Made by a program: the position numbers and the translations under genes. DNA of 64,000 nt from a virus. The notes below the pieces were generated by a model. The model was not told the origin of the DNA, made no database searches, and saw nothing but the letters and a program-made list of their open reading frames with translations. The stretch is taken from IMG/VR virus record IMGVR_UViG_3300007535_000003, positions 1 through 64,000 of that record. One strand, 5' to 3'. Positions 1 through 64,000 of the stretch are shown here, one piece after another (within the stretch, counting starts at the first letter, position 1; each line of letters starts with the position of its first letter).

Positions 1-3000
1 GAATTAACAAGAAGCTTAATAGTAGAATCATAGGTAGTACCATAAAACTTACCGTAGTAAGCACTATCAGTACTGTAAATATAAAAATTTCTACCATCTT
101 TAGTGGATAAAAGCTCCCTATTAACATTAATATAATAAGTAGCATCTATACTATATAAGGACTGGAATAAGCCTAAGCGCTCATTATAAACTAAAGTTTT
201 AGTATCTGCCCCATTTGAAAGTGTAAATAGAATCTCATTACGCTTTTCATCTTTACCAGATACACAGCTAGTAAAATCGTATTGATTCATAAAAGGCTGC
301 ATAGCTTTTTCCTTAGTCAAGCTAGTTACTTTAAGCTTACCGTATTGATCCCTATACATATGCACTATAGTATTAGTGTATGAATCAAACCAGTATAAAC
401 CTGTAGATGTATTCACTATAGAATATTTATTAGTGCAGCCATAGTCTGTAGTAATATAATCAAATCTAGATAATAAAGTACCAGTACCTAAAACAAGTTG
501 TTGGCCTGAATTATCTTGTACTAAAGAACGTTCATTAACTGAAACTACGCCTATAGCCCTCTCTTGTAGATAGTATAGCTTATCCTCAAACTTGTATAAA
601 CTCACTATATCCCCATATGAAGAGTCTACATCAATATAATCATTAGCTGGATATAATAGCCAGCTATCGTATTTTTCCCCATTAATCTTATTACTAGATG
701 CTACTATCCTATTTTTGAATATATTAGTAGAATCGCTTTGTTGCTCCTCAGTGATTACAGCTTCCTTTTTAATATCATTATCTTTAGAATAAACCGTGTT
801 GTATACATACAGCGGCTCTAAGTTCTGATCAGAATCCTCATCTTCATTGAGGTATTTAATATTTGAAGTTATATCACTGAATTTAGTAGCATAGTCTCCT
901 TGTCTTAGTTCCATGTTTATACTAGATTCTAATGGGACTATGTCTACCTCTGCAAATGATCTATCATTCCTACTTTCTACTTCAGGTATAAAGCTTTCGT
1001 ATGTTATAGGTTGTAAATCAGCAGCATTTATAAATATATCCCCGTTATAAGGAGCTGTACTACCTGTACCTGTCTGTACACCAGTTATAGCTATATATTT
1101 GTTATTATTCCTTACAGAGTTAGTATTACCCCCATACATAGTACTGTAATTATAACGCTTGTAGTTAGCGATATATGGAGATTTATAATCTACACTCCCC
1201 CCATAATTGAAAGGTGCGTAACCTGTACCTCCTTGTTTAGTAATATGCTCTGAGTACAGAGGCCTTAATAACATCGAACTCACTGTACGTGCAATTTTAT
1301 CATACTTAACATTAGGAGACATCATATAAGACCAATAATCATATTTACCTATAGTATGTTTATCAGCTGTAACATTTGTATTCCAGTCAGAACCTGAGAA
1401 ATAAGGTTCCCCTACACTACGTATAATCTTAGAATCATCTATAGAAGCTACTGATATATCTTCTGTAATACCATTGTACCACTTATACATAGAAGAAATA
1501 ACAAGACCATCATCTAATATATGTGTACCCCTATTATCAGATAGTATACTGTTTAAAAACCCTATACATTCTATATAATCACCATCTAGACTGAATCCAC
1601 CCTCTTTGTAAAAAACTGTTTCAGGAGAAATAAACTGAAGTAGGTAATAATTAATGTAGCTATCTGTATAGCTAGCATCTAGATCTCTAGAATTAGACCT
1701 AGCTGGAAATGCTTGATACCCAGTATCATCCCCCTCCCTAGCTTCGTCCCCCCTATTATTGGGGAATGTAGGTTTAACTATACCTTGACTAAGTACACTC
1801 TTATCTGAAGTAGTTCGTTCAGTCCTAAGTATTTGATAAGCCGTTGCACCGGTAGGTAACGATGTTACTTCAAACACAGGGCTTAGTATATTACCAAAAG
1901 CACTACTACCATTTGTACTGTGTATAGGTTCCTCTATTATATGAGGCATCCTTAAATCACATATCCACTGGGGAGATGTTTCATGCCCTTCATTATTCAA
2001 GAACTTTATAGAGAAACGGTATATCTCATCCCTTTGATAGGATTGGAAATTAGCTGTATAATATGGACTAGCGTAGTTTTTAAAGCCGTACTTAGCTACT
2101 CTAGTAGATACAGAGGCTTTCTTGCTATCACCTGAATCCTCTAATACTATCTCTTTAGTCTCAAACGATATATTTATATTAGGACCTGAAGCACCCAAAG
2201 TATCACCATCTTTTTGATACTTATAATGATCATAATCGTTCATGGGATTATCATAGCCAGCATCGCCAAGAGACCCATCATAAGTACCATAATATGGTAT
2301 GTAGTTAAATGAATTGATTGCATCTAAATCAGTATCTGTAGGCCATGAAGGGCTAGTACCATCTATAGTAGCTTCTACAGTGGTATTACTATTGTATATT
2401 GTAGCTGATTGATCTGAAGTAAACCTATAAGCCCTAGAGTCATAACCACTTAAATCTATACCTTCAGTACTAGTAGTCTCTACATCAGCTAAAAATAGCC
2501 TATTATCTTTACTCTCTAATAACCTAGCTTTGCTTATTATGCTGGAAGCACTAGTAGTAGTACTAGATTCTACTAGTAATTCCTCTAAAGTTATAGTACC
2601 TTCGTAGCTAGAACCTGTATCTGTAAACTTGTAACTAGTAGTCCCTGAAGACATACTTACCTGACTAATCCTGTTTATTAAGGGAGTACCAGTAATAGAA
2701 TCGTAGTGTACAGAGTAAGGTATAATTTTATCATATAATTTAACTATAGAATCAGTAACTGTAACTTCCATAATGAATGCCTTACCACAGTTTTCATCTA
2801 CGTCTGAGCCTGTATATGTCCTAGTATTAGATGCAAATTCATTCGATTTAGATATGTGATATAGTCCAGTTAAGTTAGATATAGGAGATTGACTACCGCT
2901 ATTTGATACAAATCTATAAGCGTATTGAACAGTACCCGCTAATAAAGACCCATTACCTATAGAAGACAATTCTATACTAGAGTCCGTAAAAGGAAATGAA

Positions 3001-3581
3001 GGTGAAGAAGATAGACTACTTGGTGATACATAGTATCCTGAATCATCTTTAACACCTTCAGGAGCATCTAATACATTAAAACGCCTTATACCAGAAGTAC
3101 CGTCAAGCCAATATAGGTTTTCAACATTATCAGTTTCAGCCCTCAGTATAGCAGATATATTAGTACTGGTATCCCAGCCAAAACCCTCATAACCAGAATA
3201 GCTATATATAGCGTCATAATCACTATACAGCTCTTTATGAGAACTTACAGTGCTACCATCAAATACTACTTCATATATTGAAGAGTGGTCAGAACCATCT
3301 GCAACTAGAAATAGTATTACTCTGCTACCATTAACAGTATAGCCTATAAGATCGTAGTAATAGGAGCTTTCAACACTATTAAGCCTAATATCTGTATTAG
3401 CTAAAGACAGCGTATTACCTTTTATATTCTCTAGTGCGCCAGTAGAGTTATATTCATCAGCAATGAGCCTTAGATTCTCAGCATGGAGATACATATTAGG
3501 CTTCATGACGCTATAGTCCAAATCTTTATTCATGCCGCCTGAAAAAGTACTGGCGTGCTGTTGTTGTTGTTGTTTAGGCAT
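1..3581 (-). CDS. Tail stabilization/muzzle protein (crAss-like, P22 gp10-like); runs off the left edge
   Basis: ATG at 3581, read as MPKQQQQQHASTFSGGMNKDLDYSVMKPNMYLHAENLRL...GALENIKGN. This N-terminus is typical of crAss-like muzzle proteins, and the gene follows the ring protein. Absent from the ORF track because it is truncated. Confidence 0.75.
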   Translation of the reverse strand, partial: MPKQQQQQHASTFSGGMNKDLDYSVMKPNMYLHAENLRLIADEYNSTGALENIKGNTLSLANTDIRLNSVESSYYYDLIGYTVNGSRVILFLVADGSDHSSIYEVVFDGSTVSSHKELYSDYDAIYSYSGYEGFGWDTSTNISAILRAETDNVENLYWLDGTSGIRRFNVLDAPEGVKDDSGYYVSPSSLSSSPSFPFTDSSIELSSIGNGSLLAGTVQYAYRFVSNSGSQSPISNLTGLYHISKSNEFASNTRTYTGSDVDENCGKAFIMEVTVTDSIVKLYDKIIPYSVHYDSITGTPLINRISQVSMSSGTTSYKFTDTGSSYEGTITLEELLVESSTTTSASSIISKARLLESKDNRLFLADVETTSTEGIDLSGYDSRAYRFTSDQSATIYNSNTTVEATIDGTSPSWPTDTDLDAINSFNYIPYYGTYDGSLGDAGYDNPMNDYDHYKYQKDGDTLGASGPNINISFETKEIVLEDSGDSKKASVSTRVAKYGFKNYASPYYTANFQSYQRDEIYRFSIKFLNNEGHETSPQWICDLRMPHIIEEPIHSTNGSSAFGNILSPVFEVTSLPTGATAYQILRTERTTSDKSVLSQGIVKPTFPNNRGDEAREGDDTGYQAFPARSNSRDLDASYTDSYINYYLLQFISPETVFYKEGGFSLDGDYIECIGFLNSILSDNRGTHILDDGLVISSMYKWYNGITEDISVASIDDSKIIRSVGEPYFSGSDWNTNVTADKHTIGKYDYWSYMMSPNVKYDKIARTVSSMLLRPLYSEHITKQGGTGYAPFNYGGSVDYKSPYIANYKRYNYSTMYGGNTNSVRNNNKYIAITGVQTGTGSTAPYNGDIFINAADLQPITYESFIPEVESRNDRSFAEVDIVPLESSINMELRQGDYATKFSDITSNIKYLNEDEDSDQNLEPLYVYNTVYSKDNDIKKEAVITEEQQSDSTNIFKNRIVASSNKINGEKYDSWLLYPANDYIDVDSSYGDIVSLYKFEDKLYYLQERAIGVVSVNERSLVQDNSGQQLVLGTGTLLSRFDYITTDYGCTNKYSIVNTSTGLYWFDSYTNTIVHMYRDQYGKLKVTSLTKEKAMQPFMNQYDFTSCVSGKDEKRNEILFTLSNGADTKTLVYNERLGLFQSLYSIDATYYINVNRELLSTKDGRNFYIYSTDSAYYGKFYGTTYDSTIKLLVN

Positions 3582-3583
3582 AA

Positions 3584-4519
3584 TTAGCTAAAATTCCTCA
3601 GTTGTTGTTGTTGATTAAGATTCTGCATAAACTTCTCCCCTTCATTTATCTTAGGGATAAGTCTTATCCAACTGTTCTTAAGTGACTCTAGTTCATCTAT
3701 AGATTTAGGACCTACAGATTTACCATACGCCTGTTTGACATAGAAGCGCCATTTACTGGCAGCGTGTACATATATTTCTTTATCCTTTAGCTCACCTCGT
3801 ATCCATTGCAAATAGAATATCTTAGTAGCTATATACCAAAAGATAGCATCTATAAAGCTTTGATTATCTGATACCATTGGATAACCATAGTAGTCTAAGG
3901 GGATGGCTAGGTATGAAATCATCAAGTACCCAGTCTTAACATTAGTTTTAATATACCCTGGTACTATCTTATACTCCAACAAATCTGTATTAACTGTACC
4001 CCCATCACTAGACATTTGTATTACCCCCTCATCTAGTAAAGTCCTTAATATAGATTCAGTTTCTTCGTCAGTATTAAGCTTTGTCACTGCTTCTTCATAG
4101 GTTAAATCAAATAACCTCATAGTAAGATCTATAAGGTCTGATGTGGCTACATTACTTAAGTCTACAGCCCCATCTAAATGCTCATGGTCTATATCTTTAG
4201 TTAGACCATAATTACCTGAGAAACTGCCCGAAGCATACTTCATTGGATAGAAGTTATCAGAACTCTCTTCTAGAGCATATGCAACTTGAATTACCTGTTT
4301 ACAGTCATACGGTAAAGGAGCTTGGTAATCTGTTATTTTCTTTAGTGGTACACCAGCTTTACCTGTAACCTTTTGTACATAAGAATTTGGGGCTTCTATC
4401 TTCTCTAAAGCTTCTGCAGCCCATTCAACCATATCGTTTATAGGTACATCAGATTCACCTAAGCCTAAATCTGCATATACTTTAGATATGATACTCTTCA
4501 ATGATATTAAATTATTCAT
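3584..4519 (-). CDS. Tail ring/tubular protein (P22 gp4-like)
   Basis: SIISKVYADL...EWAAEALEKI and ISYLAIPLD..GYPMV..FIDAIFWYI motifs; position next to the muzzle gene. Confidence 0.65.
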   Translation of the reverse strand: MNNLISLKSIISKVYADLGLGESDVPINDMVEWAAEALEKIEAPNSYVQKVTGKAGVPLKKITDYQAPLPYDCKQVIQVAYALEESSDNFYPMKYASGSFSGNYGLTKDIDHEHLDGAVDLSNVATSDLIDLTMRLFDLTYEEAVTKLNTDEETESILRTLLDEGVIQMSSDGGTVNTDLLEYKIVPGYIKTNVKTGYLMISYLAIPLDYYGYPMVSDNQSFIDAIFWYIATKIFYLQWIRGELKDKEIYVHAASKWRFYVKQAYGKSVGPKSIDELESLKNSWIRLIPKINEGEKFMQNLNQQQQLRNFS

Positions 4520-4524
4520 ATAAA

Positions 4525-5013
4525 TTAGTTTTCAAAGTAGTCAGCCAGTTTATTTTTTATAATGTGAGCTAACCTACGCTTATTACCCCTTGAGGGTATA
4601 AATCTGTAAAAACTCTTATGTTTAACTACAGCCTTCCTTTTATCCCATTTGAACATATACTTATATCCATCACTATGTTCGTTAAAATGGTATATAGTTT
4701 TGCCATACTTCTTTGTTAAATTAAAATCTACCGATAGCCTTTTCTTCCTACCCATGCTAGACTTTAGTTTAATTATTCTAAGGCTACCTAACCTATAAGG
4801 CATCTTAAAAGTACCAGCTTCATATAGCATATAGTCTACCATACTAAGTACAAAGTCCTTGTTTATATCTGCATATTCTTCTTTAGATATAGCATAGGGG
4901 GAATTATTAAACTTATCAGCTATATAATCTTCATACATGTTAATAAAAGTGTACGAATCTTTAACTATATTTTCGCCTCTTTTACTCATTACTAACCGGC
5001 TGTTTTTCAACAT
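4525..5013 (-). CDS. IHF/HU-like DNA-binding protein of crAss-like phages
   Basis: Basic protein with FKMPYRLGSLRIIK and HFNEHSDGYKYMFKW; conserved slot in the tail module. Confidence 0.65.
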   Translation of the reverse strand: MLKNSRLVMSKRGENIVKDSYTFINMYEDYIADKFNNSPYAISKEEYADINKDFVLSMVDYMLYEAGTFKMPYRLGSLRIIKLKSSMGRKKRLSVDFNLTKKYGKTIYHFNEHSDGYKYMFKWDKRKAVVKHKSFYRFIPSRGNKRRLAHIIKNKLADYFEN

Positions 5014-5668
5014 TAGGACTTAAATTAAACTGGGCATCATTAGAGGTATCACTAGGTGCTCTAGAGATAATACCCAGCTCCTTGCTTAATATCATCTGTT
5101 TTAATATAGGTACTTTATCTTGCGGTAAAGGATAGTTAGCGTACCAATTTGTATCGTTACTATCTTCAACTTCTAATGGATTCTCAAATATACCACGTAT
5201 ATTGATATACTCTAATTCTTCAGAACCTTTGATGTATATACGCTGATTGCGTAGTGCAGCTGTCTCATCCTTACCAGTGTATTTCCTATACTTCTGCCAA
5301 TGTAATCTACTGTAAGGTACTACTTGTATTTGTTTACCAAGAACAGTACCAACATACTTAATACCACTACCTAGTGGTAAATCCAATGTTTTAGGCAATT
5401 GGTTTTTAGTCCTAAGTATATAATAATCAGAGTCTATACTATTATCTTCAGCTTCATCAACAAACTCAAGCTCTTCATTATCTAATTCCTGTAAGTAATC
5501 TGGATTAAGACTATAACCCTTAGTTAAGTCCCTACGAATTAGTAAAGCCCTGTATTGATGTACCCAATCTTCTATCTGTCTGATAGAAACTGGCTCACTT
5601 TGATTAACTATAGATCCCCTGATTATAGTAAGTAAATCTTTAGTAAGTTTTTCTAGATCTATACCCAT
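4982..5668 (-). CDS. Tail ring protein (putative)
   Basis: RQIEDWVHQYRALLIRR...INIRGIFENP motifs; synteny. Confidence 0.6.
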   Translation of the reverse strand: MGIDLEKLTKDLLTIIRGSIVNQSEPVSIRQIEDWVHQYRALLIRRDLTKGYSLNPDYLQELDNEELEFVDEAEDNSIDSDYYILRTKNQLPKTLDLPLGSGIKYVGTVLGKQIQVVPYSRLHWQKYRKYTGKDETAALRNQRIYIKGSEELEYINIRGIFENPLEVEDSNDTNWYANYPLPQDKVPILKQMILSKELGIISRAPSDTSNDAQFNLSPNVEKQPVSNE

Positions 5669-5678
5669 TTTATATTAA

Positions 5679-5954
5679 TTAATATTTTACAGAATCCAGT
5701 ACTATATATTTACTTTGGACTATTGTATAAATATCAGTACCATCAGTAATATTTATTTCGTATATATACGTTCCAGCTGATATATCATTATCATCAGGAT
5801 CTACTTTAAAAGTAACATTCAGCCCATCTACGCTACCAGTTATTTCAAATGTTGTACTGCCACCATAATCATCCTTTACAGTCAGGGATGGAGTATAGCC
5901 GCTTAGGGATGAAAGACCTGACACGGTACATACTATCTCTGCTGCTCGACCCAT
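5679..5954 (-). CDS. Small beta-rich virion protein (BppU-N-like)
   Basis: AGTYIYEINITDG motif; located in the tail module. Confidence 0.4.
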   Translation of the reverse strand: MGRAAEIVCTVSGLSSLSGYTPSLTVKDDYGGSTTFEITGSVDGLNVTFKVDPDDNDISAGTYIYEINITDGTDIYTIVQSKYIVLDSVKY

Positions 5955-6142
5955 TCATTATATACCGCCTCCGCTTCTTTATCATTTAAGGTCTTGGTTT
6001 CGGGCATAGCTTCAAGACTGTCAATAATCTGCTTTGCCCTGCCCCACATTTCATCTACTTTCACGGTACGCCACCGAGTATACTCGTGTTTGATGGTGTT
6101 ATCGTCTATCCGCTCAAATGTTCCTATGTTGCTTTCTGCCAT
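5933..6142 (-). CDS. Hypothetical protein
   Basis: 69-aa ORF overlapping its neighbour. Confidence 0.5.
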   Translation of the reverse strand: MAESNIGTFERIDDNTIKHEYTRWRTVKVDEMWGRAKQIIDSLEAMPETKTLNDKEAEAVYNEWVEQQR

Positions 6143-6158
6143 AATTAACTGGTTGTCT

Positions 6159-6875
6159 CTATAATAGTATAAGTATTGCTATACCTTCAGCTATAGCTAC
6201 ACCATAACCTACAAGTTTCCTATTCTTTTGTTTAGTAATTTCTTCTTCATACTCTGAGGCTAAATCTCTATACATATTTTTTACTTCACTTATTTTCTCA
6301 ACTTGTAACTCAAGATTATCATTCCTTCTAGTTAAAGTAGCTATCTCATCTTCTCTCAGCCTATTTATACTTTTTAGATGCTGTATCTGATTTTGCTGAT
6401 TGTCTATAATCTCGCCTCTTTCCCTATAATCTATATGAGTATCTACTATATCTTTAGCTGTAATATCTTGAAAAGCTATATAAATAGAGCTATCACCTCC
6501 AACAAACCCTACATCTAAAAGCTCGTAATTATCGCCAGCATAATGATCTACAATGTATTGAGCTATAGAATCTATAGGCATGCTATCTACTTCAGCTTTT
6601 AAACTATCGTATTTAGCTGCTATCTCTTCTTTAGCTTCTTTCTCTAACCACCATAATTTTTTGTACCTCTCTACTTCTTCGGATAAGCTATCGCTCCTAT
6701 CAGATTCTTTAGTATAAGCTTCCTCAAGCATATTAATACTATCCTGTTGAAATTCTATACTATCCTTCAAATTTATATTCTTTTCCTGAAGAGCTTGTTT
6801 ATCTTGCCTGTCCCCATGCCACATAATAGCGACAAATATAAGTGCAGCTGCACCTACTATATTAAGAATTTTCAT
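6159..6875 (-). CDS. Membrane-anchored coiled-coil protein, possible spanin
   Basis: N-terminal TM, long coiled coil, C-terminal hydrophobic segment; directly downstream of endolysin and holin-like genes. Confidence 0.45.
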   Translation of the reverse strand: MKILNIVGAAALIFVAIMWHGDRQDKQALQEKNINLKDSIEFQQDSINMLEEAYTKESDRSDSLSEEVERYKKLWWLEKEAKEEIAAKYDSLKAEVDSMPIDSIAQYIVDHYAGDNYELLDVGFVGGDSSIYIAFQDITAKDIVDTHIDYRERGEIIDNQQNQIQHLKSINRLREDEIATLTRRNDNLELQVEKISEVKNMYRDLASEYEEEITKQKNRKLVGYGVAIAEGIAILILL

Positions 6876-7068
6876 GACTATTGTTTTTATTGTTATTATT
6901 CTTACCAAACTTTCTACCAGCTTCTTCTGTTATTATCGCACTCATACCAGAAGGTATGCCTACAGACCAATAAGTACTATCCTCAGTATAAAAACTTAAA
7001 ACTGCTGATAAAAGTATGACAATGTATCCAGCTATCCTAGGAGCTGTTAAAAATTGTTTACCCTTCAT
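6862..7068 (-). CDS. Holin-like small membrane protein
   Basis: Two short hydrophobic segments and a basic C-terminus; adjacent to the endolysin; likely start ATG 7068. Confidence 0.4.
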   Translation of the reverse strand: MKGKQFLTAPRIAGYIVILLSAVLSFYTEDSTYWSVGIPSGMSAIITEEAGRKFGKNNNNKNNSHENS

Positions 7069-7531
7069 AGTATCTGTATTTAGTCTTGTTACCTTTCTTA
7101 TATGCAACTAAAGCTTCATTCCTATTATCTTCAGTAGATACATAACTTACATGAACCCAGTCAGGTTCTTCCTCATTACCATGCTCCCAAACTAACTGGT
7201 CATAGTCTAAGTTTCTATAGATATAATTAAATATTTGACTGTTATTTATAAAGCCGTACATATCTGCATCTAGATCTACAGCTTCCCCGAATAGGTGCTG
7301 ACTATTTTTAGAGCCACCTATACGCTTATTTAGCTTCTTAGATCTGTAGAAACTAGCTATACCTATAGGCCTACCATAATAGCTCCTTAGAGGCTCAAAA
7401 ATACGCTGAGCCACTCTCTTCATGTTATCCTCTATACAATAACAATACACGTTATTATCTATCCCATATTTAACAGCTGTGTAGGATTTAGTAGCTTCTT
7501 TATAACTTATATGTTCACTGATTCTATCCAT
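7058..7531 (-). CDS. Endolysin, peptidase M15A family
   Basis: SFYRSKKLNKRIGGSKNSQHLFGEAVD and DQLVWEH...WVHVSY zinc peptidase motifs. Confidence 0.9.
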   Translation of the reverse strand: MDRISEHISYKEATKSYTAVKYGIDNNVYCYCIEDNMKRVAQRIFEPLRSYYGRPIGIASFYRSKKLNKRIGGSKNSQHLFGEAVDLDADMYGFINNSQIFNYIYRNLDYDQLVWEHGNEEEPDWVHVSYVSTEDNRNEALVAYKKGNKTKYRYYEG

Positions 7532-7543
7532 AGTACAATTTTA

Positions 7544-7834
7544 TTAAGCTGATATCCACAGTAGTACACCTACTGCAATAGATACTACTGATGCAGCACC
7601 ATATACAGTCCATCTAAATCTTTCTAATTTCTCTACTCTTTTTTCAAGTTCTTTAGTCTTTTTCTCTTCAAGGTCCCTTACTCTTTCTATCCAACCTTTT
7701 TCATGATACTCACTGCCAAGCAAAGCTGTAGCCATATCATTAACTCTTTCCTTAAGCCAATTTACATCTTCTTTCAAAGCTTTAAACTCTCCATTTGGTA
7801 TCTTGTATTCTACTCTTTTAGTATTTTCTTGCAT
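7544..7834 (-). CDS. Holin-like protein (coiled coil plus C-terminal TM)
   Basis: KRVEKLERFRWTVYGAASVVSIAVGVLLW; immediately upstream of the endolysin. Confidence 0.5.
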   Translation of the reverse strand: MQENTKRVEYKIPNGEFKALKEDVNWLKERVNDMATALLGSEYHEKGWIERVRDLEEKKTKELEKRVEKLERFRWTVYGAASVVSIAVGVLLWISA

Positions 7835-7854
7835 AGTTTATATTTATAGACTTA

Positions 7855-8157
7855 TTAAACTTCTAGCTTTAGATTAAGATTGTATTGAGTACCACATATA
7901 TCATTTATATGTGTAATTATATCTTCCATCTCATCCCTGGTAAAAAAGTTTATATTCTCATCTTCTTCATCAGCCTCATCATAGTCCTGTAGTACATATT
8001 CATTAACTATATCTATATAGGCATTAAGTAACATTAGGTTAACCATATCTTTAGTGGAATCTTTACCTAACGCTTTATCTTTGGCTAACCTTTCAGCCTG
8101 CTGGGATGAGTACCAATAGATTTGTAATTTATAGTTATTAAATTCTGATTGAGTCAT
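7855..8157 (-). CDS. Tail hub-like structural protein (putative)
   Basis: NFFTRDEMEDIITHINDICG C-terminus; synteny. Confidence 0.4.
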   Translation of the reverse strand: MTQSEFNNYKLQIYWYSSQQAERLAKDKALGKDSTKDMVNLMLLNAYIDIVNEYVLQDYDEADEEDENINFFTRDEMEDIITHINDICGTQYNLNLKLEV

Positions 8158-8483
8158 TACTCTTTAGGTTTTAATGGGTTATTCTTTCCCTCTAAGATAG
8201 AATTAATCTGACCATAGATAAGTATACCGTATATCTTAGGTAGTTTATTTTGAAGCCTGACTAATTCCTCATTTGTAAGATCTATTTCTTTTTTAGCTTC
8301 ATTCAACTTCATGAATATATCAAAGTCTTTAGCTTTATTAGTCTCTTCCTTCTCTAGCTCTGTTAAAGCTATATTCTTTAGAAGTACGCCTAATTGAGGA
8401 GCTTCTTGTTTACCAGCATCATTACTGATAGTTAGCTTTTCACCATTGGCGTTATAGAGGTTCTGTGTTAAATCTATTTTCAT
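8157..8483 (-). CDS. Hypothetical protein (possible fibre assembly chaperone)
   Basis: 108-aa ORF after the fibre genes, preceded by the late-type promoter motif. Confidence 0.5.
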   Translation of the reverse strand: MKIDLTQNLYNANGEKLTISNDAGKQEAPQLGVLLKNIALTELEKEETNKAKDFDIFMKLNEAKKEIDLTNEELVRLQNKLPKIYGILIYGQINSILEGKNNPLKPKE

Positions 8484-8514
8484 ATTTATTTGATTTTAGT
8501 ATATTCTTATAGTC

Positions 8515-8539
8515 TACGTATAACTGTAAAAATTGTTAC
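8515..8539 (-). promoter_or_regulatory. Putative late promoter GTAAC-N16-CGTA
   Basis: Minus strand GTAAC-AATTTTTACAGTTATA-CGTA in the intergenic gap upstream of the lysis/tail genes; motif recurs elsewhere. Confidence 0.6.
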
Positions 8540-8560
8540 CCTATTATTTATTTAACAAAA

Positions 8561-10081
8561 TTATGGTATCGGAGGTAAACTTATATCTTCATAGCTATCA
8601 TTAGAGGGAGTAGCATTATCCCATACAACCTTTATTATGTATATACCATACCTGTAAGTATCGTCAGCAGCAGCCATTAAATATATAATATCTTTACTAC
8701 TATCAGTATCTGTTTCACTAGAAGTTACGCTTTCTATGATAAAATTTGAATTGAGCCCAGCTTTAGTATTTACAGTATGACTACTTTTATATGTAAGACT
8801 TGTAGAGGTATAAGAGAATCTATGTATTACAAATAAATCATTATTATCTTCGTATCTAATAACATATAAATTATCTTCACTAGCACACATAGTATGCCCC
8901 ATCCAACCTTTTTCGCCTGTAATTTCATCGCTATATCTAACAGATCCAAACGTATTTATACCAGGATTGTTATAATCAAACTTATATCCTACAACTTCTT
9001 GATTTTCATTATAACCATCTGAATAATAAGCATTAATTGTATTACGTACAGCAAATATCTCGTTCCAAGAAGGATAAGGTCTTGCATAAAACGGTGTAGC
9101 CATTTCTTCCCTAAAATTATTCCCAGGATCTAAATTAGATGTCTCCCATTCCTGTCCCCAATTAGTTCCAGGAGTTGTATCAAGTTCCCTAATCCTAAGT
9201 TTTACAGGGTCTCCACTCCCGTCAAGTACTATAGCTGCAAAATAAGAAGTGTTTGTAAATCCTTCTCTATCTATCAACTTATGATGTATTTCTTCCCAAT
9301 CTTTGTTGGATGCTTCAGAATGATACTGAACTTCATCTTTTATAGATCCATCATTCTTAGAACCATCTAAATGATAGAAAAATGACCACACCTCTATATC
9401 ATCACCAGGACCTTCTTGTAAATCACTCATAAGGACAACAGTCCTGGGAGAGCCGGTAGAATCATAATCTGATACCATTATACTCTTTACTTTTGAATTC
9501 ATGGTATAATAATAATCACCTGTACCGTAGTCAAAAAAAGTAATATTAGCGTCAACACCATCTCTATCCTCTATTTTAAGCTCATGCCACCATACTTTTC
9601 CCTCAACATCATCTAATGTGTATATAAAAGGTATAAACAAATAAGCGCTAGAAGTGTTAGAGTTATAGTATAAGTCTATGTCTCTAAGATTACTATATGT
9701 TTCTGTGGTACTAGTATTGGGATTGTAGTAACTATTAAAAGAACTTATTAATGCAATATCGCCAGTATCCCATATTTTAAAAATAAAAATATAATCTGTA
9801 TCTGTCACAGCTACCAGATAAGGTCCAGCAGTATACATACATACAAAATAGCTATAAATAGCTGTTATAGATGAAGCTTGATCATCTCCATAATTTCTAA
9901 AATACAGTTGTTCATATCCGCTTTTATCATCTTTATGAGGATCAAAACCGGAAGGAATGTATGAAGTATCAAAATTATCTGCAATAGACTCCTCAAAAGA
10001 TTGATAAAGATTATCTGTACTAGGATTTACTTCATCTACTATATTTAATAATGTAAAACTATCTGTATTTGGTACTGCCAT
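8561..10081 (-). CDS. Tail fibre/receptor-binding associated protein
   Basis: Follows the S74 fibre; acidic and beta-rich, possibly a propeller. Confidence 0.5.
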   Translation of the reverse strand: MAVPNTDSFTLLNIVDEVNPSTDNLYQSFEESIADNFDTSYIPSGFDPHKDDKSGYEQLYFRNYGDDQASSITAIYSYFVCMYTAGPYLVAVTDTDYIFIFKIWDTGDIALISSFNSYYNPNTSTTETYSNLRDIDLYYNSNTSSAYLFIPFIYTLDDVEGKVWWHELKIEDRDGVDANITFFDYGTGDYYYTMNSKVKSIMVSDYDSTGSPRTVVLMSDLQEGPGDDIEVWSFFYHLDGSKNDGSIKDEVQYHSEASNKDWEEIHHKLIDREGFTNTSYFAAIVLDGSGDPVKLRIRELDTTPGTNWGQEWETSNLDPGNNFREEMATPFYARPYPSWNEIFAVRNTINAYYSDGYNENQEVVGYKFDYNNPGINTFGSVRYSDEITGEKGWMGHTMCASEDNLYVIRYEDNNDLFVIHRFSYTSTSLTYKSSHTVNTKAGLNSNFIIESVTSSETDTDSSKDIIYLMAAADDTYRYGIYIIKVVWDNATPSNDSYEDISLPPIP

Positions 10082-10082
10082 A

Positions 10083-13000
10083 TTAAATTTCCTTTAATTC
10101 TTTGATTTGTTGTTCTAATCTAACTACTTTAGCTAATAATAAGTCTATATAAGCAACCTGTTTATACCCTTCTTTATTCTCACTAACAAACTCAGGATTG
10201 ATCTTTTCAACCTGTTGAGCTGATACACCATATCTTAGATTATCACTGTCTTTAAAATTAAATGAAAATATATTAATGTCATCAATACTATCCTGGATAG
10301 CATAACAAACATTTTCTTTTAACCTCATATCTGAAGATAGTATAAAATTATTTGCTGTAATATTACTAGATACAGTCAAAGCACCTGTCATAGAAACATT
10401 ACCCAATGTATCTATAGATATGCCTTCAGAATCTCCATCTCCAGATAAATAATTACCATTAAGGTCTATATTCTGCGTAGCAATATGATTTCCGAGATTA
10501 TCACCATCTCCAGTAGCAGTACCACAATCTTCTGATTTAGCTCTAACTATGCCGTCTCCATCTACATATAAGCACCTATTACCTCCTGAAGGATCCGTTA
10601 AATTTCCAAGTTTAAGACCTGAAGATGTAAATTCGTTTACATAGGCTGTATTGGTAGAAGGCGAATCATCTGCATCTAAATTATAATAACTTTTAGTTAT
10701 ACTAGCAAATGCAGTAGTGACAGTTTTTACATATCCGTACCCTTTCCAACTTGAACCATCATTAGATTCATCTAAATATACTTTATAAGATACCGCACCA
10801 GTTACATCTGTCCACGATGATTCTAATTCACCAAAAGTTTCTTCTAAAGAAGGTATATCAAGAGTAGGTGAAGCGGATGAAGCTACTGTTTCACCTAATT
10901 TTGATTTGGCAACTATTTTAACACGATAATAAGAATCATACGTACTACCTGACGAAGTATTATAATTAGGAGATAAACTAACATTTGAAGGTACAGACAT
11001 TTGATTTATACCAACATTAGTACTATTTATATATATAGCATTAGTTGTAATATTGCCATTATCTGTAACATCTTGTAAATCTAAACCACTAGATGTTACA
11101 TACCTACCATCCAAATCCTGAGTAATTGTACCACTATCCTGTCTAGTCAGAGTTAATATACCTGTCGATGTATCAAAAGACATCAAATTTATCTTATCTC
11201 CATAGGCAGTATCCCAATTAGATATATTAAGATTAGATCCTATAACTGTACCTGATGCAGCTATATTTCCTGATACATCTAAGGCTTCTGAGGGGTAGAT
11301 GTTTTGATTAACTCCTGTATAAAAATTGCTTCCTGATCTAACTATTGTTAATGCTGTTTCAGCTATAGTTCCTTCTCTTTGTATATAGAAAGAATGATTG
11401 CTTTTACTTCTATCAAATTGGATGCGATTATCACCATCAAGATTAAAATATAATCTTCCTTGTAATGCAATACTCCCATCCACATCCAACGCCTCCGCCG
11501 CCGCTGTGGTTTTGCCTACTGAGAGATTGCCTGCAAAATAACTATTTTCTCCATCAACTCCTATTCGTACATCTCTAGTGCTGGTTCCATCTCCTTTATA
11601 GAATTCTACTGCTTTGGTTCCTGTAGTATTAGTTAACCTGAAGAATCTCATTGTTGCTGAAGACGCAGATAAATCAGGGAAATCAAAATCAGAGAATGTA
11701 GGATTATCAGACCCTCTTGAAAACTTCAATCCTCGTGGAGAACCTATCATCTTAATAGATCCCATGATATCTAAAAATTCGTCCGCCGCTGTAGTTTTGC
11801 CTATTGAAAGTCTGTCAGAAAAGTAGGAATACCCTGTGCCATCAACTTGTAAAACCCCGTCTGTGATGTTGACGTTGCCTTGTGAAAAATTATGCGTCAA
11901 TGCCCTGTAATTAATTGTTTTCCAGTCAGCAACCCCATCATCATAACTCCCTATGTTAAGGTTTTTGTCCTGATTTGAAAGTGGGGCAAGGTATCCTGAA
12001 CCCCTGTTGATGTAAATACCAGCCGATCTTAATTCTGTATATTCATCTGTCCCTGTAGTTCTAATGTATTTATCCGTACTATTCCCCTGATCAGTCACAT
12101 TTTGCAGGGTAGGAACAGATTCCAAAGGCTGGCCTGACATAGCTCCCAGATAGCCCCATTGTGTATTTGAAATAGTCTCTGTATTAATATTCTCTAACTG
12201 AGTAACCTCTGCATCCGTAAGATTTTGAAGGTTACTGCTCAAGCTCAAATCTGATAATACTTCTGAATAGCTCCTGCCTTCCAACCCATTTGCAGTAAAC
12301 TTAGCATAGTCGTTATCTGCTGCATCCGCGTCATCTATTTGAACTATCTTATTATCGGCTATACCCACATCTACATCGAATGTCCTGTTGGCAGATATAT
12401 CGCCTCCCCCAGTTAATCCTGTGCCTGCTGTTAGGGTTACGCTTGTATGATCTATATGTTCATTTGAAACATAATTGCTAAGAGAGTTATGGTCCACACC
12501 AGCTTCTAATACGCTTGCTGTTATACTATTACCAGCATCATCATATGTAAGATCAATTGAAGTAGTGTCAGTTAATATAGTTCCTACTGCATCTTGGGCT
12601 CTTTCGCCAGTGAAGTACTGATTACTAGCTCCCTCGCTTAAATCGTCAGTTGTTTTACCAGAAAAATCTGTATCAAAATCTGATGAATCATAGGTTGTCC
12701 AGCCTACATCATTTGTATAGTTTGAAAGATTAGGTTCAACCTCAAAATCCACCTCATTGTTTGTATCATCATAGGTAACAGTAATTAAGGTTTGTGTACC
12801 AGTTAGCACATCCCAGGCATAATCCTGTACAGTTTCTTTATAATTTGAAATAACAGTCAAATCGTTTGGAACAGACAATGTTATTTTGTTGTTGGTATTA
12901 TCAGGAGTTATAGTAACATTTCCACCATTAACTAAATCTACATTTCCACCAGCATTTGAAACCCCATCAATACTAACCAAGGCACTTACCTGGGTTGCTG

Positions 13001-14915
13001 TAACTGAGTGTGGATTATTCGTTAAAGCAGAATGGCTCTCCCCAATTGTTAAGGTGTTGCCTATGTCATCATAAGAAAGAGTAATTGCATCAGATGAGGC
13101 TAATAAGTTGTTTACCCTGTCATCCACCCTTTCGTTTGTATAATAAAGATTAGTCCCTTCTGACAAATCCCCTGTATCATAATTACTTAATAGAGTTGAA
13201 TGATAAGGAAGTGTATTGACAAAATCAATCCAACTGTTAGTTGTGTCCCATATACCTATATAGTTATCAGAAGGACTGTCTGGTCTTGTAGCTACAGCTT
13301 GTAAACTGCCAACTTCACCTAATCTCCAAAGATCGGTAGTTTCATCAAAACCCCAGCGATAGTTCGTCAATGTTCCCCTGTCAGCCTCCCAGCCTGCAAA
13401 ACCCGCTGTAATACCTGAACCTGTTTCACCTGAATTAATAATTGCCAGATTATCTTCTATCTCTACAGTCTCCGTATTGGTAATAAATTCAGTACCATTA
13501 ACTGTCAAATCCCCAGAAATAGTAATACTATCATCTATATATTGTCCAGATCTACCAGCTAAAAGAAGATACTGAGAATGATCATCATCCCCTAATCCTG
13601 CTAAATTACCGTGATCAGTGACACCTGATGAAGTAAATCTATCTACAAAGGGACTTTCTACACTATATAATGTAGTAGAGCTTTTCTGTACTATAATTTT
13701 CCCTATCAAAGTACTATAAGCAGAAAGAAGTCCTGGAATATCAGGTGGAGGTGTTGCGGTTTGAGCATCTTTCAGTTGATAATTACCCCTACCATACACA
13801 GTGTGTATAGAGGAATCATGTACTGCATAAACCCAATGCACCCCATACCTATTTGTAGTTAATGCAGCTAAAGTACCTGACCCATCATCATAATTTGTAT
13901 TATCAATTTCTGAGTTACTTAACACTCTTGTATGACCACCAGCACCATCCCTATACCAATAATTAAAAGTATCTGTACCAGAACTATCAAAAGAATCTAC
14001 ACTGAAACGATTAACAAGTTCAGCCCATAACACACCCTCTGTCGTTGATATATAAAGCCCAGAAGGATTGCCTATCATTAACCCTGTAGCACGCTCCACA
14101 GGAAATCGCTCTTCCCCAAAAAGTTGAACACGCCTGTTAAAATTCCAGTTGTTTGTACCACAAAGACGTATTGCAACCTCACCACCATATTTATATACCC
14201 TACCGACTGTAAAATCACGAGTGAAAGATATTGAATAAAAAGAAGTAGTGTGAGTTATTATACCTGCACTACCATCGTAAAAAATATAATTATACGCATT
14301 ATCAGTAGGCGTTAGTGTTGTCGATGACCATGTAACATGACTAAGCTTACTACCTTGTCCTTCATTCAAAGATGTAGGTACAGATTCTAAGGCAGTATCA
14401 TCATTTTTTACAACACCACCGCCTTCTGCTACAGTAACTGTTCCATCACCATTATTAGTGATTTCACCACCCCATAGCCTGCCTGCCATGCTAATATTAT
14501 CTAACCAATTTATACGTTGCCATATAATCAGATTATCCTGATAATTAATAGCATCCCTAGCTGATCCATGTAACCTACGAAGTTGAAATACAGAGAGACC
14601 TATACCAGCTCCAGTAAGTTGGCATACAAAGCCTATCATATCTTGATATGGCGCCTTGAATGAAGCCTGAGGATATTGTTGCCCTTCATTAATGTCGTAC
14701 ACCTCTACCCTATTAGTAGCTGAATCAATGATTGTAACAATTTCATAAAAATAACCTAAATAATCAATCAAGTACAAGTCCGTATTAAGCGTGCCTGCAC
14801 CCTTGTCATTTAGGTTTTTTACTGGGAGATTACACTCGTAGTAGTGATCACCTGTGGATGATAAATTAACTTGTCCTACCCTAGTTTCCCAACTTACGTT
14901 AGGTACGTATGACAT
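10083..14915 (-). CDS. Long tail fibre with C-terminal intramolecular chaperone (peptidase S74)
   Basis: C-terminal ANNFILSSDMRLKEN...YGVSAQQVE...VAYIDLL plus coiled coil; repeated fibre motifs. Confidence 0.85.
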   Translation of the reverse strand: MSYVPNVSWETRVGQVNLSSTGDHYYECNLPVKNLNDKGAGTLNTDLYLIDYLGYFYEIVTIIDSATNRVEVYDINEGQQYPQASFKAPYQDMIGFVCQLTGAGIGLSVFQLRRLHGSARDAINYQDNLIIWQRINWLDNISMAGRLWGGEITNNGDGTVTVAEGGGVVKNDDTALESVPTSLNEGQGSKLSHVTWSSTTLTPTDNAYNYIFYDGSAGIITHTTSFYSISFTRDFTVGRVYKYGGEVAIRLCGTNNWNFNRRVQLFGEERFPVERATGLMIGNPSGLYISTTEGVLWAELVNRFSVDSFDSSGTDTFNYWYRDGAGGHTRVLSNSEIDNTNYDDGSGTLAALTTNRYGVHWVYAVHDSSIHTVYGRGNYQLKDAQTATPPPDIPGLLSAYSTLIGKIIVQKSSTTLYSVESPFVDRFTSSGVTDHGNLAGLGDDDHSQYLLLAGRSGQYIDDSITISGDLTVNGTEFITNTETVEIEDNLAIINSGETGSGITAGFAGWEADRGTLTNYRWGFDETTDLWRLGEVGSLQAVATRPDSPSDNYIGIWDTTNSWIDFVNTLPYHSTLLSNYDTGDLSEGTNLYYTNERVDDRVNNLLASSDAITLSYDDIGNTLTIGESHSALTNNPHSVTATQVSALVSIDGVSNAGGNVDLVNGGNVTITPDNTNNKITLSVPNDLTVISNYKETVQDYAWDVLTGTQTLITVTYDDTNNEVDFEVEPNLSNYTNDVGWTTYDSSDFDTDFSGKTTDDLSEGASNQYFTGERAQDAVGTILTDTTSIDLTYDDAGNSITASVLEAGVDHNSLSNYVSNEHIDHTSVTLTAGTGLTGGGDISANRTFDVDVGIADNKIVQIDDADAADNDYAKFTANGLEGRSYSEVLSDLSLSSNLQNLTDAEVTQLENINTETISNTQWGYLGAMSGQPLESVPTLQNVTDQGNSTDKYIRTTGTDEYTELRSAGIYINRGSGYLAPLSNQDKNLNIGSYDDGVADWKTINYRALTHNFSQGNVNITDGVLQVDGTGYSYFSDRLSIGKTTAADEFLDIMGSIKMIGSPRGLKFSRGSDNPTFSDFDFPDLSASSATMRFFRLTNTTGTKAVEFYKGDGTSTRDVRIGVDGENSYFAGNLSVGKTTAAAEALDVDGSIALQGRLYFNLDGDNRIQFDRSKSNHSFYIQREGTIAETALTIVRSGSNFYTGVNQNIYPSEALDVSGNIAASGTVIGSNLNISNWDTAYGDKINLMSFDTSTGILTLTRQDSGTITQDLDGRYVTSSGLDLQDVTDNGNITTNAIYINSTNVGINQMSVPSNVSLSPNYNTSSGSTYDSYYRVKIVAKSKLGETVASSASPTLDIPSLEETFGELESSWTDVTGAVSYKVYLDESNDGSSWKGYGYVKTVTTAFASITKSYYNLDADDSPSTNTAYVNEFTSSGLKLGNLTDPSGGNRCLYVDGDGIVRAKSEDCGTATGDGDNLGNHIATQNIDLNGNYLSGDGDSEGISIDTLGNVSMTGALTVSSNITANNFILSSDMRLKENVCYAIQDSIDDINIFSFNFKDSDNLRYGVSAQQVEKINPEFVSENKEGYKQVAYIDLLLAKVVRLEQQIKELKEI

Positions 14916-14916
14916 A

Positions 14917-16434
14917 TTAAGCGAATGTTAAATGTATCTTTATTAAGTAATTTTCTGTAGTTAATGATGCTAATTCTACTTTACCATTGGTAGTGTCATT
15001 AGCTAGTTTAGTATATGCTGCGTCACCAACAAAACTTACATATGTATCAGGACTACTACCAGCTTTATACATAATCCTAGCATCGAATACAGGCCTATAA
15101 TTCCCATTAGAGTCAGTAACATTATGGTTTATAATTAAATCATCTGGATCATTTTGTGTTACTCCCCCGCTAGAACCATCAGTTAAAGTCCAACCATCTG
15201 GTTTAACTGGAGTTAAAGAAAGCCTACCAGAGACAGTAGTAGCTGCATCTAATTCTATTTCAAATACTTGACCAGCAGCTGTCTCATCTTGTGTATATGG
15301 TACACCTGATAGATTTAAGTCCCAACTAGAATGACTTGTAGAACCTGTTATATGGGTTATAGTGAGATCTATAGTAGTATTACCAGCATAACTTGCTACT
15401 TCAGCATAAAATTTAGCTGTATTAGAATTGGCTACTGTTAGTACCTGACCTACTGTATAACTCATACCACTATCAGCAATGTTCATAGTAAACGTACTAC
15501 CAACTGATTTAGCTGATAGATCTATAGTATCTGTACTTGTTGTAGTATATAATGCCCCGGTTAGTGTACTTATTTGAGACCAAGTAGTAGTACCAGAAGC
15601 CTTATAATGTACACTATTATCATCAGTATTTATATAGTAAGTATCATATGTTTGGCTAGTAGTATTTGTAGGAGCCCCAGACCCATAAGTCCATTGATCC
15701 CCGTCTATGCCATCACTACCATCAGCTCCTGCAGCTCCATCTTCAACTACAGTCTGCCAAGCAGCCCCATCATATACATATGATTTATTATCTGTAGTGT
15801 TGTAATAAGCATCATTCTCTGAAGGACTTAAAGGATGACTAGATGCATCTGCAAGCCAATTAAGTGATATACCTTGAGGCCCTGTATCTCCAGTATCACC
15901 TGTAGCTCCTTTGATATTACCTATAGTGGACCAAGACCCGGAAGATTTTTTATATAAATCGTATGTATCAGTATCTATATATAGATCCCCATCATTACCC
16001 CCTGTAGGAGCCCCAGAACCTGTGGTTATAGTAGCACCATCAGTACCGTCAGTACCATCAGCACCATTGTATACAGGAAAGGTATCTGTAGAACTATCAG
16101 AATAAGTAATAGTATATGTATCAGTAGTACCTGCACTACCATCGCCAGATGTCTTGCTAACATCTGTTATACTTACACCCTGAGCTCCTGTGTCGCCTTT
16201 AAGACCAGTGTCGCCTTTGTCACCCCTGTCACCTTCAGGCCCTTGTGGTCCTTCAGGACCTATGGGACCAGAAGTAGTACCAGTAGGGGAATAATAAACA
16301 ATGTCCCACTCATAAGAGGAGACATAATTAGATTCATACTGTACAGCTTGATTTATATCATCTATATCTATGTTACTCGTAGGAACGCCATAATTATAAT
16401 TAGGCTCTGTAGTACTAACTACTATAACACTCAT
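14917..16434 (-). CDS. Collagen-like tail fibre protein
   Basis: Gly-X-Y runs (GPIGPEGPQGPEGDRGDKGDTG) and GSGAP..G..GDLYID motifs. Confidence 0.8.
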   Translation of the reverse strand: MSVIVVSTTEPNYNYGVPTSNIDIDDINQAVQYESNYVSSYEWDIVYYSPTGTTSGPIGPEGPQGPEGDRGDKGDTGLKGDTGAQGVSITDVSKTSGDGSAGTTDTYTITYSDSSTDTFPVYNGADGTDGTDGATITTGSGAPTGGNDGDLYIDTDTYDLYKKSSGSWSTIGNIKGATGDTGDTGPQGISLNWLADASSHPLSPSENDAYYNTTDNKSYVYDGAAWQTVVEDGAAGADGSDGIDGDQWTYGSGAPTNTTSQTYDTYYINTDDNSVHYKASGTTTWSQISTLTGALYTTTSTDTIDLSAKSVGSTFTMNIADSGMSYTVGQVLTVANSNTAKFYAEVASYAGNTTIDLTITHITGSTSHSSWDLNLSGVPYTQDETAAGQVFEIELDAATTVSGRLSLTPVKPDGWTLTDGSSGGVTQNDPDDLIINHNVTDSNGNYRPVFDARIMYKAGSSPDTYVSFVGDAAYTKLANDTTNGKVELASLTTENYLIKIHLTFA

Positions 16435-16951
16435 TTATATAAGGATTTTTGCATAAATTCTGTAATGACAGTAATATGCGTTTGATTTCAGTTATTTGTC
16501 CTGCAGCTGCTGAATACTCCATAGACTTAAGGTAAGTGAACATAAATATAGCACGTTGTACGTAGCTATTACTGCATACATTACAGTTATGAACATCAGG
16601 TACTAACCTCAGTATATTATAAGTACACAACCTCACATTATAGTCTAACAGTGTATTATATGTTACTTTATCTTCATTAGTCGCATTGTATTCTACTTTG
16701 TATACACCGTCCATAAATTTATCACCAGACTGCCCTACATCACTAGGTTTAACATCTATATAATCACCTATACTCCAATCTCCACTGCTATCTACGTCGG
16801 TACTATCTGCTGAAAGATCCAAACTGTAAGCAGTATCATCCCAAGTTACTGACAGACTAGCCCCAGTTAAATTAGTATCAGCATCAGAAGCTTCTGTAAT
16901 TCTAAAGGTCTCCCCGTTATCTATTTGTTCAAATGTTAATTTTAACGCCAT
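16415..16951 (-). CDS. Tail hub-like structural protein (putative)
   Basis: DGVYKVEY plus Cys-rich C-terminus; precedes the fibre genes. Confidence 0.45.
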   Translation of the reverse strand: MALKLTFEQIDNGETFRITEASDADTNLTGASLSVTWDDTAYSLDLSADSTDVDSSGDWSIGDYIDVKPSDVGQSGDKFMDGVYKVEYNATNEDKVTYNTLLDYNVRLCTYNILRLVPDVHNCNVCSNSYVQRAIFMFTYLKSMEYSAAAGQITEIKRILLSLQNLCKNPYINECYSS

Positions 16952-17586
16952 TATTTTTTAGGTTTCTTAGTTAAATCCATAATAATATCTTCTATAGAGT
17001 TTATATCGTGTTTAAATGCTTGTTGTCTAACCTCTTCAGATTTTAAAGTTAGTTCATTTGAGATAAGATAAGAAATTTTCGCATCAAAGTCACATTCAAA
17101 ACCCATGTGCTCTAAATTATTATTCTCCCTCCACTCTTTATCTACATATAAAAATGTCCAATCACATATACTCCTAGTATGAGTTGGATCACCGTATGCT
17201 CTTATAGAAGAATAATATGGAGAAACTATCTTAATTTTTCCATCCGGTTTTAATATCCTATATACTTCATTGAAAAATTTTATAAGACCATCCATTGGAT
17301 ACAAAAACTCTTCCTTATTTACCTTCTCCTTAAATTCTTCAAAACTATTAGACTCATTAACTATCTTTTGCAAATCTGTTGCTACATTAGTATGCGGTAT
17401 ATGTTCTATGTAGTGTCCACAATATATCTCTTCAGCACTATCCGATTCTATCGGCCAAGGAAACTTTTGCAAATTTACTACATAATCAGCAGAATCTGTA
17501 TTACTTATATCTATACCTACAAACCCTTCCTTTTTATTATTACCACACGCAAGATCTAATTTTGGTTCGTTTATTAATTTCTCCAT
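16951..17586 (-). CDS. Class I SAM-dependent methyltransferase
   Basis: KLDLACG motif I; HYIEHI; EVYRILKPDG; DPTH. Confidence 0.85.
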   Translation of the reverse strand: MEKLINEPKLDLACGNNKKEGFVGIDISNTDSADYVVNLQKFPWPIESDSAEEIYCGHYIEHIPHTNVATDLQKIVNESNSFEEFKEKVNKEEFLYPMDGLIKFFNEVYRILKPDGKIKIVSPYYSSIRAYGDPTHTRSICDWTFLYVDKEWRENNNLEHMGFECDFDAKISYLISNELTLKSEEVRQQAFKHDINSIEDIIMDLTKKPKK

Positions 17587-17608
17587 CCTATAATTTTTTA
17601 ATATACTC

Positions 17609-18106
17609 TTATTGTAAATACTCAGTTATACTTTCTATAAATGCTTCATACCAACCCAATTTAGTATTGCAAGACCCACATAAAAGTCCTCGCACTTCTC
17701 CTGTGTTATGGTCATGATCTACATGTGGTTGTTTTTTCAATTCGTTAAAATCTTTATTACAAATTAAACATTTATTATTTTGAACATTTTTCATTTCCTC
17801 AAAAGCATCTATAGACAACCCATAATTTACTTTTAATGCATAAGTTCTCTGTTTTTCTTTATATTCTTTGCTATCTTTTTTATTCTCATAAGACTTCTTA
17901 GCATTTGCCTTAACTTTTTCAGGATTATTTTTAACCCATTCCCTCATATATTCTCTACGCTTCTTTCTTTGACTTTCAGTTTTAGCCCATTCTCTTTTTC
18001 TTTTTCTATAAGCCTCCACATCTTTAAGTCTATATCTATCATATTTTGTTAAGCCATTTTCATCCCTTTTTTCCACTCTAGTAAACCTCATCGTTCCTTT
18101 GATCAT
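17609..18106 (-). CDS. Free-standing endonuclease VII-type HNH (homing) endonuclease
   Basis: CLIC...HVDHDHNTGEVRGLLCGSCNTKLG. Confidence 0.9.
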   Translation of the reverse strand: MIKGTMRFTRVEKRDENGLTKYDRYRLKDVEAYRKRKREWAKTESQRKKRREYMREWVKNNPEKVKANAKKSYENKKDSKEYKEKQRTYALKVNYGLSIDAFEEMKNVQNNKCLICNKDFNELKKQPHVDHDHNTGEVRGLLCGSCNTKLGWYEAFIESITEYLQ

Positions 18107-18800
18107 AATGACCTACTAATATAGAAGTGTCACAGGCAAACTTATACCCTTCTTTTGCAGCCTTCTTATAAAAGTAGAGATCTTGTGTATTAGATATATC
18201 TCTACCTTCTTCATCTTTACCCTGCAAAGTTTTAAACCAAGGTTTAGGTATATGTCTGAACATATCTAGTTTAAATAAGTTGAATCCCATACCAAGACCG
18301 TTAACTTGCTGTACTGTTCCTGGCTCTGGTTTAGCAGGCTTAAAGTCTTTTGGGTTTTTAGTATCCCCAAAGATCATAGGAAATCCCTTGTCACCTTTAG
18401 CCCAGTACAAACCACTGACAACATCATAATCATCCATAGATTCATATAACTTAATTAAACCATCAGAAGGTGGTAAATTATCCTCTTCTATAGTTAAAAC
18501 ATACTTAAACTTACTTAGATACTCATTATCTAATATATAGCCTATTAAAGTTTCATAAGCTTCATCCACTCTCATAGACTCTGCAAAAATAGGACCAGCT
18601 ACTGTTTGATTGGTAGGTTTCATTAATTTCATCCAAGATTGGACTACCCTAGTAGGAAAAGTTCCCCTAGTAGGACAGATTATAATAGTTGAATTATCTT
18701 TATACATTTTAGACTTTTCAACTCGCTTTACTGCTTTATCTAAATCTTCATTATTCTTACCTACACTGTCGCCTATTACTATACGTGGTTCGTGTTCCAT
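18078..18800 (-). CDS. GT-A fold (GT2-like) glycosyltransferase
   Basis: IIICPTRG, LTIEEDN, DVVSGLY, GMGFNLF, QDLYFY..A...GY....DTSILVGH. Confidence 0.75.
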   Translation of the reverse strand: MEHEPRIVIGDSVGKNNEDLDKAVKRVEKSKMYKDNSTIIICPTRGTFPTRVVQSWMKLMKPTNQTVAGPIFAESMRVDEAYETLIGYILDNEYLSKFKYVLTIEEDNLPPSDGLIKLYESMDDYDVVSGLYWAKGDKGFPMIFGDTKNPKDFKPAKPEPGTVQQVNGLGMGFNLFKLDMFRHIPKPWFKTLQGKDEEGRDISNTQDLYFYKKAAKEGYKFACDTSILVGHYDQRNDEVY

Positions 18801-18870
18801 ACATTAATATTTGATTATAAAGAGTAGGGGCACCTTTTACAGTACCCCACCCTAAAATTTTAAAAAACTA

Positions 18871-19299
18871 TTACGCAGTATCTCTTTCAGCACAGTAGAT
18901 ATAATCTACATATACATCAGAATCTGCCTCTATGCCTGTTCTAGCACTATCGCTGGAAGCAATATGAATCTCTAGATCACCGCCTGAAACAACAAATACG
19001 CCGTCTGTATCAGCCAGACCTATTTGGCCTACGGCTGTCTCTGCTACGACGTTAGACATTATAACGTTACTAGTGCCTAAAGCTTGCCCCCCAACTTTAG
19101 CATTGACAGTACCGTTCTTCATATTAGACATGTTAGTCAATGCGCCTGCTGGATAGAGTCTTATACCAGATACAATAGCTCCCTTTGGAATACTTACACC
19201 TGCACTTGCACTAAGTGTAGAAGCAGTATTATCACTAGTATTATCTGGAAAAACCCAATTTCCAAAGGCTACTCGTCTTATATTAAATGGATTAGCCAT
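18871..19299 (-). CDS. Head decoration/fibre protein (putative)
   Basis: SIPKGAIVSG beta-sandwich motif; downstream of the auxiliary capsid gene. Confidence 0.45.
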   Translation of the reverse strand: MANPFNIRRVAFGNWVFPDNTSDNTASTLSASAGVSIPKGAIVSGIRLYPAGALTNMSNMKNGTVNAKVGGQALGTSNVIMSNVVAETAVGQIGLADTDGVFVVSGGDLEIHIASSDSARTGIEADSDVYVDYIYCAERDTA

Positions 19300-19320
19300 A
19301 ATTATTATCTCTTTTTATTA

Positions 19321-20343
19321 TTAAACACTAACGTTATCAAAAGCCCTAGGTAGCGATGCCATCCAAGGATTCAACACATTCAACACTGCATCATGCCCAG
19401 ATGAAGGAGCTGTATCAGTTTGTCCTGCACCGTCAGGAATGTAAATCTCAGTAGTAAGTGACATTTCTTCTTTAAAGTCCATTGCAGTAGAAACATAAGA
19501 ATTATCATGTTCAATTACAATAGCGTCATACCACTTATCCATATTTACATTCAAATCAGGTTTATTAACAGGGAATTTCCACTGGTTAGTAATACCTTCA
19601 TAACCTTGAGCGTATTTCTCTTTATCTCGTACTAATTTAGGATTACCTACTCCTGGATGTGGATTGCTATTAACAGTAACCTCTACATCGTCAAAATTAT
19701 CTGAACTAAGGAATGCATAGAACTGCACCTGCCTATACTCATCAATAGCATCAGCACCGTCAGCAGATACATCTTTAGCTACAATAACCAGATCATCACC
19801 ACTATTACTAGCAGTAACTAACGAAGGCTTATAATTATTGATTACTTTTACAAATGCATCAGTAAGATCCCCAGTTCCAGTACCATCAGCAGTTACCCTG
19901 TAGTCCTGTACAAATTGTCCAGGATGTTCAGATACACTACTAAATACGAGACGGATTACATACTCTTCACCATCGGTAACAGTAAAACCAGATGCATCAT
20001 TAATATCTATAGTTACTTGCTTCTCTGTAGCAGAACTATCTGCATCCAATCCTTTGTAATTCTTAACGCCTTTACCTTCAATAGGATTAGACCAAATTAT
20101 CTTACGTATGCCAGTTACTGCGCTACCACTAGGATCTGTATAATCATACGTCTCGCTAGATCCCATACCGATATAAATCACACCTGAATCAGATATTGTA
20201 GAACCTGAAGCAAGTAACTGTTTATTCTTATCAGCTACAAATACTTCACCTTCCTCAAGATTCCGACTAGCAGTAGGATCTATAACGAGATCGGTTGTAC
20301 GAGCAATATCCGTACCAACTAGTACGTTGTTAACTCTTTTCAT
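19321..20343 (-). CDS. Auxiliary capsid protein (crAss-like)
   Basis: MKRVNNVLVG...PGVGNPKLVRDKEKYAQGYEG; synteny after MCP. Confidence 0.6.
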   Translation of the reverse strand: MKRVNNVLVGTDIARTTDLVIDPTASRNLEEGEVFVADKNKQLLASGSTISDSGVIYIGMGSSETYDYTDPSGSAVTGIRKIIWSNPIEGKGVKNYKGLDADSSATEKQVTIDINDASGFTVTDGEEYVIRLVFSSVSEHPGQFVQDYRVTADGTGTGDLTDAFVKVINNYKPSLVTASNSGDDLVIVAKDVSADGADAIDEYRQVQFYAFLSSDNFDDVEVTVNSNPHPGVGNPKLVRDKEKYAQGYEGITNQWKFPVNKPDLNVNMDKWYDAIVIEHDNSYVSTAMDFKEEMSLTTEIYIPDGAGQTDTAPSSGHDAVLNVLNPWMASLPRAFDNVSV

Positions 20344-20363
20344 ATTAAATTAATATTTTAATG

Positions 20364-21386
20364 TTATTCACTTTGTCTTGTTTCTATAGTATGAGTTTGA
20401 TATCTTGGGTCTTGAGCATTCTCTAACATCATATTAGCGGCTTCTTTTATTATTTCATCAAGTACTACATCAGCTAAATCAGCTGTCTTCCTTACTTCAC
20501 CACTGCCTGAAAAAGTAGTCTCAGTAGTGCCGAGAAATACATCTCCAGGATTATATGTAGTACCATCGTAAGTTATATCATTAACACTTACATCGTAGTA
20601 TATACCTTCTTCAATATCGCCGCTGTCAACTGTATCTATAGAAATATACTGGGGTATTTTTAAATACTTTATATAGTAATAGGCCACCCCATAATTGCCA
20701 TCTGTTGTAAGCATTACATCACTCTCCTCAAATAATCTCAAGGGGTGTGCACGCTTCCTGTAGAAATTATGTTCACTATAGGGATTCTCTGCCTGAAAAG
20801 CGTATGTAGCAGCAGTAGCTTCAGTTATACCTTGGCGCTTCCTAACACACTCATAAACTTCAGTATTAGCTGCAGTACTTTCACTGTAACTAGTAGAAGC
20901 AGCTTCAAAATAATCACCATTAGAATAAGCGGTACCATCATGTGTTACAGTATCTCCACTACCACTGACTTGTACTACTTTATACCAAGTACCAGTTACC
21001 AAACTAGTATTACCTACATCTGTAGGAGAATCTATTAAATAAACTATATCTACTTCTTCGCTAATACCGATCCAGTAGGAAGATGGAAGAGAAGCTTTAT
21101 ATACAGAGTTTCTATCGTAGCTATCCGAACTTCTTTCTACAGTTATTTGGGTAGCCCTTACTAGAGATCTAAGATCATCTATACGTTTTTGGCTCTGCTC
21201 AAAAGCTTCCCCCTTAACACCCGAACCACTAAACTTTCTTTTTACCTTTTCTCTTATAGCAGAGTTAATCCAATAGTCATATTCCTCAGGTTTAAACCCA
21301 ACAGAATCTAAAGAATCAGTTTTATCAATCTCAAACTTGACACCCATGTGCAAGTCCAAAACTGTATATTTCCTATTTCCTAACAT
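20364..21386 (-). CDS. Neck/ring protein
   Basis: FEQSQKRIDDLRSLV motif typical of crAss-like ring proteins. Confidence 0.65.
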   Translation of the reverse strand: MLGNRKYTVLDLHMGVKFEIDKTDSLDSVGFKPEEYDYWINSAIREKVKRKFSGSGVKGEAFEQSQKRIDDLRSLVRATQITVERSSDSYDRNSVYKASLPSSYWIGISEEVDIVYLIDSPTDVGNTSLVTGTWYKVVQVSGSGDTVTHDGTAYSNGDYFEAASTSYSESTAANTEVYECVRKRQGITEATAATYAFQAENPYSEHNFYRKRAHPLRLFEESDVMLTTDGNYGVAYYYIKYLKIPQYISIDTVDSGDIEEGIYYDVSVNDITYDGTTYNPGDVFLGTTETTFSGSGEVRKTADLADVVLDEIIKEAANMMLENAQDPRYQTHTIETRQSE

Positions 21387-22138
21387 TATTCTTTACTGTC
21401 AATTTCGTTGACTATAATTTGTTTAATTTCTTGATTTTGCTTGTCGTCTAAGAAAGCTATTGCATCTTCTAAATCCCTACCTATAGTTTCAGTACCATAC
21501 ATGTAGTTATTTCTATTCTTCCTTATAACATTCTTAGCTATAGCTTCCTCAATTAGGAATTGAGTTTCTTTATTCTTGTTGTTGACCCAAGTATCTAAGA
21601 ACTTCTGTGGATCATTTTCAACAAATTCAAATAATTTATTTTCAGCTTGTTCGCTGCTTGTACTATCAGCTTTTATACCGTAAAGCCTTAATGCTTTCCT
21701 AATTTCAGTAGAAGACATCTTATCAAATTCTTTAAAAGCTCTACGTTTAAGTCTTGCTGTAGTATTTTCCTTTTTAGCCTCTTCATCTCTATCTATAAGT
21801 ACATAATCTGCTGTAGCTTTACTCTGAGAAAGACCATCTTTAACTCTCCTATGATTCTTAAGAAATAAATATTTCAGTTCATCCATAGGACTATTTAAGT
21901 TCAATATGATAGGATCAGCCCCTACCCTTATAAAAAATGTATCCCAAAACTCAGAGTCTGGATGTAAGTCTTTCCTTACTTCTTTACTTAGTCTTTTTTC
22001 AGCTTCTTTACTCAGACCAGTATATCTTGAACCATCCCTTTTCAAGTACGGAGCAAGATCTTCATGGCAGTTTTTGTACCTTATAATATTAGCCCAAGGC
22101 TTTGCTTGTAGCGGTTCTAGTGTAATAGTTCTTTCCAT
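21386..22138 (-). CDS. Conserved crAss-like capsid-module protein (portal vertex/assembly)
   Basis: Directly downstream of MCP; YTGLSKEAEKRL, FWDTF, DELKYLFL motifs. Confidence 0.6.
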   Translation of the reverse strand: MERTITLEPLQAKPWANIIRYKNCHEDLAPYLKRDGSRYTGLSKEAEKRLSKEVRKDLHPDSEFWDTFFIRVGADPIILNLNSPMDELKYLFLKNHRRVKDGLSQSKATADYVLIDRDEEAKKENTTARLKRRAFKEFDKMSSTEIRKALRLYGIKADSTSSEQAENKLFEFVENDPQKFLDTWVNNKNKETQFLIEEAIAKNVIRKNRNNYMYGTETIGRDLEDAIAFLDDKQNQEIKQIIVNEIDSKE

Positions 22139-22169
22139 CTGTATTAATTTTTTTGTATTAAAAGACTTA

Positions 22170-22197
22170 AAGGGTAGAGCTAAACCCTACCCTAAGC
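22170..22197 (-). terminator. Hairpin/terminator after the major capsid gene
   Basis: AGGGTAG...CTACCCT inverted repeat in the intergenic gap. Confidence 0.5.
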
Positions 22198-22210
22198 CTA
22201 TTAGATTTTA

Positions 22211-23671
22211 TTATTCTGCATCAAGTATTAACTCACCAGAGCTTGTAGGATCTTTCAACATAAGACCTTGTTCTGCTAAAAAGTTAACCGTATAACCATC
22301 TTTGCCATTAGCTCTAAAAGTACTAATAGATTTGGCATGGCCAGAACCAGGTGCAACTGCACCAGATACGTGCCACATAACCATCTCTCTATCTTTCCTT
22401 ACTACCTTAACGAGATTAGGTTCGCCATCCCTAGAACCAATATCGAGGAATGTCATCCTATAAGACTCAAGAGGCTTACCTGAGACAGGATGAAGTTTAC
22501 GATTATAAGTTGTATTATCATATAAAGGCATATGCTTAAGTGTGAGCACAATACCATTAAGCATCTTATAAGTGGTAAATTGCCCACCAAGTGTAAGATT
22601 CTGACCCGAACCAGTTACAAATTTGGTATCTACCAGAGTATAGCTAGATGCTTTCTCTTTGAGCACCCTATCAAACTCTTTCATACCCATTTCACCAGTC
22701 AAGGCTACAAACCTACGCTCGTTTGTACCTAGTATATTATACGACAGATCAAACAAGAAATCTTCTAGTAAATCTGCTGTAAGTGTAGTATAATACCTTC
22801 TATTTGCGGGAGAAATTTGTTGCAATAGCCCTGCGCCTGTAAATACAGGACGACCACTGGTACCTTTCAACGAAGTAGTACCATTTTTATCTTGATTAGA
22901 TTCAGAATAGACCATCCAACGGTCAATAGTTTCATACCACTGACGAAGAGCTACCCACTCCTGATAATCTGACCACAGATAAGAAGTCTTATTAGACTGT
23001 GGATCTTTCATTGCAATTACCATAACAGAACTATAGGCACTTCCGGTAATATCGTAACGGAGCCTAAGAGTATTAAGGTGATTGCGCAGTTTAAAGGGAG
23101 TTTGATAATTAACGATATCAGCCTCGTCACTTCCCTCTTCATAAGCTGATCCTTCTCTACTAACTTTACGTCCAGCAGTAAGCATCGTTGGGTCAATGTA
23201 GTCATTAGACTGACCTACTACCTGTACAGTATATACCCAGTCAGTACCATCTTGGTAAGGCTCGCCCATTACACGAGCTTTAAATTGCCTATCATCAAAA
23301 GCCAAAATAGCTCCAGGTCCAAACCACTTCTCGGCTAACCAGAGTTTTACAGGAGTACCATCAATACCTGGTGTATCTGAAGAACTAATAGAACTACCTT
23401 GATACTTAGCATCTTTAATAGTAATAGCTCTATCTTGTTCAATAGCCACCGGCCATTCGTACTCTCTGTTTTGGATTGTGATAGTCTTACCCATACCACT
23501 GGTTAAAAAGTCAATGGTATTAGTTTCGTACCTTCCAAATATATAAGACAGGACGTTAGATACTTGGTGAGGTTCAGTCATCAATGCATTTGACAACATA
23601 TTTTCATCTGTCAACCCTGAGAAAAATTTAGTCTTGTAAAGTTGTAGATCATTTAAAACAGTAACGTCCAT
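22211..23671 (-). CDS. Major capsid protein
   Basis: 486 aa; LQLYKTKFFSGLTDENML, NREYEW, GAGLLQQI, TGEMGMKEFD; follows portal and scaffold. Confidence 0.9.
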   Translation of the reverse strand: MDVTVLNDLQLYKTKFFSGLTDENMLSNALMTEPHQVSNVLSYIFGRYETNTIDFLTSGMGKTITIQNREYEWPVAIEQDRAITIKDAKYQGSSISSSDTPGIDGTPVKLWLAEKWFGPGAILAFDDRQFKARVMGEPYQDGTDWVYTVQVVGQSNDYIDPTMLTAGRKVSREGSAYEEGSDEADIVNYQTPFKLRNHLNTLRLRYDITGSAYSSVMVIAMKDPQSNKTSYLWSDYQEWVALRQWYETIDRWMVYSESNQDKNGTTSLKGTSGRPVFTGAGLLQQISPANRRYYTTLTADLLEDFLFDLSYNILGTNERRFVALTGEMGMKEFDRVLKEKASSYTLVDTKFVTGSGQNLTLGGQFTTYKMLNGIVLTLKHMPLYDNTTYNRKLHPVSGKPLESYRMTFLDIGSRDGEPNLVKVVRKDREMVMWHVSGAVAPGSGHAKSISTFRANGKDGYTVNFLAEQGLMLKDPTSSGELILDAE

Positions 23672-23703
23672 TTCAATTTATTATTTAATTTATACTTTAT
23701 TTC

Positions 23704-24960
23704 TTAACCTTCGGACAAGATTTTAGATAACCTTCTTACCGTATCTAAGGATGAATTTTTGCCTCCAGAAACTCCTGAATTACCTGAGGATTGTCCTTTA
23801 GATCTTTTATTCTTACCTTTGCTTAACTTATTCTTAAGATTCTTAGTAGCATCGGTATTTGCTTTTCTTTGCAAATATTTAACTATATCATCCCCTTGCA
23901 TTGTAAAGAAAGCAGATTCTATCAAACTGTTATAAGACTTAGAATAATCTCTTTGATAGCCTGTCATTCCTTCCTTGTCCACCTCAAATAGGTAAGATTT
24001 CAAATCTTCCTTTTGTTTCTTTGTTAGAGGAATGCCTTTGACAGTATTCATACTATCTATAGTCCCCTTTACGTCCTCTATTACTTTTTGTTGCTGCTGT
24101 TCTTGCTCCTTACGTCGATTTTCCTGCTCTTTTAATAGCTTGTCCGTTTCCTTCTCGTCATACTTTTTCAATAACTCCTGAGACTCTGTAGCCTCCTCAG
24201 AAAGTACACCAGTATCTTCGTATCTTTCTATCTTATTATTTATACTATCTTCAGATAAACCTAACCTGCTTAATTGCTCCCGTATTACTTTCTTTTGAGT
24301 TTCAGTATCCCCTTCCAAGTCCACTTCACTAAGATTAGTATCTTTACTATATGCATCTAAATAGTCTTCTAACTTACCACCGTTAGCCACATAATCATTC
24401 ATCTTCTGTACATCTTCATTAGCAAAATTAGGCTGTGAACTCTGGTCTACTAGGTTATTCATAAAATCTACAAGACCTGATATAGACTTAGGCTTATCTT
24501 TATCTTCATAATCCCAACCAAGCTCTTGAGCAAATAGGTCAAAGAAAGAATCTACTATTTCTTCTTCATCTGACTCACTATCCTCTGGAGAGCCATCGCC
24601 CTCTTCAGATTCTTCAGATGATTCTTCCTCTGAAGTTTCTTCTGCGGACTGTTCCTCCTCAGATTCCTCAGCCTCCTCTTCTCCCTTTTGGCTTGAAGCC
24701 TCTGAGCTTTCTTCAGTTGTTTCTTCCTGTTCCTCTTCTGACGGTTCACCTGTTTCATTTTCATCCTCATTTTCTACATTATATTCCTCAGGTTGAGGCG
24801 GAGCCACCCCGCCTGTAGGTTCAGTTATAGTGGTAGTGGGGGAAGAAATTGAGCTTCCAGTATCGCCTAGTCCGAATACCTGCTTAAAGCCGTCCAGGAA
24901 GTCGCCTTTATCCCCATAATCCTTATAATTCAAATTACTTGTATCCTGTAACTCTTCCAT
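23704..24960 (-). CDS. Scaffold-like acidic protein
   Basis: Glu/Ser-rich low-complexity region; lies between portal and MCP. Confidence 0.65.
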   Translation of the reverse strand: MEELQDTSNLNYKDYGDKGDFLDGFKQVFGLGDTGSSISSPTTTITEPTGGVAPPQPEEYNVENEDENETGEPSEEEQEETTEESSEASSQKGEEEAEESEEEQSAEETSEEESSEESEEGDGSPEDSESDEEEIVDSFFDLFAQELGWDYEDKDKPKSISGLVDFMNNLVDQSSQPNFANEDVQKMNDYVANGGKLEDYLDAYSKDTNLSEVDLEGDTETQKKVIREQLSRLGLSEDSINNKIERYEDTGVLSEEATESQELLKKYDEKETDKLLKEQENRRKEQEQQQQKVIEDVKGTIDSMNTVKGIPLTKKQKEDLKSYLFEVDKEGMTGYQRDYSKSYNSLIESAFFTMQGDDIVKYLQRKANTDATKNLKNKLSKGKNKRSKGQSSGNSGVSGGKNSSLDTVRRLSKILSEG

Positions 24961-24971
24961 CTCTAAAATAT

Positions 24972-27320
24972 TTAACTATTATTACTTTGATTATTCTTCA
25001 TTTGCTTAGCTTTCAGCTCTAGCTCCTTTCCCTTAAGTTCTTCTTGTACTCTATTCTGCCTTTTCTCCTCTTCTAGCTTCTCTTGTTTCATCCTAGCTTC
25101 TTGAGCTTTCAATTCTGACTGTTGCATATCTAATTCAGACTTATAACCAGAATCAGATTGTTTATCCTCAGATCCAATAAGAGCTACTTCAATATCGGTT
25201 CTAGCCTTCCTTATAGAATCTTCTTCTTTAATCCTATCCTCGTTATACTTTTGCTTAAGTTCCATCTGAATCTTCCTAAGTTCAGCTTGTTGCTCATTCC
25301 CCTGACTTTGTTCACTAGCCTTTTGTCTAGCAGAATCTATATCCTTCAATTTATTATTAATCTCTGGTATGCTGTTAGACTTAAGCATCTCTGCAACTTC
25401 AGATAGACTAGCTCCTTGGCTAAGTGCGGACTCCGCAAGATTGTGCATAACTTGTACTTTCCTATGCTCCTCAGTAGAATTACTTACAAATACATCAAAG
25501 TCAGCGTATTGGAAATCTTCAGTAATATTAATAAATGATCTTTTCATATCATCCATAATAAACTGCAGTTTCTTCTTATCACTATCAGCCCAAGCTACCT
25601 TAGCAGTATTAAGTACAGCAGTATATAACCTTCGTTTTATATCGTTATGTCTCCAGAACAAAGGTTCTGTAATATGTGAAGATTGAACCACAGATCTTTC
25701 AACATTGCCTACTAACTCTCGTTGAGATATAGAACCCTGTCTTTGTTTAGATATACCTGATAACTCACTTACCATCTGTTCAATCTTATCTAGTAACTGT
25801 ATATACTCGCTTATTACTTTTGACATAGTTAAATCTACGCTAGACATTTGATTAAAAGCAGCAGCTTGGCCGCCTTCTCTGCCTGGTATATCCCACCCCT
25901 CTTCATAGGGATTTATAAAGTTTACACCAAAAGAACTAAGGTAGTGAAGCCAACTTTGTATATCTAAGCCCTGACTTTTAGGTATTTGAGTTATATCCAT
26001 ATTCAGTATTCTACCCTTATTCTGAGCCATAGCTAATTCAAGTCTATACCAAATAATAATATACATGTACTGTAGGGGCTTCATAATATCAACTAATGAA
26101 GTTGACTCTGAGTTATCATCACTATATACGGAACCGATATAAGGTAGCTTGTTGGAACTAGGTTCATCTATTGAAAATTCTTGGTTAGGTATAGGTTCAA
26201 TACCAACATAGATATCATTGCCTATTTTATATCCTTCCCATACTTCAGTAACCCATTCCCACTTTATTTCAGCACCTTTCTGTTTCTCTTCTTCACTAAC
26301 CTTATAGGTTTCATCTACTGTCTCTTCAATCTCTTCACCAGTCTCATCATCTATATAAGTCAGGAACCCTATTTTCTTAAACGACTTCCATACTACATGA
26401 TAAACATCTATATTATTAATACCAGAGTCCCCTAAATCTTTAGGATTATCAGCTAAATTAGTTCTATAAACAACTTTATTATAGTTAACATCACTAGCTT
26501 TACCTGTAGCAGGTTGTCCACCAGACAGCTCTATAAGCCTGTCTAAATAATCACTTTCTTTAAGCAAATCATAAAACCTATCATATATAGCTGCTGGAGA
26601 CATTGACATATGCCTTATAGCATAATCACCATCTTCTATTCTATATATATCAGGGCTTTTATCATAATAAAACCCTACAGGATTAACACGTTCAGCTATA
26701 GGCTCCCCGTTTATTATACCGTTATAATAAATCTCTATACCAGCTATAATACCATCCTTGAGACCCTTTAAAGTTTCATCAGTTAAATTCAATTTGGACT
26801 TTAAATATTGAAGAGTACCATAAGCAGTCATTTCAGCTATATCGCTAAAATCTTGTTCTATATAATCTTGAATATTATCAGGGGTTATAGATTCTACAGA
26901 ATCTTCCCCTCCACCAGACTGTAACTTTCCAATTACTGATTGAAATAACATTTCCTTAGCAGCTTCCTCTGCTGCAGAACTACTATCTCTATTAGTCTGA
27001 ATAACTTTAAATGTATCAGGTCTCTTAGAAGCTTCACCTATAAGTAAGTCAACTTTAGGCTTAACTATATTATAATTTTGGGGAGAAGCTGGAAATCCTT
27101 CCTCAGTCTTATAAGGATCGATAACGTATTCTATATCTTTTTCGTGGAATTTACTATTATACAAATCGTACTTTATCTTCAATTCCATATCATCTGAGCC
27201 ATCTATAGCAGCTACCCCTACCCAATAATCTAAATTGGATTCTTTCCACTCTTTATCCTTTTGACTAAGTGGTAATTTTTGTATAGGTAGTACTGACCCA
27301 CTGTTGTTATGTGTAGCCAT
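24972..27320 (-). CDS. Portal protein
   Basis: LPIQKLPLSQKDKEWK, YNIVKPKVDLLIGE, WVTEVWEGYKIG, SLVDIMKPLQY; follows TerL. Confidence 0.9.
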   Translation of the reverse strand: MATHNNSGSVLPIQKLPLSQKDKEWKESNLDYWVGVAAIDGSDDMELKIKYDLYNSKFHEKDIEYVIDPYKTEEGFPASPQNYNIVKPKVDLLIGEASKRPDTFKVIQTNRDSSSAAEEAAKEMLFQSVIGKLQSGGGEDSVESITPDNIQDYIEQDFSDIAEMTAYGTLQYLKSKLNLTDETLKGLKDGIIAGIEIYYNGIINGEPIAERVNPVGFYYDKSPDIYRIEDGDYAIRHMSMSPAAIYDRFYDLLKESDYLDRLIELSGGQPATGKASDVNYNKVVYRTNLADNPKDLGDSGINNIDVYHVVWKSFKKIGFLTYIDDETGEEIEETVDETYKVSEEEKQKGAEIKWEWVTEVWEGYKIGNDIYVGIEPIPNQEFSIDEPSSNKLPYIGSVYSDDNSESTSLVDIMKPLQYMYIIIWYRLELAMAQNKGRILNMDITQIPKSQGLDIQSWLHYLSSFGVNFINPYEEGWDIPGREGGQAAAFNQMSSVDLTMSKVISEYIQLLDKIEQMVSELSGISKQRQGSISQRELVGNVERSVVQSSHITEPLFWRHNDIKRRLYTAVLNTAKVAWADSDKKKLQFIMDDMKRSFINITEDFQYADFDVFVSNSTEEHRKVQVMHNLAESALSQGASLSEVAEMLKSNSIPEINNKLKDIDSARQKASEQSQGNEQQAELRKIQMELKQKYNEDRIKEEDSIRKARTDIEVALIGSEDKQSDSGYKSELDMQQSELKAQEARMKQEKLEEEKRQNRVQEELKGKELELKAKQMKNNQSNNS

Positions 27321-27324
27321 ATTT

Positions 27325-30300
27325 TTATCTTAACCGGTTAAAATTATATTTTCTATCTTCAGTGAAAAACCTAGTTTGAAAGAACTTATCAATAGTTTTC
27401 TCACTCCTTTTCTTATCCTTAACATGTACATTATGTAATTCTTTTTTATACAACATTACCATCATTAATGAAATTACTCGGTCAAAGTTGCCCTTATCGT
27501 TATAAGATATTAACTCATCTAACAATGGTAATGAGAATATTTTCTCCAAATTCTTATGGCCTGGTGAATATTCTTCATTAAGCCAATCTCGTATTTCTCG
27601 TTCAGCCCAATCTTTTATACCTTTAGTCATATGAATACCCTTCTTACGTTGTACCTTAGATACTTGCACAATGTCATGTATAATATCAGGCTGATTAGCT
27701 AACATATAATCAACACCCTTATTAGCAAAATAAGCGTACATACCTTTACGCTCATTCTCGTATAAAGCCCTTGCATTATAGTATTTAAGTAGCCTGTAGA
27801 CATTTTCATAATACTCATTAGCCGTATCTGGTCTACCTGTATATTCAGCTACTATTATATCATAGTACTGTTCAAATGACTGAAATCTTTTATATATAAT
27901 AGTGCTCCCTAAAGAAGAAGTACCAGAATCATCATGGTCATAAGGGTCAATACCAGCTATATATAGACCATACGGAGGATCTTCAACAGGATGCTCCCAT
28001 ATAACTATAGCCCCTTCTTTGCTATCATTTTTATCTAAAGGAAACTTCTCTATATCTTTAGCTCCAGATAGCTGGTTCCACCTTAGTCTACCAGCCCCAT
28101 CATACTCAAGACTACCCACCTGTTTATAGTTTTTCAGCTTCTTATCCCCCATTATCCTAGCTTTCTGTGCCTGTAGTTCTTTCTTAGGGAATATATTACC
28201 AGTCAACTGTAAGGTAGCTTCTCTAGGCGTATTTGGGTGTTCCGCAATATACCTATCTACAGAATTCTTATCACCAGAATGCTCTTCTACCTCCTTACGT
28301 TGCCTATTAGATTCTTCTATAGCTTCATCTATTGAGGAATTACCATCCTCATTCATAAAGCCTTGCATATTCATATAGTTAGGTACAAAAAAGCCACATG
28401 CTGTTTCATAAGCACCATCATCCCATACATTCCTTATAGGTAGAACATTATAAGCCCTAGGTTTATAAAACAACTCTTTTAAGCTAGAATAGTCTGCCTC
28501 TTCTGTATTATGCGTAATTACACCATTACCTAAATAAGTATTAGTATTTGAAGCTGTTAAATTATAAACAGGATTAATACCAGTATGTTTAATAGATATA
28601 ACTTTCTCATGCCTTAGTCCATTATATTTTCTTTGGGGTTTTTTGTCTTTATTATAATCCCAAATATTATTTAATTTTTCTTGCTTATTTTTTATAAGTA
28701 AATTAAAATTTTCAACAAACAAAGTTAAACTTCTACAATCACTGATATTAAATTCATGCCAAGCATTGACATCTTTTGGATTATTATCTCTAGGTTGCCT
28801 GGTTCTTAATTTACCATGTATGCCAAATTTTTGTAATATTAGTTGTAACTCTTTTAATATCTCTAAATTATTTTGGCTCAAACTTATTTCAGATAAATAT
28901 TTACCTTTTCTTTTATTATTTACTCTAAAACTTATATACCCATCAGCATCATACAATCCAGCAACAAACTCTGAAATAGATTTTTTATTCCATTTATGTA
29001 CATCTTTTGGCAATCTTTTATCAGATTTAGTTTGTCCAAATATACCATGATATCTAAGAGTATCATTAAAGTTTAATATACCAGCTTCTTTATATATTCT
29101 CTTATCTTTATTTTCCCTCTCTAAATATACAGCATTGGAATAATTATCATCTATATAATCCCAAAGCTCTTTGTCACAATTAGCAAATTTAGGAGTACTA
29201 TTACCATAAGTACCATCCCCTACTAGCATGCCTAATAGTCTAGCGTCTTCTACCTCTTTATCGCCAAATATTGGTAATTTGTCTATAACTGATATTAAAT
29301 CACCTTCAGCTATATTACCAGCTTCTTTCCAGTCATGTCCTATTATTCTTCTATTCTGCCTTTTGTGATATTTATTCCATCCTTTATCTTTAAATATTGG
29401 AGAATAAATAGGATGATCCGTACTGCACTCTATTGTTCTACCAGAATCAGTAGTTAATTTAATAGTTTCTTTTTCAGTATATGGTTGTTGATAAGCTATA
29501 TCTTCTTTACTATAATTACCAGACATTTCATCAAAACCAATTATACCTTCATTTTTAACTAAATCTTCTATATTTATTAATTCACCTTTATTATTAAATA
29601 CTTTGTTCCCAGCTGTTAAACAACCTCCCGTACCAAAAGAAATCATTGTACCAAAAGCCACACCATCCTGTTCTACCGAAGGTTGAGCTATCTGCCACGA
29701 TTGAAGCAAATTTGGAAATTTACCTGATTCTTCCCAGACAATTAGTTTAGCTGCTTTACCTCTAGCTTTTTGAGGATCATTCTTTAGAGTAACACCTATA
29801 ATTTCAGATTTATATCCCTTCTCTATTTTACTGCCTCCCTTAGTAGTATAGAAAGAAGCCCTTCTATGCATATTGGTGTCTATTGCTTGTCTCTTCTTAG
29901 TCCAAGCTGTATTATCATCTATCCAACTCATCATATCCCAAGCCTTGGACAGTACACCATCTTTCGTTAAAAATTCCTTTTCTGAGGCTATAGCATAAGA
30001 TATCGATTCGGGTATAAGGAAGAAATTTCTATTCAACATTGCAGCAACTTTATACGAATAACCTGACCTACGCTTTTTAAGCACAGCCATATGACTACCC
30101 CTATTTTCTGCTTCTTCTACTGCGTCAAAATACTCCTTATCATAGTCCCAGAAATTTGGAAATCCCCTGTCCCTAGTAGGTATAACCTTAGTACCACCAC
30201 TACCATCAGGAACTTCTTTCTCAACTACTTTCATTATGGGGCAATAATTTAAATAAAAATAGTGATAGCCTGTAATACTATCACCATCTTCAGCAGTAAA

Positions 30301-30465
30301 GCCATCGGTACTACGTTTCATTTCTCTGTCCCAATAACGCTTATATTCTGTAGTACCTGGGGGAGCTGCAGTATACATGCTGTTTTCTTCAAAATACTTA
30401 GCAGCTGGCCTAAATTTATCAGTATTTTTAAATTTTCTAACCCTTACTTCGTATGTATCTTCCAT
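27325..30465 (-). CDS. terL: Terminase large subunit containing an intein
   Basis: LKKRRSGYSY Walker A-like, VWEESG Walker B, YIAGIDPYD nuclease, NFDRV. Confidence 0.93.
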   Translation of the reverse strand: MEDTYEVRVRKFKNTDKFRPAAKYFEENSMYTAAPPGTTEYKRYWDREMKRSTDGFTAEDGDSITGYHYFYLNYCPIMKVVEKEVPDGSGGTKVIPTRDRGFPNFWDYDKEYFDAVEEAENRGSHMAVLKKRRSGYSYKVAAMLNRNFFLIPESISYAIASEKEFLTKDGVLSKAWDMMSWIDDNTAWTKKRQAIDTNMHRRASFYTTKGGSKIEKGYKSEIIGVTLKNDPQKARGKAAKLIVWEESGKFPNLLQSWQIAQPSVEQDGVAFGTMISFGTGGCLTAGNKVFNNKGELINIEDLVKNEGIIGFDEMSGNYSKEDIAYQQPYTEKETIKLTTDSGRTIECSTDHPIYSPIFKDKGWNKYHKRQNRRIIGHDWKEAGNIAEGDLISVIDKLPIFGDKEVEDARLLGMLVGDGTYGNSTPKFANCDKELWDYIDDNYSNAVYLERENKDKRIYKEAGILNFNDTLRYHGIFGQTKSDKRLPKDVHKWNKKSISEFVAGLYDADGYISFRVNNKRKGKYLSEISLSQNNLEILKELQLILQKFGIHGKLRTRQPRDNNPKDVNAWHEFNISDCRSLTLFVENFNLLIKNKQEKLNNIWDYNKDKKPQRKYNGLRHEKVISIKHTGINPVYNLTASNTNTYLGNGVITHNTEEADYSSLKELFYKPRAYNVLPIRNVWDDGAYETACGFFVPNYMNMQGFMNEDGNSSIDEAIEESNRQRKEVEEHSGDKNSVDRYIAEHPNTPREATLQLTGNIFPKKELQAQKARIMGDKKLKNYKQVGSLEYDGAGRLRWNQLSGAKDIEKFPLDKNDSKEGAIVIWEHPVEDPPYGLYIAGIDPYDHDDSGTSSLGSTIIYKRFQSFEQYYDIIVAEYTGRPDTANEYYENVYRLLKYYNARALYENERKGMYAYFANKGVDYMLANQPDIIHDIVQVSKVQRKKGIHMTKGIKDWAEREIRDWLNEEYSPGHKNLEKIFSLPLLDELISYNDKGNFDRVISLMMVMLYKKELHNVHVKDKKRSEKTIDKFFQTRFFTEDRKYNFNRLR
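28507..29622 (-). mobile_element. Intein with LAGLIDADG endonuclease (372 aa) in TerL
   Basis: Starts GTGG|CLTAGNKV and ends GVITHN|TEE (Thr +1); CSTDHPI block B; LLGMLVGDG and FVAGLYDADG motifs. Confidence 0.93.
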
Positions 30466-31031
30466 TATTCTGATGATTGTTTATCAGGTATCTCGTATAT
30501 ACCAATTTCACTTCCACCCCTAGCTTCACTTAATTCCATCTGTTCTTTCTCTACTTGCTTCTCTAACTGTGTCAAAGACTTAACTATATTGCCTACTTCT
30601 TTAAGATTAAATGCATAGTCCCTAGCTGAATACTTAGGTTTACCATAATTGTCTATAGCTTCAAAATCTACCCTATCAAAATAATTAGCTAGCTTCTGCG
30701 CACCGTTTTTAGCAGATTGCAGCAGTCTAGAGTTAGTAGTTTTCTGCATCTCATTATACTTCTCTATAGCCTCTTGCACTAAGTTATTAGGCTCCCAATC
30801 GGGACTACCAAATAGATCTTCCCTTATCTTTTTATCTTTATCAAAATCAGAGTAAGCATTGTATGGATTCTTCCTAGACATATTACAAAGAAATGTAACA
30901 TAAGCAATCTCATTGTATGCTTTACTCTTACCTTTAGATTTGTCCCTATCCCATATCTTTTTAAAAGGTGGTATATAAAGATTTGTGGGATTGAGTACTA
31001 ACCTATCATTCTCTATATCAAATAATTCCAT
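30465..31031 (-). CDS. Conserved protein upstream of TerL (terminase small subunit candidate)
   Basis: FKKIWDRDKSKGK..AYNEIAY; abuts terL. Confidence 0.5.
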   Translation of the reverse strand: MELFDIENDRLVLNPTNLYIPPFKKIWDRDKSKGKSKAYNEIAYVTFLCNMSRKNPYNAYSDFDKDKKIREDLFGSPDWEPNNLVQEAIEKYNEMQKTTNSRLLQSAKNGAQKLANYFDRVDFEAIDNYGKPKYSARDYAFNLKEVGNIVKSLTQLEKQVEKEQMELSEARGGSEIGIYEIPDKQSSE

Positions 31032-31106
31032 AGGACGTTATATTATCTGTAAAACGTATTAATAAGCATTCAAGTTACGTACACAGTTATGTTTGTTACA
31101 TAACCC

Positions 31107-31337
31107 TTATCTTCTTAATACTTTTTTAGCTAATGTTTTAGAATAATACTTATTTTTATTCATCTTCTCCTTCTGTATAAAAGCCCCTAAGTATGTGATC
31201 CTAACAGGATAATTGTCAGTCTGATGTTCCATTACATCACGCAAAAACTTAAAGGGATGCTTGGTAACAGCCTCTATTACTCTAACATCCCTATTGTATT
31301 TTTTAGCTAATTCCTTCCTAACTCTCTTCTCCTTCAT
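31107..31337 (-). CDS. Small HU/IHF-like DNA-binding protein
   Basis: Basic; HPFKF...PVRITYLGAF. Confidence 0.55.
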   Translation of the reverse strand: MKEKRVRKELAKKYNRDVRVIEAVTKHPFKFLRDVMEHQTDNYPVRITYLGAFIQKEKMNKNKYYSKTLAKKVLRR

Positions 31338-31605
31338 CTAATAACATTTCTTTTCCGTATTTACCATTAAGATCTTTATTCATCTTATATCCATCTGAAA
31401 GAAATATACCATCTGGCTGTCCACCCATACTATCTCCATGAGAGTACTCTATTACACTGTTACAATCTTTACATTTAAAATAATAATTCCACCAACCTTT
31501 ATTAGTAAGTAGCACTACCCTACGGGATTCACATACAGGACACTTTTTACCGTTATAATCGTTATCCCATGCCTTGCTAAAACTATTCATTAACTCTTTT
31601 TTCAT
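31318..31605 (-). CDS. Zinc-ribbon protein
   Basis: CPVC...CKDC. Confidence 0.55.
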   Translation of the reverse strand: MKKELMNSFSKAWDNDYNGKKCPVCESRRVVLLTNKGWWNYYFKCKDCNSVIEYSHGDSMGGQPDGIFLSDGYKMNKDLNGKYGKEMLLDEGEES

Positions 31606-31880
31606 ACCAAAGACTCTTTTTGTTCCAAACTGTCAAATATATGTAAATGACTTGGTAAATTTTCAGCAGTATGAGTAGATTCATTTTCTGTTACAAGCCT
31701 ATAAGCATGTTCAAATACTTCTTTAGGAGACCAACTCCTATATCCATCCCCATAAACCACCATATAACCTTCCATATCCGTATCAGCCCTTGTCTCAAAA
31801 CCTTCTGCTTCTTGGAATTGGTTGAAACTCAATGGCTCTGCTAATACTATTTTTGTACCTATATATGCTTTCATAATCAA
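31602..31880 (-). CDS. Conserved phage protein
   Basis: YIGTKIVLAEP...GYMVVYGDGYRSWSPKEVFEHAY motif. Confidence 0.6.
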   Translation of the reverse strand: MIMKAYIGTKIVLAEPLSFNQFQEAEGFETRADTDMEGYMVVYGDGYRSWSPKEVFEHAYRLVTENESTHTAENLPSHLHIFDSLEQKESLV

Positions 31881-31899
31881 AAGTTTAGTAGTTCTACCC

Positions 31900-32169
31900 C
31901 TAAGTAAATATCTTACCTAGCGCCCAATCTAATTCTCTGGGGGTCTCTATAACGCTAAAATGCCTTAATGCTTTACCTTTCCTAATTGTAATAGTATCAT
32001 TAAATGTATTCCACTTTAAGCTGTGTTCGTCCCTTAAGAACCTCCTAGCGGAACCTTGCTTTGTTACAAATACAAATCCCCTATCTTCTATATCTTTTAA
32101 TTCTAATTTGTCCATACCGAATACATCTCTTACCCATGATATGAACCTTGCTTTAATTTTTTTAAACAT
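31900..32169 (-). CDS. Hypothetical protein
   Basis: ORF in tightly packed operon. Confidence 0.5.
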   Translation of the reverse strand: MFKKIKARFISWVRDVFGMDKLELKDIEDRGFVFVTKQGSARRFLRDEHSLKWNTFNDTITIRKGKALRHFSVIETPRELDWALGKIFT

Positions 32170-32198
32170 TCCCTTAAATTTTAATTAATTTTATTCCC

Positions 32199-32549
32199 TT
32201 ATTGCATATCTAAAATAAATACTGTCTCGCTTATATTACCAGATACATCTGGTATAAATAGGCTGTTAATATAATAACCATTATTATCTTCCCTTAATAC
32301 ACCTTTAAACTTAAGCTTGGAGAGGTATTTGCTTAAGTTAGATTTCTTAAGGTTCATTTCACTCATTATATAGCGCCTATTCTCAGTACTGAGTATATCC
32401 TCTTCATCATTGCTACGATTGTTCTCCAGTGCTAGTAATAAAGAAAGTACCTCAGCTTCTTTACCTGTTAACTGTAACAAGCCGTTAAGTATCTTAACGT
32501 ATTCACTATACAACTTGTCTTTTGATATAACCTTTTTAAATGCTTTCAT
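32199..32549 (-). CDS. Winged-HTH protein (RepL-like)
   Basis: LTGKEAEVL...NLKKSNLSKYLSKLKFKGVL...INSLFIP. Confidence 0.6.
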   Translation of the reverse strand: MKAFKKVISKDKLYSEYVKILNGLLQLTGKEAEVLSLLLALENNRSNDEEDILSTENRRYIMSEMNLKKSNLSKYLSKLKFKGVLREDNNGYYINSLFIPDVSGNISETVFILDMQ

Positions 32550-32769
32550 TGACTAACATTTCACGTATTGTTTTTACTCGCTCATTAAGGTTTGTAAGAA
32601 AGGCCACATATTCTTTATATAATTCATCCATAAAAATAGTCTCTGGGTAACCCATTATATTCTTAGAGTATTCATCTATTTGATCATCTAAAGACTCCAT
32701 TACCCTAACTAGTTCTTCATGCATCTTAAGCCTATCTGTTGCCTTAGGCTCTTTACCTCTCCTTTTCAT
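32536..32769 (-). CDS. Hypothetical protein
   Basis: Overlapping-operon ORF. Confidence 0.5.
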   Translation of the reverse strand: MKRRGKEPKATDRLKMHEELVRVMESLDDQIDEYSKNIMGYPETIFMDELYKEYVAFLTNLNERVKTIREMLVNESI

Positions 32770-32772
32770 AGC

Positions 32773-32940
32773 CTATTTATTAGTAATTAATCTCCTTATC
32801 TCTTCAATCTTTTTACGCCTTATATTCTTGAATTCATCTGCTATATGATGTGCATCTTCCTTTTCAGCTTTCCTTATATTCTTCCTTAGATCGCTGAGTT
32901 CCCTGAGTCTCTCCTTGACCCTCTCTTCATTTGAACCCAT
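32773..32940 (-). CDS. Small hypothetical protein (55 aa, below the ORF-track cutoff)
   Basis: MGSNEERVKERLRELSDLRKNIRK... fills the gap between neighbours. Confidence 0.45.
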   Translation of the reverse strand: MGSNEERVKERLRELSDLRKNIRKAEKEDAHHIADEFKNIRRKKIEEIRRLITNK

Positions 32941-32955
32941 TTAAATATTTATTAA

Positions 32956-33315
32956 CTATTCAACTAAGTATTTGTCATTCTTATCTTCAGATTCTACAGC
33001 ATCATAGTCCCAAGTACCATCATTGTATACTTTAAGATCTGAAGACTTCCTATGTCTGTATATAAGCTCCTTTTGCTCAAAAGGTTTAATAACTGAGAAG
33101 CTAATATTAAACCTACGCTTACGTTTATCCCCTACTGATTTAGTGGGTTTATTAGCTTTAAAGTCTTCAGCTATAAGAGCTCTAACATAGTCCCTCTCCT
33201 CTTTAGACTCTGGAGTACGTGTATAGTAGTCTTTAGAATCTACATTATCAACATTCACACCTGCAGTACCCCATGTACCATCTGTCCTTAATACGTTTAT
33301 TTGCCTATTTAACAT
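32956..33315 (-). CDS. Hypothetical protein
   Basis: 119-aa ORF. Confidence 0.55.
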   Translation of the reverse strand: MLNRQINVLRTDGTWGTAGVNVDNVDSKDYYTRTPESKEERDYVRALIAEDFKANKPTKSVGDKRKRRFNISFSVIKPFEQKELIYRHRKSSDLKVYNDGTWDYDAVESEDKNDKYLVE

Positions 33316-33329
33316 AATTACCTTTTTAT

Positions 33330-33473
33330 TTATTCTGTTACAAATTTAGCAAATTTCTTTGCTGTCCTGACTATCTCTGTGTCAGTTACTTCTTTATCGC
33401 CTTTAAGAAAGAATAAAGCCTCCCTAAGGCATTCTAGCCTAAACTGTTCAACTGCTTTCTGTTGTTCATCCAT
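33330..33473 (-). CDS. Small hypothetical protein (47 aa)
   Basis: MDEQQKAVEQFRLECLREALFF...; preceded by the late promoter motif at 33494-33518. Confidence 0.5.
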   Translation of the reverse strand: MDEQQKAVEQFRLECLREALFFLKGDKEVTDTEIVRTAKKFAKFVTE

Positions 33474-33612
33474 AATTAATAATTTAGTACTGATACGTAT
33501 ATTTAGTTAAAAGGTTATATAATACTGATAATAAAAAAACCCCAGCCTTACTGGGGTTAGACTGGAGTTAATAACCATAGTCCATACATAAGCAAACTGA
33601 TTAAGTTAGTAA

Positions 33613-33912
33613 CTACTCAACTTTAACTTGCTTACCTAGGTCTTCCAATTCAATCTTTGATATACTTATACTTAGGATACCATTTTCATATTTAGCTCTT
33701 ACATTGTCAAGGTCTAGATTCCTAGGTAAAGCATACCATTCATTAAATAATACCTTACGTGCCATAGCTTCACTTTCATGACTAGCCTTAACATGCAACT
33801 AACCTAACTCGGTAATAACTTTAATATCTGATTTGTCAACGCCAGGGAGTACAACATCAACTACAAAATTACCTTTATCATCTTCACGCTTATAAATCTT
33901 TTCTATCAACAT
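33613..33912 (-). pseudogene. Hsp20 small heat-shock protein with one in-frame TAG (33799-33801)
   Basis: MLIEKIYKREDDKGNFVVDVVLPGVDKSDIKVITELG*LHVKAS...ALPRNLDLDNVRAKYENGILSISI; alpha-crystallin motifs on both sides of the stop. Confidence 0.8.
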
Positions 33913-33981
33913 ATTTACTATCTCCCCTTTTTAGTTTTACTCTTTGATTTACGCCCAGTTTTATATGATTGCCCATAGGCA

Positions 33982-34224
33982 TTACTCTGGGGGCCTTTTA
34001 TTATCTAACCTATAAATTAATTCTTCAGGGCTTGATATACTGCCTTTAAACTTATAAAATACTTCATCATCTTCAGTACCAGTCTCTTCATCAACTATTT
34101 CAGCTGCTTTTATGTTACGCCTAAACATAACATCAACTCCTGACTTATTTTCTGTACCTAAGTTAAACCTAGCTACATCAGTCCTATTATGGAGAATATC
34201 CCTAAATTCATCTTTTAAACTCAT
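33982..34224 (-). CDS. Hypothetical protein
   Basis: 80-aa ORF. Confidence 0.5.
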   Translation of the reverse strand: MSLKDEFRDILHNRTDVARFNLGTENKSGVDVMFRRNIKAAEIVDEETGTEDDEVFYKFKGSISSPEELIYRLDNKRPPE

Positions 34225-34279
34225 AAGCTAAATAAGCTATTTTATTAATTTTTAGATATACCTATCCCCTATAATCGTA

Positions 34280-34500
34280 AAATTTGCCCTAAGTTTTCGC
34301 TAAACCAGTTCGTCACCTCTTGTTGGCTACACCCACCCCTATTTTTTCCATTCTATATAGACCTGTTGGGTCATAGGGTGCTTAGCTTATACTTAGGGTG
34401 TTTTTGGCACTATCGGGGACAATATACTTACTAACCCAACTTCTGACCCCCTAACTACCTCTCGGCCCTCGGGGGCGATCTACCTCTCGGTAGGTGCCTA
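34280..34500 (-). ncRNA. Putative structured ncRNA
   Basis: ORF-free, GC-richer; several nested stems, a GAGA tetraloop and a possible pseudoknot. Confidence 0.45.
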
Positions 34501-34509
34501 TTAGTTAGA

Positions 34510-34761
34510 CTACCTGCCTAACCAATTACGGTACTTATACTTATATTGGGTTGAAAAGGTTTCATTTTCACCCTCAAAATTTAACCTGGTTTGCCCAGAT
34601 TGTTCTTGGTTAAGGTTATGTACACTTTCATCATATTTATACAAAGACCTCACATGTTCGCCTAATTCCTGATCATTAGGCATATTCCTAACAGCACTAC
34701 TTACTTGCTTGTTCCTTGCTATCGCTCTCCTTATATATTCTCCCGTAGATGTCATTATCAT
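34510..34761 (-). CDS. Hypothetical protein
   Basis: 83-aa ORF overlapping the GroES-like gene. Confidence 0.45.
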   Translation of the reverse strand: MIMTSTGEYIRRAIARNKQVSSAVRNMPNDQELGEHVRSLYKYDESVHNLNQEQSGQTRLNFEGENETFSTQYKYKYRNWLGR

Positions 34762-35188
34762 TCTCTTTAGTTATATTCCACATACCTAATATATCATATA
34801 TATTTAACAAAACTGAGTCCCTATATAAGTCAAATTGAAATACACTAGGCCTCTCATGATAAACTATTACATCCCCTTCTTCAAGGTCAAATTTATCCTT
34901 ATTACTATTAGATATGGATAGAACTACACCACGCCTAACATTAGCTTTAACTTCTTTCGTAATAGTTTCAGTTTCAGTCTTAGGGCCCTTCTCAATTTCC
35001 TTTAGAGACTTCTTCTTACTAACCCTATCATCCTCCTTAAATACTATCTCTTCTCGTTTCAAATGTATAGGTTCCATCGGCTTTACTAACACCTTGTCGT
35101 CTAAAGGGGTAAATGGTATCTCTAGACGTTGTATCGCTTGTTTGTCTTGTTCTTTCAATTCTGTTGATGTTTTCACTGCTTCCGCCAT
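34697..35188 (-). CDS. GroES-like co-chaperonin
   Basis: FTPLDDKVLVKP...RRGVVLSI...LEEGDVIVY...LLNIYDILG. Confidence 0.75.
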   Translation of the reverse strand: MAEAVKTSTELKEQDKQAIQRLEIPFTPLDDKVLVKPMEPIHLKREEIVFKEDDRVSKKKSLKEIEKGPKTETETITKEVKANVRRGVVLSISNSNKDKFDLEEGDVIVYHERPSVFQFDLYRDSVLLNIYDILGMWNITKENDNDIYGRIYKESDSKEQASK

Positions 35189-35789
35189 AATAATTATTTA
35201 TAAGTTTAGTGATTACTACCACTGTTATTAATATCATTGTGAACTTTAATAAAGCTTCAAATATTGTATCTTCTGCCTTATTTTTCATACCCTATTATAC
35301 TCAAATTATAACAAATAGTTTCAAAAAATTTTTTATATTATATATAGTCAAGTGAAGGTATCACTACTCTGTGTATACACCCCTCCCGCATAATATATAG
35401 CTGAGTACGGGTTCCACCTTGTATCAACCTCCCCTATGCAGTTTTGAGGGGAAAAGGGGGGCACCTTTAACTTTTATTCCCCAAAGCCAAGGTAAGTTAA
35501 TAAGTCTAAATATTACCTTAGGAGGCTTTGTAAAACGGCAACAAAGAATAACTCCTTAACCCGCCGTGTTTATTTTATGATTCTCAAATCACTATCAGGC
35601 TTTAAAAAAGTCTGGGAGTGGTTCTTTTGCTGAAGTATCTCATAGCACTGATAGTGTTACTATGAGAAATGGTACTTATCTTCAGCTTTTCTTACACTCC
35701 CTTCATGACAGTAAGTAAAATAAGGTACCCTTGCCAATATTCTCATAGGACTGATAGTAAGTTATAAACCTTTAAAATAATCAACAGTT

Positions 35790-36404
35790 ATGGAAAAAAA
35801 AGTCTATGAAATTGCTGGTGTCAACCGGCACAGCAAGACCACAGTACGTGGTGAAGAGATAGAATATGTCTCACTTGCCCTGCAAGAAAAAGGTCGTAAC
35901 ATATTCAAAAGCTCTAACACTGACCCATTTGTCAACATCTTTGGTAGCAATGCCAACGACAAACGCAAGATCGAACTTGTCAAAGCTTGCAAAGATGACA
36001 ACGATAAGTACGATCCAGCTAAGCTTAAAGCGCTAGGTGATGTCGAAGGTTATTTTGCTACCCTCAGTGTGTCACCGTACTACGTCAAAGATCGGGAAGG
36101 TAACTATATGAAGTACCCCGATGGGCACCCTGACAAAGGGAAGCCTATGATCTCTACTCGTATCAGCGTGTTTGTTTGGGCTGGTGACGAGTCATCTCTG
36201 GAGGAGATCAAGACCATGAACATGGGTAATCGTGAGTTAGTGCCAACAACTGAACTTGACCCTAACCGATACGCATCTGCTAGTGCCAAACTGGTACTGC
36301 GTAAGGCTCAGGCTGAAGAAACAGCAAGAGGTAAGCCAGTTGATGACGAGTCCATTGGTGAGTCAGAGACTGAAGATCAGCAACAGCAAGGTCAAAAGAT
36401 CTAA
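35790..36404 (+). CDS. First gene of the rightward (early) block, hypothetical
   Basis: 204-aa ORF, GC-richer codons than its neighbours, followed by a terminator. Confidence 0.75.
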   Translation: MEKKVYEIAGVNRHSKTTVRGEEIEYVSLALQEKGRNIFKSSNTDPFVNIFGSNANDKRKIELVKACKDDNDKYDPAKLKALGDVEGYFATLSVSPYYVKDREGNYMKYPDGHPDKGKPMISTRISVFVWAGDESSLEEIKTMNMGNRELVPTTELDPNRYASASAKLVLRKAQAEETARGKPVDDESIGESETEDQQQQGQKI

Positions 36405-36410
36405 AGTACT

Positions 36411-36439
36411 AGGGGTTACAGTGTGTAGCCCCTTTTTTC
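36411..36439 (+). terminator. Rho-independent terminator
   Basis: AGGGGTTACA-GTG-TGTAGCCCCT followed by a T-tract. Confidence 0.75.
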
Positions 36440-36497
36440 ACTAAGCTAAATCATGGTATTCCTACAAAATAAGTACCAATAACTAAATTAATTAATC

Positions 36498-36581
36498 ATG
36501 GAATTAGAAACAGCTGTTATAATTATGACATTATTTGCCATGCTTATAATAGTAATTATAAAAGGCAATAAGGATAAATAG
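36498..36581 (+). CDS. 27-aa membrane peptide
   Basis: MELETAVIIMTLFAMLIIVIIKGNKDK; flanked by near-identical TAAGTACnnATAACTAAATT repeats. Confidence 0.4.
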   Translation: MELETAVIIMTLFAMLIIVIIKGNKDK

Positions 36582-36882
36582 TAAGTACTGATAACTAAAT
36601 TGAGTACTATCAGATCTGAAAGTTTAGTCCAAATTTGGACTGTCTGAAGTATGTTGGCATATCCCCAAATAAAGCCATATAAGCTGTTTATAGTCTAAAT
36701 AGACCTGTAGTACCTAAACTACCCTATGAAGGCTTTAAATCGCTTAAAAAGGGCATTTATGGGCAAATGAGGGAGAGTGTTATAGGTCGTCTAAACTCAC
36801 GCCTCAATCAGCCCTAATTTCACATAATCAATAACCCAACCTATATAATACTAATAGCTATAAACCACAAAAATATACAACT

Positions 36883-37266
36883 ATGAATAAAATTGAATTA
36901 ATTGGAAGAGGTACAATAATTAACATTGATGATATTAATTATTGTATTGAATCTCACAGCCATAATGACCCTGAATTAACAAGCTCAGTCTATCCCAGTA
37001 GGTACCTTTGCGTATTTGTCATTAAAGATGGGATAAAGTTTAGGATAGGATATATTAACTACAACGAACTAACCTGGTTTGATACACAAGCAAGGGAACA
37101 ACTTATAGAGCATCCTAGTGATATAAAACAAGTTACTGTTATTAATGTCTTAAATTCGGTAGAGTTTAGTGTAAAAAGACTCCACACACCTTTACATGAA
37201 TTTGATAGGCTGGATGAAGAGAACAGGGAAATGGTATTTGAAAGATTAGTTGACACTGAACTTTAA
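36883..37266 (+). CDS. Hypothetical early protein
   Basis: ORF preceded by the motif. Confidence 0.6.
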   Translation: MNKIELIGRGTIINIDDINYCIESHSHNDPELTSSVYPSRYLCVFVIKDGIKFRIGYINYNELTWFDTQAREQLIEHPSDIKQVTVINVLNSVEFSVKRLHTPLHEFDRLDEENREMVFERLVDTEL

Positions 37267-37277
37267 ACCACAAAACT

Positions 37278-37538
37278 ATGAAAATAATAAAAATAGTATT
37301 TAGGGTATTGTTAGTACCTATAATAATAGCAGCTGAATTAGCAATCACAGCTGTATGTGGGTGGGGTATAGGGAAACTAATCCTATACTTTACACATGTA
37401 GATGAAATAGATTTGTTAGCATGCGACAGTTCAGTCCTTGAAACTATGTACTTAGGGGTAATCATTATAGTAGCATTTGTAACAGTATGTTTACTATTAT
37501 ATATAATATACTTATTAATTAAAGAATTTATTATATAA
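37278..37538 (+). CDS. Small membrane protein
   Basis: Two TM segments; preceded by the motif. Confidence 0.6.
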   Translation: MKIIKIVFRVLLVPIIIAAELAITAVCGWGIGKLILYFTHVDEIDLLACDSSVLETMYLGVIIIVAFVTVCLLLYIIYLLIKEFII

Positions 37539-37551
37539 TCAAATCAATAGT

Positions 37552-37758
37552 ATGACTAGAGAGCAAATAACATTAGTAATAAAGAAACGTGAGGATTTAT
37601 TAGAACAAAATCCTAATTTAAGGAAGGGTCAAGCATTCTACCTAATGTTAAGTACATACTTCTATCACAAAGCAATGGAAATTACAGCTACAAAATTTGA
37701 CCCATTCTATGAAGATAAGAAGATTCCCAAGTGTATTAACTATCTTTTAAATCATTAA
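37552..37758 (+). CDS. Hypothetical early protein
   Basis: LRKGQAF...DPFYED. Confidence 0.55.
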   Translation: MTREQITLVIKKREDLLEQNPNLRKGQAFYLMLSTYFYHKAMEITATKFDPFYEDKKIPKCINYLLNH

Positions 37759-37786
37759 ATACTATTAACTACAAAACTATAAGATT

Positions 37787-38308
37787 ATGAAGATTTACAG
37801 ATTTAAAACTAAGGAAGAACTCATGAAAGAGTTTGGTTCTAATTTTAGAACTAAAGCACGTTTTAACAGTGAAGGTGAGATGGATTACCTATTCGGTACA
37901 CCAGTGACAAAAGACTTCTATGAAGAAGTTGCAAACCAAGGTATTGCTATGATAGACAATGTAAATCCACATGCTTATCCCACCTTGTGGTCTGTCAACA
38001 ATAAAATGTTAACCTGGAACTATAAACCTAAAAGGGGGGAAATAGTTGTAATTACACATTACCACAGTGGTAATATTGAAGGTACAGTTACTAAAATATT
38101 GGAAGCAAAATGGTACAGTGATTTAATATTATGTGAAGCCTTTACTGGTGATCCAATTAGAAATTTAAGACACCTAAACAAGCCTGCTTGGTTTGAAGCA
38201 GAGTATAGACCTGCTACTGAAGAAGAGAAAGAATTCTACAGACTTGCTAAGAAAAAGGGGCGAGTTGCCATAGTAGGGCAAAGTAGTGGAAAACCACACA
38301 TCTGTTAA
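37787..38308 (+). CDS. Hypothetical early protein
   Basis: YRFKTKEE...MDYLFG, RPATEEEK. Confidence 0.6.
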   Translation: MKIYRFKTKEELMKEFGSNFRTKARFNSEGEMDYLFGTPVTKDFYEEVANQGIAMIDNVNPHAYPTLWSVNNKMLTWNYKPKRGEIVVITHYHSGNIEGTVTKILEAKWYSDLILCEAFTGDPIRNLRHLNKPAWFEAEYRPATEEEKEFYRLAKKKGRVAIVGQSSGKPHIC

Positions 38309-38363
38309 ACTAAACCACAAAGCTACAAAGTTATAAATAAGTTAAATTAAACCACAAAATAAA

Positions 38364-38606
38364 GTGATTGAAAAAGGATTAGAAAGACTTAATAATCGTA
38401 AAGCCAAGCTTCTCAGGGATAGGGAAGCAATCAGTACAGGTAGAATAGTATTTAGGAATAATAGGTTGTTAAACAACAAAAACTACAACCCATTGTTTGC
38501 AGAAGAATACAGATTCTCCCTCATCAGCTACATTGACAAGAAAGTAGTGGAAATTGATGAAGAGATTGCAAAAAGTGAAGCTCCCCAGTTAGGTATGGGG
38601 AGCTGA
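38364..38606 (+). CDS. Hypothetical early protein
   Basis: GTG start after the motif. Confidence 0.5.
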   Translation: MIEKGLERLNNRKAKLLRDREAISTGRIVFRNNRLLNNKNYNPLFAEEYRFSLISYIDKKVVEIDEEIAKSEAPQLGMGS

Positions 38607-38630
38607 TTATTAACCACAAAATATAGATGT

Positions 38631-39035
38631 ATGACATCAAAAGCATTAGTATGGTTAAATTCCAACAAAGTACAGATTGGGGATCGAGTATTATTACTAC
38701 CTGACGTACTCAAGGACAACCCTACAGAAGAATTAGCAGGACATGCTGTAGTAATTACTGGGTTAATACCTACAAAGGATTATAAGACAGCCTATGTAGA
38801 AGTAGGTAAACGTCTTCCTATTGGTGTAATAGGCTATTGCCAACCTAATTATTATAGGCTGCTTAAAGCTACTCATTACAAGGTTAAGCAAACAGGTACA
38901 AAATGGCCTAAGTCAACTAATTGGCACAAGATCACAGATTTCTTTGTGATGCTAAAAGGTTGGGAATACCAATTTGCTATCAAGGAAGATGGTTATATGA
39001 TCCCATTGCAAACCAGGAAGTGGTGGAGATTATGA
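38631..39035 (+). CDS. Hypothetical early protein
   Basis: ORF after the motif. Confidence 0.55.
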   Translation: MTSKALVWLNSNKVQIGDRVLLLPDVLKDNPTEELAGHAVVITGLIPTKDYKTAYVEVGKRLPIGVIGYCQPNYYRLLKATHYKVKQTGTKWPKSTNWHKITDFFVMLKGWEYQFAIKEDGYMIPLQTRKWWRL

Positions 39036-39361
39036 TAAGTAGGTGGCAAATATCCGGCAAGACCTTGGATAATAAGCTACTAGTCTCGTTTTTAAAGAAA
39101 GAGAGTTTATTAAATAGGTTTATTGATCTAACATACTTCTTTGCTTCTAAAACATCTAAGTTAAAAGCATCAAAGAGTGACCCATTTACGAGTACTAACA
39201 GCCCATTAAATATAAACGGGGATCTAAATGCTATATCACAAGCATTTCCATGGGCAGCATCAATCGAAAGGGAACTATTCTGGTGTTCTATTGACAAAAA
39301 GTACAGAAAGTATGTAAAAACTAAAAAAAGGGAGGCTAAATATGAAAACCAGGTTAGATAG
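39032..39361 (+). CDS. Hypothetical early protein
   Basis: ATGA overlap with the previous gene; AFPWAASIE...FW. Confidence 0.5.
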   Translation: MISRWQISGKTLDNKLLVSFLKKESLLNRFIDLTYFFASKTSKLKASKSDPFTSTNSPLNINGDLNAISQAFPWAASIERELFWCSIDKKYRKYVKTKKREAKYENQVR

Positions 39362-39524
39362 AGCTAAAACTAGGCTTTCAGGTCAGCTGAATAGGCCTAA
39401 GTCCAAAAATATGCGAACTCGTGGAAAGAAAGTAATTGATAAGCGAGTACCAAGGGATGAAGAGCGTATAGTTGAACTGCAACAACGGATTAGCAGGCTA
39501 AAACGAGAGCAACATACGCAGTAG
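39342..39524 (+). CDS. Small basic protein
   Basis: 60-aa Arg/Lys-rich ORF. Confidence 0.45.
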   Translation: MKTRLDRAKTRLSGQLNRPKSKNMRTRGKKVIDKRVPRDEERIVELQQRISRLKREQHTQ

Positions 39525-39828
39525 AACCACAAACAACAGAACTGTAGTAACCCATGTAGGATTAAGCCAGATGGTTGCTGCACAAACAGTAGGTCTTTAA
39601 ATAAAACTATACAGACAACACCATAAATAGTTGTCACCCCAAAGAAAGGGTATGAATGCTGAAGTACAGCTGATACAGCTCTTTCCCTACTGTTTTCCAA
39701 TAACAGGTATTTTTTTGAGGACTTTTGTCCACCAGATTATAACAAATAGTTTAAATACCGTAATTATGAGAGTACTTAAGCCACCTTAATTAACAACAAC
39801 TAAAATTTATTTATTATTATTTTAGAGA

Positions 39829-39872
39829 TTAAATTATTAAAACTAAACAGTTAAATTATTAAAACTAAACAG
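39829..39872. repeat. 22-bp perfect tandem duplication
   Basis: TTAAATTATTAAAACTAAACAG x2. Confidence 0.9.
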
Positions 39873-39957
39873 GTAGATCTATTCTGACAGATACGCGCTC
39901 ATTGAGGGTGGGATCTACCTGTTTATCTTATACAATAAACCACAAAAATTAAGTAAG

Positions 39958-40578
39958 ATGAAAAAAAACTTTAACAAAGAAATAGACATACTTAGACAGC
40001 TTCTCATATATAAGGAAAACTGTCAGTACGAAATGAGCTTAAGACAGCCGATAGGTGACGGACCTATGGCGCTTGTAAGTAGAGCCAGGTATGTTACAGG
40101 GTATATGTCTACAAGGTGGTTTGATCTATTTGACATATACAAAGAGTTACAACTAACAGTTGGTTGGAATTTAAGTGATTTATTAAGTAAAAGCATAATT
40201 GACTTAGGATGTGGAACAGGATTACTTGTAGACTTATTCAGCATAATATTTAAGAAAACTTATGGAATAGAAGCTGATTGGAATCTTTGTAAGATAGCTA
40301 CAATAATGAGGCCTCATCTAGAAATATACAATGGATATGTACAGGAAAGAGTAGACTTAATACTCAGGTTAGATCCTGACATTATTTATGCTTTTAATAT
40401 CACAGGTGAACCAAGAGAAACATTTGATGAGTTATTCAGGAAGATGCGCAAGGGACAAGTATTTGTACATCTAGGGGGCTCAACAGAGATAGAAGAGTTA
40501 ATAGATGAACACAAGTTTAATACATCTAACAAAGAGGAAGATAGGCAATCAGCCAGAGTACTGATAGCTATTAAATAA
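39958..40578 (+). CDS. Class I SAM-dependent methyltransferase
   Basis: IIDLGCGTG, YGIEAD. Confidence 0.8.
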   Translation: MKKNFNKEIDILRQLLIYKENCQYEMSLRQPIGDGPMALVSRARYVTGYMSTRWFDLFDIYKELQLTVGWNLSDLLSKSIIDLGCGTGLLVDLFSIIFKKTYGIEADWNLCKIATIMRPHLEIYNGYVQERVDLILRLDPDIIYAFNITGEPRETFDELFRKMRKGQVFVHLGGSTEIEELIDEHKFNTSNKEEDRQSARVLIAIK

Positions 40579-40596
40579 AACCACAAAATTAAAAAT

Positions 40597-40725
40597 ATGG
40601 ATTGGGAACAATCAAGAGACGAAGATAGAGAATTTGATCCTAATGATGGACAAGATATCTACGGATGCATACTAGGAGCAATTATGTGGATAGCACTAAT
40701 AGCACTAGCGATTTTCTGTAGATAA
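40597..40725 (+). CDS. 42-aa membrane peptide
   Basis: Acidic N-terminus plus TM (GCILGAIMWIALIALAIFC); motif upstream. Confidence 0.5.
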   Translation: MDWEQSRDEDREFDPNDGQDIYGCILGAIMWIALIALAIFCR

Positions 40726-40845
40726 ACCACAAAAATGAAATTGTTAAAAATATAGAGAGATCTTGGAGCCCAATCAGGGCTATCGGCGACGACACGGTGG
40801 TAACCAGCCCATACAGCAGTCGTACTTCAGGTCTCCCTAACTTAT

Positions 40846-40965
40846 GGTCCGTTCGTCTAGTGGTAGGACGCCGAGCTGTTAATACTTTATACATGCACTA
40901 GCTATGTTAGAGTATCAACCATGGTTTGCCCCACGGAAACGGAGGTTCGACTCCTCCACGGACTG
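40846..40965 (+). tRNA. tRNA-like RNA (Glu/Asp-type body) with the anticodon arm extended into a long hairpin
   Basis: Acceptor GGTCCGT/ACGGACT; D-arm GTCTAGTGGTAGGAC; T-arm GGAGG-TTCGACT-CCTCC; about 45-50 extra nt in the anticodon arm. Confidence 0.7.
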
Positions 40966-40970
40966 CTGTT

Positions 40971-41163
40971 AGCCATATAGCTCAAAAGTGTTACACTCAA
41001 GTTCCTAGGAATCGGCTGTAACCCCCAAGGATATGCAGAGGAGAATGGAACTTATTTGGACTTAAAATCCAATCCATTCTAGGCCACCTCACGCAGAGTC
41101 CGAGTAGCGGAAGAGCCCCTAATAAATTATAGGGAGATCTGGGTTCGAGTCCCAGTATGGCTA
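40971..41163 (+). tRNA. tRNA-like RNA with ~120-nt structured insertion in the D-loop
   Basis: Acceptor AGCCATA/TATGGCT; D-stem GCTC/GAGC; CCCTA/TAGGG arm with an 8-nt loop; T-arm CTGGG-TTCGAGT-CCCAG. Confidence 0.7.
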
Positions 41164-41198
41164 CTATTTTTATTTACAAACCACAAAAATTAAATATT

Positions 41199-41366
41199 AT
41201 GTCAGCATTAATTGCATTCCTTGTAACAATGGCATTCCTAAGTTTAATGGGCTATGCCTTATTACCTTACGGGACTAAGGAGGAAGCCTCAACGAGAAAA
41301 GTAGTAGGTATTGTAGCAATTTTAGCTACAGTAGTAATACTAATATTAACTTTAATAATATCCTAA
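41199..41366 (+). CDS. Small two-TM membrane protein
   Basis: Likely start ATG 41199 after the motif. Confidence 0.55.
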   Translation: MSALIAFLVTMAFLSLMGYALLPYGTKEEASTRKVVGIVAILATVVILILTLIIS

Positions 41367-41369
41367 AGT

Positions 41370-41627
41370 ATGGAAAAACGTTATGCCCTTAACAGGGGAG
41401 ACATCTTAGTCTTACTGTTAAATGGGAAGAAAAAGACATTTAGGGTCTTATCCTCAAAAGATAGCATGGGAAAAGACGCCGACAGTAGTAATAAGAAAGA
41501 GCCTTTGGATCTCAATATAAGTAGCGAGCTATTCAAAGAGATCGAAAAGAAACTGCCTGAAGTATTTTTTAAGAAAATCCGATGGAAATCTAACTCAGTA
41601 AGATTATTAAGCGTTAAAAGGAGCTAA
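41370..41627 (+). CDS. Hypothetical protein
   Basis: ORF in operon. Confidence 0.55.
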   Translation: MEKRYALNRGDILVLLLNGKKKTFRVLSSKDSMGKDADSSNKKEPLDLNISSELFKEIEKKLPEVFFKKIRWKSNSVRLLSVKRS

Positions 41628-41630
41628 GAC

Positions 41631-42074
41631 ATGTGGAAATCTAACTCAAAGCAAAGCAAAGACAAAATAAGTAAGGGCAGTTTAGTAATTATTGACATGC
41701 CCGACTTTATTGGAGAATATGTACCTTCAATAAGTAAGGTAGCGTGTAGCTACAAAGAAAAGATGCTACATTTCTCTAATGTTAGCAATGCTTTTGGTAG
41801 CTTATTTGGTGAAGAACACCATTTAATAGAAGTACCAAGAGCAGTCATACTCTATAACAAGACACATTTTCTTAAGAGTGTATTAGAGCTATCTGAAGCA
41901 TATAAAGAAGATAGCTTAGATTCTTTATTCTTTTACGGTCGTAAAATAGTACTACCAGTCCATGAGGGATACTTAATGCCGGTAAGTAAAATAAAGGATC
42001 CACACAAAAGAGGACTATGTTATAGAGAATGGGAAATGTTAAAGACTAAGGGATATAGTAACCTTATAACCTAA
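41631..42074 (+). CDS. Hypothetical protein
   Basis: ORF in operon. Confidence 0.55.
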   Translation: MWKSNSKQSKDKISKGSLVIIDMPDFIGEYVPSISKVACSYKEKMLHFSNVSNAFGSLFGEEHHLIEVPRAVILYNKTHFLKSVLELSEAYKEDSLDSLFFYGRKIVLPVHEGYLMPVSKIKDPHKRGLCYREWEMLKTKGYSNLIT

Positions 42075-42135
42075 CTTAACTAACAAACGATTTACTTACG
42101 CTGCTAGCTAGGGCTTTAGCGGACTCGGGTTCGAT

Positions 42136-42756
42136 CAAAAGGTCGAAGTTAAACTGGGTGAATTCAGGGAAACCTAAGTCACAATGATAAGGCAACCCTG
42201 AGCCAAGCCCTTAAGAGGGAAGGTGCAGAGACTACCTGAATACAGGCTAGAGCGCCCAGCACTTAAAAGTGAAGAGATAGTCCGATACTCCTGAGAAATT
42301 AGGAGAAGAAGCGAGATGTAAATTCTTGACGTTTTGATAAGGTTTCTTTTGTATATTTACCATTACGAGGTGTTATACTCTTCAATTCGTTAAGTATCAT
42401 ATCTATACGTCTACGCTTCTTGGGATGTCTGGAATTTATGTAAGATAGTACGTTTATACATTTAGGTAAATAAGTATACCTCAGCTCATAATTAGTAAAA
42501 TCACCTGATTTTTTAGTACAAATGAATCCATTATGACCTGTTTCAAGTTTAATAAATTTTTCTATTTCCACAAGTAGGTCATATTCGTTATTACTAAAAG
42601 AAATAACAGGTGATCTTTCGCAATTCTTATGTAAACGTAAAAATGTTATCGTGCCGTCAGCATCAAAGAAACCTGTAATATATTCCCAACCCATATTTTT
42701 ATTGAATATACGGACGCAGGTTTGAAATGTTACTGTTCCAGATGTTTTAACTATTG
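42136..42756 (+). mobile_element. Group I intron in the tmRNA T-loop
   Basis: P1 TTCGAT|C-AAAA-GGTCGAA with U:G at the splice site; P3 CTGGGTG/CGCCCAG; P4 TTCAGGG/CCCTGAG; GCAGAGACT and AGATAGTC (P7); P9 CTCCT/AGGAG; terminal G at 42756. Confidence 0.9.
42299..42694 (-). CDS. Single-motif LAGLIDADG homing endonuclease, antisense inside the intron
   Basis: WEYITGFFDADGTI; TPRNGKYT; lies in the intron 3' (P9) region. Confidence 0.88.
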   Translation of the reverse strand: MGWEYITGFFDADGTITFLRLHKNCERSPVISFSNNEYDLLVEIEKFIKLETGHNGFICTKKSGDFTNYELRYTYLPKCINVLSYINSRHPKKRRRIDMILNELKSITPRNGKYTKETLSKRQEFTSRFFS

Positions 42757-42789
42757 TCCCGAAGGCTCCACTTATCTAAACACTGTATT

Positions 42790-42930
42790 ATGAAAGCATT
42801 AAAACTACCACGGAAGGAGAAAAAGAGACGTAAGAAGGAGATACAAAAGTATCTAAGAAATGTTCTTAAGGTAGAAGCTAATACTAAAAACATCCGATTA
42901 TCGGAAATAGGATACAGGCTAGTAAAATAG
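42790..42930 (+). CDS. 46-aa basic peptide in the tmRNA intervening segment
   Basis: MKALKLPRKEKKRRKKEIQKYLRNVLKVEANTKNIRLSEIGYRLVK. Confidence 0.45.
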   Translation: MKALKLPRKEKKRRKKEIQKYLRNVLKVEANTKNIRLSEIGYRLVK

Positions 42931-43168
42931 CCCGTTGCCAATGATAGCAGTAGGGCAGGTGAGGAGAAAATATTATAATTTCACGGAGGTTGGTAACTCA
43001 GGTAGCCCCTGGGGTGTAACCTGCCCTTTGTTTTCAACGTTAAAAATATGGGGCCTAATTGGTTTTGACGTTATGGTACCCAGTTAGCACGAAAGGTGTA
43101 AGTAATTTTTAAATGGCGAATCTGAAATGATGCAATTGCTTAGAGCAGCTGCTTAATCGGTGAGTCTT

Positions 43169-43195
43169 GGGGGACATTAATAGTCCCCCTTTTTC
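43169..43195 (+). terminator. Terminator after the tmRNA coding piece
   Basis: GGGGGAC-ATTAATA-GTCCCCC-TTTTT. Confidence 0.8.
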
Positions 43196-43219
43196 TTTAA
43201 CCATTAAAACTAACCAAAC

Positions 43220-43768
43220 ATGGATAACTTATTTAGGAAGACACTACTCCAAGATCTTAAAGATCAATATTTGGAGTTACGGAAAGACTTCTTTAGGGCT
43301 AAAAAAAGAGGCAACAAAAGGGAAGCAAATTCCCTGCGAGAACAGCTTTCAACACTTTCCGCCTTAATCGGAGAAATTGAGAATATGGAAAAGAAGAAAG
43401 CATCATCCAGCTTTGAAGGAGACAAAAAGTACTTAAGGAAATACTTATTTGATACACTAACTGCTTCTTTGACTGAATCCAAAGATAGTCGTAAAGGTAG
43501 ACTTTTCAGAGATAAGTGTATCAACGAAGTTGCAACTATAACGAAAGCTTCTCATAAGCACTTGTTTGAAGAAGATGATAAGTTAAGTCCAGAAGAGGCG
43601 TATAATATCATTAATACGCTTAGTAAGTTTGGTATGAAGGAATTCAGGGAAAGAATCAGTGAAGCAAGAAAAGACGACAGGGGTAGAGACAGAATTGTCA
43701 AGTTTGTCTTTTCAAATTCACCTGAAGATCGAAATAAAATCGATATGGTGATTAAGAAAGTTCTATAA
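43220..43768 (+). CDS. Hypothetical protein
   Basis: 182-aa ORF. Confidence 0.65.
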   Translation: MDNLFRKTLLQDLKDQYLELRKDFFRAKKRGNKREANSLREQLSTLSALIGEIENMEKKKASSSFEGDKKYLRKYLFDTLTASLTESKDSRKGRLFRDKCINEVATITKASHKHLFEEDDKLSPEEAYNIINTLSKFGMKEFRERISEARKDDRGRDRIVKFVFSNSPEDRNKIDMVIKKVL

Positions 43769-43789
43769 ACCCTGAAAAAACCGATTAAA

Positions 43790-44848
43790 ATGAACAAATA
43801 CAATGCTTCTGCATCGGAATTATTTGATGCAGCCGAATACTTTTACAAAATGGCTGTCCGTTTTGAAGACAGGTATTGGAATCATGGCAACAACCAAAGT
43901 GATATGAGTGCCATGCATATGTACAAACTGAAAGCTGCTGAAGCTGAAAGCTACGCTGAATTGCTTATTCAAGAGGGGTTAAGCAATACCCTAGGATTTG
44001 GTCCTGAATGGATTAAAAAGAATTTTGTAGCTCTTAATCCAGCTAATATTAAAAGTGAGGTAAGTAAAGCTAAAGAAGCTGGTAAAAGTGAAATCCCTAA
44101 TGCTGAAATAGTTAATGATGAAGCTGAATTCATTAGCAAAAAAGTAGGTATGAAATTACGGGAAGAAGAAGCAGCTGTACTTAGCAAAAAAAGGCAAATA
44201 CGTGAAAGTGAACCTCCATTTGTAACTAGCTTACGTTCTGAAATTATAGAACTACTTGAAAAAGGTCTAAGGGGCGAATTGGTTACATTATTAACTAAGT
44301 TCCATTTTAGGGATGTTGAATATCCTGCAGAAAGAGCTTACAGGTTTATCAACTTAGTTAAAGAGCAATTCAATATATTAGAACCCTCAAGTTCTTTAAA
44401 AGAAGCTAAAACAGCCAGAAGGGTAGCTGAACTAAAAACTCAGCTGCTTAATAAAAAGAGAAGAGAATTCAGGAAAAAGTACACTAAAAAGCATGGTAAA
44501 TTGCCTAAGCCCGAATTACTCAATGCTATACAACTAAGCGATCAGGAAATAGCTCCTTTAGTTGAAAAAGCTAATAAATGGGGCACAGAAAAGATACCTG
44601 TAAATACCTATGTTTATGCTAGATACACGGTACATAATTGTAATGGTGTAGATGTAGAAGAGGGCTATGCCAAAAGACATAAGAATAAGCCTAATGAGCT
44701 ATGGCATAGCAATAGGTTTGTATGCTTCTTAAGTGATGTAGAGAAGTGGAGACCTATCTACGATATCATTCACAACAAAGAAAGGGAGATGAAGTGGTAT
44801 TTCAATAACAACCCTGTATCAGGCAAATATCAAAGAAATAAAGTTTAA
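43790..44848 (+). CDS. Hypothetical protein
   Basis: 352-aa ORF. Confidence 0.7.
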   Translation: MNKYNASASELFDAAEYFYKMAVRFEDRYWNHGNNQSDMSAMHMYKLKAAEAESYAELLIQEGLSNTLGFGPEWIKKNFVALNPANIKSEVSKAKEAGKSEIPNAEIVNDEAEFISKKVGMKLREEEAAVLSKKRQIRESEPPFVTSLRSEIIELLEKGLRGELVTLLTKFHFRDVEYPAERAYRFINLVKEQFNILEPSSSLKEAKTARRVAELKTQLLNKKRREFRKKYTKKHGKLPKPELLNAIQLSDQEIAPLVEKANKWGTEKIPVNTYVYARYTVHNCNGVDVEEGYAKRHKNKPNELWHSNRFVCFLSDVEKWRPIYDIIHNKEREMKWYFNNNPVSGKYQRNKV

Positions 44849-44863
44849 CCTAAGTAACATATT

Positions 44864-45388
44864 ATGTCAAAAAGTAAAAAAGAAAGAAACACTTCACACG
44901 ACGCAATAGAGTTAATACTCGTAAGCGTGCGTATCAACGAGCTCAGGAGCTTAAGGTTACGGTTATTTAACGACATTTATTTAATACGTTCAACCTGTCA
45001 AAACTCCAAGTTTACAAGAGCTTCTAGTACTATCAACAATATGAGTTTACTCATAAGCGAGATAGATGCTAGAAGAAAAAGCTTAACAAGGAGAAGTAGA
45101 TCCTTGATGGTAAGAATGATTAAGCTAACCAATAAAACATTTCAAGAAAAACCATCAGAGCTAGTGCCCTTACACAATAAAGATATTGAAACTGGGTATG
45201 TAGAACTGACGGAAGTAACTGAACAAGGTGAACTTATACCCCATTTACTACTACTTGATAGTGGTAAAATAGAACCAGCTAACAATGTAAGAGCTAAACA
45301 GATCATGGCAAGAGGTCCCAGCTATACCGGGTTCACCTTCGATAAAATAAAAGCCTTGGCTATAATGTCTGAAACCTGGCCAAGGTAG
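44864..45388 (+). CDS. Hypothetical protein
   Basis: 174-aa ORF. Confidence 0.65.
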   Translation: MSKSKKERNTSHDAIELILVSVRINELRSLRLRLFNDIYLIRSTCQNSKFTRASSTINNMSLLISEIDARRKSLTRRSRSLMVRMIKLTNKTFQEKPSELVPLHNKDIETGYVELTEVTEQGELIPHLLLLDSGKIEPANNVRAKQIMARGPSYTGFTFDKIKALAIMSETWPR

Positions 45389-45390
45389 CA

Positions 45391-46690
45391 CATAATATTT
45401 TTTGTGGTTTGAGTCGATTTAGGTGCGAGCCTATTTCGGCTTCAATTTTTGTAGCAGTTCTTGAGAGAACCTTCACCCTACCGCCTTTGGATTCGGCAAT
45501 GTTGGGAATACCAAGGACAATGCCTACTACCTATTAGCTACTCAATATCTACAAAACTACTCTCCTTATGAAGTATCCTAGGAAGATGGGTTCCAATTAT
45601 TGATTTAAGCGCACTCTGAGGAACTGGCAGACCCGATGGATACATTAAGGTAAATAGGTCTAACGCAACCCATGGTCAAATCCGTACTCTTAAGTGTGTG
45701 GGTATTACCCTTAAGAGCTTATGCATGCTCGCACTTCCCTTTACGAAAAGGTTGAACTAAGAAGTAACTGAATACGGGGCTGTATATACTGTATACAGTG
45801 GGGCTGGAAACACCAGAAGACTACGATGATGCTACCTAGTAAATAGGCCAAGTGAACACTTAACTTTGAATTAAGTTAGTAACGGGGGGTCCAAATTCCT
45901 TAGAGTCGTTGTATAGACCTTGAGTACCGAGTACAGAGTAGATAATTTATCCCCCAGTAAAGTGGTGTAGTTCAAGCCGCAGTAGCGAAATATGAACTGT
46001 CGTCTGTGATTTCGGCTGGGGTAAGAGGAGGAGGGATGGATACGTGTGCTTCACCGTTTGTATGGTAAGAAGCTACATGTTATACGCCCTAGCCAAGATC
46101 TGAAGCATGAATCGTCAAGTTGGGGCTTAGGAATAAGTTTGATAAATAGCCTGCGATAGGTCGCAATCCCTATCAGTTTCAACCATCGAGTAATGTGGAG
46201 GATACATACATCAATGAGGCGGTAATGCCGCCCAGTATCATGGTAGTGCGCTTTATAACTGATGCAGCCATTTCCAGTTATATTTGCTTGGAGCTACTTA
46301 TGATGCGATACTCTGTAGGACAGAGGGTCTTTAAACTTAGCAGGTAACCGTAAGTGTGGAGAACAAAGTTAAGTCCCTAGAGTAGAACAGACCTCTAACA
46401 GTTCTACAAAATTCAAATAGTAAACAAGGGTTTACAACGGAGCCGTTAGGCTGTTGTATAATATATACCCAAATAAATGTCAGTGTATTTCTTGCCTAAC
46501 CACAGCAAGAGACTGACTAATAGTGACTATAAGAGTATTAAGCTAAGGAGGTTGTGAGTGGATGTGGTTCATGAGGTACCAAGTGCATTTTAAAAGCTTG
46601 GGTGGATGACTTCATTGAATCATAGCTTAATATTAAGTAAGGAAATAGGACTGGGGCTTAAGAAAGTCCCAGCTCCCCAGTCCTTTTAAA
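45391..46690 (+). ncRNA. Large structured non-coding region (one or more ncRNAs)
   Basis: 1.3 kb without a 60-aa ORF in any frame; GC-richer; many hairpins, GNRA loops and long-range complementarities; ends in a terminator at 46647-46687. Confidence 0.65.
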
Positions 46691-46700
46691 CTATTAAAAA

Positions 46701-47015
46701 ATGAAGGTAAAAAAGTATAAATATCTAATACCTATAATAAGCATAAAAGCTGAAGGTACCTTAGTACATTTGATACAGCGCAATATTCTGTACAAAGCTA
46801 AAAAAGTACTAGGGATCAAAATACCAATAGAAAAGATCTTTCAAAAAGACAGGGGGATCTCAGCTTGGAAAGAGACAGCGGGTCATAAGCAGACTAAATG
46901 GAGAATAGTCTACATAAAAGATGAAGATAATAACATCAGATTAGGGCCCGTTATTCAAGACAAGAAACTTTTAAAGTTTTTAAACAAGATTACTAACCAA
47001 AATTATGCAAAATGA
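46701..47015 (+). CDS. Hypothetical basic protein
   Basis: 104-aa ORF. Confidence 0.55.
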   Translation: MKVKKYKYLIPIISIKAEGTLVHLIQRNILYKAKKVLGIKIPIEKIFQKDRGISAWKETAGHKQTKWRIVYIKDEDNNIRLGPVIQDKKLLKFLNKITNQNYAK

Positions 47016-47512
47016 AAAGAGGAGCTAGCAAACCCAGTAGTGTTTTATCGCTTGGAGAAATAGTATATTTTCTACAAGAAGAGGTTGTAGACAATGACAA
47101 CAAGTTGATAAGGACTACCTGGTATGATCCAAAGGGTATAAGAGTAGTATCTGTTGTCTTAGACGGCAACAAAGTTGTAGTAAATCGAAAAGATATCGTC
47201 GAGTCTATTATGTCTAAAGGAGAGATAGAAGGAGACCATAAGATATTTGAAATGTCTTTCGATATCAACAAAGAATCGATTTACACAGACAAAGATTCCG
47301 CAATAGAAGATGCGTGGGATCTCAATGAGAAGTCCCTGGAACAAAACAGGTATGCAGTATCTGAAAAGAAAAAGGAGTTATCTGACCTTGAAGAAAAAGT
47401 TAAAATGGTCAAAGTTCAGATAGATGCTGGAAATAAAGTATCTCAATTTCTCGAAGATTGGCTTGAAAAATTAGGTGATGGGGAAACCTACACTGATGAT
47501 CAAGCTGTTTAA
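47012..47512 (+). CDS. Hypothetical protein
   Basis: 166-aa ORF. Confidence 0.6.
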   Translation: MKRGASKPSSVLSLGEIVYFLQEEVVDNDNKLIRTTWYDPKGIRVVSVVLDGNKVVVNRKDIVESIMSKGEIEGDHKIFEMSFDINKESIYTDKDSAIEDAWDLNEKSLEQNRYAVSEKKKELSDLEEKVKMVKVQIDAGNKVSQFLEDWLEKLGDGETYTDDQAV

Positions 47513-47549
47513 CCTTAAGAATTATTAACCAACTAAACAATTTAAAAAA

Positions 47550-47972
47550 ATGGCTAAAAGCAAAAAGAAAGTACAAGATGAAGTACAGGAACAAGAAACT
47601 GCAACTACAGTGGAAAATGAAGCTACAGAAGCTTCTGGTTCAGACAACACCCAAACTGCTAACGCTGAGGATGATACGGTCTTTGGTACGGTAGTATGGA
47701 ACGACAAAAAGAAGAAAGGATTTGGTTTTATCCAGATGGATGGTGAAAAGCAAGAAGAAGGTAATGATATCTTTATGCACCATTCCCAAATTATGGCTTA
47801 CAAAGATGGTAAGGTACCAAATCTTGAAGCTGGTGATAGGGTATCCTTTATACTTGTAGATCCCCCGGAGAGCAATAGCAAACAAAAACCTATTGCTTCT
47901 GAAGTAGTTCTCGAGGAAAAAGCTCCCAAAGAGGATAAACCCAAAGAGGAAAGCAAATCTGAAAATAAGTAG
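47550..47972 (+). CDS. Cold-shock domain (CspA-like) protein with acidic extensions
   Basis: GTVVWNDKKKKGFGFI (RNP1), DIFMHHSQI (RNP2), LEAGDRVSF. Confidence 0.85.
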   Translation: MAKSKKKVQDEVQEQETATTVENEATEASGSDNTQTANAEDDTVFGTVVWNDKKKKGFGFIQMDGEKQEEGNDIFMHHSQIMAYKDGKVPNLEAGDRVSFILVDPPESNSKQKPIASEVVLEEKAPKEDKPKEESKSENK

Positions 47973-48003
47973 TGTTAAACTCTAAAAACTAAAAAGCTAA
48001 CCA

Positions 48004-48459
48004 ATGGGTAAAAATAATCAGGAAAAACAGCAACAGAATAAAGGTAATTCTCTTACTGATCCTATCAAAACTAAGAGCGGTAAGGAAATCAAGGGTTTAG
48101 AAACTGATGTTAACAAAGAAGTAAGCAGTATCATCAGTAATAGAAAGACTGAACCTTATGAAACAGTCAAAGGTAAATTGGCTGAAAAAGAGTTACAAAG
48201 AAGGGCAGATGTTTTAATGAATGCCCTTTATACGGAGTACCCAAAGGTGGTTAATATGGTCAAAGAAATAGGGCCGGATCTTGATCCAGAATACAACGAG
48301 GATGACAAGGAAGTAAAACCTAAACGTTATTCTGCTGAAGCCTGGAAAAAGAAGACCAAGACTCTAGAGAGATTTGAATCTCTTAAAAAGGCTATTGAGA
48401 CTGTCAGAAAAGATGGCAACTATGAATTGCTGGACAAGTATTTTAATCAGTACAAATAA
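48004..48459 (+). CDS. Hypothetical protein
   Basis: 151-aa ORF. Confidence 0.65.
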   Translation: MGKNNQEKQQQNKGNSLTDPIKTKSGKEIKGLETDVNKEVSSIISNRKTEPYETVKGKLAEKELQRRADVLMNALYTEYPKVVNMVKEIGPDLDPEYNEDDKEVKPKRYSAEAWKKKTKTLERFESLKKAIETVRKDGNYELLDKYFNQYK

Positions 48460-48467
48460 TAAGGCGT

Positions 48468-48854
48468 ATGGAAGACAAATTAAAGCTTCCAACCAGCATA
48501 CAAAGAGAAATAGATGAGATAGCTTCATCAAGAAATGATGAGGTAATGTCTCTAGTACACATCTGGCGCAACAGGCAAATAAAGTATAAGTTTGATCCTG
48601 TAGTTCATGATGGTAAGAGCAACAATCAATTAATAAGAGGAGGGTGCCAATGTTCATACTGTAAACACCTTAAACTCTATGTCCAAAAGAAGTTGGAACA
48701 TCACAGATTGAAGAAGTTTATAGATAAGTGTGATATGTACGGCATAGAAGTAAGTGAACTGGATGATTTATTAAAAACCCTTGATGAGATTAAAATTAAA
48801 GTTCAGTATGAGAAATCTATTAAAGATAAAGTTAAACAAGAACTAAAACTCTAG
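48468..48854 (+). CDS. Hypothetical protein
   Basis: CQCSYC motif. Confidence 0.6.
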   Translation: MEDKLKLPTSIQREIDEIASSRNDEVMSLVHIWRNRQIKYKFDPVVHDGKSNNQLIRGGCQCSYCKHLKLYVQKKLEHHRLKKFIDKCDMYGIEVSELDDLLKTLDEIKIKVQYEKSIKDKVKQELKL

Positions 48855-48862
48855 CAACCACT

Positions 48863-49891
48863 ATGAAGATTTCAAAGGTAATTAAGACTATCCTATTTGT
48901 AATGATTGTTATGTCTTGTGCCTCTTTTTACACTCTATACAGCTTTTATAAAAATAATAATGATAAACTTGAATCCGCTGAAAATATTCAGGGACAAGAG
49001 TCATTAGATGCTAAAATTCTAAAAATAATCTATTTCAATAGAGCTTTAGAATTAGCTAAAAGTACAGAGTGTATAGAAGAAGTAGAGGTAGATAATACTA
49101 ACTACAGACGGGAATCAGTCGAGAGCTTTATAGGAAAATCTATTCCTTCTAATAATAGTATAACCGTTTCTAACCTGCTCATTTACAGGAAGGAAACCCT
49201 GGTTATATATGCAGGGAATAGCAAGACTCAATTTTTCTATAAGACTCTTACAGAAAGTTACAAAGGCGCTATAAACGTCTACAAACCACTAATCCAAGTA
49301 CCGGAATATTTAGGTTACTCTATAAGAGGACCTACCAGAGCAGCTATAAATAAAACTGCTAATAAACCTGACAATCAACTAAATACTATGAAGAAATGTG
49401 AATTTTCAAAGGAACAGAAAAAGAAAGTTGAAAGGGTAGCAAAGGTATTATTCGACTATAAGTACATATACATTGAGGGTAATAATCTTGTTTTCTCTCA
49501 ATTTAGAAAGAGCTCGTTAGTTAGCTTATTAGCTCCCAACGAAGCTACCAAAGTACCTATATTTGAGTTGATAGTAAACGAAATCCCTAAAAAGCTAAGT
49601 ACTTTTGCTTATGGGAACCAATCCTTTGCTCCTCTTTATATGGCTGGTATTGTGTACCTCTTAAATATGCACCCGCCAGCTATAGCTGATTATGTATATC
49701 ATAAGTTTATAAGGATTAGTAATAATTACAATCCCCAAGCTACGGCAAGATCAGCTATAAAAAATATCATTGATGAAGAAGAAAAAGTGAACAATAGTTC
49801 GATACTTATGAGTAAAAGGGCTAGAGATGCTGTTAACATGGGTGAAAGCAGTAAACTTGAAGTTGAAAGTATACTTAACATGATGCCATAG
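48863..49891 (+). CDS. Hypothetical protein with N-terminal TM
   Basis: 342-aa ORF. Confidence 0.55.
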   Translation: MKISKVIKTILFVMIVMSCASFYTLYSFYKNNNDKLESAENIQGQESLDAKILKIIYFNRALELAKSTECIEEVEVDNTNYRRESVESFIGKSIPSNNSITVSNLLIYRKETLVIYAGNSKTQFFYKTLTESYKGAINVYKPLIQVPEYLGYSIRGPTRAAINKTANKPDNQLNTMKKCEFSKEQKKKVERVAKVLFDYKYIYIEGNNLVFSQFRKSSLVSLLAPNEATKVPIFELIVNEIPKKLSTFAYGNQSFAPLYMAGIVYLLNMHPPAIADYVYHKFIRISNNYNPQATARSAIKNIIDEEEKVNNSSILMSKRARDAVNMGESSKLEVESILNMMP

Positions 49892-50005
49892 TATACTAAA
49901 GCCCTTACCTAAACCTTTTATAGTTTATAACGTAAAAGGCCTCATAAGTTATAAGTAAAGGGCGAGTTAAGTTAACTTGCCCTATGTTTAACTAAACTAC
50001 TATTT

Positions 50006-50668
50006 ATGAATAAGTTTTTTATAATCATAGCTTCTGTGATTACTATGTTTTTGCTATGTAGTCCAAAGCTAAACAAGGGCTCTTCTATACCGATAGACAA
50101 AGAAAAATCTATGGCTACTTATGAAAGATTAGTAGCTAAAGAGCAACTAAACCTAAGTAACAAGGATACAGAAATGGTCAAAGCGCTTAAAATAGCGTTA
50201 AAAGGCAAAACTCATTTATTCAATGATTCTGTTACAAACAGGTTAAATAGGATAGCATCCACACATGGTATTAAACCTTCTTGGATTGTTTATGTCATGG
50301 TTAAAGAAAGTGGTGCCGATCCTACTAAGCAGAATGAAATATCAAATGCTACTGGCATTATTCAATTTATGCCTAGTACAGCTAGGGCACTAGGCACATC
50401 TACTAAAGAACTACTCTCTATGAATATTTATGAGCAGCTTCATTACGTAGATAAATACCTCAGTGCTATAGGAAAGTCTCATCTTATAAGATCCTATGAA
50501 GACTTATACTTAGCTATATTCTGGCCCAGAGCTTTGGGCAAGAGCCCTGATTATGTGATAAGTTCTAAGAAAAGTCTTGTAAGTAAACAAAATCCAACTA
50601 TCTCTGGCGAAAGAAGGGATGGTTCTATTACAGTAAAGAGTTTTAAGAAGTATGCACTAAAATTGTAA
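50006..50668 (+). CDS. Lytic transglycosylase (SLT), N-terminal signal/anchor
   Basis: VMVKESG, ATGIIQFMPSTARALG, DLYLAIFWP. Confidence 0.88.
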   Translation: MNKFFIIIASVITMFLLCSPKLNKGSSIPIDKEKSMATYERLVAKEQLNLSNKDTEMVKALKIALKGKTHLFNDSVTNRLNRIASTHGIKPSWIVYVMVKESGADPTKQNEISNATGIIQFMPSTARALGTSTKELLSMNIYEQLHYVDKYLSAIGKSHLIRSYEDLYLAIFWPRALGKSPDYVISSKKSLVSKQNPTISGERRDGSITVKSFKKYALKL

Positions 50669-50689
50669 CAAATATTGTTTATTAATAAG

Positions 50690-50728
50690 AAAATACCCGC
50701 TCAATTTAAAAGTTGGACGGGTATTTTA
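50690..50728. terminator. Bidirectional-type terminator
   Basis: AAAATACCCG...CGGGTATTTT. Confidence 0.65.
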
Positions 50729-50745
50729 CTTAAAAACTTTTTATT

Positions 50746-51147
50746 ATGGAGATTACCCTAGATCTAAATGAAGCTATCAACTTTCAAAAAAAATTAAACA
50801 GCGAACTAGGTAAATTAAGGAAAAAATTACTTTGTTCCAAGGATGAAGAGGAAAGAGATAAACTGTTAGATGAATATGAATATATTTCTAACTCTCTTGT
50901 AAAGATAAAAGTTAAAATAAGGGAGAAGAATATTCAAGAAAATATATCAGAGAATATCTATAAGTTATCTGAACTGAAATCCCTAAAAGAGATTTTAGTA
51001 AAAACGAGAAAAGTAAATAGAATTAGAGAAATTGAAAAAGAAATTATAAGGTTGGAAAGATTATTAAGGGTATCTAACTCATTTACTACCATTGCTATTG
51101 ATAAAGAAATGAAAAAACTTGTAAATATTTTAAATAATACAAAATGA
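50746..51147 (+). CDS. Coiled-coil hypothetical protein
   Basis: 133-aa ORF. Confidence 0.6.
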   Translation: MEITLDLNEAINFQKKLNSELGKLRKKLLCSKDEEERDKLLDEYEYISNSLVKIKVKIREKNIQENISENIYKLSELKSLKEILVKTRKVNRIREIEKEIIRLERLLRVSNSFTTIAIDKEMKKLVNILNNTK

Positions 51148-52349
51148 ACATACAAAATAGTAAGTTGGTAATACTACACGATAGAACTGGGAAAGAAATA
51201 CAGTTTAATGATAGGAGAATGATAGAATATACTATAATCTCCATGATTAACAGTGTTGTAAATAGACCTCTAAGTGTCATAGATGCAGGCAAAGAATACT
51301 ATGGATTATTGAATTTAGCTGCAGGAAAACCTCTATTAGAAGGAGTAGATATAGGCTCTACTTTAAGTAGAAATCCTATCAAACTAGTTAAGATGCTTGA
51401 AGGTACAGATGGTACAGTAATTAAGGAAGCTGAGAATAAAGCTTCTCAAATAGCTAATATAATTATGGACAAAGGTGATAAAGACACTAGTTTAACTTCT
51501 TCCTTTTTTAGCTATTTTTTAGGAGAATTAACACCCTATATGCTAAACAACAATATCCTTATTCCTTGTTATGATTATAGAAGCCCTGCAGTTGTTATCC
51601 ATAACTTAGTAGGTAAAGAAGATTCACTAGATACATCCAGTATTGATAAGATTATAAATACTTTTAAGAAAATAGAAGTATATTTAGCTTGTCTACATAA
51701 TACTAATAAAATTGAAGAAAAAAGAACAGTTGGGAAAGTTGGAGAAAAGTACAGATCTAAGTTCAAGGATATATTAAAGAACATTGCACGTGATAAAGTA
51801 CCTAAGAGAGCTGATATGTACGACCCTAAAAATATTAAACATATATTAGATTTGTACTCATTATCTGAGGAATTCCTTAGGGAACAATGTATAGAAGCAA
51901 ACAAAGTAAATATAGAAGAAATTGATAAATCTATAAATAAGATTGATAAACAAGAGAACATATCAAAGGTACTATTAACATCTGAAGAAGGGTCAGAGGA
52001 TAATAAAGATGACTACAACCTTACAATTAATTTAACAGATACTTTTAAAGAAGACTTAAGGACAATATATGAAAGTATTGAAGATAAAGAACAGGCATTT
52101 GATTTAAGTCTTTTTATTATTAATTATTTGAGAATTAATTCCTTGATGGGAGATTATACTGATACAACAACGTTATTTTCTAAGTTAGATACAGGTAAGA
52201 GTATTACTACATATTCAGACTTATATGAAATGTTAACTTCTGTAACTAGGGATTATTTAGATACAAAGTCCTATTTAAATGAAGTATCTAACAAAATCCC
52301 AAAAAGTATTTTACAATTCTCTAAAAACTTATTGAAACAAAATACGTAA
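51144..52349 (+). CDS. Hypothetical protein
   Basis: 401-aa ORF. Confidence 0.7.
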   Translation: MNIQNSKLVILHDRTGKEIQFNDRRMIEYTIISMINSVVNRPLSVIDAGKEYYGLLNLAAGKPLLEGVDIGSTLSRNPIKLVKMLEGTDGTVIKEAENKASQIANIIMDKGDKDTSLTSSFFSYFLGELTPYMLNNNILIPCYDYRSPAVVIHNLVGKEDSLDTSSIDKIINTFKKIEVYLACLHNTNKIEEKRTVGKVGEKYRSKFKDILKNIARDKVPKRADMYDPKNIKHILDLYSLSEEFLREQCIEANKVNIEEIDKSINKIDKQENISKVLLTSEEGSEDNKDDYNLTINLTDTFKEDLRTIYESIEDKEQAFDLSLFIINYLRINSLMGDYTDTTTLFSKLDTGKSITTYSDLYEMLTSVTRDYLDTKSYLNEVSNKIPKSILQFSKNLLKQNT

Positions 52350-52531
52350 TGTATATAAAAGCATATAGGAAAGTTTCAAACAAATGTAAGACATGTGGGG
52401 GTGAAGGAAAAATTACCAACAAAAGGTATAGTTGGCATAAAAATACTTGTCCTACATGTAGAGGTGAAGGAATAACGACTAGAGAAGAGGAAGTAAAGAT
52501 TCCTCTTAGTCATCTTAATGATTATACCTAA
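52349..52531 (+). CDS. DnaJ-type zinc-finger mini protein
   Basis: CKTCGGEG...CPTCRGEG. Confidence 0.65.
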   Translation: MYIKAYRKVSNKCKTCGGEGKITNKRYSWHKNTCPTCRGEGITTREEEVKIPLSHLNDYT

Positions 52532-52984
52532 ATGGTAATTTGTGTAATTGATAAAACTCACAGTAGAAGTAAAGATTTATATGAAAGATTGAAAGAGGAG
52601 TATACTGAAGGTAGGGTACTCTATTTAGCTTCTATCGATAAGGTAGAAGAAGTCGCTACGATGCTAAAGATGTCAAAGAACTTTGGCTTAGCTAAAGAAG
52701 TAGAAAAAATTTGGCAAAGTTATAACGAAGCTATAGCAGATAATATCATAGACTATATTAAACATTTTAAGAACGAAGAAGATATAGTACTAGTCAATGT
52801 AACAAGTGAAAAGGATAGAGCTCTGTTTGTTGAAAGATGCTCATTTGATGTGCATTCTATATTCTTGGAAGGAGCTCCTAAGAGCTACATACATGACACT
52901 GTACTAAACATAAGGATGAATATGACTTTACAAACTAGTAAGTACGATGATATATCTGCTAACAAAGAAGAAAGTACTGTTTAA
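52532..52984 (+). CDS. Hypothetical protein
   Basis: 150-aa ORF. Confidence 0.55.
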   Translation: MVICVIDKTHSRSKDLYERLKEEYTEGRVLYLASIDKVEEVATMLKMSKNFGLAKEVEKIWQSYNEAIADNIIDYIKHFKNEEDIVLVNVTSEKDRALFVERCSFDVHSIFLEGAPKSYIHDTVLNIRMNMTLQTSKYDDISANKEESTV

Positions 52985-54920
52985 AGATGGTGATATTAAC
53001 TACAGTACTAAAATATCAGAGGTTATATCTGATTTAAAGGAACAGAAAGTAATTGCCCTAGATATAGAAACTAATGGATTTGATACCTTGACTAACAAAG
53101 TATTAATGCTCCAGTTAGGTACTAGAGAAGGTAACCAATATGTTATAGATTCTAGGGATTATGATATAAGTAAATTCAAGGAAATATTAGAGGATAGTAG
53201 TAAAGTATTTGTAGGCCATAATATAAAGTTTGATTATAATTCCTTAAAGAAGCACAATATAGTATTAAGTAGGGTATATGATACTATGCTGTCAGATATT
53301 GTAATATATAACGGCTATTACTCTAAAGATTATATTAAGAAAAACAAGAGATTCTCATTAGCAGGTGTGTACAAACATCACTTTAATAAAGCCATTGAGA
53401 AAGAAACTAGGGATACTTTTAAAACAATAGGCAGCACACCATTTAGCTACTCTCAAGTACTCTACGGAGCTAATGATGTTAAGTACCCATTAGAGATAAT
53501 GAAGGTTCAAAGAAATTTACTAAATGAATTTGATTTGGTAGAATGTGCTAAGTTAGAGAATAAAGTTACTTTGGCTTTAGCTGATATAGAGTATAATGGT
53601 TTTTATCTCAATAGGGACAAGTGGGGAAAAGTAGCTAAGGAGTATAGTAGAAAAGTTAAGGAAACTACTGACAAATTAGATAGAATACTGATAAGTAAGG
53701 ATAAATCATATAAGAAAAAGTATTACCAAAAAGATTTATTCGATGAACAGTATGAAGATAAGAGGTTCACAGTAGTTAATTGGGATAGTCCCCAACAGGT
53801 ATATGAAATATTAACAAATGTATTTGACATATATCTTGTAGATAAGCATGGTAAACCTTCTACTAGTACTAAAGCTATAGAATATTTAACAAGTACCCAT
53901 GAAATTACTGATAAACTATTACAATATAGGCAAGAAAGTAAGGCTTTAAATGCTTTTGGGGAAAACTTTGCTAGAGATTCTACAGATAAGGAAGGTAGGA
54001 TACACACTAAATTTACTCAAATTGTGGAGACTGGTAGAGTTAGTTCTAGCAAACCTAATTTACAACAGATTCCTAGCTCTAAATTATTTAGGGAATGCTT
54101 TGAAGCCCCTAAAGGTAGGAAGATAATTACTGCAGACTATAGTACTCAAGAGGGCCGTATTATGGCTGATCAGTCCAAAGATGAAGCTTATGTAGATTTC
54201 TTTAAGAATGGGGGCGGTGACGCCCACAGTTTTGTAGCAACTAAGATGTTTTCAGCTAAATTTGGTAAAGAATTCATAGTAACTAAGTACAATGAGAATA
54301 AGGAGTATAGACAACAAGGTAAGAAATTAAACTTCTCTATATCTTATGGTGGTACTGCCTTTTCTTTATCAAAGAGTTTGAAGATATCGGTGGAGGAAGC
54401 TCAGGAGCTCATAAACGCCTTTTTTAGAGGATTTAAGCAACTCAAAGAGTATTTTGATACTAACTCCCGTTTCGGCCTAAACAACGGCTATATTCGCACT
54501 AATACGATCACTAAGCGTAGGAGGTGGTTTCAAGAATATGAAGATTATTTAGTGTATAAGGAAAGAGCTAATCAGTCTGATAGATCTTTAGATTATTATA
54601 AGAGGTATAAGACTCTAGAGGGATCTATTGGTAGGAAGTCACAAAATACACCTGTTCAGGGTACTGCAGGGGATATGACTAAACAAGCTTTAGTGTATAT
54701 TAGGGATAAACTATTAGAGAACGGTGTAAAACCACTGTCTAGTGCTGAAGCTAAGTTGGTTAGTGTGGTACACGATGAATGTAGCTTAGAGGTAGTAGAA
54801 GGTAAAGCTGAATTCTACGCTAAGATACAAAGGGAAGCTATGGAGAAAGCTGCTAATCTACTCACTGAAGATCTAGATATTCCTGTAGATCAAGAGATAG
54901 GAGATCATTGGTCTCATTAA
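52947..54920 (+). CDS. polA: Family A DNA polymerase with 3'-5' exonuclease
   Basis: ExoI LDIET, ExoII GHNIKFD, TGRVSSSKPNLQQIP, motif A ADYSTQE, motif B RQQGKKLNFSISYG, motif C VHDE. Confidence 0.95.
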   Translation: MIYLLTKKKVLFKDGDINYSTKISEVISDLKEQKVIALDIETNGFDTLTNKVLMLQLGTREGNQYVIDSRDYDISKFKEILEDSSKVFVGHNIKFDYNSLKKHNIVLSRVYDTMLSDIVIYNGYYSKDYIKKNKRFSLAGVYKHHFNKAIEKETRDTFKTIGSTPFSYSQVLYGANDVKYPLEIMKVQRNLLNEFDLVECAKLENKVTLALADIEYNGFYLNRDKWGKVAKEYSRKVKETTDKLDRILISKDKSYKKKYYQKDLFDEQYEDKRFTVVNWDSPQQVYEILTNVFDIYLVDKHGKPSTSTKAIEYLTSTHEITDKLLQYRQESKALNAFGENFARDSTDKEGRIHTKFTQIVETGRVSSSKPNLQQIPSSKLFRECFEAPKGRKIITADYSTQEGRIMADQSKDEAYVDFFKNGGGDAHSFVATKMFSAKFGKEFIVTKYNENKEYRQQGKKLNFSISYGGTAFSLSKSLKISVEEAQELINAFFRGFKQLKEYFDTNSRFGLNNGYIRTNTITKRRRWFQEYEDYLVYKERANQSDRSLDYYKRYKTLEGSIGRKSQNTPVQGTAGDMTKQALVYIRDKLLENGVKPLSSAEAKLVSVVHDECSLEVVEGKAEFYAKIQREAMEKAANLLTEDLDIPVDQEIGDHWSH

Positions 54921-54932
54921 TTTAAACTTATT

Positions 54933-55358
54933 ATGAATAAAATTAAAATTAGATATAAAAATACATTTACAAAGCCTATCAGTTATCATAGTTTATCAAA
55001 AGAATGGTATATATTCTTACCTAATAATTTAATTAAGCTATTTAAATATGGAATAAAATATCCCATTTTATATTGGTTTAATAAAAAGCATTATACAGGT
55101 ATATGTGAATGTGGCCATAATTTCAGTGAACATCACCATGGTGTTATTATGAATGTAGATTCGTTATACTACCCATTACAAGTAAATGGGGTTATAGGTC
55201 AAGAATGTGAGCATAACGGCTTTAATGGTGAAAAATGGGCTGATGAAGATGGTAGTATCTGTAGGTGTAATAGCTACGTAGACAAAGGCTGGATATTCAG
55301 GAAGAATAAAGATTATAAATTCAGATTGCATGGAAAAATTGGACGATCTAAAACCTAA
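54933..55358 (+). CDS. Hypothetical Cys/His-rich protein
   Basis: CECGHNFSEHH...CRC. Confidence 0.55.
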   Translation: MNKIKIRYKNTFTKPISYHSLSKEWYIFLPNNLIKLFKYGIKYPILYWFNKKHYTGICECGHNFSEHHHGVIMNVDSLYYPLQVNGVIGQECEHNGFNGEKWADEDGSICRCNSYVDKGWIFRKNKDYKFRLHGKIGRSKT

Positions 55359-55644
55359 GCAGATAAAGGAAGAGGACTTTGATGCTTATGTAGATATATA
55401 TGATAAAAAGTATACATGGTTCTACAAAAATAAGGTATTGCTTATAGAGAAAAAAGGAGGTGAATTTGAATTTCTTGAGTGGCATGCCCACAATGGACCT
55501 GTATATGATTTAAGCTTGTCTACAGTAAGGTGGCTTGTAGATAAAAAGAAGATAAATTCAAAACGTATCAAATTAGTATTAAAATTAGCAGGAAATGAAC
55601 AATCAGACTCTAACAGAACCAGTATCAGAAATAGGGGCAACTAG
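55330..55644 (+). CDS. Hypothetical protein
   Basis: Overlapping ORF. Confidence 0.5.
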   Translation: MEKLDDLKPKQIKEEDFDAYVDIYDKKYTWFYKNKVLLIEKKGGEFEFLEWHAHNGPVYDLSLSTVRWLVDKKKINSKRIKLVLKLAGNEQSDSNRTSIRNRGN

Positions 55645-55981
55645 ATTGTTATTGGATATAGTAAGGGATAATCTACCTAAGGAATATAATAAAGACTATG
55701 AGTCATTGAACAATGCTGTAGATAAGATAACACCTGAAAGACTATCTTCTACAAGACATTTAAAGACTTGTGATGAACTGTTTAGACGAAGAATCTTACT
55801 TACTATTCATACACCTTATAACAGCTCCTATGACAATCTCTTGCTTAAACAAGAGAAAGTTAAAAGAAATGCACTTCCTCGATTTATAGAGGAATATGTG
55901 AGAAAGAGAGGTACTAAGCATAAAAGGCTTTCACATTTTGAAAGAGAAGGTAAGGTCTTTTGTGTTAAACACTACAAGTAG
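55595..55981 (+). CDS. Hypothetical protein
   Basis: Overlapping ORF. Confidence 0.5.
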   Translation: MNNQTLTEPVSEIGATRLLLDIVRDNLPKEYNKDYESLNNAVDKITPERLSSTRHLKTCDELFRRRILLTIHTPYNSSYDNLLLKQEKVKRNALPRFIEEYVRKRGTKHKRLSHFEREGKVFCVKHYK

Positions 55982-55983
55982 AT

Positions 55984-56547
55984 ATGAATATTGATATTGA
56001 AGTACTTAAAGATTACAAACTTACCCCTAATGAATACGTAGTAGCACACACAGTGCAGAATAAAAACTACAAGGACTTTAGGGCATTAAGTAAATTAATA
56101 CAAATGGATGATATTCTTCGTAGCTTAGAGAAAAAGGGATTTATTAAAGTTCCTGAAGAAGAAGGCATAAGCTTAGATGATATCACAGTGAGAAATAAGT
56201 TACTATTTGTATTTGACGAAAGAGACTATTTTGATGATATATATGAAGAATACCCTGTCAAGGTTATAAGACCTGATGGTGTAAAAGATTATCTTAGAGC
56301 AGATGTAAAAAGGAGTAGAAAGATATACTATAATAAGGTAAATAGCTCTAGAAAAAGACATGAGAAAATATTGAAAGCCCTAAGATTTGAAAAAGAAATT
56401 AGGGAAAAAGAAAACTCGTGGAAATACATGAAAAAATTGCCTAAATGGCTCTCATCTGAAGAATGGAAAGTATTTGAAGAGAGGATGAGAGATGAACAGC
56501 AGGAAAAAAGTAATAAAAAACCTGAGTATGGCCAACAACTCAAATAG
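55984..56547 (+). CDS. Replication initiation/helicase-loader-like protein (putative)
   Basis: FDDIYEEYPVKV...YMKKLPKWL; immediately upstream of the helicase. Confidence 0.5.
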   Translation: MNIDIEVLKDYKLTPNEYVVAHTVQNKNYKDFRALSKLIQMDDILRSLEKKGFIKVPEEEGISLDDITVRNKLLFVFDERDYFDDIYEEYPVKVIRPDGVKDYLRADVKRSRKIYYNKVNSSRKRHEKILKALRFEKEIREKENSWKYMKKLPKWLSSEEWKVFEERMRDEQQEKSNKKPEYGQQLK

Positions 56548-57478
56548 AGTGTTGCATTATAAACAAATTGCCCTACCCGCCAGGGAAATTATTCAGTATA
56601 TGGATAAAAGACGGAAAGGGGATATTACTTCGTTAAAGACTAAGTGGAAAAAGTTTAATGATCAGTGTATGGGAGGTATTGAGCCAAATAGTATCTACAC
56701 TATAGCAGGCATATCAGGAAGTGGTAAATCAGCATTTGCCAACAGTCTAGAAACTGACCTATTCGACCAGAATCCCAATGAAAACTTTGTTGTACTTTCC
56801 TTCAATTTCGAGATGTTAGCTTCAAAGCAAGTGGGGAGGAAGCTGTCATACAAATTAGATAAAACAACACAAGAGCTTTATAGCGGCTTGTCCAACCACA
56901 AACTATCAGAATTTGACTACCACAAAGCTATTGAAGAAGCTAAAAAAATTAAAGATCTACCTATATATTATGTAGATACCCCTGGAACGGTCTCTCAGAT
57001 TAGAGAGACTATCACTGATTTTTCCAATAGAGTCGCTAAAGATAGGTGGCTCATAATATTACTCGATCACACCTTGTTAACAAGAGGTAAACAAGGTGAA
57101 AAAGAAAGGGAGACATTAGCTGAATTACAGTATATGTTCATGGAAATTAAGAAGTATGACCAAAATACTATAATTCAGTTGTCTCAAATGAACAGAGAGA
57201 TAGAAGCTAAAGAAAGGATTATGGTTAATACTATGCATTTTCCGGTGCGTAGGGATATATTTGGTGGTGATTCTGTATTTCAAGCATCAGATTATCTTTT
57301 AGTGCTGCATAGGCCAGAAATGCTTAATATCTCCTCGTATGGGCCTGAAGGTTGGCCTACCAAAGATCTCATTTACATGCACTTTTTAAAAGTGCGAGAA
57401 GGAAACCCAAGTATTTTAGTTTTTAAGAATAACTTAAAGTACAATAAGATTGAAGATTATAACCTTAAAGATTCGTAA
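56528..57478 (+). CDS. dnaB: DnaB-like (SF4) replicative helicase
   Basis: AGISGSGKS, FNFEM, LLDH, QLSQMNR, LHRPE, KVREG. Confidence 0.9.
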   Translation: MANNSNRVLHYKQIALPAREIIQYMDKRRKGDITSLKTKWKKFNDQCMGGIEPNSIYTIAGISGSGKSAFANSLETDLFDQNPNENFVVLSFNFEMLASKQVGRKLSYKLDKTTQELYSGLSNHKLSEFDYHKAIEEAKKIKDLPIYYVDTPGTVSQIRETITDFSNRVAKDRWLIILLDHTLLTRGKQGEKERETLAELQYMFMEIKKYDQNTIIQLSQMNREIEAKERIMVNTMHFPVRRDIFGGDSVFQASDYLLVLHRPEMLNISSYGPEGWPTKDLIYMHFLKVREGNPSILVFKNNLKYNKIEDYNLKDS

Positions 57479-57534
57479 TACTGACTGTATCAAAAAACAG
57501 AAGTATTACTAGTCGAATTTCTAAATTTGAGACA

Positions 57535-58020
57535 ATGAACAAAAAATTGTCATTTGTAGTCGATATGACTAAGCCCGTTAGTAACAACTTTGCTGAAAAC
57601 GAAGGCACTTTCGACTATTATAAGCGAGCTTTAGTACGTAACGTAAAGAAACTCGGACTTACTATTTCTGGTGAAGATCGCCCAGAAATACGTCGGGGTG
57701 TTGACCAGGCAGGATTCGGTAATGTACTTACCGTTGGTACCTCCCGCACCCACGATATGGAATGGATCGAACGCATGGATTACGTGTGCGAAAAAGGATA
57801 TACTCCCGTATTGAATCTGATTAAGGACTGGGACTTAATCAGCAGGAAGCTGGTAGAGTATTACAAAGACAAATACCAGATGGATCTCAAATATGGTTCT
57901 ACCGTCTCATTCCACGACGGTTTTGTCAAGATTGGGACTGAACTGGTAACCAATCGTGAGCTTGATAAGATCATTGACAAGCTTGATGATATGGTACGTA
58001 GGGGATATCTCTACAGATAG
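57535..58020 (+). CDS. Hypothetical protein
   Basis: 161-aa ORF with GC-richer codons; followed by a hairpin at 58044-58075. Confidence 0.65.
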   Translation: MNKKLSFVVDMTKPVSNNFAENEGTFDYYKRALVRNVKKLGLTISGEDRPEIRRGVDQAGFGNVLTVGTSRTHDMEWIERMDYVCEKGYTPVLNLIKDWDLISRKLVEYYKDKYQMDLKYGSTVSFHDGFVKIGTELVTNRELDKIIDKLDDMVRRGYLYR

Positions 58021-58096
58021 TAAGTGATTAAAGATATAATATGCTTAGGGGTTGTATATCTTCCCCTAAGCTTATTTAACTATAAAACATATTAAT

Positions 58097-58531
58097 ATGA
58101 TTGAACAAGGAACTACTAAAGAAGATCTTATAGGTAAAAAGCTCAGAGTAGAGAAAAACACTGGTATGCATAACTATGGCCCAAAAGGAGCTATCTTATA
58201 TGTAAACAAGAGTACCGCTGTTAATAACAACACTATAACAGGAGCTATAAAAGAAGACGGAACGAAGGGAAACTCTATTCTTTTCAGTGAAGTATCAATA
58301 GTAGACGAATCTATAAGTGGCCTAAAAAAAGATAAAGATAAACTTATTGAAGATAAAATAGATATTGAAGATAAAATATGTAACATAGACGAAAAAATTG
58401 AGTTTATGAAAGTACAAGGATTATCTAAATTCAATGAAGAAGAGTATAAAGTATTTAAAGTTCTACAAGAGTTAAAGACCTATAAAACAGATATGGAATT
58501 AGCTAAATCCGTAGCTAAAATAATAAAATAA
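58097..58531 (+). CDS. Hypothetical protein
   Basis: 144-aa ORF. Confidence 0.6.
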   Translation: MIEQGTTKEDLIGKKLRVEKNTGMHNYGPKGAILYVNKSTAVNNNTITGAIKEDGTKGNSILFSEVSIVDESISGLKKDKDKLIEDKIDIEDKICNIDEKIEFMKVQGLSKFNEEEYKVFKVLQELKTYKTDMELAKSVAKIIK

Positions 58532-58532
58532 T

Positions 58533-59180
58533 ATGGCTAGAGAAGCTTATAATATTGCAGTTACAGGTAATAGTGGGAGAGGTAAAAGTTATTCTCTGCG
58601 AAATTTAGATCCTGAAACAACTGGTTTTATAAATATGGAAGCAAAGCCTCTACCATTTAAGAACAACTTCAAATTTTATTACGTCCCAAAAGATTGGAAC
58701 GACGCTTATAATAAATTAATAGAATATGCCAAAAATGACAGTGTAAAAACAGTTGTACTTGAAAGTTTCACTCAGTATATGGACAGTGTACTAAAAGCAT
58801 CTAGGGAGATTAAGAAAGGTTTCGATATATGGAACTTCTACAATCAAAAAATAGGTGAATTAAACTATATAATAAAAAGGTATCCTAAAGATATTATAGT
58901 TACTGCACATACTGAGAAAGTTGAAACTGACAATGGAGTGGTAGAAGAACGCATATTCGTAAAAGGAAAGGAATGGAAAAGCGATATAGAAAAAGACTAT
59001 ACAATTGTACTATACGCCGATGCCAAAATATCAGATTCTTCCAAACGTGACTACTTCTTCAGATTAAATACGGATGGTATAATTAATGCAAAGACTCCGC
59101 CTATGTTGTTTGAGGATCAGGAAACAATCCCCAATGACGTCAAAGAAGTATTAGACGAATTAGACAGAGTATTTAATTAA
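58533..59180 (+). CDS. P-loop ATPase (AAA_24/Sak4-like recombination protein)
   Basis: GNSGRGKSYSLRNL, AKTPP, IPND. Confidence 0.8.
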   Translation: MAREAYNIAVTGNSGRGKSYSLRNLDPETTGFINMEAKPLPFKNNFKFYYVPKDWNDAYNKLIEYAKNDSVKTVVLESFTQYMDSVLKASREIKKGFDIWNFYNQKIGELNYIIKRYPKDIIVTAHTEKVETDNGVVEERIFVKGKEWKSDIEKDYTIVLYADAKISDSSKRDYFFRLNTDGIINAKTPPMLFEDQETIPNDVKEVLDELDRVFN

Positions 59181-59199
59181 TTAAACACAGATATATATT

Positions 59200-59808
59200 A
59201 TGCCATTATACGACATGACCAAAGATGTTCAAAAAGAGGGTAACGGTAGTGCTTATTTGGAAGCTGGTATTCATGAAAACATCGTGCTAAGTGATGTATC
59301 ATATAACGAATCTAGGAATGGTAACAAATTTCTAGCTTTCTATTTCTCCGATGAGAATGGGAATCAAGTACCTAAAACAGAATGGGAACCCAATGGAGAG
59401 AATCAAGAAAGCAAAGTTAATAAACAACTAGCTAGAATAAAGCATATTGCCGTAAACTCAGGTATTTTGAGCGAAGATGAGTTCGTCTTCAAAGCAGAAG
59501 ATTTTGAGAGTTTCGCTAAACAAGTAGTTGAGAAACTAAAATCTAAACAAGATCAATGGAAAGATCATAAGCTTAGGGTAAAAGTAGTATATGATTTTAA
59601 CAACTATACAACTTTGCCTAGCTACGCTAAATTTGATTGGCTAGAAAATATGAATATACCTGCGGATCAATCAAAGATTAAGATCTTGCCTATAGATAAA
59701 ATGGAGAGAGATAAACCTGATTCTACTCAGACTTCATCTAACCCATTTGATAGTAATACCCAGGAACAGGGTAAGAGTTCAAAGACTGATGAAAATGTTC
59801 CATTCTAA
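59200..59808 (+). CDS. Single-stranded DNA-binding protein (putative)
   Basis: Follows the ATPase; acidic tail ending DENVPF. Confidence 0.6.
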   Translation: MPLYDMTKDVQKEGNGSAYLEAGIHENIVLSDVSYNESRNGNKFLAFYFSDENGNQVPKTEWEPNGENQESKVNKQLARIKHIAVNSGILSEDEFVFKAEDFESFAKQVVEKLKSKQDQWKDHKLRVKVVYDFNNYTTLPSYAKFDWLENMNIPADQSKIKILPIDKMERDKPDSTQTSSNPFDSNTQEQGKSSKTDENVPF

Positions 59809-59906
59809 ATTAGCATATAATATCCCTCTTCGGAGGGTACATATATATACCCAGGGCTTTGTTTTACAACAAGGCCCTATTTTTTGCTAGCTCAAGTATA
59901 ATAACA

Positions 59907-60297
59907 AGCTCGATAGCGGAACCAGAAGACGCACTGATTAGCCTTGACCCCTAAGGCTTGAAATTGGGGGGAGGCCTTGCTATCCTAAGAAACTGAATCT
60001 TTTTATATCAATGACAAGATATAAAGATAGCAACGCTCGTGGGCGTAGAATAACGAGCAAAGGTACAACTGTGCACTAAGTATTATATACCTGCAAAGAA
60101 TATTAAATACGTATAGTTGATTACCGGTCAGGACGCACTAAATGGTAGTAATAGAATCCATTCAAAGAATCTATTGACCCGATAAATACTAAGTTATAGT
60201 GCAATATCCAGTAATAGACACGTTGAATTGAAGTTCGACTTAATACTACTAACAAGTAAAGTAAGTAAGTGTTGCAGGTTCAAGCCCTGCTCGAGCT
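59907..60297 (+). ncRNA. tRNA-framed ~390-nt structured RNA
   Basis: Acceptor AGCTCGA/TCGAGCT; D-arm GCG...CGC; T-arm GCAGG-TTCAAGC-CCTGC; ~320-nt structured insert at the anticodon position. Confidence 0.65.
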
Positions 60298-60305
60298 TGT
60301 TACTA

Positions 60306-60375
60306 GCCGGGTAGCTCAACGGTAGAGCCTAGGATTTTACCCTAGAGAAGCGAGGTTCGAGTCCTTGCCCCGGCA
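60306..60375 (+). tRNA. Atypical tRNA, anticodon TTT (Lys-like)
   Basis: GCCGGG/CCCGGC, GCTCAACGGTAGAGC, CTAGG-ATTTTAC-CCTAG, GCGAGG-TTCGAGT-CCTTGC. Confidence 0.65.
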
Positions 60376-60389
60376 CTAAATTAATAAGC

Positions 60390-60641
60390 ATGAAAAAATA
60401 TAATACATTTGTAACATACGCAACTAACGACAAGGGCGAAGATATCACAGAAGATAACAAATTAATATGGCATAAGTATAAAAAGGGTAGTAGAAAAGAA
60501 TATGTAAGCGTATCTAAAAGAGCTCAAGATGGGGATATACCTCAATTGAATGAACCTAATAGTAGAACTGTTTCATACTACACGAGAAATATACCTAAAT
60601 TCGGCGAAGAGAGAACTGAGTTCATTATTTTTGAAAGCTAG
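60390..60641 (+). CDS. Hypothetical protein
   Basis: 83-aa ORF. Confidence 0.55.
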   Translation: MKKYNTFVTYATNDKGEDITEDNKLIWHKYKKGSRKEYVSVSKRAQDGDIPQLNEPNSRTVSYYTRNIPKFGEERTEFIIFES

Positions 60642-60645
60642 TACT

Positions 60646-61623
60646 ATGCTATACGACACTGATAAACTTACACCTGTTACAGAGGAAAATATTTTAAAGA
60701 GAACTACTGAGTATGATATTTACTCTTACTATATAGGAAGAAAAGTACCAATAAATACTAAATTTAATAGTCCCCTAAGAAAAGATGATGATCCTTCATT
60801 TGGTTTATTTATGGCCAAAAAGACCAGGAGTCTATTATTTAAAGATCAGGGTACTGGTATAGTAGGTAACTGTTTTAAGTTTGTACAATTATATAAACAA
60901 TTAGCTACTTATAGAGATGCCTTAAATAAAATAAATAAGGATTTAAGTTTAGGCTTGTTAGAAAGGTCACAAAAAGGCTTACTAGTAAGGGACAAGTACA
61001 AGCCTAGTAGGACTAAGATAGCTGTAAAGAAAAGGAATTTTACAAAATTTGATTTGGATTATTGGTCTCAGTTCTGTATTACAAGAGAGACGCTAAGGAA
61101 GTTTAATATATTCCCTATAAGTAAATTATGGATAAATGATGCGGTATCCAAGTATTTTTATAGTAAAAGAGAGCCTATGTATGCTTATAGGATATATAAT
61201 AAGTTTAAAATATATAGGCCACATAGTTCTAAAGATAACAAGTTCCTAAATAACTGTAACAAGCACGATATACAAGGGTTCCAGCAGTTGAAAAAATCTG
61301 GGGAACTAGTTATTGTAACCAAATCCTTAAAGGATGTTATGGTTCTATACGAACTGGATTTTAGTTCTATAGCTGCTAACAGTGAATCTACTCCAATACC
61401 TAAAGATGTAATGTTAGATCTAAAGAAGAGGTTTAATAGGGTGGTAGTGTTATATGATAATGATAGCACTGGTGTAAAGGGTATGATTGATATGAAGAAG
61501 GCATACAACTTAAAATGTATCTTTATACCCTTAGGGTATAGAGCTAAAGATATAAGTGATCTTATAAAAAAAGTAGGTTTTAACAAAACTTATACAATAT
61601 TAAACAAGCTACTTTATGGATAA
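60646..61623 (+). CDS. DNA primase (crAss-like, TOPRIM)
   Basis: SPLRKDDDPSFG, KIYRP, IVTKSLKDVM, LYDNDSTG, KDISD. Confidence 0.85.
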   Translation: MLYDTDKLTPVTEENILKRTTEYDIYSYYIGRKVPINTKFNSPLRKDDDPSFGLFMAKKTRSLLFKDQGTGIVGNCFKFVQLYKQLATYRDALNKINKDLSLGLLERSQKGLLVRDKYKPSRTKIAVKKRNFTKFDLDYWSQFCITRETLRKFNIFPISKLWINDAVSKYFYSKREPMYAYRIYNKFKIYRPHSSKDNKFLNNCNKHDIQGFQQLKKSGELVIVTKSLKDVMVLYELDFSSIAANSESTPIPKDVMLDLKKRFNRVVVLYDNDSTGVKGMIDMKKAYNLKCIFIPLGYRAKDISDLIKKVGFNKTYTILNKLLYG

Positions 61624-63664
61624 ATGTATCAAAAAAGAGGAAATAGCAATTAGTCTAGAGCACTTAAATGCTATAACAGCAACCAGAACAGCTGTACTAG
61701 ATCAAGGCCACACATATACATATATTTCTAATTCAGCTGTAGATCTTTTTAACAGGGTGATATCTTCATTAGCTAATAAGCTTACAAAAGATAAACAGGA
61801 CTTATCAGAATTTAAAGCTAAAGAAGTTAAATCTGATTTAGATTTAGATAGTATTAATAGGTTAGAAAGAAGAATAAAGATTACTTCAGAGGCTATAGAT
61901 GTAAGTAAATACCTTAAAGGCAGGCCGTTCTCCAACGGCTATAAAATAACAACTGACCATACAGTAAATGAAACTAAACTTAGTGAAATACCTTTAAGTT
62001 TGCATATAGACAATAAAGGGAAAGCTCTTATATTTACTAGAGCTTTATTGGGGAAATCAATAATACAGATATTAGAAGAGAGTGGGCATATTGGTCCAGT
62101 TAATATGAGATGTGCAGTGGAGGTTCTGCTAAATAATTCTGATCTGATTACAATACCAAAGAACTATAAGGATCTATTGCCCCCAATATCCACACACTAT
62201 GGGATAATTTCAATATCCACATACTATGGGATAATTTGTCGTTCAGAACAACAATCTATATGGACCTACATAGCAAAAGTTATAAAAATGTCTTCTGAGG
62301 ACCTTGATTATCAACCCTATTTTAAAGAGATTAAGCTTGGTAGAGCTATAACAGCTATAATGGGCAGTGCTGTACCTAGTGCAGTAGTAGAAAAAATAGT
62401 GCAAGAAGTTAAGGACTTGGCAGATTCTGCTAATACTAACCTAGAAAAAGCTGTTAGTATAGTAGAAGGTCATGATATATTATTTTATTACAATAGGCAT
62501 AATAATCTATTCTTAGAAAAATTGCCAGAAGGAGTTGTAGAAAGTGCCAATATTAATGCTCAAGAAAAAGGCGGATCATTAGCAGGTAGTTGTATGAACG
62601 GCTATTCTAATTATAGTAAGTTGAATTTTTATGCCTATAATCCTGATAGAATTAAGTTGCTAGTTTTAAAGAGTAAAGTACCTAATAAAATCTTAGCTAG
62701 GAGTATTCTATGGTTACCAGATGATGGTAAGGTATATATGGATAGAATATATTCTATTTCAGAGACATGTGCTAGAATACTTAGGAAATATGCTAAGGAT
62801 AAAGGGTTCATAGGTATACATCACAGCTCTGTGATATCTGATACTGGGTATGATGCCAAATTTGTATTAGAAGACTTGTACGCACCTAATATTAAGCACT
62901 ATAGACTCCCTTATTTAGACTCTCTAAACAGGAGAGGTTTTGTACTCACCAAGGATAACAAAGTCAAAGTTACATTATCTTATGGTCCATTTAATACCCC
63001 TGAGAAAGATAAATGGGTAAAAAGAAAAGTAGAAGATGATGAAGTTAAGTATATTGATGAGTCGGATATTTCAAATAAGAATAGTCTTAATGTAGATAAA
63101 GATAAAATAGCAACTCTTACAAAAATAATAAATACTTCTAAAACAGAAGATCTGGATAATGAGGTAAGTTTTAACACTGATGCTAATATTAAAGCAAAAA
63201 AGGTAAGCTCTGATCCTAATTTAGAAGGCGTTATCAGTGATATTAATAAAATACTGTCAACAAGGTATGGGGTAAAGAGTCCACTACGGTCTAAAAACAT
63301 GGGTATCAAAAGAATATTTAGTCAATACATGACTTTAAACAGTGTAACAAACAGAAACTTTTTTAACCGTATTAATGTAGACGAAGCAGTAAATACAAAA
63401 ACATTCAATAACACAATTTGCTCTGTAGAAATTGGCAGCAAGGATGTTATATATAAGGATAAGCACTTAGTAAAGAATTTACTATTAAATCCTGATATAG
63501 ATTTTTATGTAACAAAAAAGAATATTGTGACAGATCCTAATTATCTAAATGTGACTCAGTCAGGTCCCTATTGTATCATATTACATAAAAATAATATCTT
63601 TAAAGTTTTTGGTAAGAACAATATAAAAGAAGTAAGTACCAATTATTACAAACATACGGCCTAA
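61616..63664 (+). CDS. Large hypothetical protein
   Basis: GSCM...LARSILW...YMDRIYS...PYLDS conserved-looking phage domain. Confidence 0.65.
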   Translation: MDKCIKKEEIAISLEHLNAITATRTAVLDQGHTYTYISNSAVDLFNRVISSLANKLTKDKQDLSEFKAKEVKSDLDLDSINRLERRIKITSEAIDVSKYLKGRPFSNGYKITTDHTVNETKLSEIPLSLHIDNKGKALIFTRALLGKSIIQILEESGHIGPVNMRCAVEVLLNNSDLITIPKNYKDLLPPISTHYGIISISTYYGIICRSEQQSIWTYIAKVIKMSSEDLDYQPYFKEIKLGRAITAIMGSAVPSAVVEKIVQEVKDLADSANTNLEKAVSIVEGHDILFYYNRHNNLFLEKLPEGVVESANINAQEKGGSLAGSCMNGYSNYSKLNFYAYNPDRIKLLVLKSKVPNKILARSILWLPDDGKVYMDRIYSISETCARILRKYAKDKGFIGIHHSSVISDTGYDAKFVLEDLYAPNIKHYRLPYLDSLNRRGFVLTKDNKVKVTLSYGPFNTPEKDKWVKRKVEDDEVKYIDESDISNKNSLNVDKDKIATLTKIINTSKTEDLDNEVSFNTDANIKAKKVSSDPNLEGVISDINKILSTRYGVKSPLRSKNMGIKRIFSQYMTLNSVTNRNFFNRINVDEAVNTKTFNNTICSVEIGSKDVIYKDKHLVKNLLLNPDIDFYVTKKNIVTDPNYLNVTQSGPYCIILHKNNIFKVFGKNNIKEVSTNYYKHTA

Positions 63665-63675
63665 ATTTTCAAAAT

Positions 63676-64000
63676 ATGCCAGATATAAGCTTGAGAATGT
63701 TAAAGAATGTGCTGTCTATACAATCTAAATCTACTTACAGCAAAGATAGTAAAGACAATGATTTGCAGATAAGGAGGTACATAAAGTCTGTGCTGTCTTC
63801 TAATAATATTAAACATTTTGAAGATGGGTACGGCAACATATATGCTGTAAAAGGCAAAACAGAACTGTACGATTGTATAGTAGCTCATGTTGATACAGTA
63901 CACAACATTAACAACAACGTAGAAGTGAATAGAAATGGGGATTACCTATATGCCTTTGACCCTATAAATGTTAAACAAGCAGGTATAGGGGGTGATGATC
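63676..64000 (+). CDS. M20/M28-type zinc peptidase (partial, runs off the right edge)
   Basis: DGYGNIYAVKG...VAHVDTVH...GIGGDD. Confidence 0.8.
   Translation, partial: MPDISLRMLKNVLSIQSKSTYSKDSKDNDLQIRRYIKSVLSSNNIKHFEDGYGNIYAVKGKTELYDCIVAHVDTVHNINNNVEVNRNGDYLYAFDPINVKQAGIGGDD

Follow-up and report, generated by a model that had tools for sequence, protein, structure and literature searches.

Why should a short word that precedes the start codons of a cluster of early phage genes occur once more in reverse, directly beside a hairpin and kilobases downstream of the genes that carry it? The question is raised by the 64,000-nt stretch of DNA analyzed here (the window), which corresponds to bases 1-64000 of an IMG/VR virus record that is 97,237 bp long and estimated to be 94% complete. 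The portal, terminase and major head protein were identified via PHROG matches, and the major head protein shares 60-63% identity with its counterparts in gut crAss-like phages, the listed hosts of which are Bacteroides, Flavobacterium and Cellulophaga. The phage is crAss-like and, because of this affiliation, its host presumably belongs to the Bacteroidota. The public runs that contain DNA of this phage are soil metagenomes, with a small share in one salt-lake run and no others, and blastn searches of INPHARED in the near and distant modes yielded no match. Leftward virion genes fill the window from 1 to 35188, and rightward genes extend from 35790 on. The landmarks of this neighborhood are the following.

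27325-30465, minus strand: ORF of 1,046 aa, the C-terminal part of which matches the crAss-type large terminase; residues ~330-550 give weak primase-like or helicase-like PHROG matches and may represent a fusion or an insert
40846-40965: match to the tRNA model over 120 nt, a tRNA-like gene with a large insertion for which ARAGORN makes no call
42011-42305, plus strand: Rfam group I intron match (97 bits)
42299-42694, minus strand: ORF opposite to the group I intron match, with weak, sub-threshold LAGLIDADG matches
47550-47972, plus strand: cold-shock-domain protein, possibly an RNA chaperone or a binder of U-rich RNA, located ~0.85 kb downstream of the ORF-free region described below and 46% identical to its homologue in the closest relative (G001)
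52947-54920, within the rightward genes: family A DNA polymerase
genome 69495-91778, minus strand, beyond the window: one ATG-to-stop frame of ~7,400 codons (own ORF script)

The word in question, an 11-base leader box with the sequence AAACCACAAAA, consists of A and C only and lacks the SD core AGGAG. It is present in seven exact copies on the plus strand, whereas 100 dinucleotide shuffles yield a mean of 0.05 copies and a maximum of one. Copies with one mismatch are found at 38312, 38471 and 38611, and variants at 37767 and 39525; the copy at 38471 lies inside an ORF and is probably not a site. When the near-copies at 38312, 38611, 37767 and 39525 are included, there are ~10 plus-strand boxes within 4.3 kb (36.8-41.2 kb), among them the following.

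36862..36872, plus strand: exact box, 10 nt before ATG 36883, preceded by the conserved 19-mer TATATAATACTAATAGCTA
37265..37275, plus strand: exact box that shares bases with the stop of the upstream gene; ATG 37278 follows after 2 nt
37767..37777, plus strand: variant box AACTACAAAAC, 9 nt before ATG 37787
38349..38359, plus strand: exact box, 4 nt before GTG 38364, with the one-mismatch copy at 38312 lying 37 nt upstream
38611..38621, plus strand: one-mismatch box TAACCACAAAA, 9 nt before ATG 38631
39937..39947, plus strand: exact box, 10 nt before ATG 39958; the gene is weakly methyltransferase-like (sub-threshold match)
40578..40588, plus strand: exact box that shares bases with the upstream stop; ATG 40597 follows after 8 nt
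40724..40734, plus strand: exact box directly before a mere 6-codon ORF, which is followed by the tRNA-like region
41178..41188, plus strand: exact box downstream of the tRNA-like element, 10 nt before ATG 41199

All ten cluster copies (10/10) are intergenic and sense-oriented, the spacer to the start codon (ATG or GTG) is 0-10 nt for eight copies, and in several cases the box overlaps the TAA with which the preceding gene ends. The tagged genes encode products of 42-206 aa without any Pfam family above the curated cut-off. On the minus strand, there is a single exact copy, at 45410..45400, where the shuffles give 0.05 expected; the full record holds the same eight exact copies and none further, and the only other minus-strand copy with at most one mismatch, at 68503, falls within a coding region. 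A preliminary description of this DNA had interpreted positions 45391-45450 as a candidate antisense small RNA directed at the start regions of about ten early genes. Its premises, namely that the box recurs close to early start codons (seven exact plus-strand copies and three to four near-copies), that only one antisense copy exists, and that this copy is co-directional with the early genes, are borne out by the genome-wide strand count.

Other rightward genes carry looser relatives of the box (TAACCA, AAACC, CTAAAC) in G-poor leaders, and the box is best described as the most sharply defined version of an A/C-rich leader style that is general here. This style fits the SD-independent initiation of Bacteroidia, which start translation without SD pairing, via unstructured A-rich leaders (PMC6847099). 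A second, looser set of leader words (CTAACCA, ACTAAAC) is found downstream of the early cluster, at 43220, 47012, 48004, genome 67103, 47550 and 50006, and the closest relative has the leader word AACTAACTA at four genes. The 19-mer that precedes the first box, at 36842-36860, contains TATAAT and is identical to positions 73-91 of a related metagenome contig (L056, see below), that is, in both lineages that carry the box; it could serve the early unit as a promoter or start signal.

The reverse copy opens a compact element located at the end of the 43220-45388 gene block, with the following components.

44864..45388, plus strand: 174-aa gene just upstream of the reverse copy, its stop ending 2 nt short of the anti-leader, with a homologue at the same position in the G001 lineage
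45391..45410, plus strand: anti-leader block CATAATATTTTTTGTGGTTT, with the exact complement of the leader box at 45400-45410
45409..45446, plus strand: hairpin capped by GCGA (a GNRA loop), directly after the anti-leader
45444..45454, plus strand: T-run AATTTTTGTAG, which confers a terminator-like look in the window phage only
45389..46700, plus strand: ORF-free stretch of 1,312 nt, headed by the anti-leader and ending in the hairpin 46648-46690 and a T-run

The anti-leader block is intergenic and begins 3 nt after the TAG codon (45386-45388) of the upstream ORF. The hairpin is strand-specific, with a folding energy of -16.5 kcal/mol (z -4.1) on the plus strand vs -7.4 kcal/mol (z -1.8) on the minus strand, where it is weaker because two G.U pairs turn into A.C mismatches. 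In the window, the hairpin is followed by AAUUUUUG, and the two together score as terminator-like; the T-run also matches the complement of the variant leader CTACAAAA in front of gene 37787, which is not significant alone. No plus-strand terminator is predicted between 43190 and 45410, so that read-through from the 43220-45388 block would put the anti-leader in RNA; upstream of it, there are only weak sigma-70-like matches. An Rfam 15 search over 45000-47000 returned three chance-level matches (E of at least 2.6), none of them on the element, and the DNA contigs of four soil and salt-lake runs offered no usable variation at the element. Among the public runs that contain 44800-47000, none is recorded as RNA. 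The possibility that the anti-leader is the start of a minus-strand gene was rejected: the leftward ATG at 45393 opens just 23 codons here, and there is no such ORF in G001.

The stretch behind the anti-leader contains stops in all six frames, has a G+C fraction of 0.416 vs 0.36 in the flanks, and is closed by a strong hairpin just before gene 46701. Additional anti-leader segments are not in excess within this 1.3-kb region (58 8-mer complements vs 43 in shuffles, maximum 72), and an intramolecular partner, the loop AACCACA at 46498, was rejected, being absent from the G001 lineage. ORF-free stretches of 0.9-1.3 kb are found at a similar place among the rightward early or middle genes of five related phages; the stretches of the relatives are these.

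G001, ~2362-3261: ORF-free stretch
G002, 16685-17541: ORF-free stretch
G003, 16024-17221: ORF-free stretch
G004, 87309-88437: ORF-free stretch

Within the G001 lineage, conservation of the ORF-free stretch is roughly on a par with that of coding DNA, and one hairpin has undergone a compensatory change (CATG..CATG to CGTG..CACG). The stretch is a candidate for a long structured RNA, similar in kind to the abundant early non-coding transcripts of the crAss-like phage phi14:2.

Relatives were retrieved via the polymerase gene, which produced 24 loci, only one of which, G001, is close (polymerase 69% identical). Together with three metagenome contigs, L054-L056, it constitutes what we refer to as the G001 lineage. 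G001 is syntenic with the window: homologues of the 43790 and 44864 genes (30-36% identity) are followed by a gap of ~900 nt and then by homologues of 46701, 47012 and the cold-shock-domain protein 47550. The identity of the flanking proteins between the G001 lineage and the window is 28-36%. Scans with each of the two upstream proteins alone revealed no further relatives, and an alignment-based scan recovered G001 only from viral contigs and none from GTDB genomes. P0002 and P0003 are homologues of the upstream protein (52% and 44% identical, respectively). The DNA pattern TTTTTGTGGTTTRRGTCRAT matches G001 and one unrelated sequence that looks coding, and all 18 matches of the pattern TATAATACTAATAGCTA are unrelated.

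In the G001 lineage, TATTTTTGTGGTTT is kept right after the orthologous stop and is followed by the GCGA hairpin; in G001 itself, the sequence directly after this stop is CAATATTTTTGTGGTTTAGGTCAAT, and the hairpin next to it has the same GCGA loop. The shared core of the anti-leader, (A)TATTTTT(T)GTGGTTT, is the exact complement of the leader box with its A-run. Relative to the window, the basal stem of G001 shows at least two double compensatory changes, from G-C to A-U and from A-U to G-C, and also a change from U.G to U-A, and the apical stem differs in sequence and length. The rest of the G001 gap could be aligned with the window neither by blastn nor by MAFFT. The hairpins were misaligned by MAFFT as well. 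Contig L056, which extends 6.4 kb upstream, carries (T/A)AACCACAAA(A) 4-13 nt before five early ATGs as well as the anti-leader. The leader box, the anti-leader and the hairpin are co-conserved across this deep split. Because the box and the anti-leader are identical in both lineages that carry them, there is no covariation signal available, which counts against an RNA anti-leader; the identity was kept while the flanking proteins fell to ~30%, which argues that the element is functional.

The four more distant relatives G002-G005 (polymerase ~50% identical) contain neither the box nor its complement; they use AAATCAAA(ATG) leaders, and the syntenic ORF-free gaps of G002, G003 and G004 (0.9-1.2 kb) have no matching anti-leader at the head. 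That relatives without the box are also without the anti-leader counts for an RNA anti-leader. A separate observation concerns the minus strand of G002 (~3650-3740), where the last codons of a 51-aa ORF include TTTGATTT, the complement of the phage's own AAATCAAA leader word; near 3698, this complement stands directly before a GTAA-capped terminator hairpin on the leftward strand (rough chance ~0.03), a weak hint that a matched anti-leader may also exist in a distant relative. Between positions 191 and 515, L054 contains an extra small gene between two identical box-plus-leader repeats (AACCACAAAATCTTAAGA), and L055 (position 35) equals L054 minus the 307 nt between the two boxes. The comparison indicates that the boxes are recombination joints for the gain and loss of gene cassettes, so that part of the identity among leaders may reflect homogenization rather than selection.

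The preliminary description noted that the reverse complement of the anti-leader mimics an entire initiation region including the ATG; the anti-leader does resemble the 41178 leader in this way, ATATTATG included, but the ATG mimic is absent from the G001 lineage. Similarly, the GCGA hairpin that it described is genuine and is kept in the G001 lineage, but the T-run belongs to the window only, given that no U-run follows the hairpin in G001, L054, L055 or L056. The proposal of a discrete small RNA of ~60 nt with its own terminator is not supported: there is no U-run in the G001 lineage, and the element is the first part of an ORF-free region of 0.9-1.3 kb, so that these 60 nt do not make up a self-contained small RNA. 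What stands of the multi-target antisense reading is a complementarity that is far beyond chance, unique in the genome and conserved together with the box and the hairpin.

How strong would the pairing be? The predicted duplexes of the anti-leader with the eight box leaders range from -14.3 to -23.0 kcal/mol vs a median of -7.2 kcal/mol over 103 start regions, and these eight leaders give the eight best duplexes among the 103, a ranking that is expected because of how the targets were chosen. The leader targets are nearly unstructured (opening cost 0.4-3.5 kcal/mol), and the anti-leader costs ~5-6 kcal/mol to open in the window and ~3 kcal/mol in G001. Once these opening costs are subtracted, the net prediction for most targets is only ~ -6 to -9 kcal/mol, which is borderline and counts against the antisense reading. 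The best predicted target is the following gene.

41199..41366, plus strand: encodes a 55-aa peptide that has two hydrophobic stretches; the predicted duplex of -23.0 kcal/mol covers the AUG

For this leader, the net pairing, AUG included, is predicted at ~ -15 kcal/mol. The counterpart in the G001 lineage is a similar peptide of 58 aa, at the same position after the tRNA-like element.

In its revised form, the antisense-regulator reading is the best single explanation of these findings, one that we hold tentatively, at somewhat less than even probability: 45391-45446 would encode a conserved RNA anti-leader that pairs with the early leaders, above all with that of the 55-aa membrane-peptide gene. 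We infer the transcription of the element, its pairing within the cell and the regulatory outcome as follows. The element would consist of a largely single-stranded, U/G-only anti-leader (UAUUUUUUGUGGUUU) directly joined to the GNRA-capped hairpin on the rightward strand. It closes the 43220-45388 gene block and opens a 1.3-kb non-coding region whose RNA is probably structured. The anti-leader would be made once transcription reaches this block, as a 3' UTR, a processed fragment or the 5' domain of a long RNA. It would then pair with the leader boxes (AAACCACAAAA(A)) of about eight early mRNAs and block ribosome loading, with 41199 as the strongest predicted target, where the pairing runs over the AUG. 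Start choice in Bacteroidota rests on unstructured A-rich leaders rather than on the SD, so that pairing in the leader would be expected to block the loading of ribosomes.

The alternative that fares best assigns the function to the DNA. Here AAACCACAAAA would be a double-stranded site bound by a protein of the phage or the host, a stoperator-like roadblock or the site of a repressor, that ends early transcription, and the copy at 45400 would be one more such site, inverted and close to where the non-coding RNA unit begins. We regard this as unlikely, albeit with a substantial residual probability. A double-stranded site accounts for both orientations and for the conserved reverse copy without invoking RNA pairing, and one copy in G001 is not start-adjacent but lies ~80 nt from the next start, behind a hairpin and a T-run. 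The intergenic gaps are so short that nearness to start codons cannot separate an RNA role from a DNA role. The stoperators of phage L5 are asymmetric intergenic sites oriented with transcription and bound by a cognate repressor, and the 11-bp word resembles them in being short, asymmetric, restricted to intergenic gaps and present in one orientation; however, the L5 sites are spread across early and late operons, whereas those described here are confined to a single 4.3-kb cluster. Moreover, no cognate DNA-binding protein was recognized, the neighbors being without Pfam or PHROG matches, and the reverse copy abuts a strand-specific, GNRA-capped RNA hairpin with which it is conserved. The adjacency of such a hairpin to the reverse copy speaks for RNA. 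Should the operator nonetheless prove correct, the box would still define an early regulon and point to a repressor.

It is rather improbable that the element is a 3' end or stability element, or else a leftward relic, in which case the hairpin would end or stabilize the 43220-45388 mRNA and the box would be the remnant of an inverted cassette, with no pairing involved. The terminator-like score of the hairpin with AAUUUUUG in the window, the leftward layout (hairpin, box, 7 nt and ATG, like the plus-strand cassettes at 38611 and 39937) and the behavior of the boxes as recombination joints are all compatible with such an origin. However, an intrinsic terminator of the upstream operon, that is, a hairpin with a U-run within 0-2 nt, exists in the window only and is not conserved. 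In the leftward direction, the hairpin is weak in the window, and the ORF amounts to 23 codons and is missing from the G001 lineage. Above all, a neutral relic would not stay identical while the flanking proteins dropped to ~30% identity.

A promoter is an improbable explanation as well, although it supplies an alternative reason for the conservation and to that extent counts against an RNA anti-leader. Promoters recognized by the sigma-A factor of Bacteroidota have the consensus -7 TAnnTTTG with -33 TTTG. On this view, the block would be the -7 element, transcription of the long non-coding RNA would begin at the hairpin foot, and the match to the complement of the box would be a coincidence. 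G001, L054, L055 and L056 read TATTTTTG exactly, which matches this -7 word; the start predicted 6-8 nt downstream is the first base of the conserved hairpin, and the block heads an ORF-free region. The window word, TAnnnTTTG, is however one base too long, the -33 TTTG is absent upstream in either lineage, and the conserved GTGGTTT downstream of TTTG, which is complementary to the box, is left unexplained. The broader idea that all boxes are leftward promoters was rejected, given that the opposite-strand TAnnTTTG occurs in 1/6 boxes of the G001 lineage vs 5-6/11 in the window.

Finally, a lock in cis, in which the anti-leader would pair with the leader of gene 46701, close the non-coding region as one domain and mask the start, is highly improbable. 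In the minimum-energy fold of the whole region, the block does pair with the 15 nt that immediately precede ATG 46701 in the window, and with the 10 nt before the orthologous ATG in G001, both helices using G.U pairs. At -11.0 and -8.8 kcal/mol, however, the helices are weak and do not stand out from random leader pairings, among which 46701 ranks only ~20th of 103. A-rich leaders and U-rich blocks pair by default in long folds, and the long-range helix was rejected as not above background.

Returning to the RNA anti-leader, a generalization to crAss-like phages at large, in which early mRNAs carry a phage-specific, SD-independent leader box and a later-transcribed anti-leader RNA silences the whole early set, is possible but doubtful. 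If true, it would account for the single reverse copy that accompanies start-associated repeats. For the present phage, the proposal that a leader tag and its conserved reverse copy form an RNA switch for early protein synthesis is credible on sequence grounds. The combination of a leader tag with one conserved complementary RNA amounts to a concrete, testable hypothesis for early switch-off in phages that inject their own polymerase and are among the most abundant viruses of Bacteroidota.

The closest described pattern to the leader box is that of the start-associated sequences (SAS) of Cluster K mycobacteriophages, 13-bp asymmetric words located 3-7 bp before the starts of non-structural genes, often overlapping the upstream stop and nearly always in one orientation, with a single opposite-strand site in four phages (PMC3203893). 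These sites have been contrasted with the L5 stoperators, and an RNA or protein partner was listed as possible by the authors (Pope et al. 2011; PMC3203893). The box described here is likewise short, asymmetric, start-adjacent and in one orientation, belongs to the non-structural arm and has a single reverse copy. However, the SAS contain the SD core AGGAG and number ~13-20 across a genome arm, whereas the box is A/C-only, in a host phylum that ignores the SD, and occupies ~8-10 sites in one 4.3-kb cluster. To our knowledge, no RNA hairpin has been described beside the reverse copy of a SAS.

With respect to mechanism, the nearest precedents appear, by analogy, to be the c4 RNA of P1 and P7 and the multi-target small RNAs directed at ribosome-binding sites. 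The c4 antisense RNA of the immI operon is made from the same strand as its target, pairs with a phage translation initiation region and blocks ribosome access; RNase P excises it from the operon in which it precedes its only target, and the pairing is made by two loops. The proposed anti-leader would also be a same-strand phage RNA acting on translation initiation regions, but it lies 4-8 kb downstream of its targets and could reach about eight leaders via a linear stretch of 11-13 nt. In the C-rich loops of RsaE and RoxS and in the CcsR/Cuckoo RNAs, one repeated seed is complementary to many translation start regions and the target is the universal SD; the principle of one seed for many starts is the same, whereas here a phage-encoded RNA would target a tag specific to the phage, in a host that does not depend on the SD. 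In T4, the translational repressor RegA and the nuclease RegB shut off a set of early mRNAs post-transcriptionally via a shared feature of the start region. Their effectors are proteins, whereas the effector proposed here is an RNA, and silencing of the whole early set by an anti-leader would, if true, be the RNA counterpart of RegA and RegB.

Among crAss-like phages, phi14:2 has long ORF-free early stretches, the transcripts of which are more abundant than those of most genes and last throughout the infection (bioRxiv 10.1101/2020.03.07.982082). Three of its early genes share the leader word AACAAYTAAAAC, of which no exact reverse copy was found in that phage. Like the window phage, phi14:2 is crAss-like and has a long ORF-free stretch within its rightward early genes, but the two are distantly related, and their RNAs are compared by position and lack of ORFs, not by homology. 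The anti-leader hypothesis would thus link the SD-independent start choice of Bacteroidota, the SAS, described in 2011, and the non-coding RNAs of crAss-like phages.

Follow-up and report, generated by a model that had tools for sequence, protein, structure and literature searches.

Large structured non-coding RNAs are rare, and nearly all known classes, GOLLD, ROOL and OLE among them, still lack a function. GOLLD and ROOL are RNAs of phages and prophages that are often found near tRNA genes and have been seen by cryo-EM to form RNA-only cages with no known function; GOLLD, which is often longer than 800 nt, combines a conserved 3′ part with a variable 5′ part (PMC12286853). Crassvirales are among the most abundant phages, and in the sole member with a transcriptome, long non-coding RNAs rank among the top transcripts. 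In phi14:2, a crAss-like Cellulophaga phage, the g004–g005 and g005–g006 junctions give rise to early long non-coding RNAs (Drobysheva et al., bioRxiv 10.1101/2020.03.07.982082). Transcripts of these regions outnumber those of most genes and are still present late in infection, and their “functions remain to be determined” (bioRxiv 10.1101/2020.03.07.982082). They correspond to positions ∼2905–4601 of NC_021806, where we find that one of the two is recognized by the tmRNA model of Rfam (46 bits, E = 3.8e-16), so that only the other (∼2905–3590) is an unexplained RNA.

The locus described here lies in the window, a stretch of 64,000 nucleotides that forms the first 64 kb of a 97,237-base IMG/VR virus record. 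The virus is a crAss-like phage from soil metagenomes. Its capsid protein matches Pfam Crass_capsid with E = 9e-190, and among its other proteins are a DNA polymerase of family A and a DnaB-like helicase. Genes run leftward until ∼35 kb and rightward beyond, and the stretch of interest, which is free of open reading frames, is located in the rightward early/replication arm. It is flanked upstream by a gene for a 174-aa protein (44864–45388) and downstream by a gene for a 104-aa protein (46701–47015), both on the + strand and neither assignable to a family. The upstream gene is complete rather than an exon, with full-length homologues of 163–180 aa; the two closest protein homologues, P0002 and P0003, are 52% and 44% identical. 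Searches of the neighboring genes against Pfam, PHROGs and a protein atlas returned nothing informative except a cold-shock domain protein at 47550–47972.

The gap between the flanking genes (45389–46700) measures 1312 nt and is the longest in the entire 97-kb genome. The initial annotation had described positions 45450–46460 as ORF-free and GC-richer than their surroundings. Both observations are borne out, with the true gap reaching all the way to the two + strand genes and having a GC content of 0.416 compared with 0.348 for the genome. Among 1.0–1.3-kb segments of the 97-kb genome, the GC maximum coincides with the gap region (0.416–0.433), and the raised GC extends from ∼45400 to ∼46450. 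Within it, the GC-raised body of the candidate RNA (45443–46433, + strand, ∼1 kb) has no ORF and no Rfam match, and contains A and T in about equal amounts as opposed to the A-rich coding flanks. The longest open frame in the gap is 65 codons, and all three stop codons occur in all six frames. An alternative genetic code that hides a gene was rejected because no frame opens, the longest being at most 140 codons under any single stop reassignment. Direct repeats, tandem repeats and iterons were not found above chance in the stretch, nor were paralogues of it found in the phage's own genome. The stretch is thus non-coding and marks the GC peak of the genome.

The locus does not correspond to a catalogued RNA. 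A search of positions 45200–46900 against Rfam with permissive filters gave no match at E ≤ 10, and nothing in the stretch reached the gathering threshold, so that GOLLD, ROOL, OLE, introns, RNase P RNA and tmRNA can all be set aside as its identity. This result of the cmscan check fits the view in the initial annotation that a family could not be assigned by eye. The GOLLD and ROOL models specifically gave no match in the stretch at E ≤ 10 or in L102, a syntenic relative described below, at E ≤ 1, and OLE RNA was rejected on the same grounds, its model being without a match in the stretch at E ≤ 10. A group I intron was rejected as well. With Rfam 15, cmscan places one at 42011–42305 (97 bits), outside the stretch, and nothing within the stretch at E ≤ 10. 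Because the homologues of the 174-aa gene are of equal length, this gene is complete and has no split exons, and the stretch is therefore not an intron. We rejected a group II intron in view of the lack of a match at E ≤ 10 and of any ORF in the stretch; the hairpin near the 3′ end does contain an AGC and a bulge, yet the latter falls on the wrong strand, and in the window the hairpin loop is not GNRA. RNase P RNA, tmRNA and tRNA were each rejected, with no Rfam match in the stretch and no ARAGORN call, and the two matches to the tRNA model of Rfam 15 (40846–40965 and 60306–60375) both fall outside it.

Searches by sequence were likewise negative. Neither the RNA of the window nor that of L102 matched any of 50,697 phage records by BLASTN, and the 174-aa protein found nothing in the same records by tblastn. 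Fourteen long crAss relatives whose capsid proteins are 63–74% identical contain no DNA homologue of the stretch and no homologue of the 352-aa gene; the ORF-free stretches upstream of polA in these phages are tmRNA-like loci and were set aside as candidates. The sequencing runs listed for the sequence include no RNA run. The stretch most likely encodes an RNA of a new, uncatalogued family.

The comparison with GOLLD and ROOL that the initial annotation drew is apt in regard to size and to a location in a phage, close to tRNA-like genes, but in view of the missing Rfam match it does not extend to membership of either family. Like GOLLD and ROOL, the candidate is phage-encoded, falls in the same size class, has a multi-domain fold and has no known protein partner. 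Conserved and variable parts are also combined in both: in GOLLD the 3′ part is conserved and the 5′ part varies, and here the conserved modules are a few hairpins in a variable body. The candidate differs in its host group, since it belongs to soil and water crAss-like phages that presumably infect Bacteroidota. The likeness to phi14:2 is that of a long ORF-free intergenic region in the early rightward arm of a crAss-like phage, next to a putative phage tmRNA and with GC above that of its flanks. The phi14:2 regions, however, are ordered differently relative to the tmRNA, have other flanking genes and encode RNA that was measured. BLASTN with 7-nt words against NC_021806 2905–3590 gave only chance-level matches, and no modules are shared. 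If the reading that we favor below is true, a second large RNA locus unrelated in sequence would suggest that such RNAs are recurrent in the early programme of crAss-like phages.

Folding of the window sequence by itself is not informative. The initial annotation had called positions 45450–46460 highly structured, citing local hairpins and long-range complements, some of which cross and were taken to imply pseudoknots. Every one of these hairpins and complements is present at the stated coordinates, but as evidence of structure they are at chance: compared with dinucleotide shuffles, 45450–46460 contains 141 inverted 6-mer pairs (140.9 in the shuffles), 42 of 7 nt (36.5) and 5 of 9 nt (2.5). 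The argument for pseudoknots from complementarity by eye is at chance level too. The minimum free energy of 45440–46439 is equally ordinary (z = −0.14 on the + strand and −1.27 on the − strand, relative to shuffles), and 150-nt segments within the stretch range from z = +1.2 to −2.4. A high degree of structure is therefore not readable from the single sequence, and the evidence for a conserved fold has to be drawn from relatives.

A search with the DNA polymerase led to the contig L102, whose polymerase is 69% identical and which is syntenic with the window through the whole region. In L102, homologues of the 352-aa and 174-aa genes are followed by a 900-nt gap (993–1892) and then by homologues of the 104-aa, 166-aa and cold-shock-domain proteins. 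This gap contains no credible ORFs. As in the window, its GC content is raised (0.35–0.45, compared with ∼0.29) and the excess of A disappears. Scanning metagenome contigs for the conserved motif at the 5′ boundary of the gap (described below) identified L168 and L170, which are near-identical to L102, and L165. In L102, L170 and L165, homologues of the 174-aa and 104-aa genes directly flank the spacer, although the flanking proteins are only 30–36% identical to those of the window. L102/L170 and L165 were the only syntenic relatives found in the collections searched. Locus searches with the flanking proteins, both as single sequences and as alignments and covering viral, metagenome and genome contigs, found only the L102 contig; the core 21-mer used as a DNA pattern found nothing. 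The boundary motif combined with GGTGCGA found only L102 plus chance matches, one of which, L131, was rejected as an ordinary sigma-70 promoter of another phage. In GTDB genomes, the boundary motif gave only chance matches.

The spacers of L170 and L165 are 82.5% identical. In 11 flanking genes, the identity is 86.4% at first, 92.7% at second and 72.9% at third codon positions. The spacer thus changes more slowly than the near-neutral third positions. The covariation analysis reported here rests on this single pair of sequences, which are ∼82% alike. RNAalifold predicts 238 pairs for the two spacers, 27 of which are double-compensated; column shuffles yield 9.1 such pairs (at most 17), and the range in seven coding controls of the same length is 1–14. 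We also folded L170 alone and mapped the L165 substitutions onto the resulting structure, which removes the bias of a covariation-aware predictor. In this structure, 22 pairs are double-compensated where 5.1 are expected (0 of 1000 permutations), with 3–7 in coding controls, and 28 pairs are broken where 46.8 are expected. A pair-count test gave 27 against 13.5 ± 2.6 (0 of 500), falling to 0–3 when the partners were slid by 1–3 columns. The structure conservation index of 0.86 lies above the whole control range of 0.55–0.76, in which equally diverged coding sequence accounts for 0.55–0.59 and no + strand control exceeds 0.76. The search for homologues and covariation proposed in the initial annotation has thus turned up compensatory changes in the spacer of the relatives. 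The 900-nt spacer of L170 (4041–4940) and L165 is under purifying selection and has a multi-domain fold of ∼36 helices that is kept by compensatory changes.

The consensus energy of the two relatives is −209 kcal/mol on the + strand and −166 on the − strand. In addition, the wobble pairs in the hairpin modules that the window shares with the relatives are valid on the + strand only, several G–U pairs of the window becoming mismatches on the other strand. For these two reasons, the candidate RNA is probably read on the + strand.

These data also bear on the possibility that the locus encodes one or more small proteins, which we regard as extremely improbable. The L170 spacer does contain a 62-codon ORF, the first 42 codons of which are open in L165, with 3, 5 and 9 substitutions at the three codon positions. 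Its stop and C terminus are not conserved, however, and its second positions vary as in non-coding DNA. Its start codon lies in the 5′ arm of a hairpin with a GUCCAAA loop, where the window has no AUG, and the longest listed ORFs of the window are 42–50 codons with non-ATG starts. The L170 ORF is accordingly regarded as incidental.

In contrast to the clear relationship between L170 and L165, the interior of the window does not align with either spacer. BLASTN and nhmmer comparisons of the window interior with the RNA of the relatives found nothing, a global alignment with the relative spacer gave z = 1.9, and the number of shared k-mers was within control ranges. Covariance models of three parts of the spacer, built from L170 and L165 (two sequences each), gave 6.5 bits (E = 1.8) for model R1, no match for R2, and 13.6 bits (E = 0.74) for R3, so that none of the three was significant at the expected place in the window. 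Other words common to the window and L102, among them UGCAUGCUC and UAUCCUAGG, were dropped because they are not colinear and do not exceed control counts. The failure of whole-length alignment is unsurprising for loci whose flanking proteins have diverged so far, and the length of the spacer itself differs by lineage, from 900 nt in the relatives to 1312 nt in the window.

What the window does share with its relatives is the boundary motif and four hairpin modules, spotted partly by eye, which occur in the same order and differ between the two types by about 12 compensated pair changes. The boundary motif, AAUAUUUUUUGUGGUUU (45394–45410, + strand), lies a few bases past the upstream stop codon in the window, L102, L165 and L170. 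The gaps of the window and L102 both open with AAUAUUUUU(U)GUGGUUU-RR-GUC-R-AUU shortly after this stop codon, and the 12-mer TTTTTGTGGTTT is identical in sequence and position in the two. Directly behind the motif lies the first module, a 5′ hairpin (45411–45442, + strand; fold z = −4.4) in which a 7-bp stem (GAGUCGA/UCGGCUU), a UU/UU internal loop and a 4-bp stem carry the loop UGCGAG and are followed by a U run. In L170, the stem is GGUCAAU/AUUGACC, with two positions compensated relative to the window. Both L170 and L165 have a 7-bp stem here, capped by a T-arm-like hairpin, GGGGG-UGCGAAU-CCCCC.

The second module is a hairpin at 45884–45900 (+ strand) with the loop GUCCAAA on the stem GGGGG/UUCCU. 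The loop is invariant in L170 and L165, while their stem is a different one, AUAUGA/UCAUAU; only 5 hairpins of this type exist in the whole genome, counting both strands. The third module (46048–46073, + strand) has the loop UUUGUAU, an outer stem GCUU/AAGC and a variable inner stem. Its pattern was derived from helix 22 of L170/L165. The 97-kb genome contains a single instance, and 1.28 Mb of compared loci contain none outside the RNA spacers. In each of the three sequences, all 7 pairs are standard ones, 3 of them are compensated between the window and L170, and the inner stem retains its pairing although its sequence differs in all three. The fourth module is the 3′ hairpin ACAAC-GG-AGCC-GUUA-GGCU-GUUGU (46434–46457, + strand). 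Its core, CGG-RGC(C)-GUWA-(G)GCU-G, has no second copy in the genome and, among the compared loci, is confined to the RNA spacers. The lower stem of the hairpin covaries (ACAAC/GUUGU, AUAUC/GAUAU and UAUGUC/GUCAUA). Behind this module, the window has a tail of lower GC (46458–46638, + strand), in which the minimum free energy structure contains two hairpins, one at 46479–46517 with the loop CUAACCACA and one at 46563–46624; L170 has no counterpart of such length. The stretch closes with a strong hairpin followed by UUUU (46639–46690, + strand; inverted repeat I2, local fold z = −3.5), which ends 11 nt before the next start codon. At the equivalent place, L170 and L165 have a 15-bp closing helix followed by a U-rich tract. 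This predicted hairpin is a likely intrinsic terminator and 3′ end of the RNA. Together, the motif and modules provide good, though not formal, evidence that the window carries an expanded, diverged homologue of the RNA of L170 and L165.

Could the spacer in the window simply be non-functional DNA, either a decayed gene or a foreign fragment of higher GC caught between the conserved motif and the terminator? The ordinary fold energy of its sequence would agree with this, as would an interior that cannot be aligned with the relatives and a length of 1312 rather than 900 nt. For the L170/L165 spacer, however, this reading is already refuted, as that sequence evolves more slowly than third codon positions and its changes are compensatory. 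For the window it is improbable: three internal and 3′ modules are shared with the relatives, no remnant of a reading frame is found under any code, there is no BLAST match in phage records, and gene-dense phages rarely keep 1 kb of junk at one locus across lineages whose flanking proteins are 30–36% identical.

We consider it probable that ∼45394–46690 on the + strand encodes a structured non-coding RNA of ∼1.1–1.3 kb, a diverged member of an uncatalogued family of crAss-like phages. The initial annotation had likewise proposed a large, possibly new non-coding RNA outside the known families; that conclusion stands, but on the covariation in the relatives' spacer and the four shared modules instead of on the original by-eye argument. 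A lineage of environmental crAss-like phages would have kept the family between the same two small early/middle genes. The RNA would be a discrete, stable transcript that starts at or just after the boundary motif and ends at the hairpin and U run of 46639–46690, with the 5′ hairpin, which resembles a tRNA acceptor and T arm in the relatives, serving for protection or processing. It may act in trans in the early to middle phase of infection, its fold serving as a scaffold or a decoy that engages an RNA-binding partner from the host or the phage, a proposal for which the early long non-coding RNAs of phi14:2, GOLLD and ROOL are the precedents. With their shared modules, the 0.9-kb and 1.2-kb forms would present a defined target for structure probing or cryo-EM.

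A related possibility, to which we give only a small chance, is that the locus is transcribed by read-through and the transcript then cleaved, for instance by RNase P or RNase Z acting on the tRNA-like 5′ module, so that several separate structured RNAs or processing products of 60–300 nt each result in place of a single long RNA. tRNA-like processing modules occur at the ends of long RNAs, and minihelices are substrates of RNase P. The 5′ module of L170 and L165 resembles them in its 7-bp acceptor-like stem, stacked on a 5-bp stem with the 7-nt T-loop-like UGCGAAU, but it lacks an anticodon arm, a D arm and CCA, and it is not called as a tRNA or tmRNA by ARAGORN or Rfam. A model of the L170 module nevertheless finds a true tRNA in the relative G006 (E = 0.02), which argues that the module is tRNA-shaped, and other tRNA-like genes lie in the neighborhood. 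Separate small RNAs would also be consistent with the span of the covarying helices. The compensated helices of L170/L165 all span ≤300 nt, and the sole very long-range helix (columns 93–101 with 924–932) is invariant between the two; without compensation in helices spanning more than ∼300 nt, one long RNA and a string of domains look the same in this test. The window, moreover, has a terminator-like hairpin and U run as early as 45427–45452, and a consensus scan flags its 5′ hairpin as terminator-like. On the other hand, no pattern of internal promoters or terminators is conserved between the two types, and the domains directly adjoin one another without AT-rich spacers. The 5′ module of the window is itself a plain bulged hairpin with a 6-nt loop that lacks a proper T arm.

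The single long RNA must also be weighed against a cis-acting leader or spacer. The stretch would then be part of an mRNA, extending the 174-aa gene as a long 3′ UTR or preceding the 104-aa gene as a 5′ UTR, and would control read-through into, or translation of, the gene downstream. The stretch and both of its neighbors are on one strand, and the terminator-like hairpin of the window is separated by 11 nt from the start codon that follows. Two alternative pairings in L170 and L165 would sequester the downstream start region, one of CGUGUUUGC with GCAAACAUG and a second, from a single-sequence fold of L102, of UUUGUGGUUU with AAACUGCAAA. These helices show no covariation, as L170 and L165 are identical there, and the window has no equivalent pairing. 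A length of 0.9–1.3 kb with ∼36 conserved helices also far exceeds the needs of known attenuators, and we therefore rate control in cis as unlikely, a shade below cleavage into small RNAs.

Micro-variation in the window was examined in a salt-lake metagenome (run X4), which contains fragments 89–99% identical to the window, all from one relative, and the differences are mostly compatible with local hairpins. The substitution T45896C converts the closing G–U pair of the GUCCAAA hairpin to G–C. A46258G and C46259T leave the 46254–46282 hairpin paired through wobbles, C46249T keeps or strengthens a predicted pair, and the 46420–46435 hairpin shows an A–U to G–C exchange in the loose-end consensus, while T46312C breaks a predicted local pair. 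Positions 45824–46039 differ at 1 of 216 nt compared with 30 of 526 in the upstream gene, a contrast on which we do not lean because strains are mixed in the run.

The boundary motif has two further properties. The −7 promoter box of Bacteroidota is TAnnTTTG, and we take the motif to resemble this box, which it contains exactly in L170 and L165 and with one extra T in the window. As a promoter, it would have transcription start at the foot of the 5′ stem. In addition, the motif is exactly complementary to AAACCACAAAA, a box that precedes early-gene start codons. Ten + strand copies of this box lie between 36.8 and 41.2 kb, where 2.4 are expected, at 0–13 nt before start codons, and the single inverted copy in the genome is at 45400–45410. 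In L165, there are seven + strand boxes and one inverted copy at the edge of the RNA, and the same arrangement is seen in L170. RNA–RNA pairing, a promoter or a protein site may each account for this arrangement.

The fact that the set of boxes and the single inverted copy are both conserved in the diverged L165, together with the complementarity of the motif to the early-gene box, suggests a more specific role, which we offer as a speculative and rather unlikely one. The RNA might be a giant “anti-leader” riboregulator. Its conserved 5′ segment UUUUGUGGUUU, which is exactly complementary to the AAACCACAAAA box found ahead of about ten early-gene start codons, would pair with early mRNAs at their translation starts and so turn the early programme off or on, while stability or the recruitment of a protein would be provided by the large folded body. 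The conserved complement to the early-gene leader box makes this a concrete and testable regulatory idea. In L102, the boundary motif is also able to pair with the leader of the downstream gene.

Between positions 36862 and 41188 of the window (+ strand), we found 10 copies of AAACCACAAAA ahead of early-gene start codons, as against 2.4 expected. The sole inverted copy of this leader box lies at 45400–45410 (− strand), where it is the opening element of the ORF-free stretch that holds the candidate RNA. The diverged relative L165 retains boxes at 97–2716, 7946 and 10862 (+ strand), mostly in the form TAACCACAAAA, as well as a single inverted copy at 6880–6890 (− strand). In the tail of the candidate RNA, a hairpin loop presents CUAACCACA (46496–46504), which resembles the leader box, and UGUGGUU, similar to the inverted copy, occurs a second time (46563–46569); the RNA itself may therefore carry both partners. 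Just upstream, inside the gene for a 174-residue protein, a 150-nt segment (44975–45124, + strand) gives a fold z-score of −6.0 relative to shuffled sequences, stronger than any value inside the candidate RNA.

The corresponding RNA of L165 and of a second relative, L170, contains a small ORF of 49 codons (7152–7301) and 62 codons (4311–4499), respectively. The two ORFs can be aligned over their first 42 codons, and their start codon lies on the 5′ side of the stem of the GUCCAAA hairpin, one of the elements common to the window and these relatives. The window contains no counterpart of this ORF. The 5′ module of the relatives' RNA (L170 4059–4103, L165 6892–6939) resembles the acceptor stem of a tRNA together with a T arm whose loop reads UGCGAAU. 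Used as a covariance model, this module matches a genuine tRNA gene in another relative (G006:C1:90833–90924; 20.5 bits, E = 0.02).

Two further ORF-free stretches of raised GC content occur in the window, at 34225–34509 (0.42) and at 59809–60389 (0.40), the latter including a tRNA-Lys gene (60306–60376). More distant crAss-like relatives have ORF-free stretches of 0.9–1.2 kb approximately 6 kb upstream of polA (L107 2985–4182, L116 2427–3555 and L106 1–906), whose ends resemble a T arm and acceptor stem (GGTTCGAATCCCGCC...). These are probably the tmRNA loci of those phages, distinct from the candidate RNA. In Cellulophaga phage phi14:2 (NC_021806), one of two published long non-coding RNA regions, 4031–4502, matches the Rfam tmRNA model at 46 bits (E = 3.8e-16), just under the gathering score of 47. 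The other, 2905–3590, matches nothing in Rfam at E ≤ 0.1; its GC content is 0.34–0.35 versus 0.28.

In several relatives (L115, L116, L117 and L119), the tblastn match to DNA polymerase A falls into two pieces 0.8–1 kb apart, and that to a DnaB-like helicase is likewise split, by a gap in the same range in L116 and of approximately 0.25 kb in L119. Such two-piece matches suggest introns, inteins or inserted endonuclease genes.

What the first reader, a model, noticed from the sequence alone, without database searches (positions are those of the whole stretch)
59907..60297. ~390-nt RNA framed by a tRNA elbow, with a pk1-like pseudoknot but a non-Ala acceptor
Seen: acceptor AGCTCGA/TCGAGCT (extending to 10 bp), a Leu/Ser-like D-arm and a canonical T-arm. 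The ~320-nt insert opens with an H-type pseudoknot (AGCCTT/AAGGCT stem; loop CCCC pairing with the G-run at 59966). Further helices follow: TTGCTATC/GATAGCAA, GCTCGT/ACGAGC and TGCACTA(60072)/TAGTGCA(60197). I found no group I P7 core, no G3:U70 pair and no clear tag frame. Inference: size and layout recall tmRNA, but it seems a distinct class, or a divergent intron. It is the third tRNA-plus-cargo RNA in this window, suggesting tRNA frames are used as processing or stability scaffolds.
Basis: partly seen in the sequence, partly recalled or inferred. Interest (0 to 1): 0.75.

Follow-up and report, generated by a model that had tools for sequence, protein, structure and literature searches.

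The report
Phage tRNA-framed RNA with giant insert
A soil crAss-like phage encodes a 391-base RNA that keeps the outer shell of a leucine tRNA but carries 341 bases of other folded RNA where the anticodon arm should be. It is an unusually large member of a little-studied phage RNA family (phage T5 'RNA1' type) whose job is unknown, and it is not a tmRNA or a self-splicing intron.

Summary
At 59907-60297 (+) a 7-bp acceptor stem, a Leu-type D-arm and a canonical T-arm enclose a 341-nt insert, and the listed helices are present. The tmRNA and intron readings fail. There is no G3:U70, no credible tag frame and no ARAGORN tmRNA call, and Rfam gives no tmRNA or group I match even at E<=10. The proposed pseudoknot competes with a more stable nested fold.

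The frame matches phage tRNA-Leu-framed, anticodon-less RNAs. Phage T5 RNA1 (annotated 'tRNA-like stable RNA with unknown functions') is a named member. In my own IMG/VR sample, 25 of 74 closed Leu-type frames were oversize (99-221 nt). All 25 had a T-stem close to ours (23 of 25 RCAGG), and default ARAGORN called none of them a tRNA.

This copy is the largest I saw. The first 199 nt of its insert form a well-defined five-way-junction module (z -4.65). I found no homologue of the insert anywhere, so there is no covariation and no expression evidence.

The site, between a conserved 202-aa gene and the primase, is a swap hotspot in relatives. Most likely the RNA is a non-decoding stable RNA released through its tRNA-like ends; the cargo's function is unknown.

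The scan has already noted this family in at least 11 other genomes, the listed ones crAss-like phages, and read this same stretch twice.

The parts
59853..59885 (+). Intrinsic terminator-like hairpin plus T-run ending the upstream 202-aa gene's transcript, about 20 nt before the RNA
   Evidence: 11-bp stem 59853-59878, then ATTTTTTG
59899..59906 (+). 5' leader that pairs with the 3' trailer 60298-60305 (7 of 8 pairs), extending the terminal helix to 15 bp; overlaps a perfect TATAAT (59897-59902)
59907..59913 (+). Acceptor stem, 5' strand (AGCTCGA)
   Evidence: family model R1 starts its 5'-half alignment exactly here
59914..59933 (+). U8-A9, Leu-type D-arm (GCG / GAACCAGAAGA / CGC) and A26; 14 of 19 positions match the family consensus UGGCGGAAUUGGUAGACGC; G19 is kept, G18 is A
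59934..60132 (+). Insert domain 1: 199-nt module closed by CUGAUU/GGUCAG, with four helices radiating from a five-way junction; includes the candidate pseudoknot region 59940-59975
   Evidence: z -4.65, MFE close to centroid; opposite strand z -2.74
60133..60273 (+). Insert domain 2: 141 nt, weakly defined fold; hairpin 60222-60239 and an 11-bp interrupted hairpin 60242-60273 abutting the T-arm
   Evidence: z -1.66
60274..60290 (+). T-arm GCAGG-UUCAAGC-CCUGC, preceded by U48
   Evidence: same RCAGG/CCUGY stem in 23 of the 25 oversize family frames; the other two are close variants, GTAGG and CCCGG
60291..60298 (+). Acceptor stem 3' strand (TCGAGCT) and discriminator U; no encoded CCA
60306..60376 (+). 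Adjacent canonical tRNA-Lys(UUU), 8 nt downstream; part of the same accessory island
60390..60641 (+). 83-aa orphan ORF between tRNA-Lys and the primase, absent from relatives; third element of the island

Best explanation
The gene encodes a non-decoding, tRNA-Leu-framed stable RNA of the kind exemplified by phage T5 RNA1. Here it carries an exceptionally large, two-part insert.

Shown:
- The acceptor stem, Leu-type D-arm and T-arm of a class II tRNA are intact, and most tertiary-core positions are in place (U8, A14, A15:U48, G19:C56, U54:A58).
- The anticodon arm is absent and replaced by 341 nt.
- The first 199 nt of the insert form a discrete, strand-specific five-way-junction module.
- The gene sits with tRNA-Lys and an orphan ORF in a spot that is empty or differently filled in related phages.

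Inferred:
- The RNA is transcribed with its neighbours.
- Host RNase P cuts it at 59906/59907, using the 12-bp acceptor/T-arm stack. 3' trimming follows, helped by RNase P cleavage of the next tRNA at 60305/60306.
- The RNA then persists because the tRNA shell protects it, so the shell acts as a processing and stability handle and the insert does the specific work.
- With U73, C3:G70 and no anticodon it is probably not aminoacylated and cannot decode.

The cargo's target is unknown. Given the swap-hotspot position next to tRNA-Lys, my best guess is that it binds or decoys a host factor during takeover or counter-defence.
For: Frame anatomy.

The frame matches T5 RNA1 and the relative L002. My family model R1 scores T5 RNA1 at 67 bits and L002 at 57 bits. 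On this RNA it finds the 5' half starting exactly at 59907 and the 3' half ending at 60298.

Family reality, tested here:
- 25 of 74 closed Leu-type frames from IMG/VR are 99-221 nt.
- All 25 have 7/7 acceptor pairing and a T-stem like ours (RCAGG in 23, close variants in two).
- Default ARAGORN calls none of them a tRNA. With introns allowed, the isotype and intron position scatter.
- Ten contigs share one frame but carry unrelated inserts.
- L232 and L249 share one insert but have fully compensated, different acceptor stems.

T5 RNA1 and T4 rnaC/rnaD are annotated as stable RNAs.

Insert structure: z -4.65 for domain 1, about 10 kcal/mol better than its opposite strand.

Hotspot: relatives have nothing, tRNA-Lys(CUU) alone, a 60-nt mini tRNA-like, or a 165-nt Leu-framed RNA at this site.
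Against: - No homologue of the insert exists in any collection searched, so there is no covariation for it.
- No RNA-seq run holds it, so expression and processing are unproven.
- The frame departs from the family consensus at G9>A, G18>A and A73>U.
- The insert (341 nt) lies outside the 45-114-nt range of the inserts I measured (frames up to 221 nt overall).
- Insert G+C (36%) equals the genome background, and domain 2 folds no better than chance (z -1.66).
- The family model cannot span the whole RNA, so membership rests on the two halves and on manual alignment.
- The 15-bp leader-trailer helix could hinder RNase P.
Confidence: 0.6

Rival explanations
1. An inert or decaying relic. A tRNA-framed gene that has been bloated by insertion or duplication of junk sequence and no longer has a function of its own. 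It may still be transcribed and cut out because the ends are intact.
For: - The insert is a singleton with no homologue.
- Its G+C equals the genome's, and domain 2 is not significantly structured.
- The frame departs from the family at G18 and N73.
- The site turns over quickly, and one relative carries a 60-nt version with the anticodon region simply missing.
- An 8-nt direct repeat GACGCACT flanks domain 1, as a target duplication would. About 1.5 such repeats are expected by chance.
Against: - All three frame helices are perfect, and the terminal helix is extended by 7 of 8 further pairs (roughly 4e-4 by chance).
- Domain 1 is strongly and strand-specifically structured.
- About 500 nt of non-coding DNA is kept in a densely packed genome.
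- Identical copies occur in contigs of two further soil runs, filed under other samples and studies.
Confidence: 0.22
2. An interrupted real tRNA. The insert is an intron that is removed, by self-splicing or by host enzymes, to give a functional decoder.
For:
- This phage has a bona fide group I intron elsewhere.
- Phage tRNAs with group I introns exist, for example L287.
- The 3' end shares AGTAAAGTAA with the L287 intron end.
Against: - There is no group I or group II match at E<=10, and none of the conserved core motifs are visible.
- ARAGORN's anticodon stem has only 2 Watson-Crick pairs and 1 G-U in 5, and A34 is unnatural for Ile.
- The same forced calls scatter over 10 isotypes in family members.
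- The phage has no RtcB, RNA ligase or splicing endonuclease.
- The shared 10-mer is reached by 18 of 500 shuffles.
Confidence: 0.05
3. A tmRNA-like ribosome-rescue RNA of a new, non-alanine class.
For: Its size (about 390 nt) fits. The tRNA-like domain is formed by the two ends, and a possible small pseudoknot follows the 5' part.
Against: - C3:G70 and U73.
- A true D-stem.
- No tag frame ending in a hydrophobic tail. The best frames read AKNIKYV* and ALSIIYLQRILNTYS* (my reading).
- ARAGORN finds no tmRNA and Rfam finds none.
- The frame clearly belongs with short anticodon-less RNAs that have no room for a tag.
Confidence: 0.02
4. A cis-acting DNA or RNA element of the replication module, such as an origin with iterons or a leader regulating the primase operon, with the tRNA-like ends being incidental.
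For: - It lies among replication genes: helicase, annealing protein, primase.
- It is AT-rich with short direct repeats (AGTAATAGA x2, GCACTAA x2) at spacings of 62-63 nt.
Against: - The repeats are short and at the chance level, and Tandem Repeats Finder finds nothing.
- Most relatives with the same replication genes have an empty 50-60-nt spacer here, so the site is not essential for replication.
- The tRNA frame is too complete to be incidental.
Confidence: 0.04

Closest known systems
Phage T5 RNA1 (AY543070 30501-30644) and RNA2 (32959-33083), annotated 'tRNA-like stable RNA with unknown functions'
   Same: - RNA1 has a terminal acceptor helix, a Leu-type D-arm (GCCGGAAUUGGUAGACGG), a canonical T-arm and no anticodon arm, with other RNA in its place.
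- RNA2 shares the GCAGG/CCUGU T-stem.
- Both lie among phage tRNA genes.
   Different: - The T5 inserts are about 75 nt; this one is 341 nt and has two domains.
- This copy has A9, A18 and U73.
- The insert sequences are unrelated.
- T5 RNA1 is known to accumulate as a stable RNA; nothing is known about expression here.
Phage T4 small stable RNAs, species 1 (rnaC) and species 2 (rnaD)
   Same: They are non-decoding stable RNAs next to tRNA genes. rnaC ends in a tRNA-like T-arm plus acceptor that my family model recognises (25 bits). Their function has been unknown for decades (my own knowledge).
   Different: They have no Leu-type D-arm and are 119-139 nt long. The tRNA-like part is only the 3' portion of rnaC.
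tmRNA (SsrA)
   Same: The two ends form a tRNA-like domain that encloses a few hundred nt of structured RNA. It is processed by RNase P (established knowledge).
   Different: tmRNA needs G3:U70, lacks a D-stem, and carries a resume codon and tag frame flanked by pseudoknots. None of these are met here.
Engineered tRNA scaffolds for recombinant RNA (Ponchon and Dardel design; recalled from the literature, not checked here)
   Same: The anticodon arm of a tRNA is replaced by a cargo RNA, so that the cell processes and stabilises the chimera.
   Different: Those are man-made and usually based on tRNA-Lys or tRNA-Met. This one is natural, uses a Leu-type frame, and has no single closing stem for the whole cargo.
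Group I intron-bearing phage tRNA genes (e.g. tRNA-Asn(GUU) in L287:3500-4168, minus strand)
   Same: A tRNA frame with the same T-arm sequence is interrupted by several hundred nt.
   Different: L287 keeps a perfect anticodon stem (CTCGG/CCGAG), shows recognisable P4-P6 and P7 motifs and carries an ORF. Our RNA has none of these.

Membership tests
Phage tRNA-Leu-framed anticodon-less RNAs (T5 RNA1 type) | 5' and 3' ends form a 7-bp acceptor stem stacked directly on a 5-bp T-stem | tested here: met
   AGCTCGA/TCGAGCT 7/7, followed immediately by CCTGC/GCAGG
Phage tRNA-Leu-framed anticodon-less RNAs (T5 RNA1 type) | Leu-type D-arm: 3-bp stem GCG/CGC with an 11-nt loop GAAyyGGuAGA | tested here: met
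   GCG-GAACCAGAAGA-CGC. 14 of 19 positions match the consensus. It departs at A9, C16, C17, A18 and A20; G19 and A21 are kept
Phage tRNA-Leu-framed anticodon-less RNAs (T5 RNA1 type) | T-arm RCAGG-UUCRANY-CCUGY preceded by U48 | tested here: met
   GUU-GCAGG-UUCAAGC-CCUGC. The RCAGG stem occurs in 23 of 25 oversize frames, whereas normal tRNA-Leu in the same sample show varied stems
Phage tRNA-Leu-framed anticodon-less RNAs (T5 RNA1 type) | No anticodon arm; unrelated RNA in its place | tested here: met
   Default ARAGORN makes no call. The forced call has a bad stem. The Rfam tRNA model is silent
Phage tRNA-Leu-framed anticodon-less RNAs (T5 RNA1 type) | Recognised as one unit by a covariance model of the family | tested here: inconclusive
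   R1 cannot span 391 nt. It finds the 5' half from 59907 (8.8 bits) and the 3' half to 60298 (18.1 bits) separately
Phage tRNA-Leu-framed anticodon-less RNAs (T5 RNA1 type) | Discriminator A73 (16 of 22 aligned members) | tested here: not met
   U at 60298. L002 and T5 RNA1 also have U, so this is common but not universal
Phage tRNA-Leu-framed anticodon-less RNAs (T5 RNA1 type) | Accumulates as a discrete stable RNA | not testable with these tools
   Only four soil DNA runs hold the stretch and none is RNA
tmRNA | G3:U70 alanine identity pair | tested here: not met
   C3:G70
tmRNA | Resume codon and tag reading frame between pseudoknots | tested here: not met
   No frame with a tag-like end; ARAGORN tmRNA search is negative; Rfam is negative at E<=10
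tmRNA | PK1 pseudoknot after the tRNA-like 5' part | tested here: inconclusive
   The candidate knot exists on paper, but a nested fold of -16.5 kcal/mol is preferred and there is no covariation
Group I intron in a tRNA gene | Catalytic core P3-P9 recognisable | tested here: not met
   RF00028 finds the phage's other intron at 97 bits but nothing in 59700-60500 at E<=10. Caveat: Rfam at its gathering score also missed the ORF-bearing intron in L287
Group I intron in a tRNA gene | Excision restores a canonical anticodon stem-loop | tested here: not met
   The best candidate stems have a mismatch plus G-U pairs and no U33
Canonical decoding tRNA | 5-bp anticodon stem with a 7-nt loop, U33 and a purine at 37 | tested here: not met
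   The hairpin 60222-60239 has a 4-, 6- or 8-nt loop; nothing else is in register

The most novel reading that the evidence does not exclude
The 199-nt five-way-junction module (59934-60132) is a new functional RNA: a protein sponge, a decoy for a tRNA-directed host defence, or a ligand-binding or catalytic fold. Phages would deliver it on a leucine-tRNA chassis. The chassis would then be a general, natural expression cassette for exchangeable RNA effectors, able to carry modules far larger than those seen in T5.
Probability: 0.25. Interest if true: 0.8.

Novelty: new member of a known kind. Interest (0 to 1): 0.42.

Why it matters
The small tRNA-like stable RNAs of phages T4 and T5 have had no known function for about fifty years.

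This copy shows two things. The same leucine-tRNA shell can hold a 341-nt, multi-helix insert. It also sits, together with tRNA-Lys and an orphan gene, in a site that close relatives fill differently, which is the pattern of accessory or counter-defence genes.

If the inserts are effectors, the family would be a large, untapped set of phage regulatory RNAs and a natural precedent for tRNA-scaffold RNA expression.

On its own this single, orphan copy adds size range and context rather than mechanism.

Tried and rejected
- **Homologue searches for the insert, all negative.**
  - blastn 'distant' against 50,697 phage records.
  - nhmmer and blastn against 13 syntenic loci, 119 random viral loci, 117 Leu-frame loci and five whole relatives' records.
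  - Exact 17-18-mers from the insert and the D-arm in IMG/VR. These gave 0, 0 and one chance hit inside a coding region.
  - A looser 3'-motif pattern gave only chance matches.
- **Metagenome scan with the neighbouring protein.** It found 7 loci; none carries this RNA.
- **Sequencing runs.** No RNA holder is listed. Four soil DNA runs have low-depth contigs that are identical where they cover the RNA, so there are no variants.
- **Family model R1.** It could not span the whole RNA.
- **Protein-spliced intron idea.** No RtcB, RNA ligase or tRNA splicing endonuclease in the phage.
- **Antisense-target idea.**
  - The best match to the rest of the genome (19 of 20 nt at 82262-82281) has the same sense as the giant minus-strand gene, so it is not antisense.
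  - The truly antisense matches are only 13-14 nt, at the chance level.
- **Mobile-insertion idea for domain 1.** There is an 8-nt repeat GACGCACT but no terminal inverted repeats and no other copy in the genome.
- **Internal tandem duplication.** Only weak block similarity, and Tandem Repeats Finder finds nothing.
- **Shared 10-mer with the L287 intron end.** 18 of 500 shuffles do as well.
- **Literature searches.** They found no paper describing this family.

Full report
**Setting**

The window is the first 64 kb of a 97,237-bp virus record, estimated 94% complete. Its head, portal, polymerase and primase genes match phage families. The only sequencing runs that hold the stretch are soil metagenomes. 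Genes on the + strand from about 35.8 kb onwards form the early and replication block: DnaB-like helicase, Sak4-like annealing protein, then primase. The finding lies in the 740-nt gap between a conserved 202-aa gene of unknown function (59200-59808) and the primase.

**Checking the observation**

The frame is real.
- AGCTCGA (59907-13) pairs 7/7 with TCGAGCT (60291-97).
- The T-arm GCAGG-TTCAAGC-CCTGC (60274-90) abuts the acceptor.
- A 3-bp D-stem (GCG/CGC) with an 11-nt loop follows U8-A9.

The terminal helix continues into leader and trailer for 7 of 8 further pairs, giving 15 bp in all.

The RNA folds far better than shuffles: z -4.42 for the whole RNA. Rfam finds nothing in 59700-60500 other than the next gene, tRNA-Lys(UUU), even at E<=10. 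Default ARAGORN finds neither a tRNA nor a tmRNA here.

The pseudoknot is the one weak point. Its two stems compete with a nested hairpin that is the predicted optimum at -16.5 kcal/mol, and nothing is available to arbitrate.

The other two 'tRNA-plus-cargo' genes are also real. One is a tRNA-Asn(GUU) frame with a 49-51-nt insert in the anticodon loop. The other is a tRNA frame with a 126-nt D-loop insert.

**What the insert looks like**

It has two parts.
- Domain 1, 59934-60132 (199 nt), is closed by CUGAUU/GGUCAG and holds four helices around a five-way junction. The fold is well defined (MFE close to centroid, z -4.65). It is about 10 kcal/mol better than the opposite strand (z -2.74), which argues for an RNA read from the + strand.
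- Domain 2, 60133-60273, folds no better than chance (z -1.66). It ends in an 11-bp interrupted hairpin that abuts the T-arm, where a class II variable arm would sit.

Insert G+C is 36%, like the genome; the frame is 60%.

**The site in relatives**

Thirteen viral and seven metagenomic loci carry the same two flanking genes. At this spot they hold:
- only a 50-60-nt spacer with a terminator, in most of them;
- tRNA-Lys(CUU) alone, in L137;
- tRNA-Lys(CUU) plus a further ~160-nt RNA with a T-arm, in L008;
- a 60-nt tRNA-like with D-arm and T-arm but nothing in between, in L001, L006 and L134;
- a 165-nt RNA in L002 whose D-arm (GGCGGAACGGTAGACGC) and 3' end (…ACTAACAAAGATGTTGCAAGG…) resemble ours.

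L001 and L002 are almost identical in the flanks and in the acceptor stem, but wholly different inside it. The site is therefore a swap hotspot. In our phage it holds three accessory items: this RNA, tRNA-Lys(UUU) and an 83-aa orphan ORF.

**Which family**

The D-arm is the leucine-tRNA type. Earlier notes of this scan pointed to phage T5 RNA1, and I checked that lead myself.

The T5 record annotates RNA1 and RNA2 as 'tRNA-like stable RNA with unknown functions'. RNA1 has a terminal acceptor helix, the D-arm GCCGGAAUUGGUAGACGG, a T-arm, and about 75 nt of other RNA instead of an anticodon arm.

I then scanned IMG/VR for the Leu-type D-arm motif. For each hit I looked for a downstream T-arm followed by the complement of the acceptor.
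- Of 74 closed frames, 48 had normal length, and ARAGORN called them mostly tRNA-Leu.
- 25 were 99-221 nt, every one with 7/7 acceptor pairing.
- 23 of those 25 had the T-stem ACAGG or GCAGG, the stem of our RNA; the other two had the close variants GTAGG and CCCGG. Normal tRNA-Leu in the same sample showed many different stems.
- None of the 25 was callable as a tRNA by default ARAGORN.
- With introns allowed, ARAGORN's calls scatter over ten isotypes, unnatural anticodons and intron positions 31-40. That is what a forced fit gives, and our 'tRNA-Ile(AAT)' call is of the same kind.

Frame and insert behave as separate modules.
- Ten contigs share one frame (acceptor AGTCAGG) with inserts that have no detectable similarity.
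- L232 and L249 share one 204-nt RNA at about 90% identity, but have completely different, fully compensated acceptor stems.

Rfam has no family for these RNAs. It either misses them or scores the shorter ones as weak tRNA.

A covariance model built from 22 members scores T5 RNA1 at 67 bits and L002 at 57 bits. It also finds the tRNA-like 3' part of T4 rnaC. On our RNA it cannot bridge 341 nt. It does find the 5' half beginning exactly at 59907 and the 3' half ending at 60298.

Against the family consensus, our frame matches 14 of 19 D-arm positions. It keeps U8, A14, A15, G19, A21 and U48, but has A9, A18 and U73.

**What it is not**

*tmRNA.* C3:G70, U73, a genuine D-stem, no tag-like frame and no detection by ARAGORN or Rfam.

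*Self-splicing intron.* The Rfam group I model finds the phage's other intron at 97 bits but nothing here. No core motif is visible, and no excision restores an anticodon arm. As a caveat, Rfam at its gathering score also missed an ORF-bearing group I intron in L287 that I could recognise by eye. Our insert shows none of those motifs.

*Protein-spliced intron.* The phage has no RtcB, RNA ligase or splicing endonuclease.

*Replication origin.* Relatives with the same replication genes lack the region altogether.

**How it most likely works**

Shown: an intact tRNA upper body, no decoding arm, a discrete structured module, and a position in an accessory hotspot beside a tRNA.

Inferred from established tRNA biology:
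- RNase P recognises the 12-bp acceptor/T-arm stack and would cut at 59906/59907.
- RNase P cleavage of tRNA-Lys at 60305/60306 frees the 8-nt trailer for trimming and CCA addition.
- The tRNA shell would protect the product, as it does in tmRNA and in engineered tRNA scaffolds.

With U73, no G3:U70 and no anticodon, charging is unlikely. What the cargo binds is unknown. The neighbourhood suggests host takeover or counter-defence: tRNA-Lys is a known target of anticodon nucleases, and the site turns over fast. That is a guess, not a result.

**Limits**

No homologue of the insert was found by any route. There is therefore no covariation for the insert. The DNA contigs that cover it are identical, and no RNA data exist. 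A recently bloated, functionless member therefore cannot be excluded; I put it at about one in five.

**Verdict**

The tmRNA and intron readings are rejected, and the scaffold reading is supported. This is a new and unusually large member of the phage tRNA-Leu-framed RNA kind, already noted many times in this scan and represented in the literature only by the uncharacterised stable RNAs of T5 and T4.

Noticed in passing
G000 69495-91778, minus strand (outside the window): A single open reading frame of 7,427 aa, about 23% of the genome. It contains a 19/20 same-sense match (82262-82281) to 60238-60257 of the RNA.
   Followed up: partly
L001:2926-2990 (also L006, L134): A 60-nt tRNA-like gene with acceptor, D-arm (GTA-AAAAGGGTAA-TAC) and T-arm but only 'ATT' where the anticodon and variable arms should be. 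It has the same acceptor and flanks as the 165-nt RNA of L002, so the interior has been exchanged.
   Followed up: partly
L008:2816-2975: Downstream of tRNA-Lys(CUU) lies a further ~160 nt of non-coding RNA-like sequence. It ends in the T-arm GATGG-TTCGATT-CCATC and a 9-12-bp terminal helix. ARAGORN does not call it.
   Followed up: no
window 59809-59852 and the same place in L001, L008, L137, L138, L140: A TATATATA-rich motif directly follows the stop codon of the 202-aa gene in all relatives, before the terminator hairpin. It may be a phage promoter or processing signal.
   Followed up: no
window 59897-59902: A perfect TATAAT hexamer sits 5 nt upstream of the first base of the RNA and overlaps the leader that pairs with the trailer.
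   Followed up: no
window 60390-60641: An 83-aa orphan ORF lies between tRNA-Lys and the primase. It is absent from all relatives and has no PHROG or Pfam family. The primase probably starts near 60637, not at 60550.
   Followed up: partly
window 40846-40965 and 40971-41163: Two more tRNA frames with inserts. One is tRNA-Asn(GUU) with 49-51 nt after U36/A37, too short for a group I intron. The other is a frame with 126 nt in the D-loop.
   Followed up: partly
L287:3500-4168, minus strand: tRNA-Asn(GUU) interrupted by a ~600-nt group I intron carrying an ORF. Rfam missed the intron at its gathering score, which shows the limit of that negative test.
   Followed up: partly
L232:~3354 and L249:8868 (204-nt RNAs): The same Leu-framed RNA occurs in two contigs at about 90% identity. 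The acceptor stems are entirely different but fully compensated, and there is at least one compensatory change inside the insert (GGAATAT/ATATTCC versus GGGATAT/ATATCCC).
   Followed up: partly
L183:791-839: A DUF2693-FD RNA (RF02926, 76 bits), recently described as a tRNA mimic, lies about 600 nt from a 166-nt Leu-framed RNA in the same viral contig.
   Followed up: no
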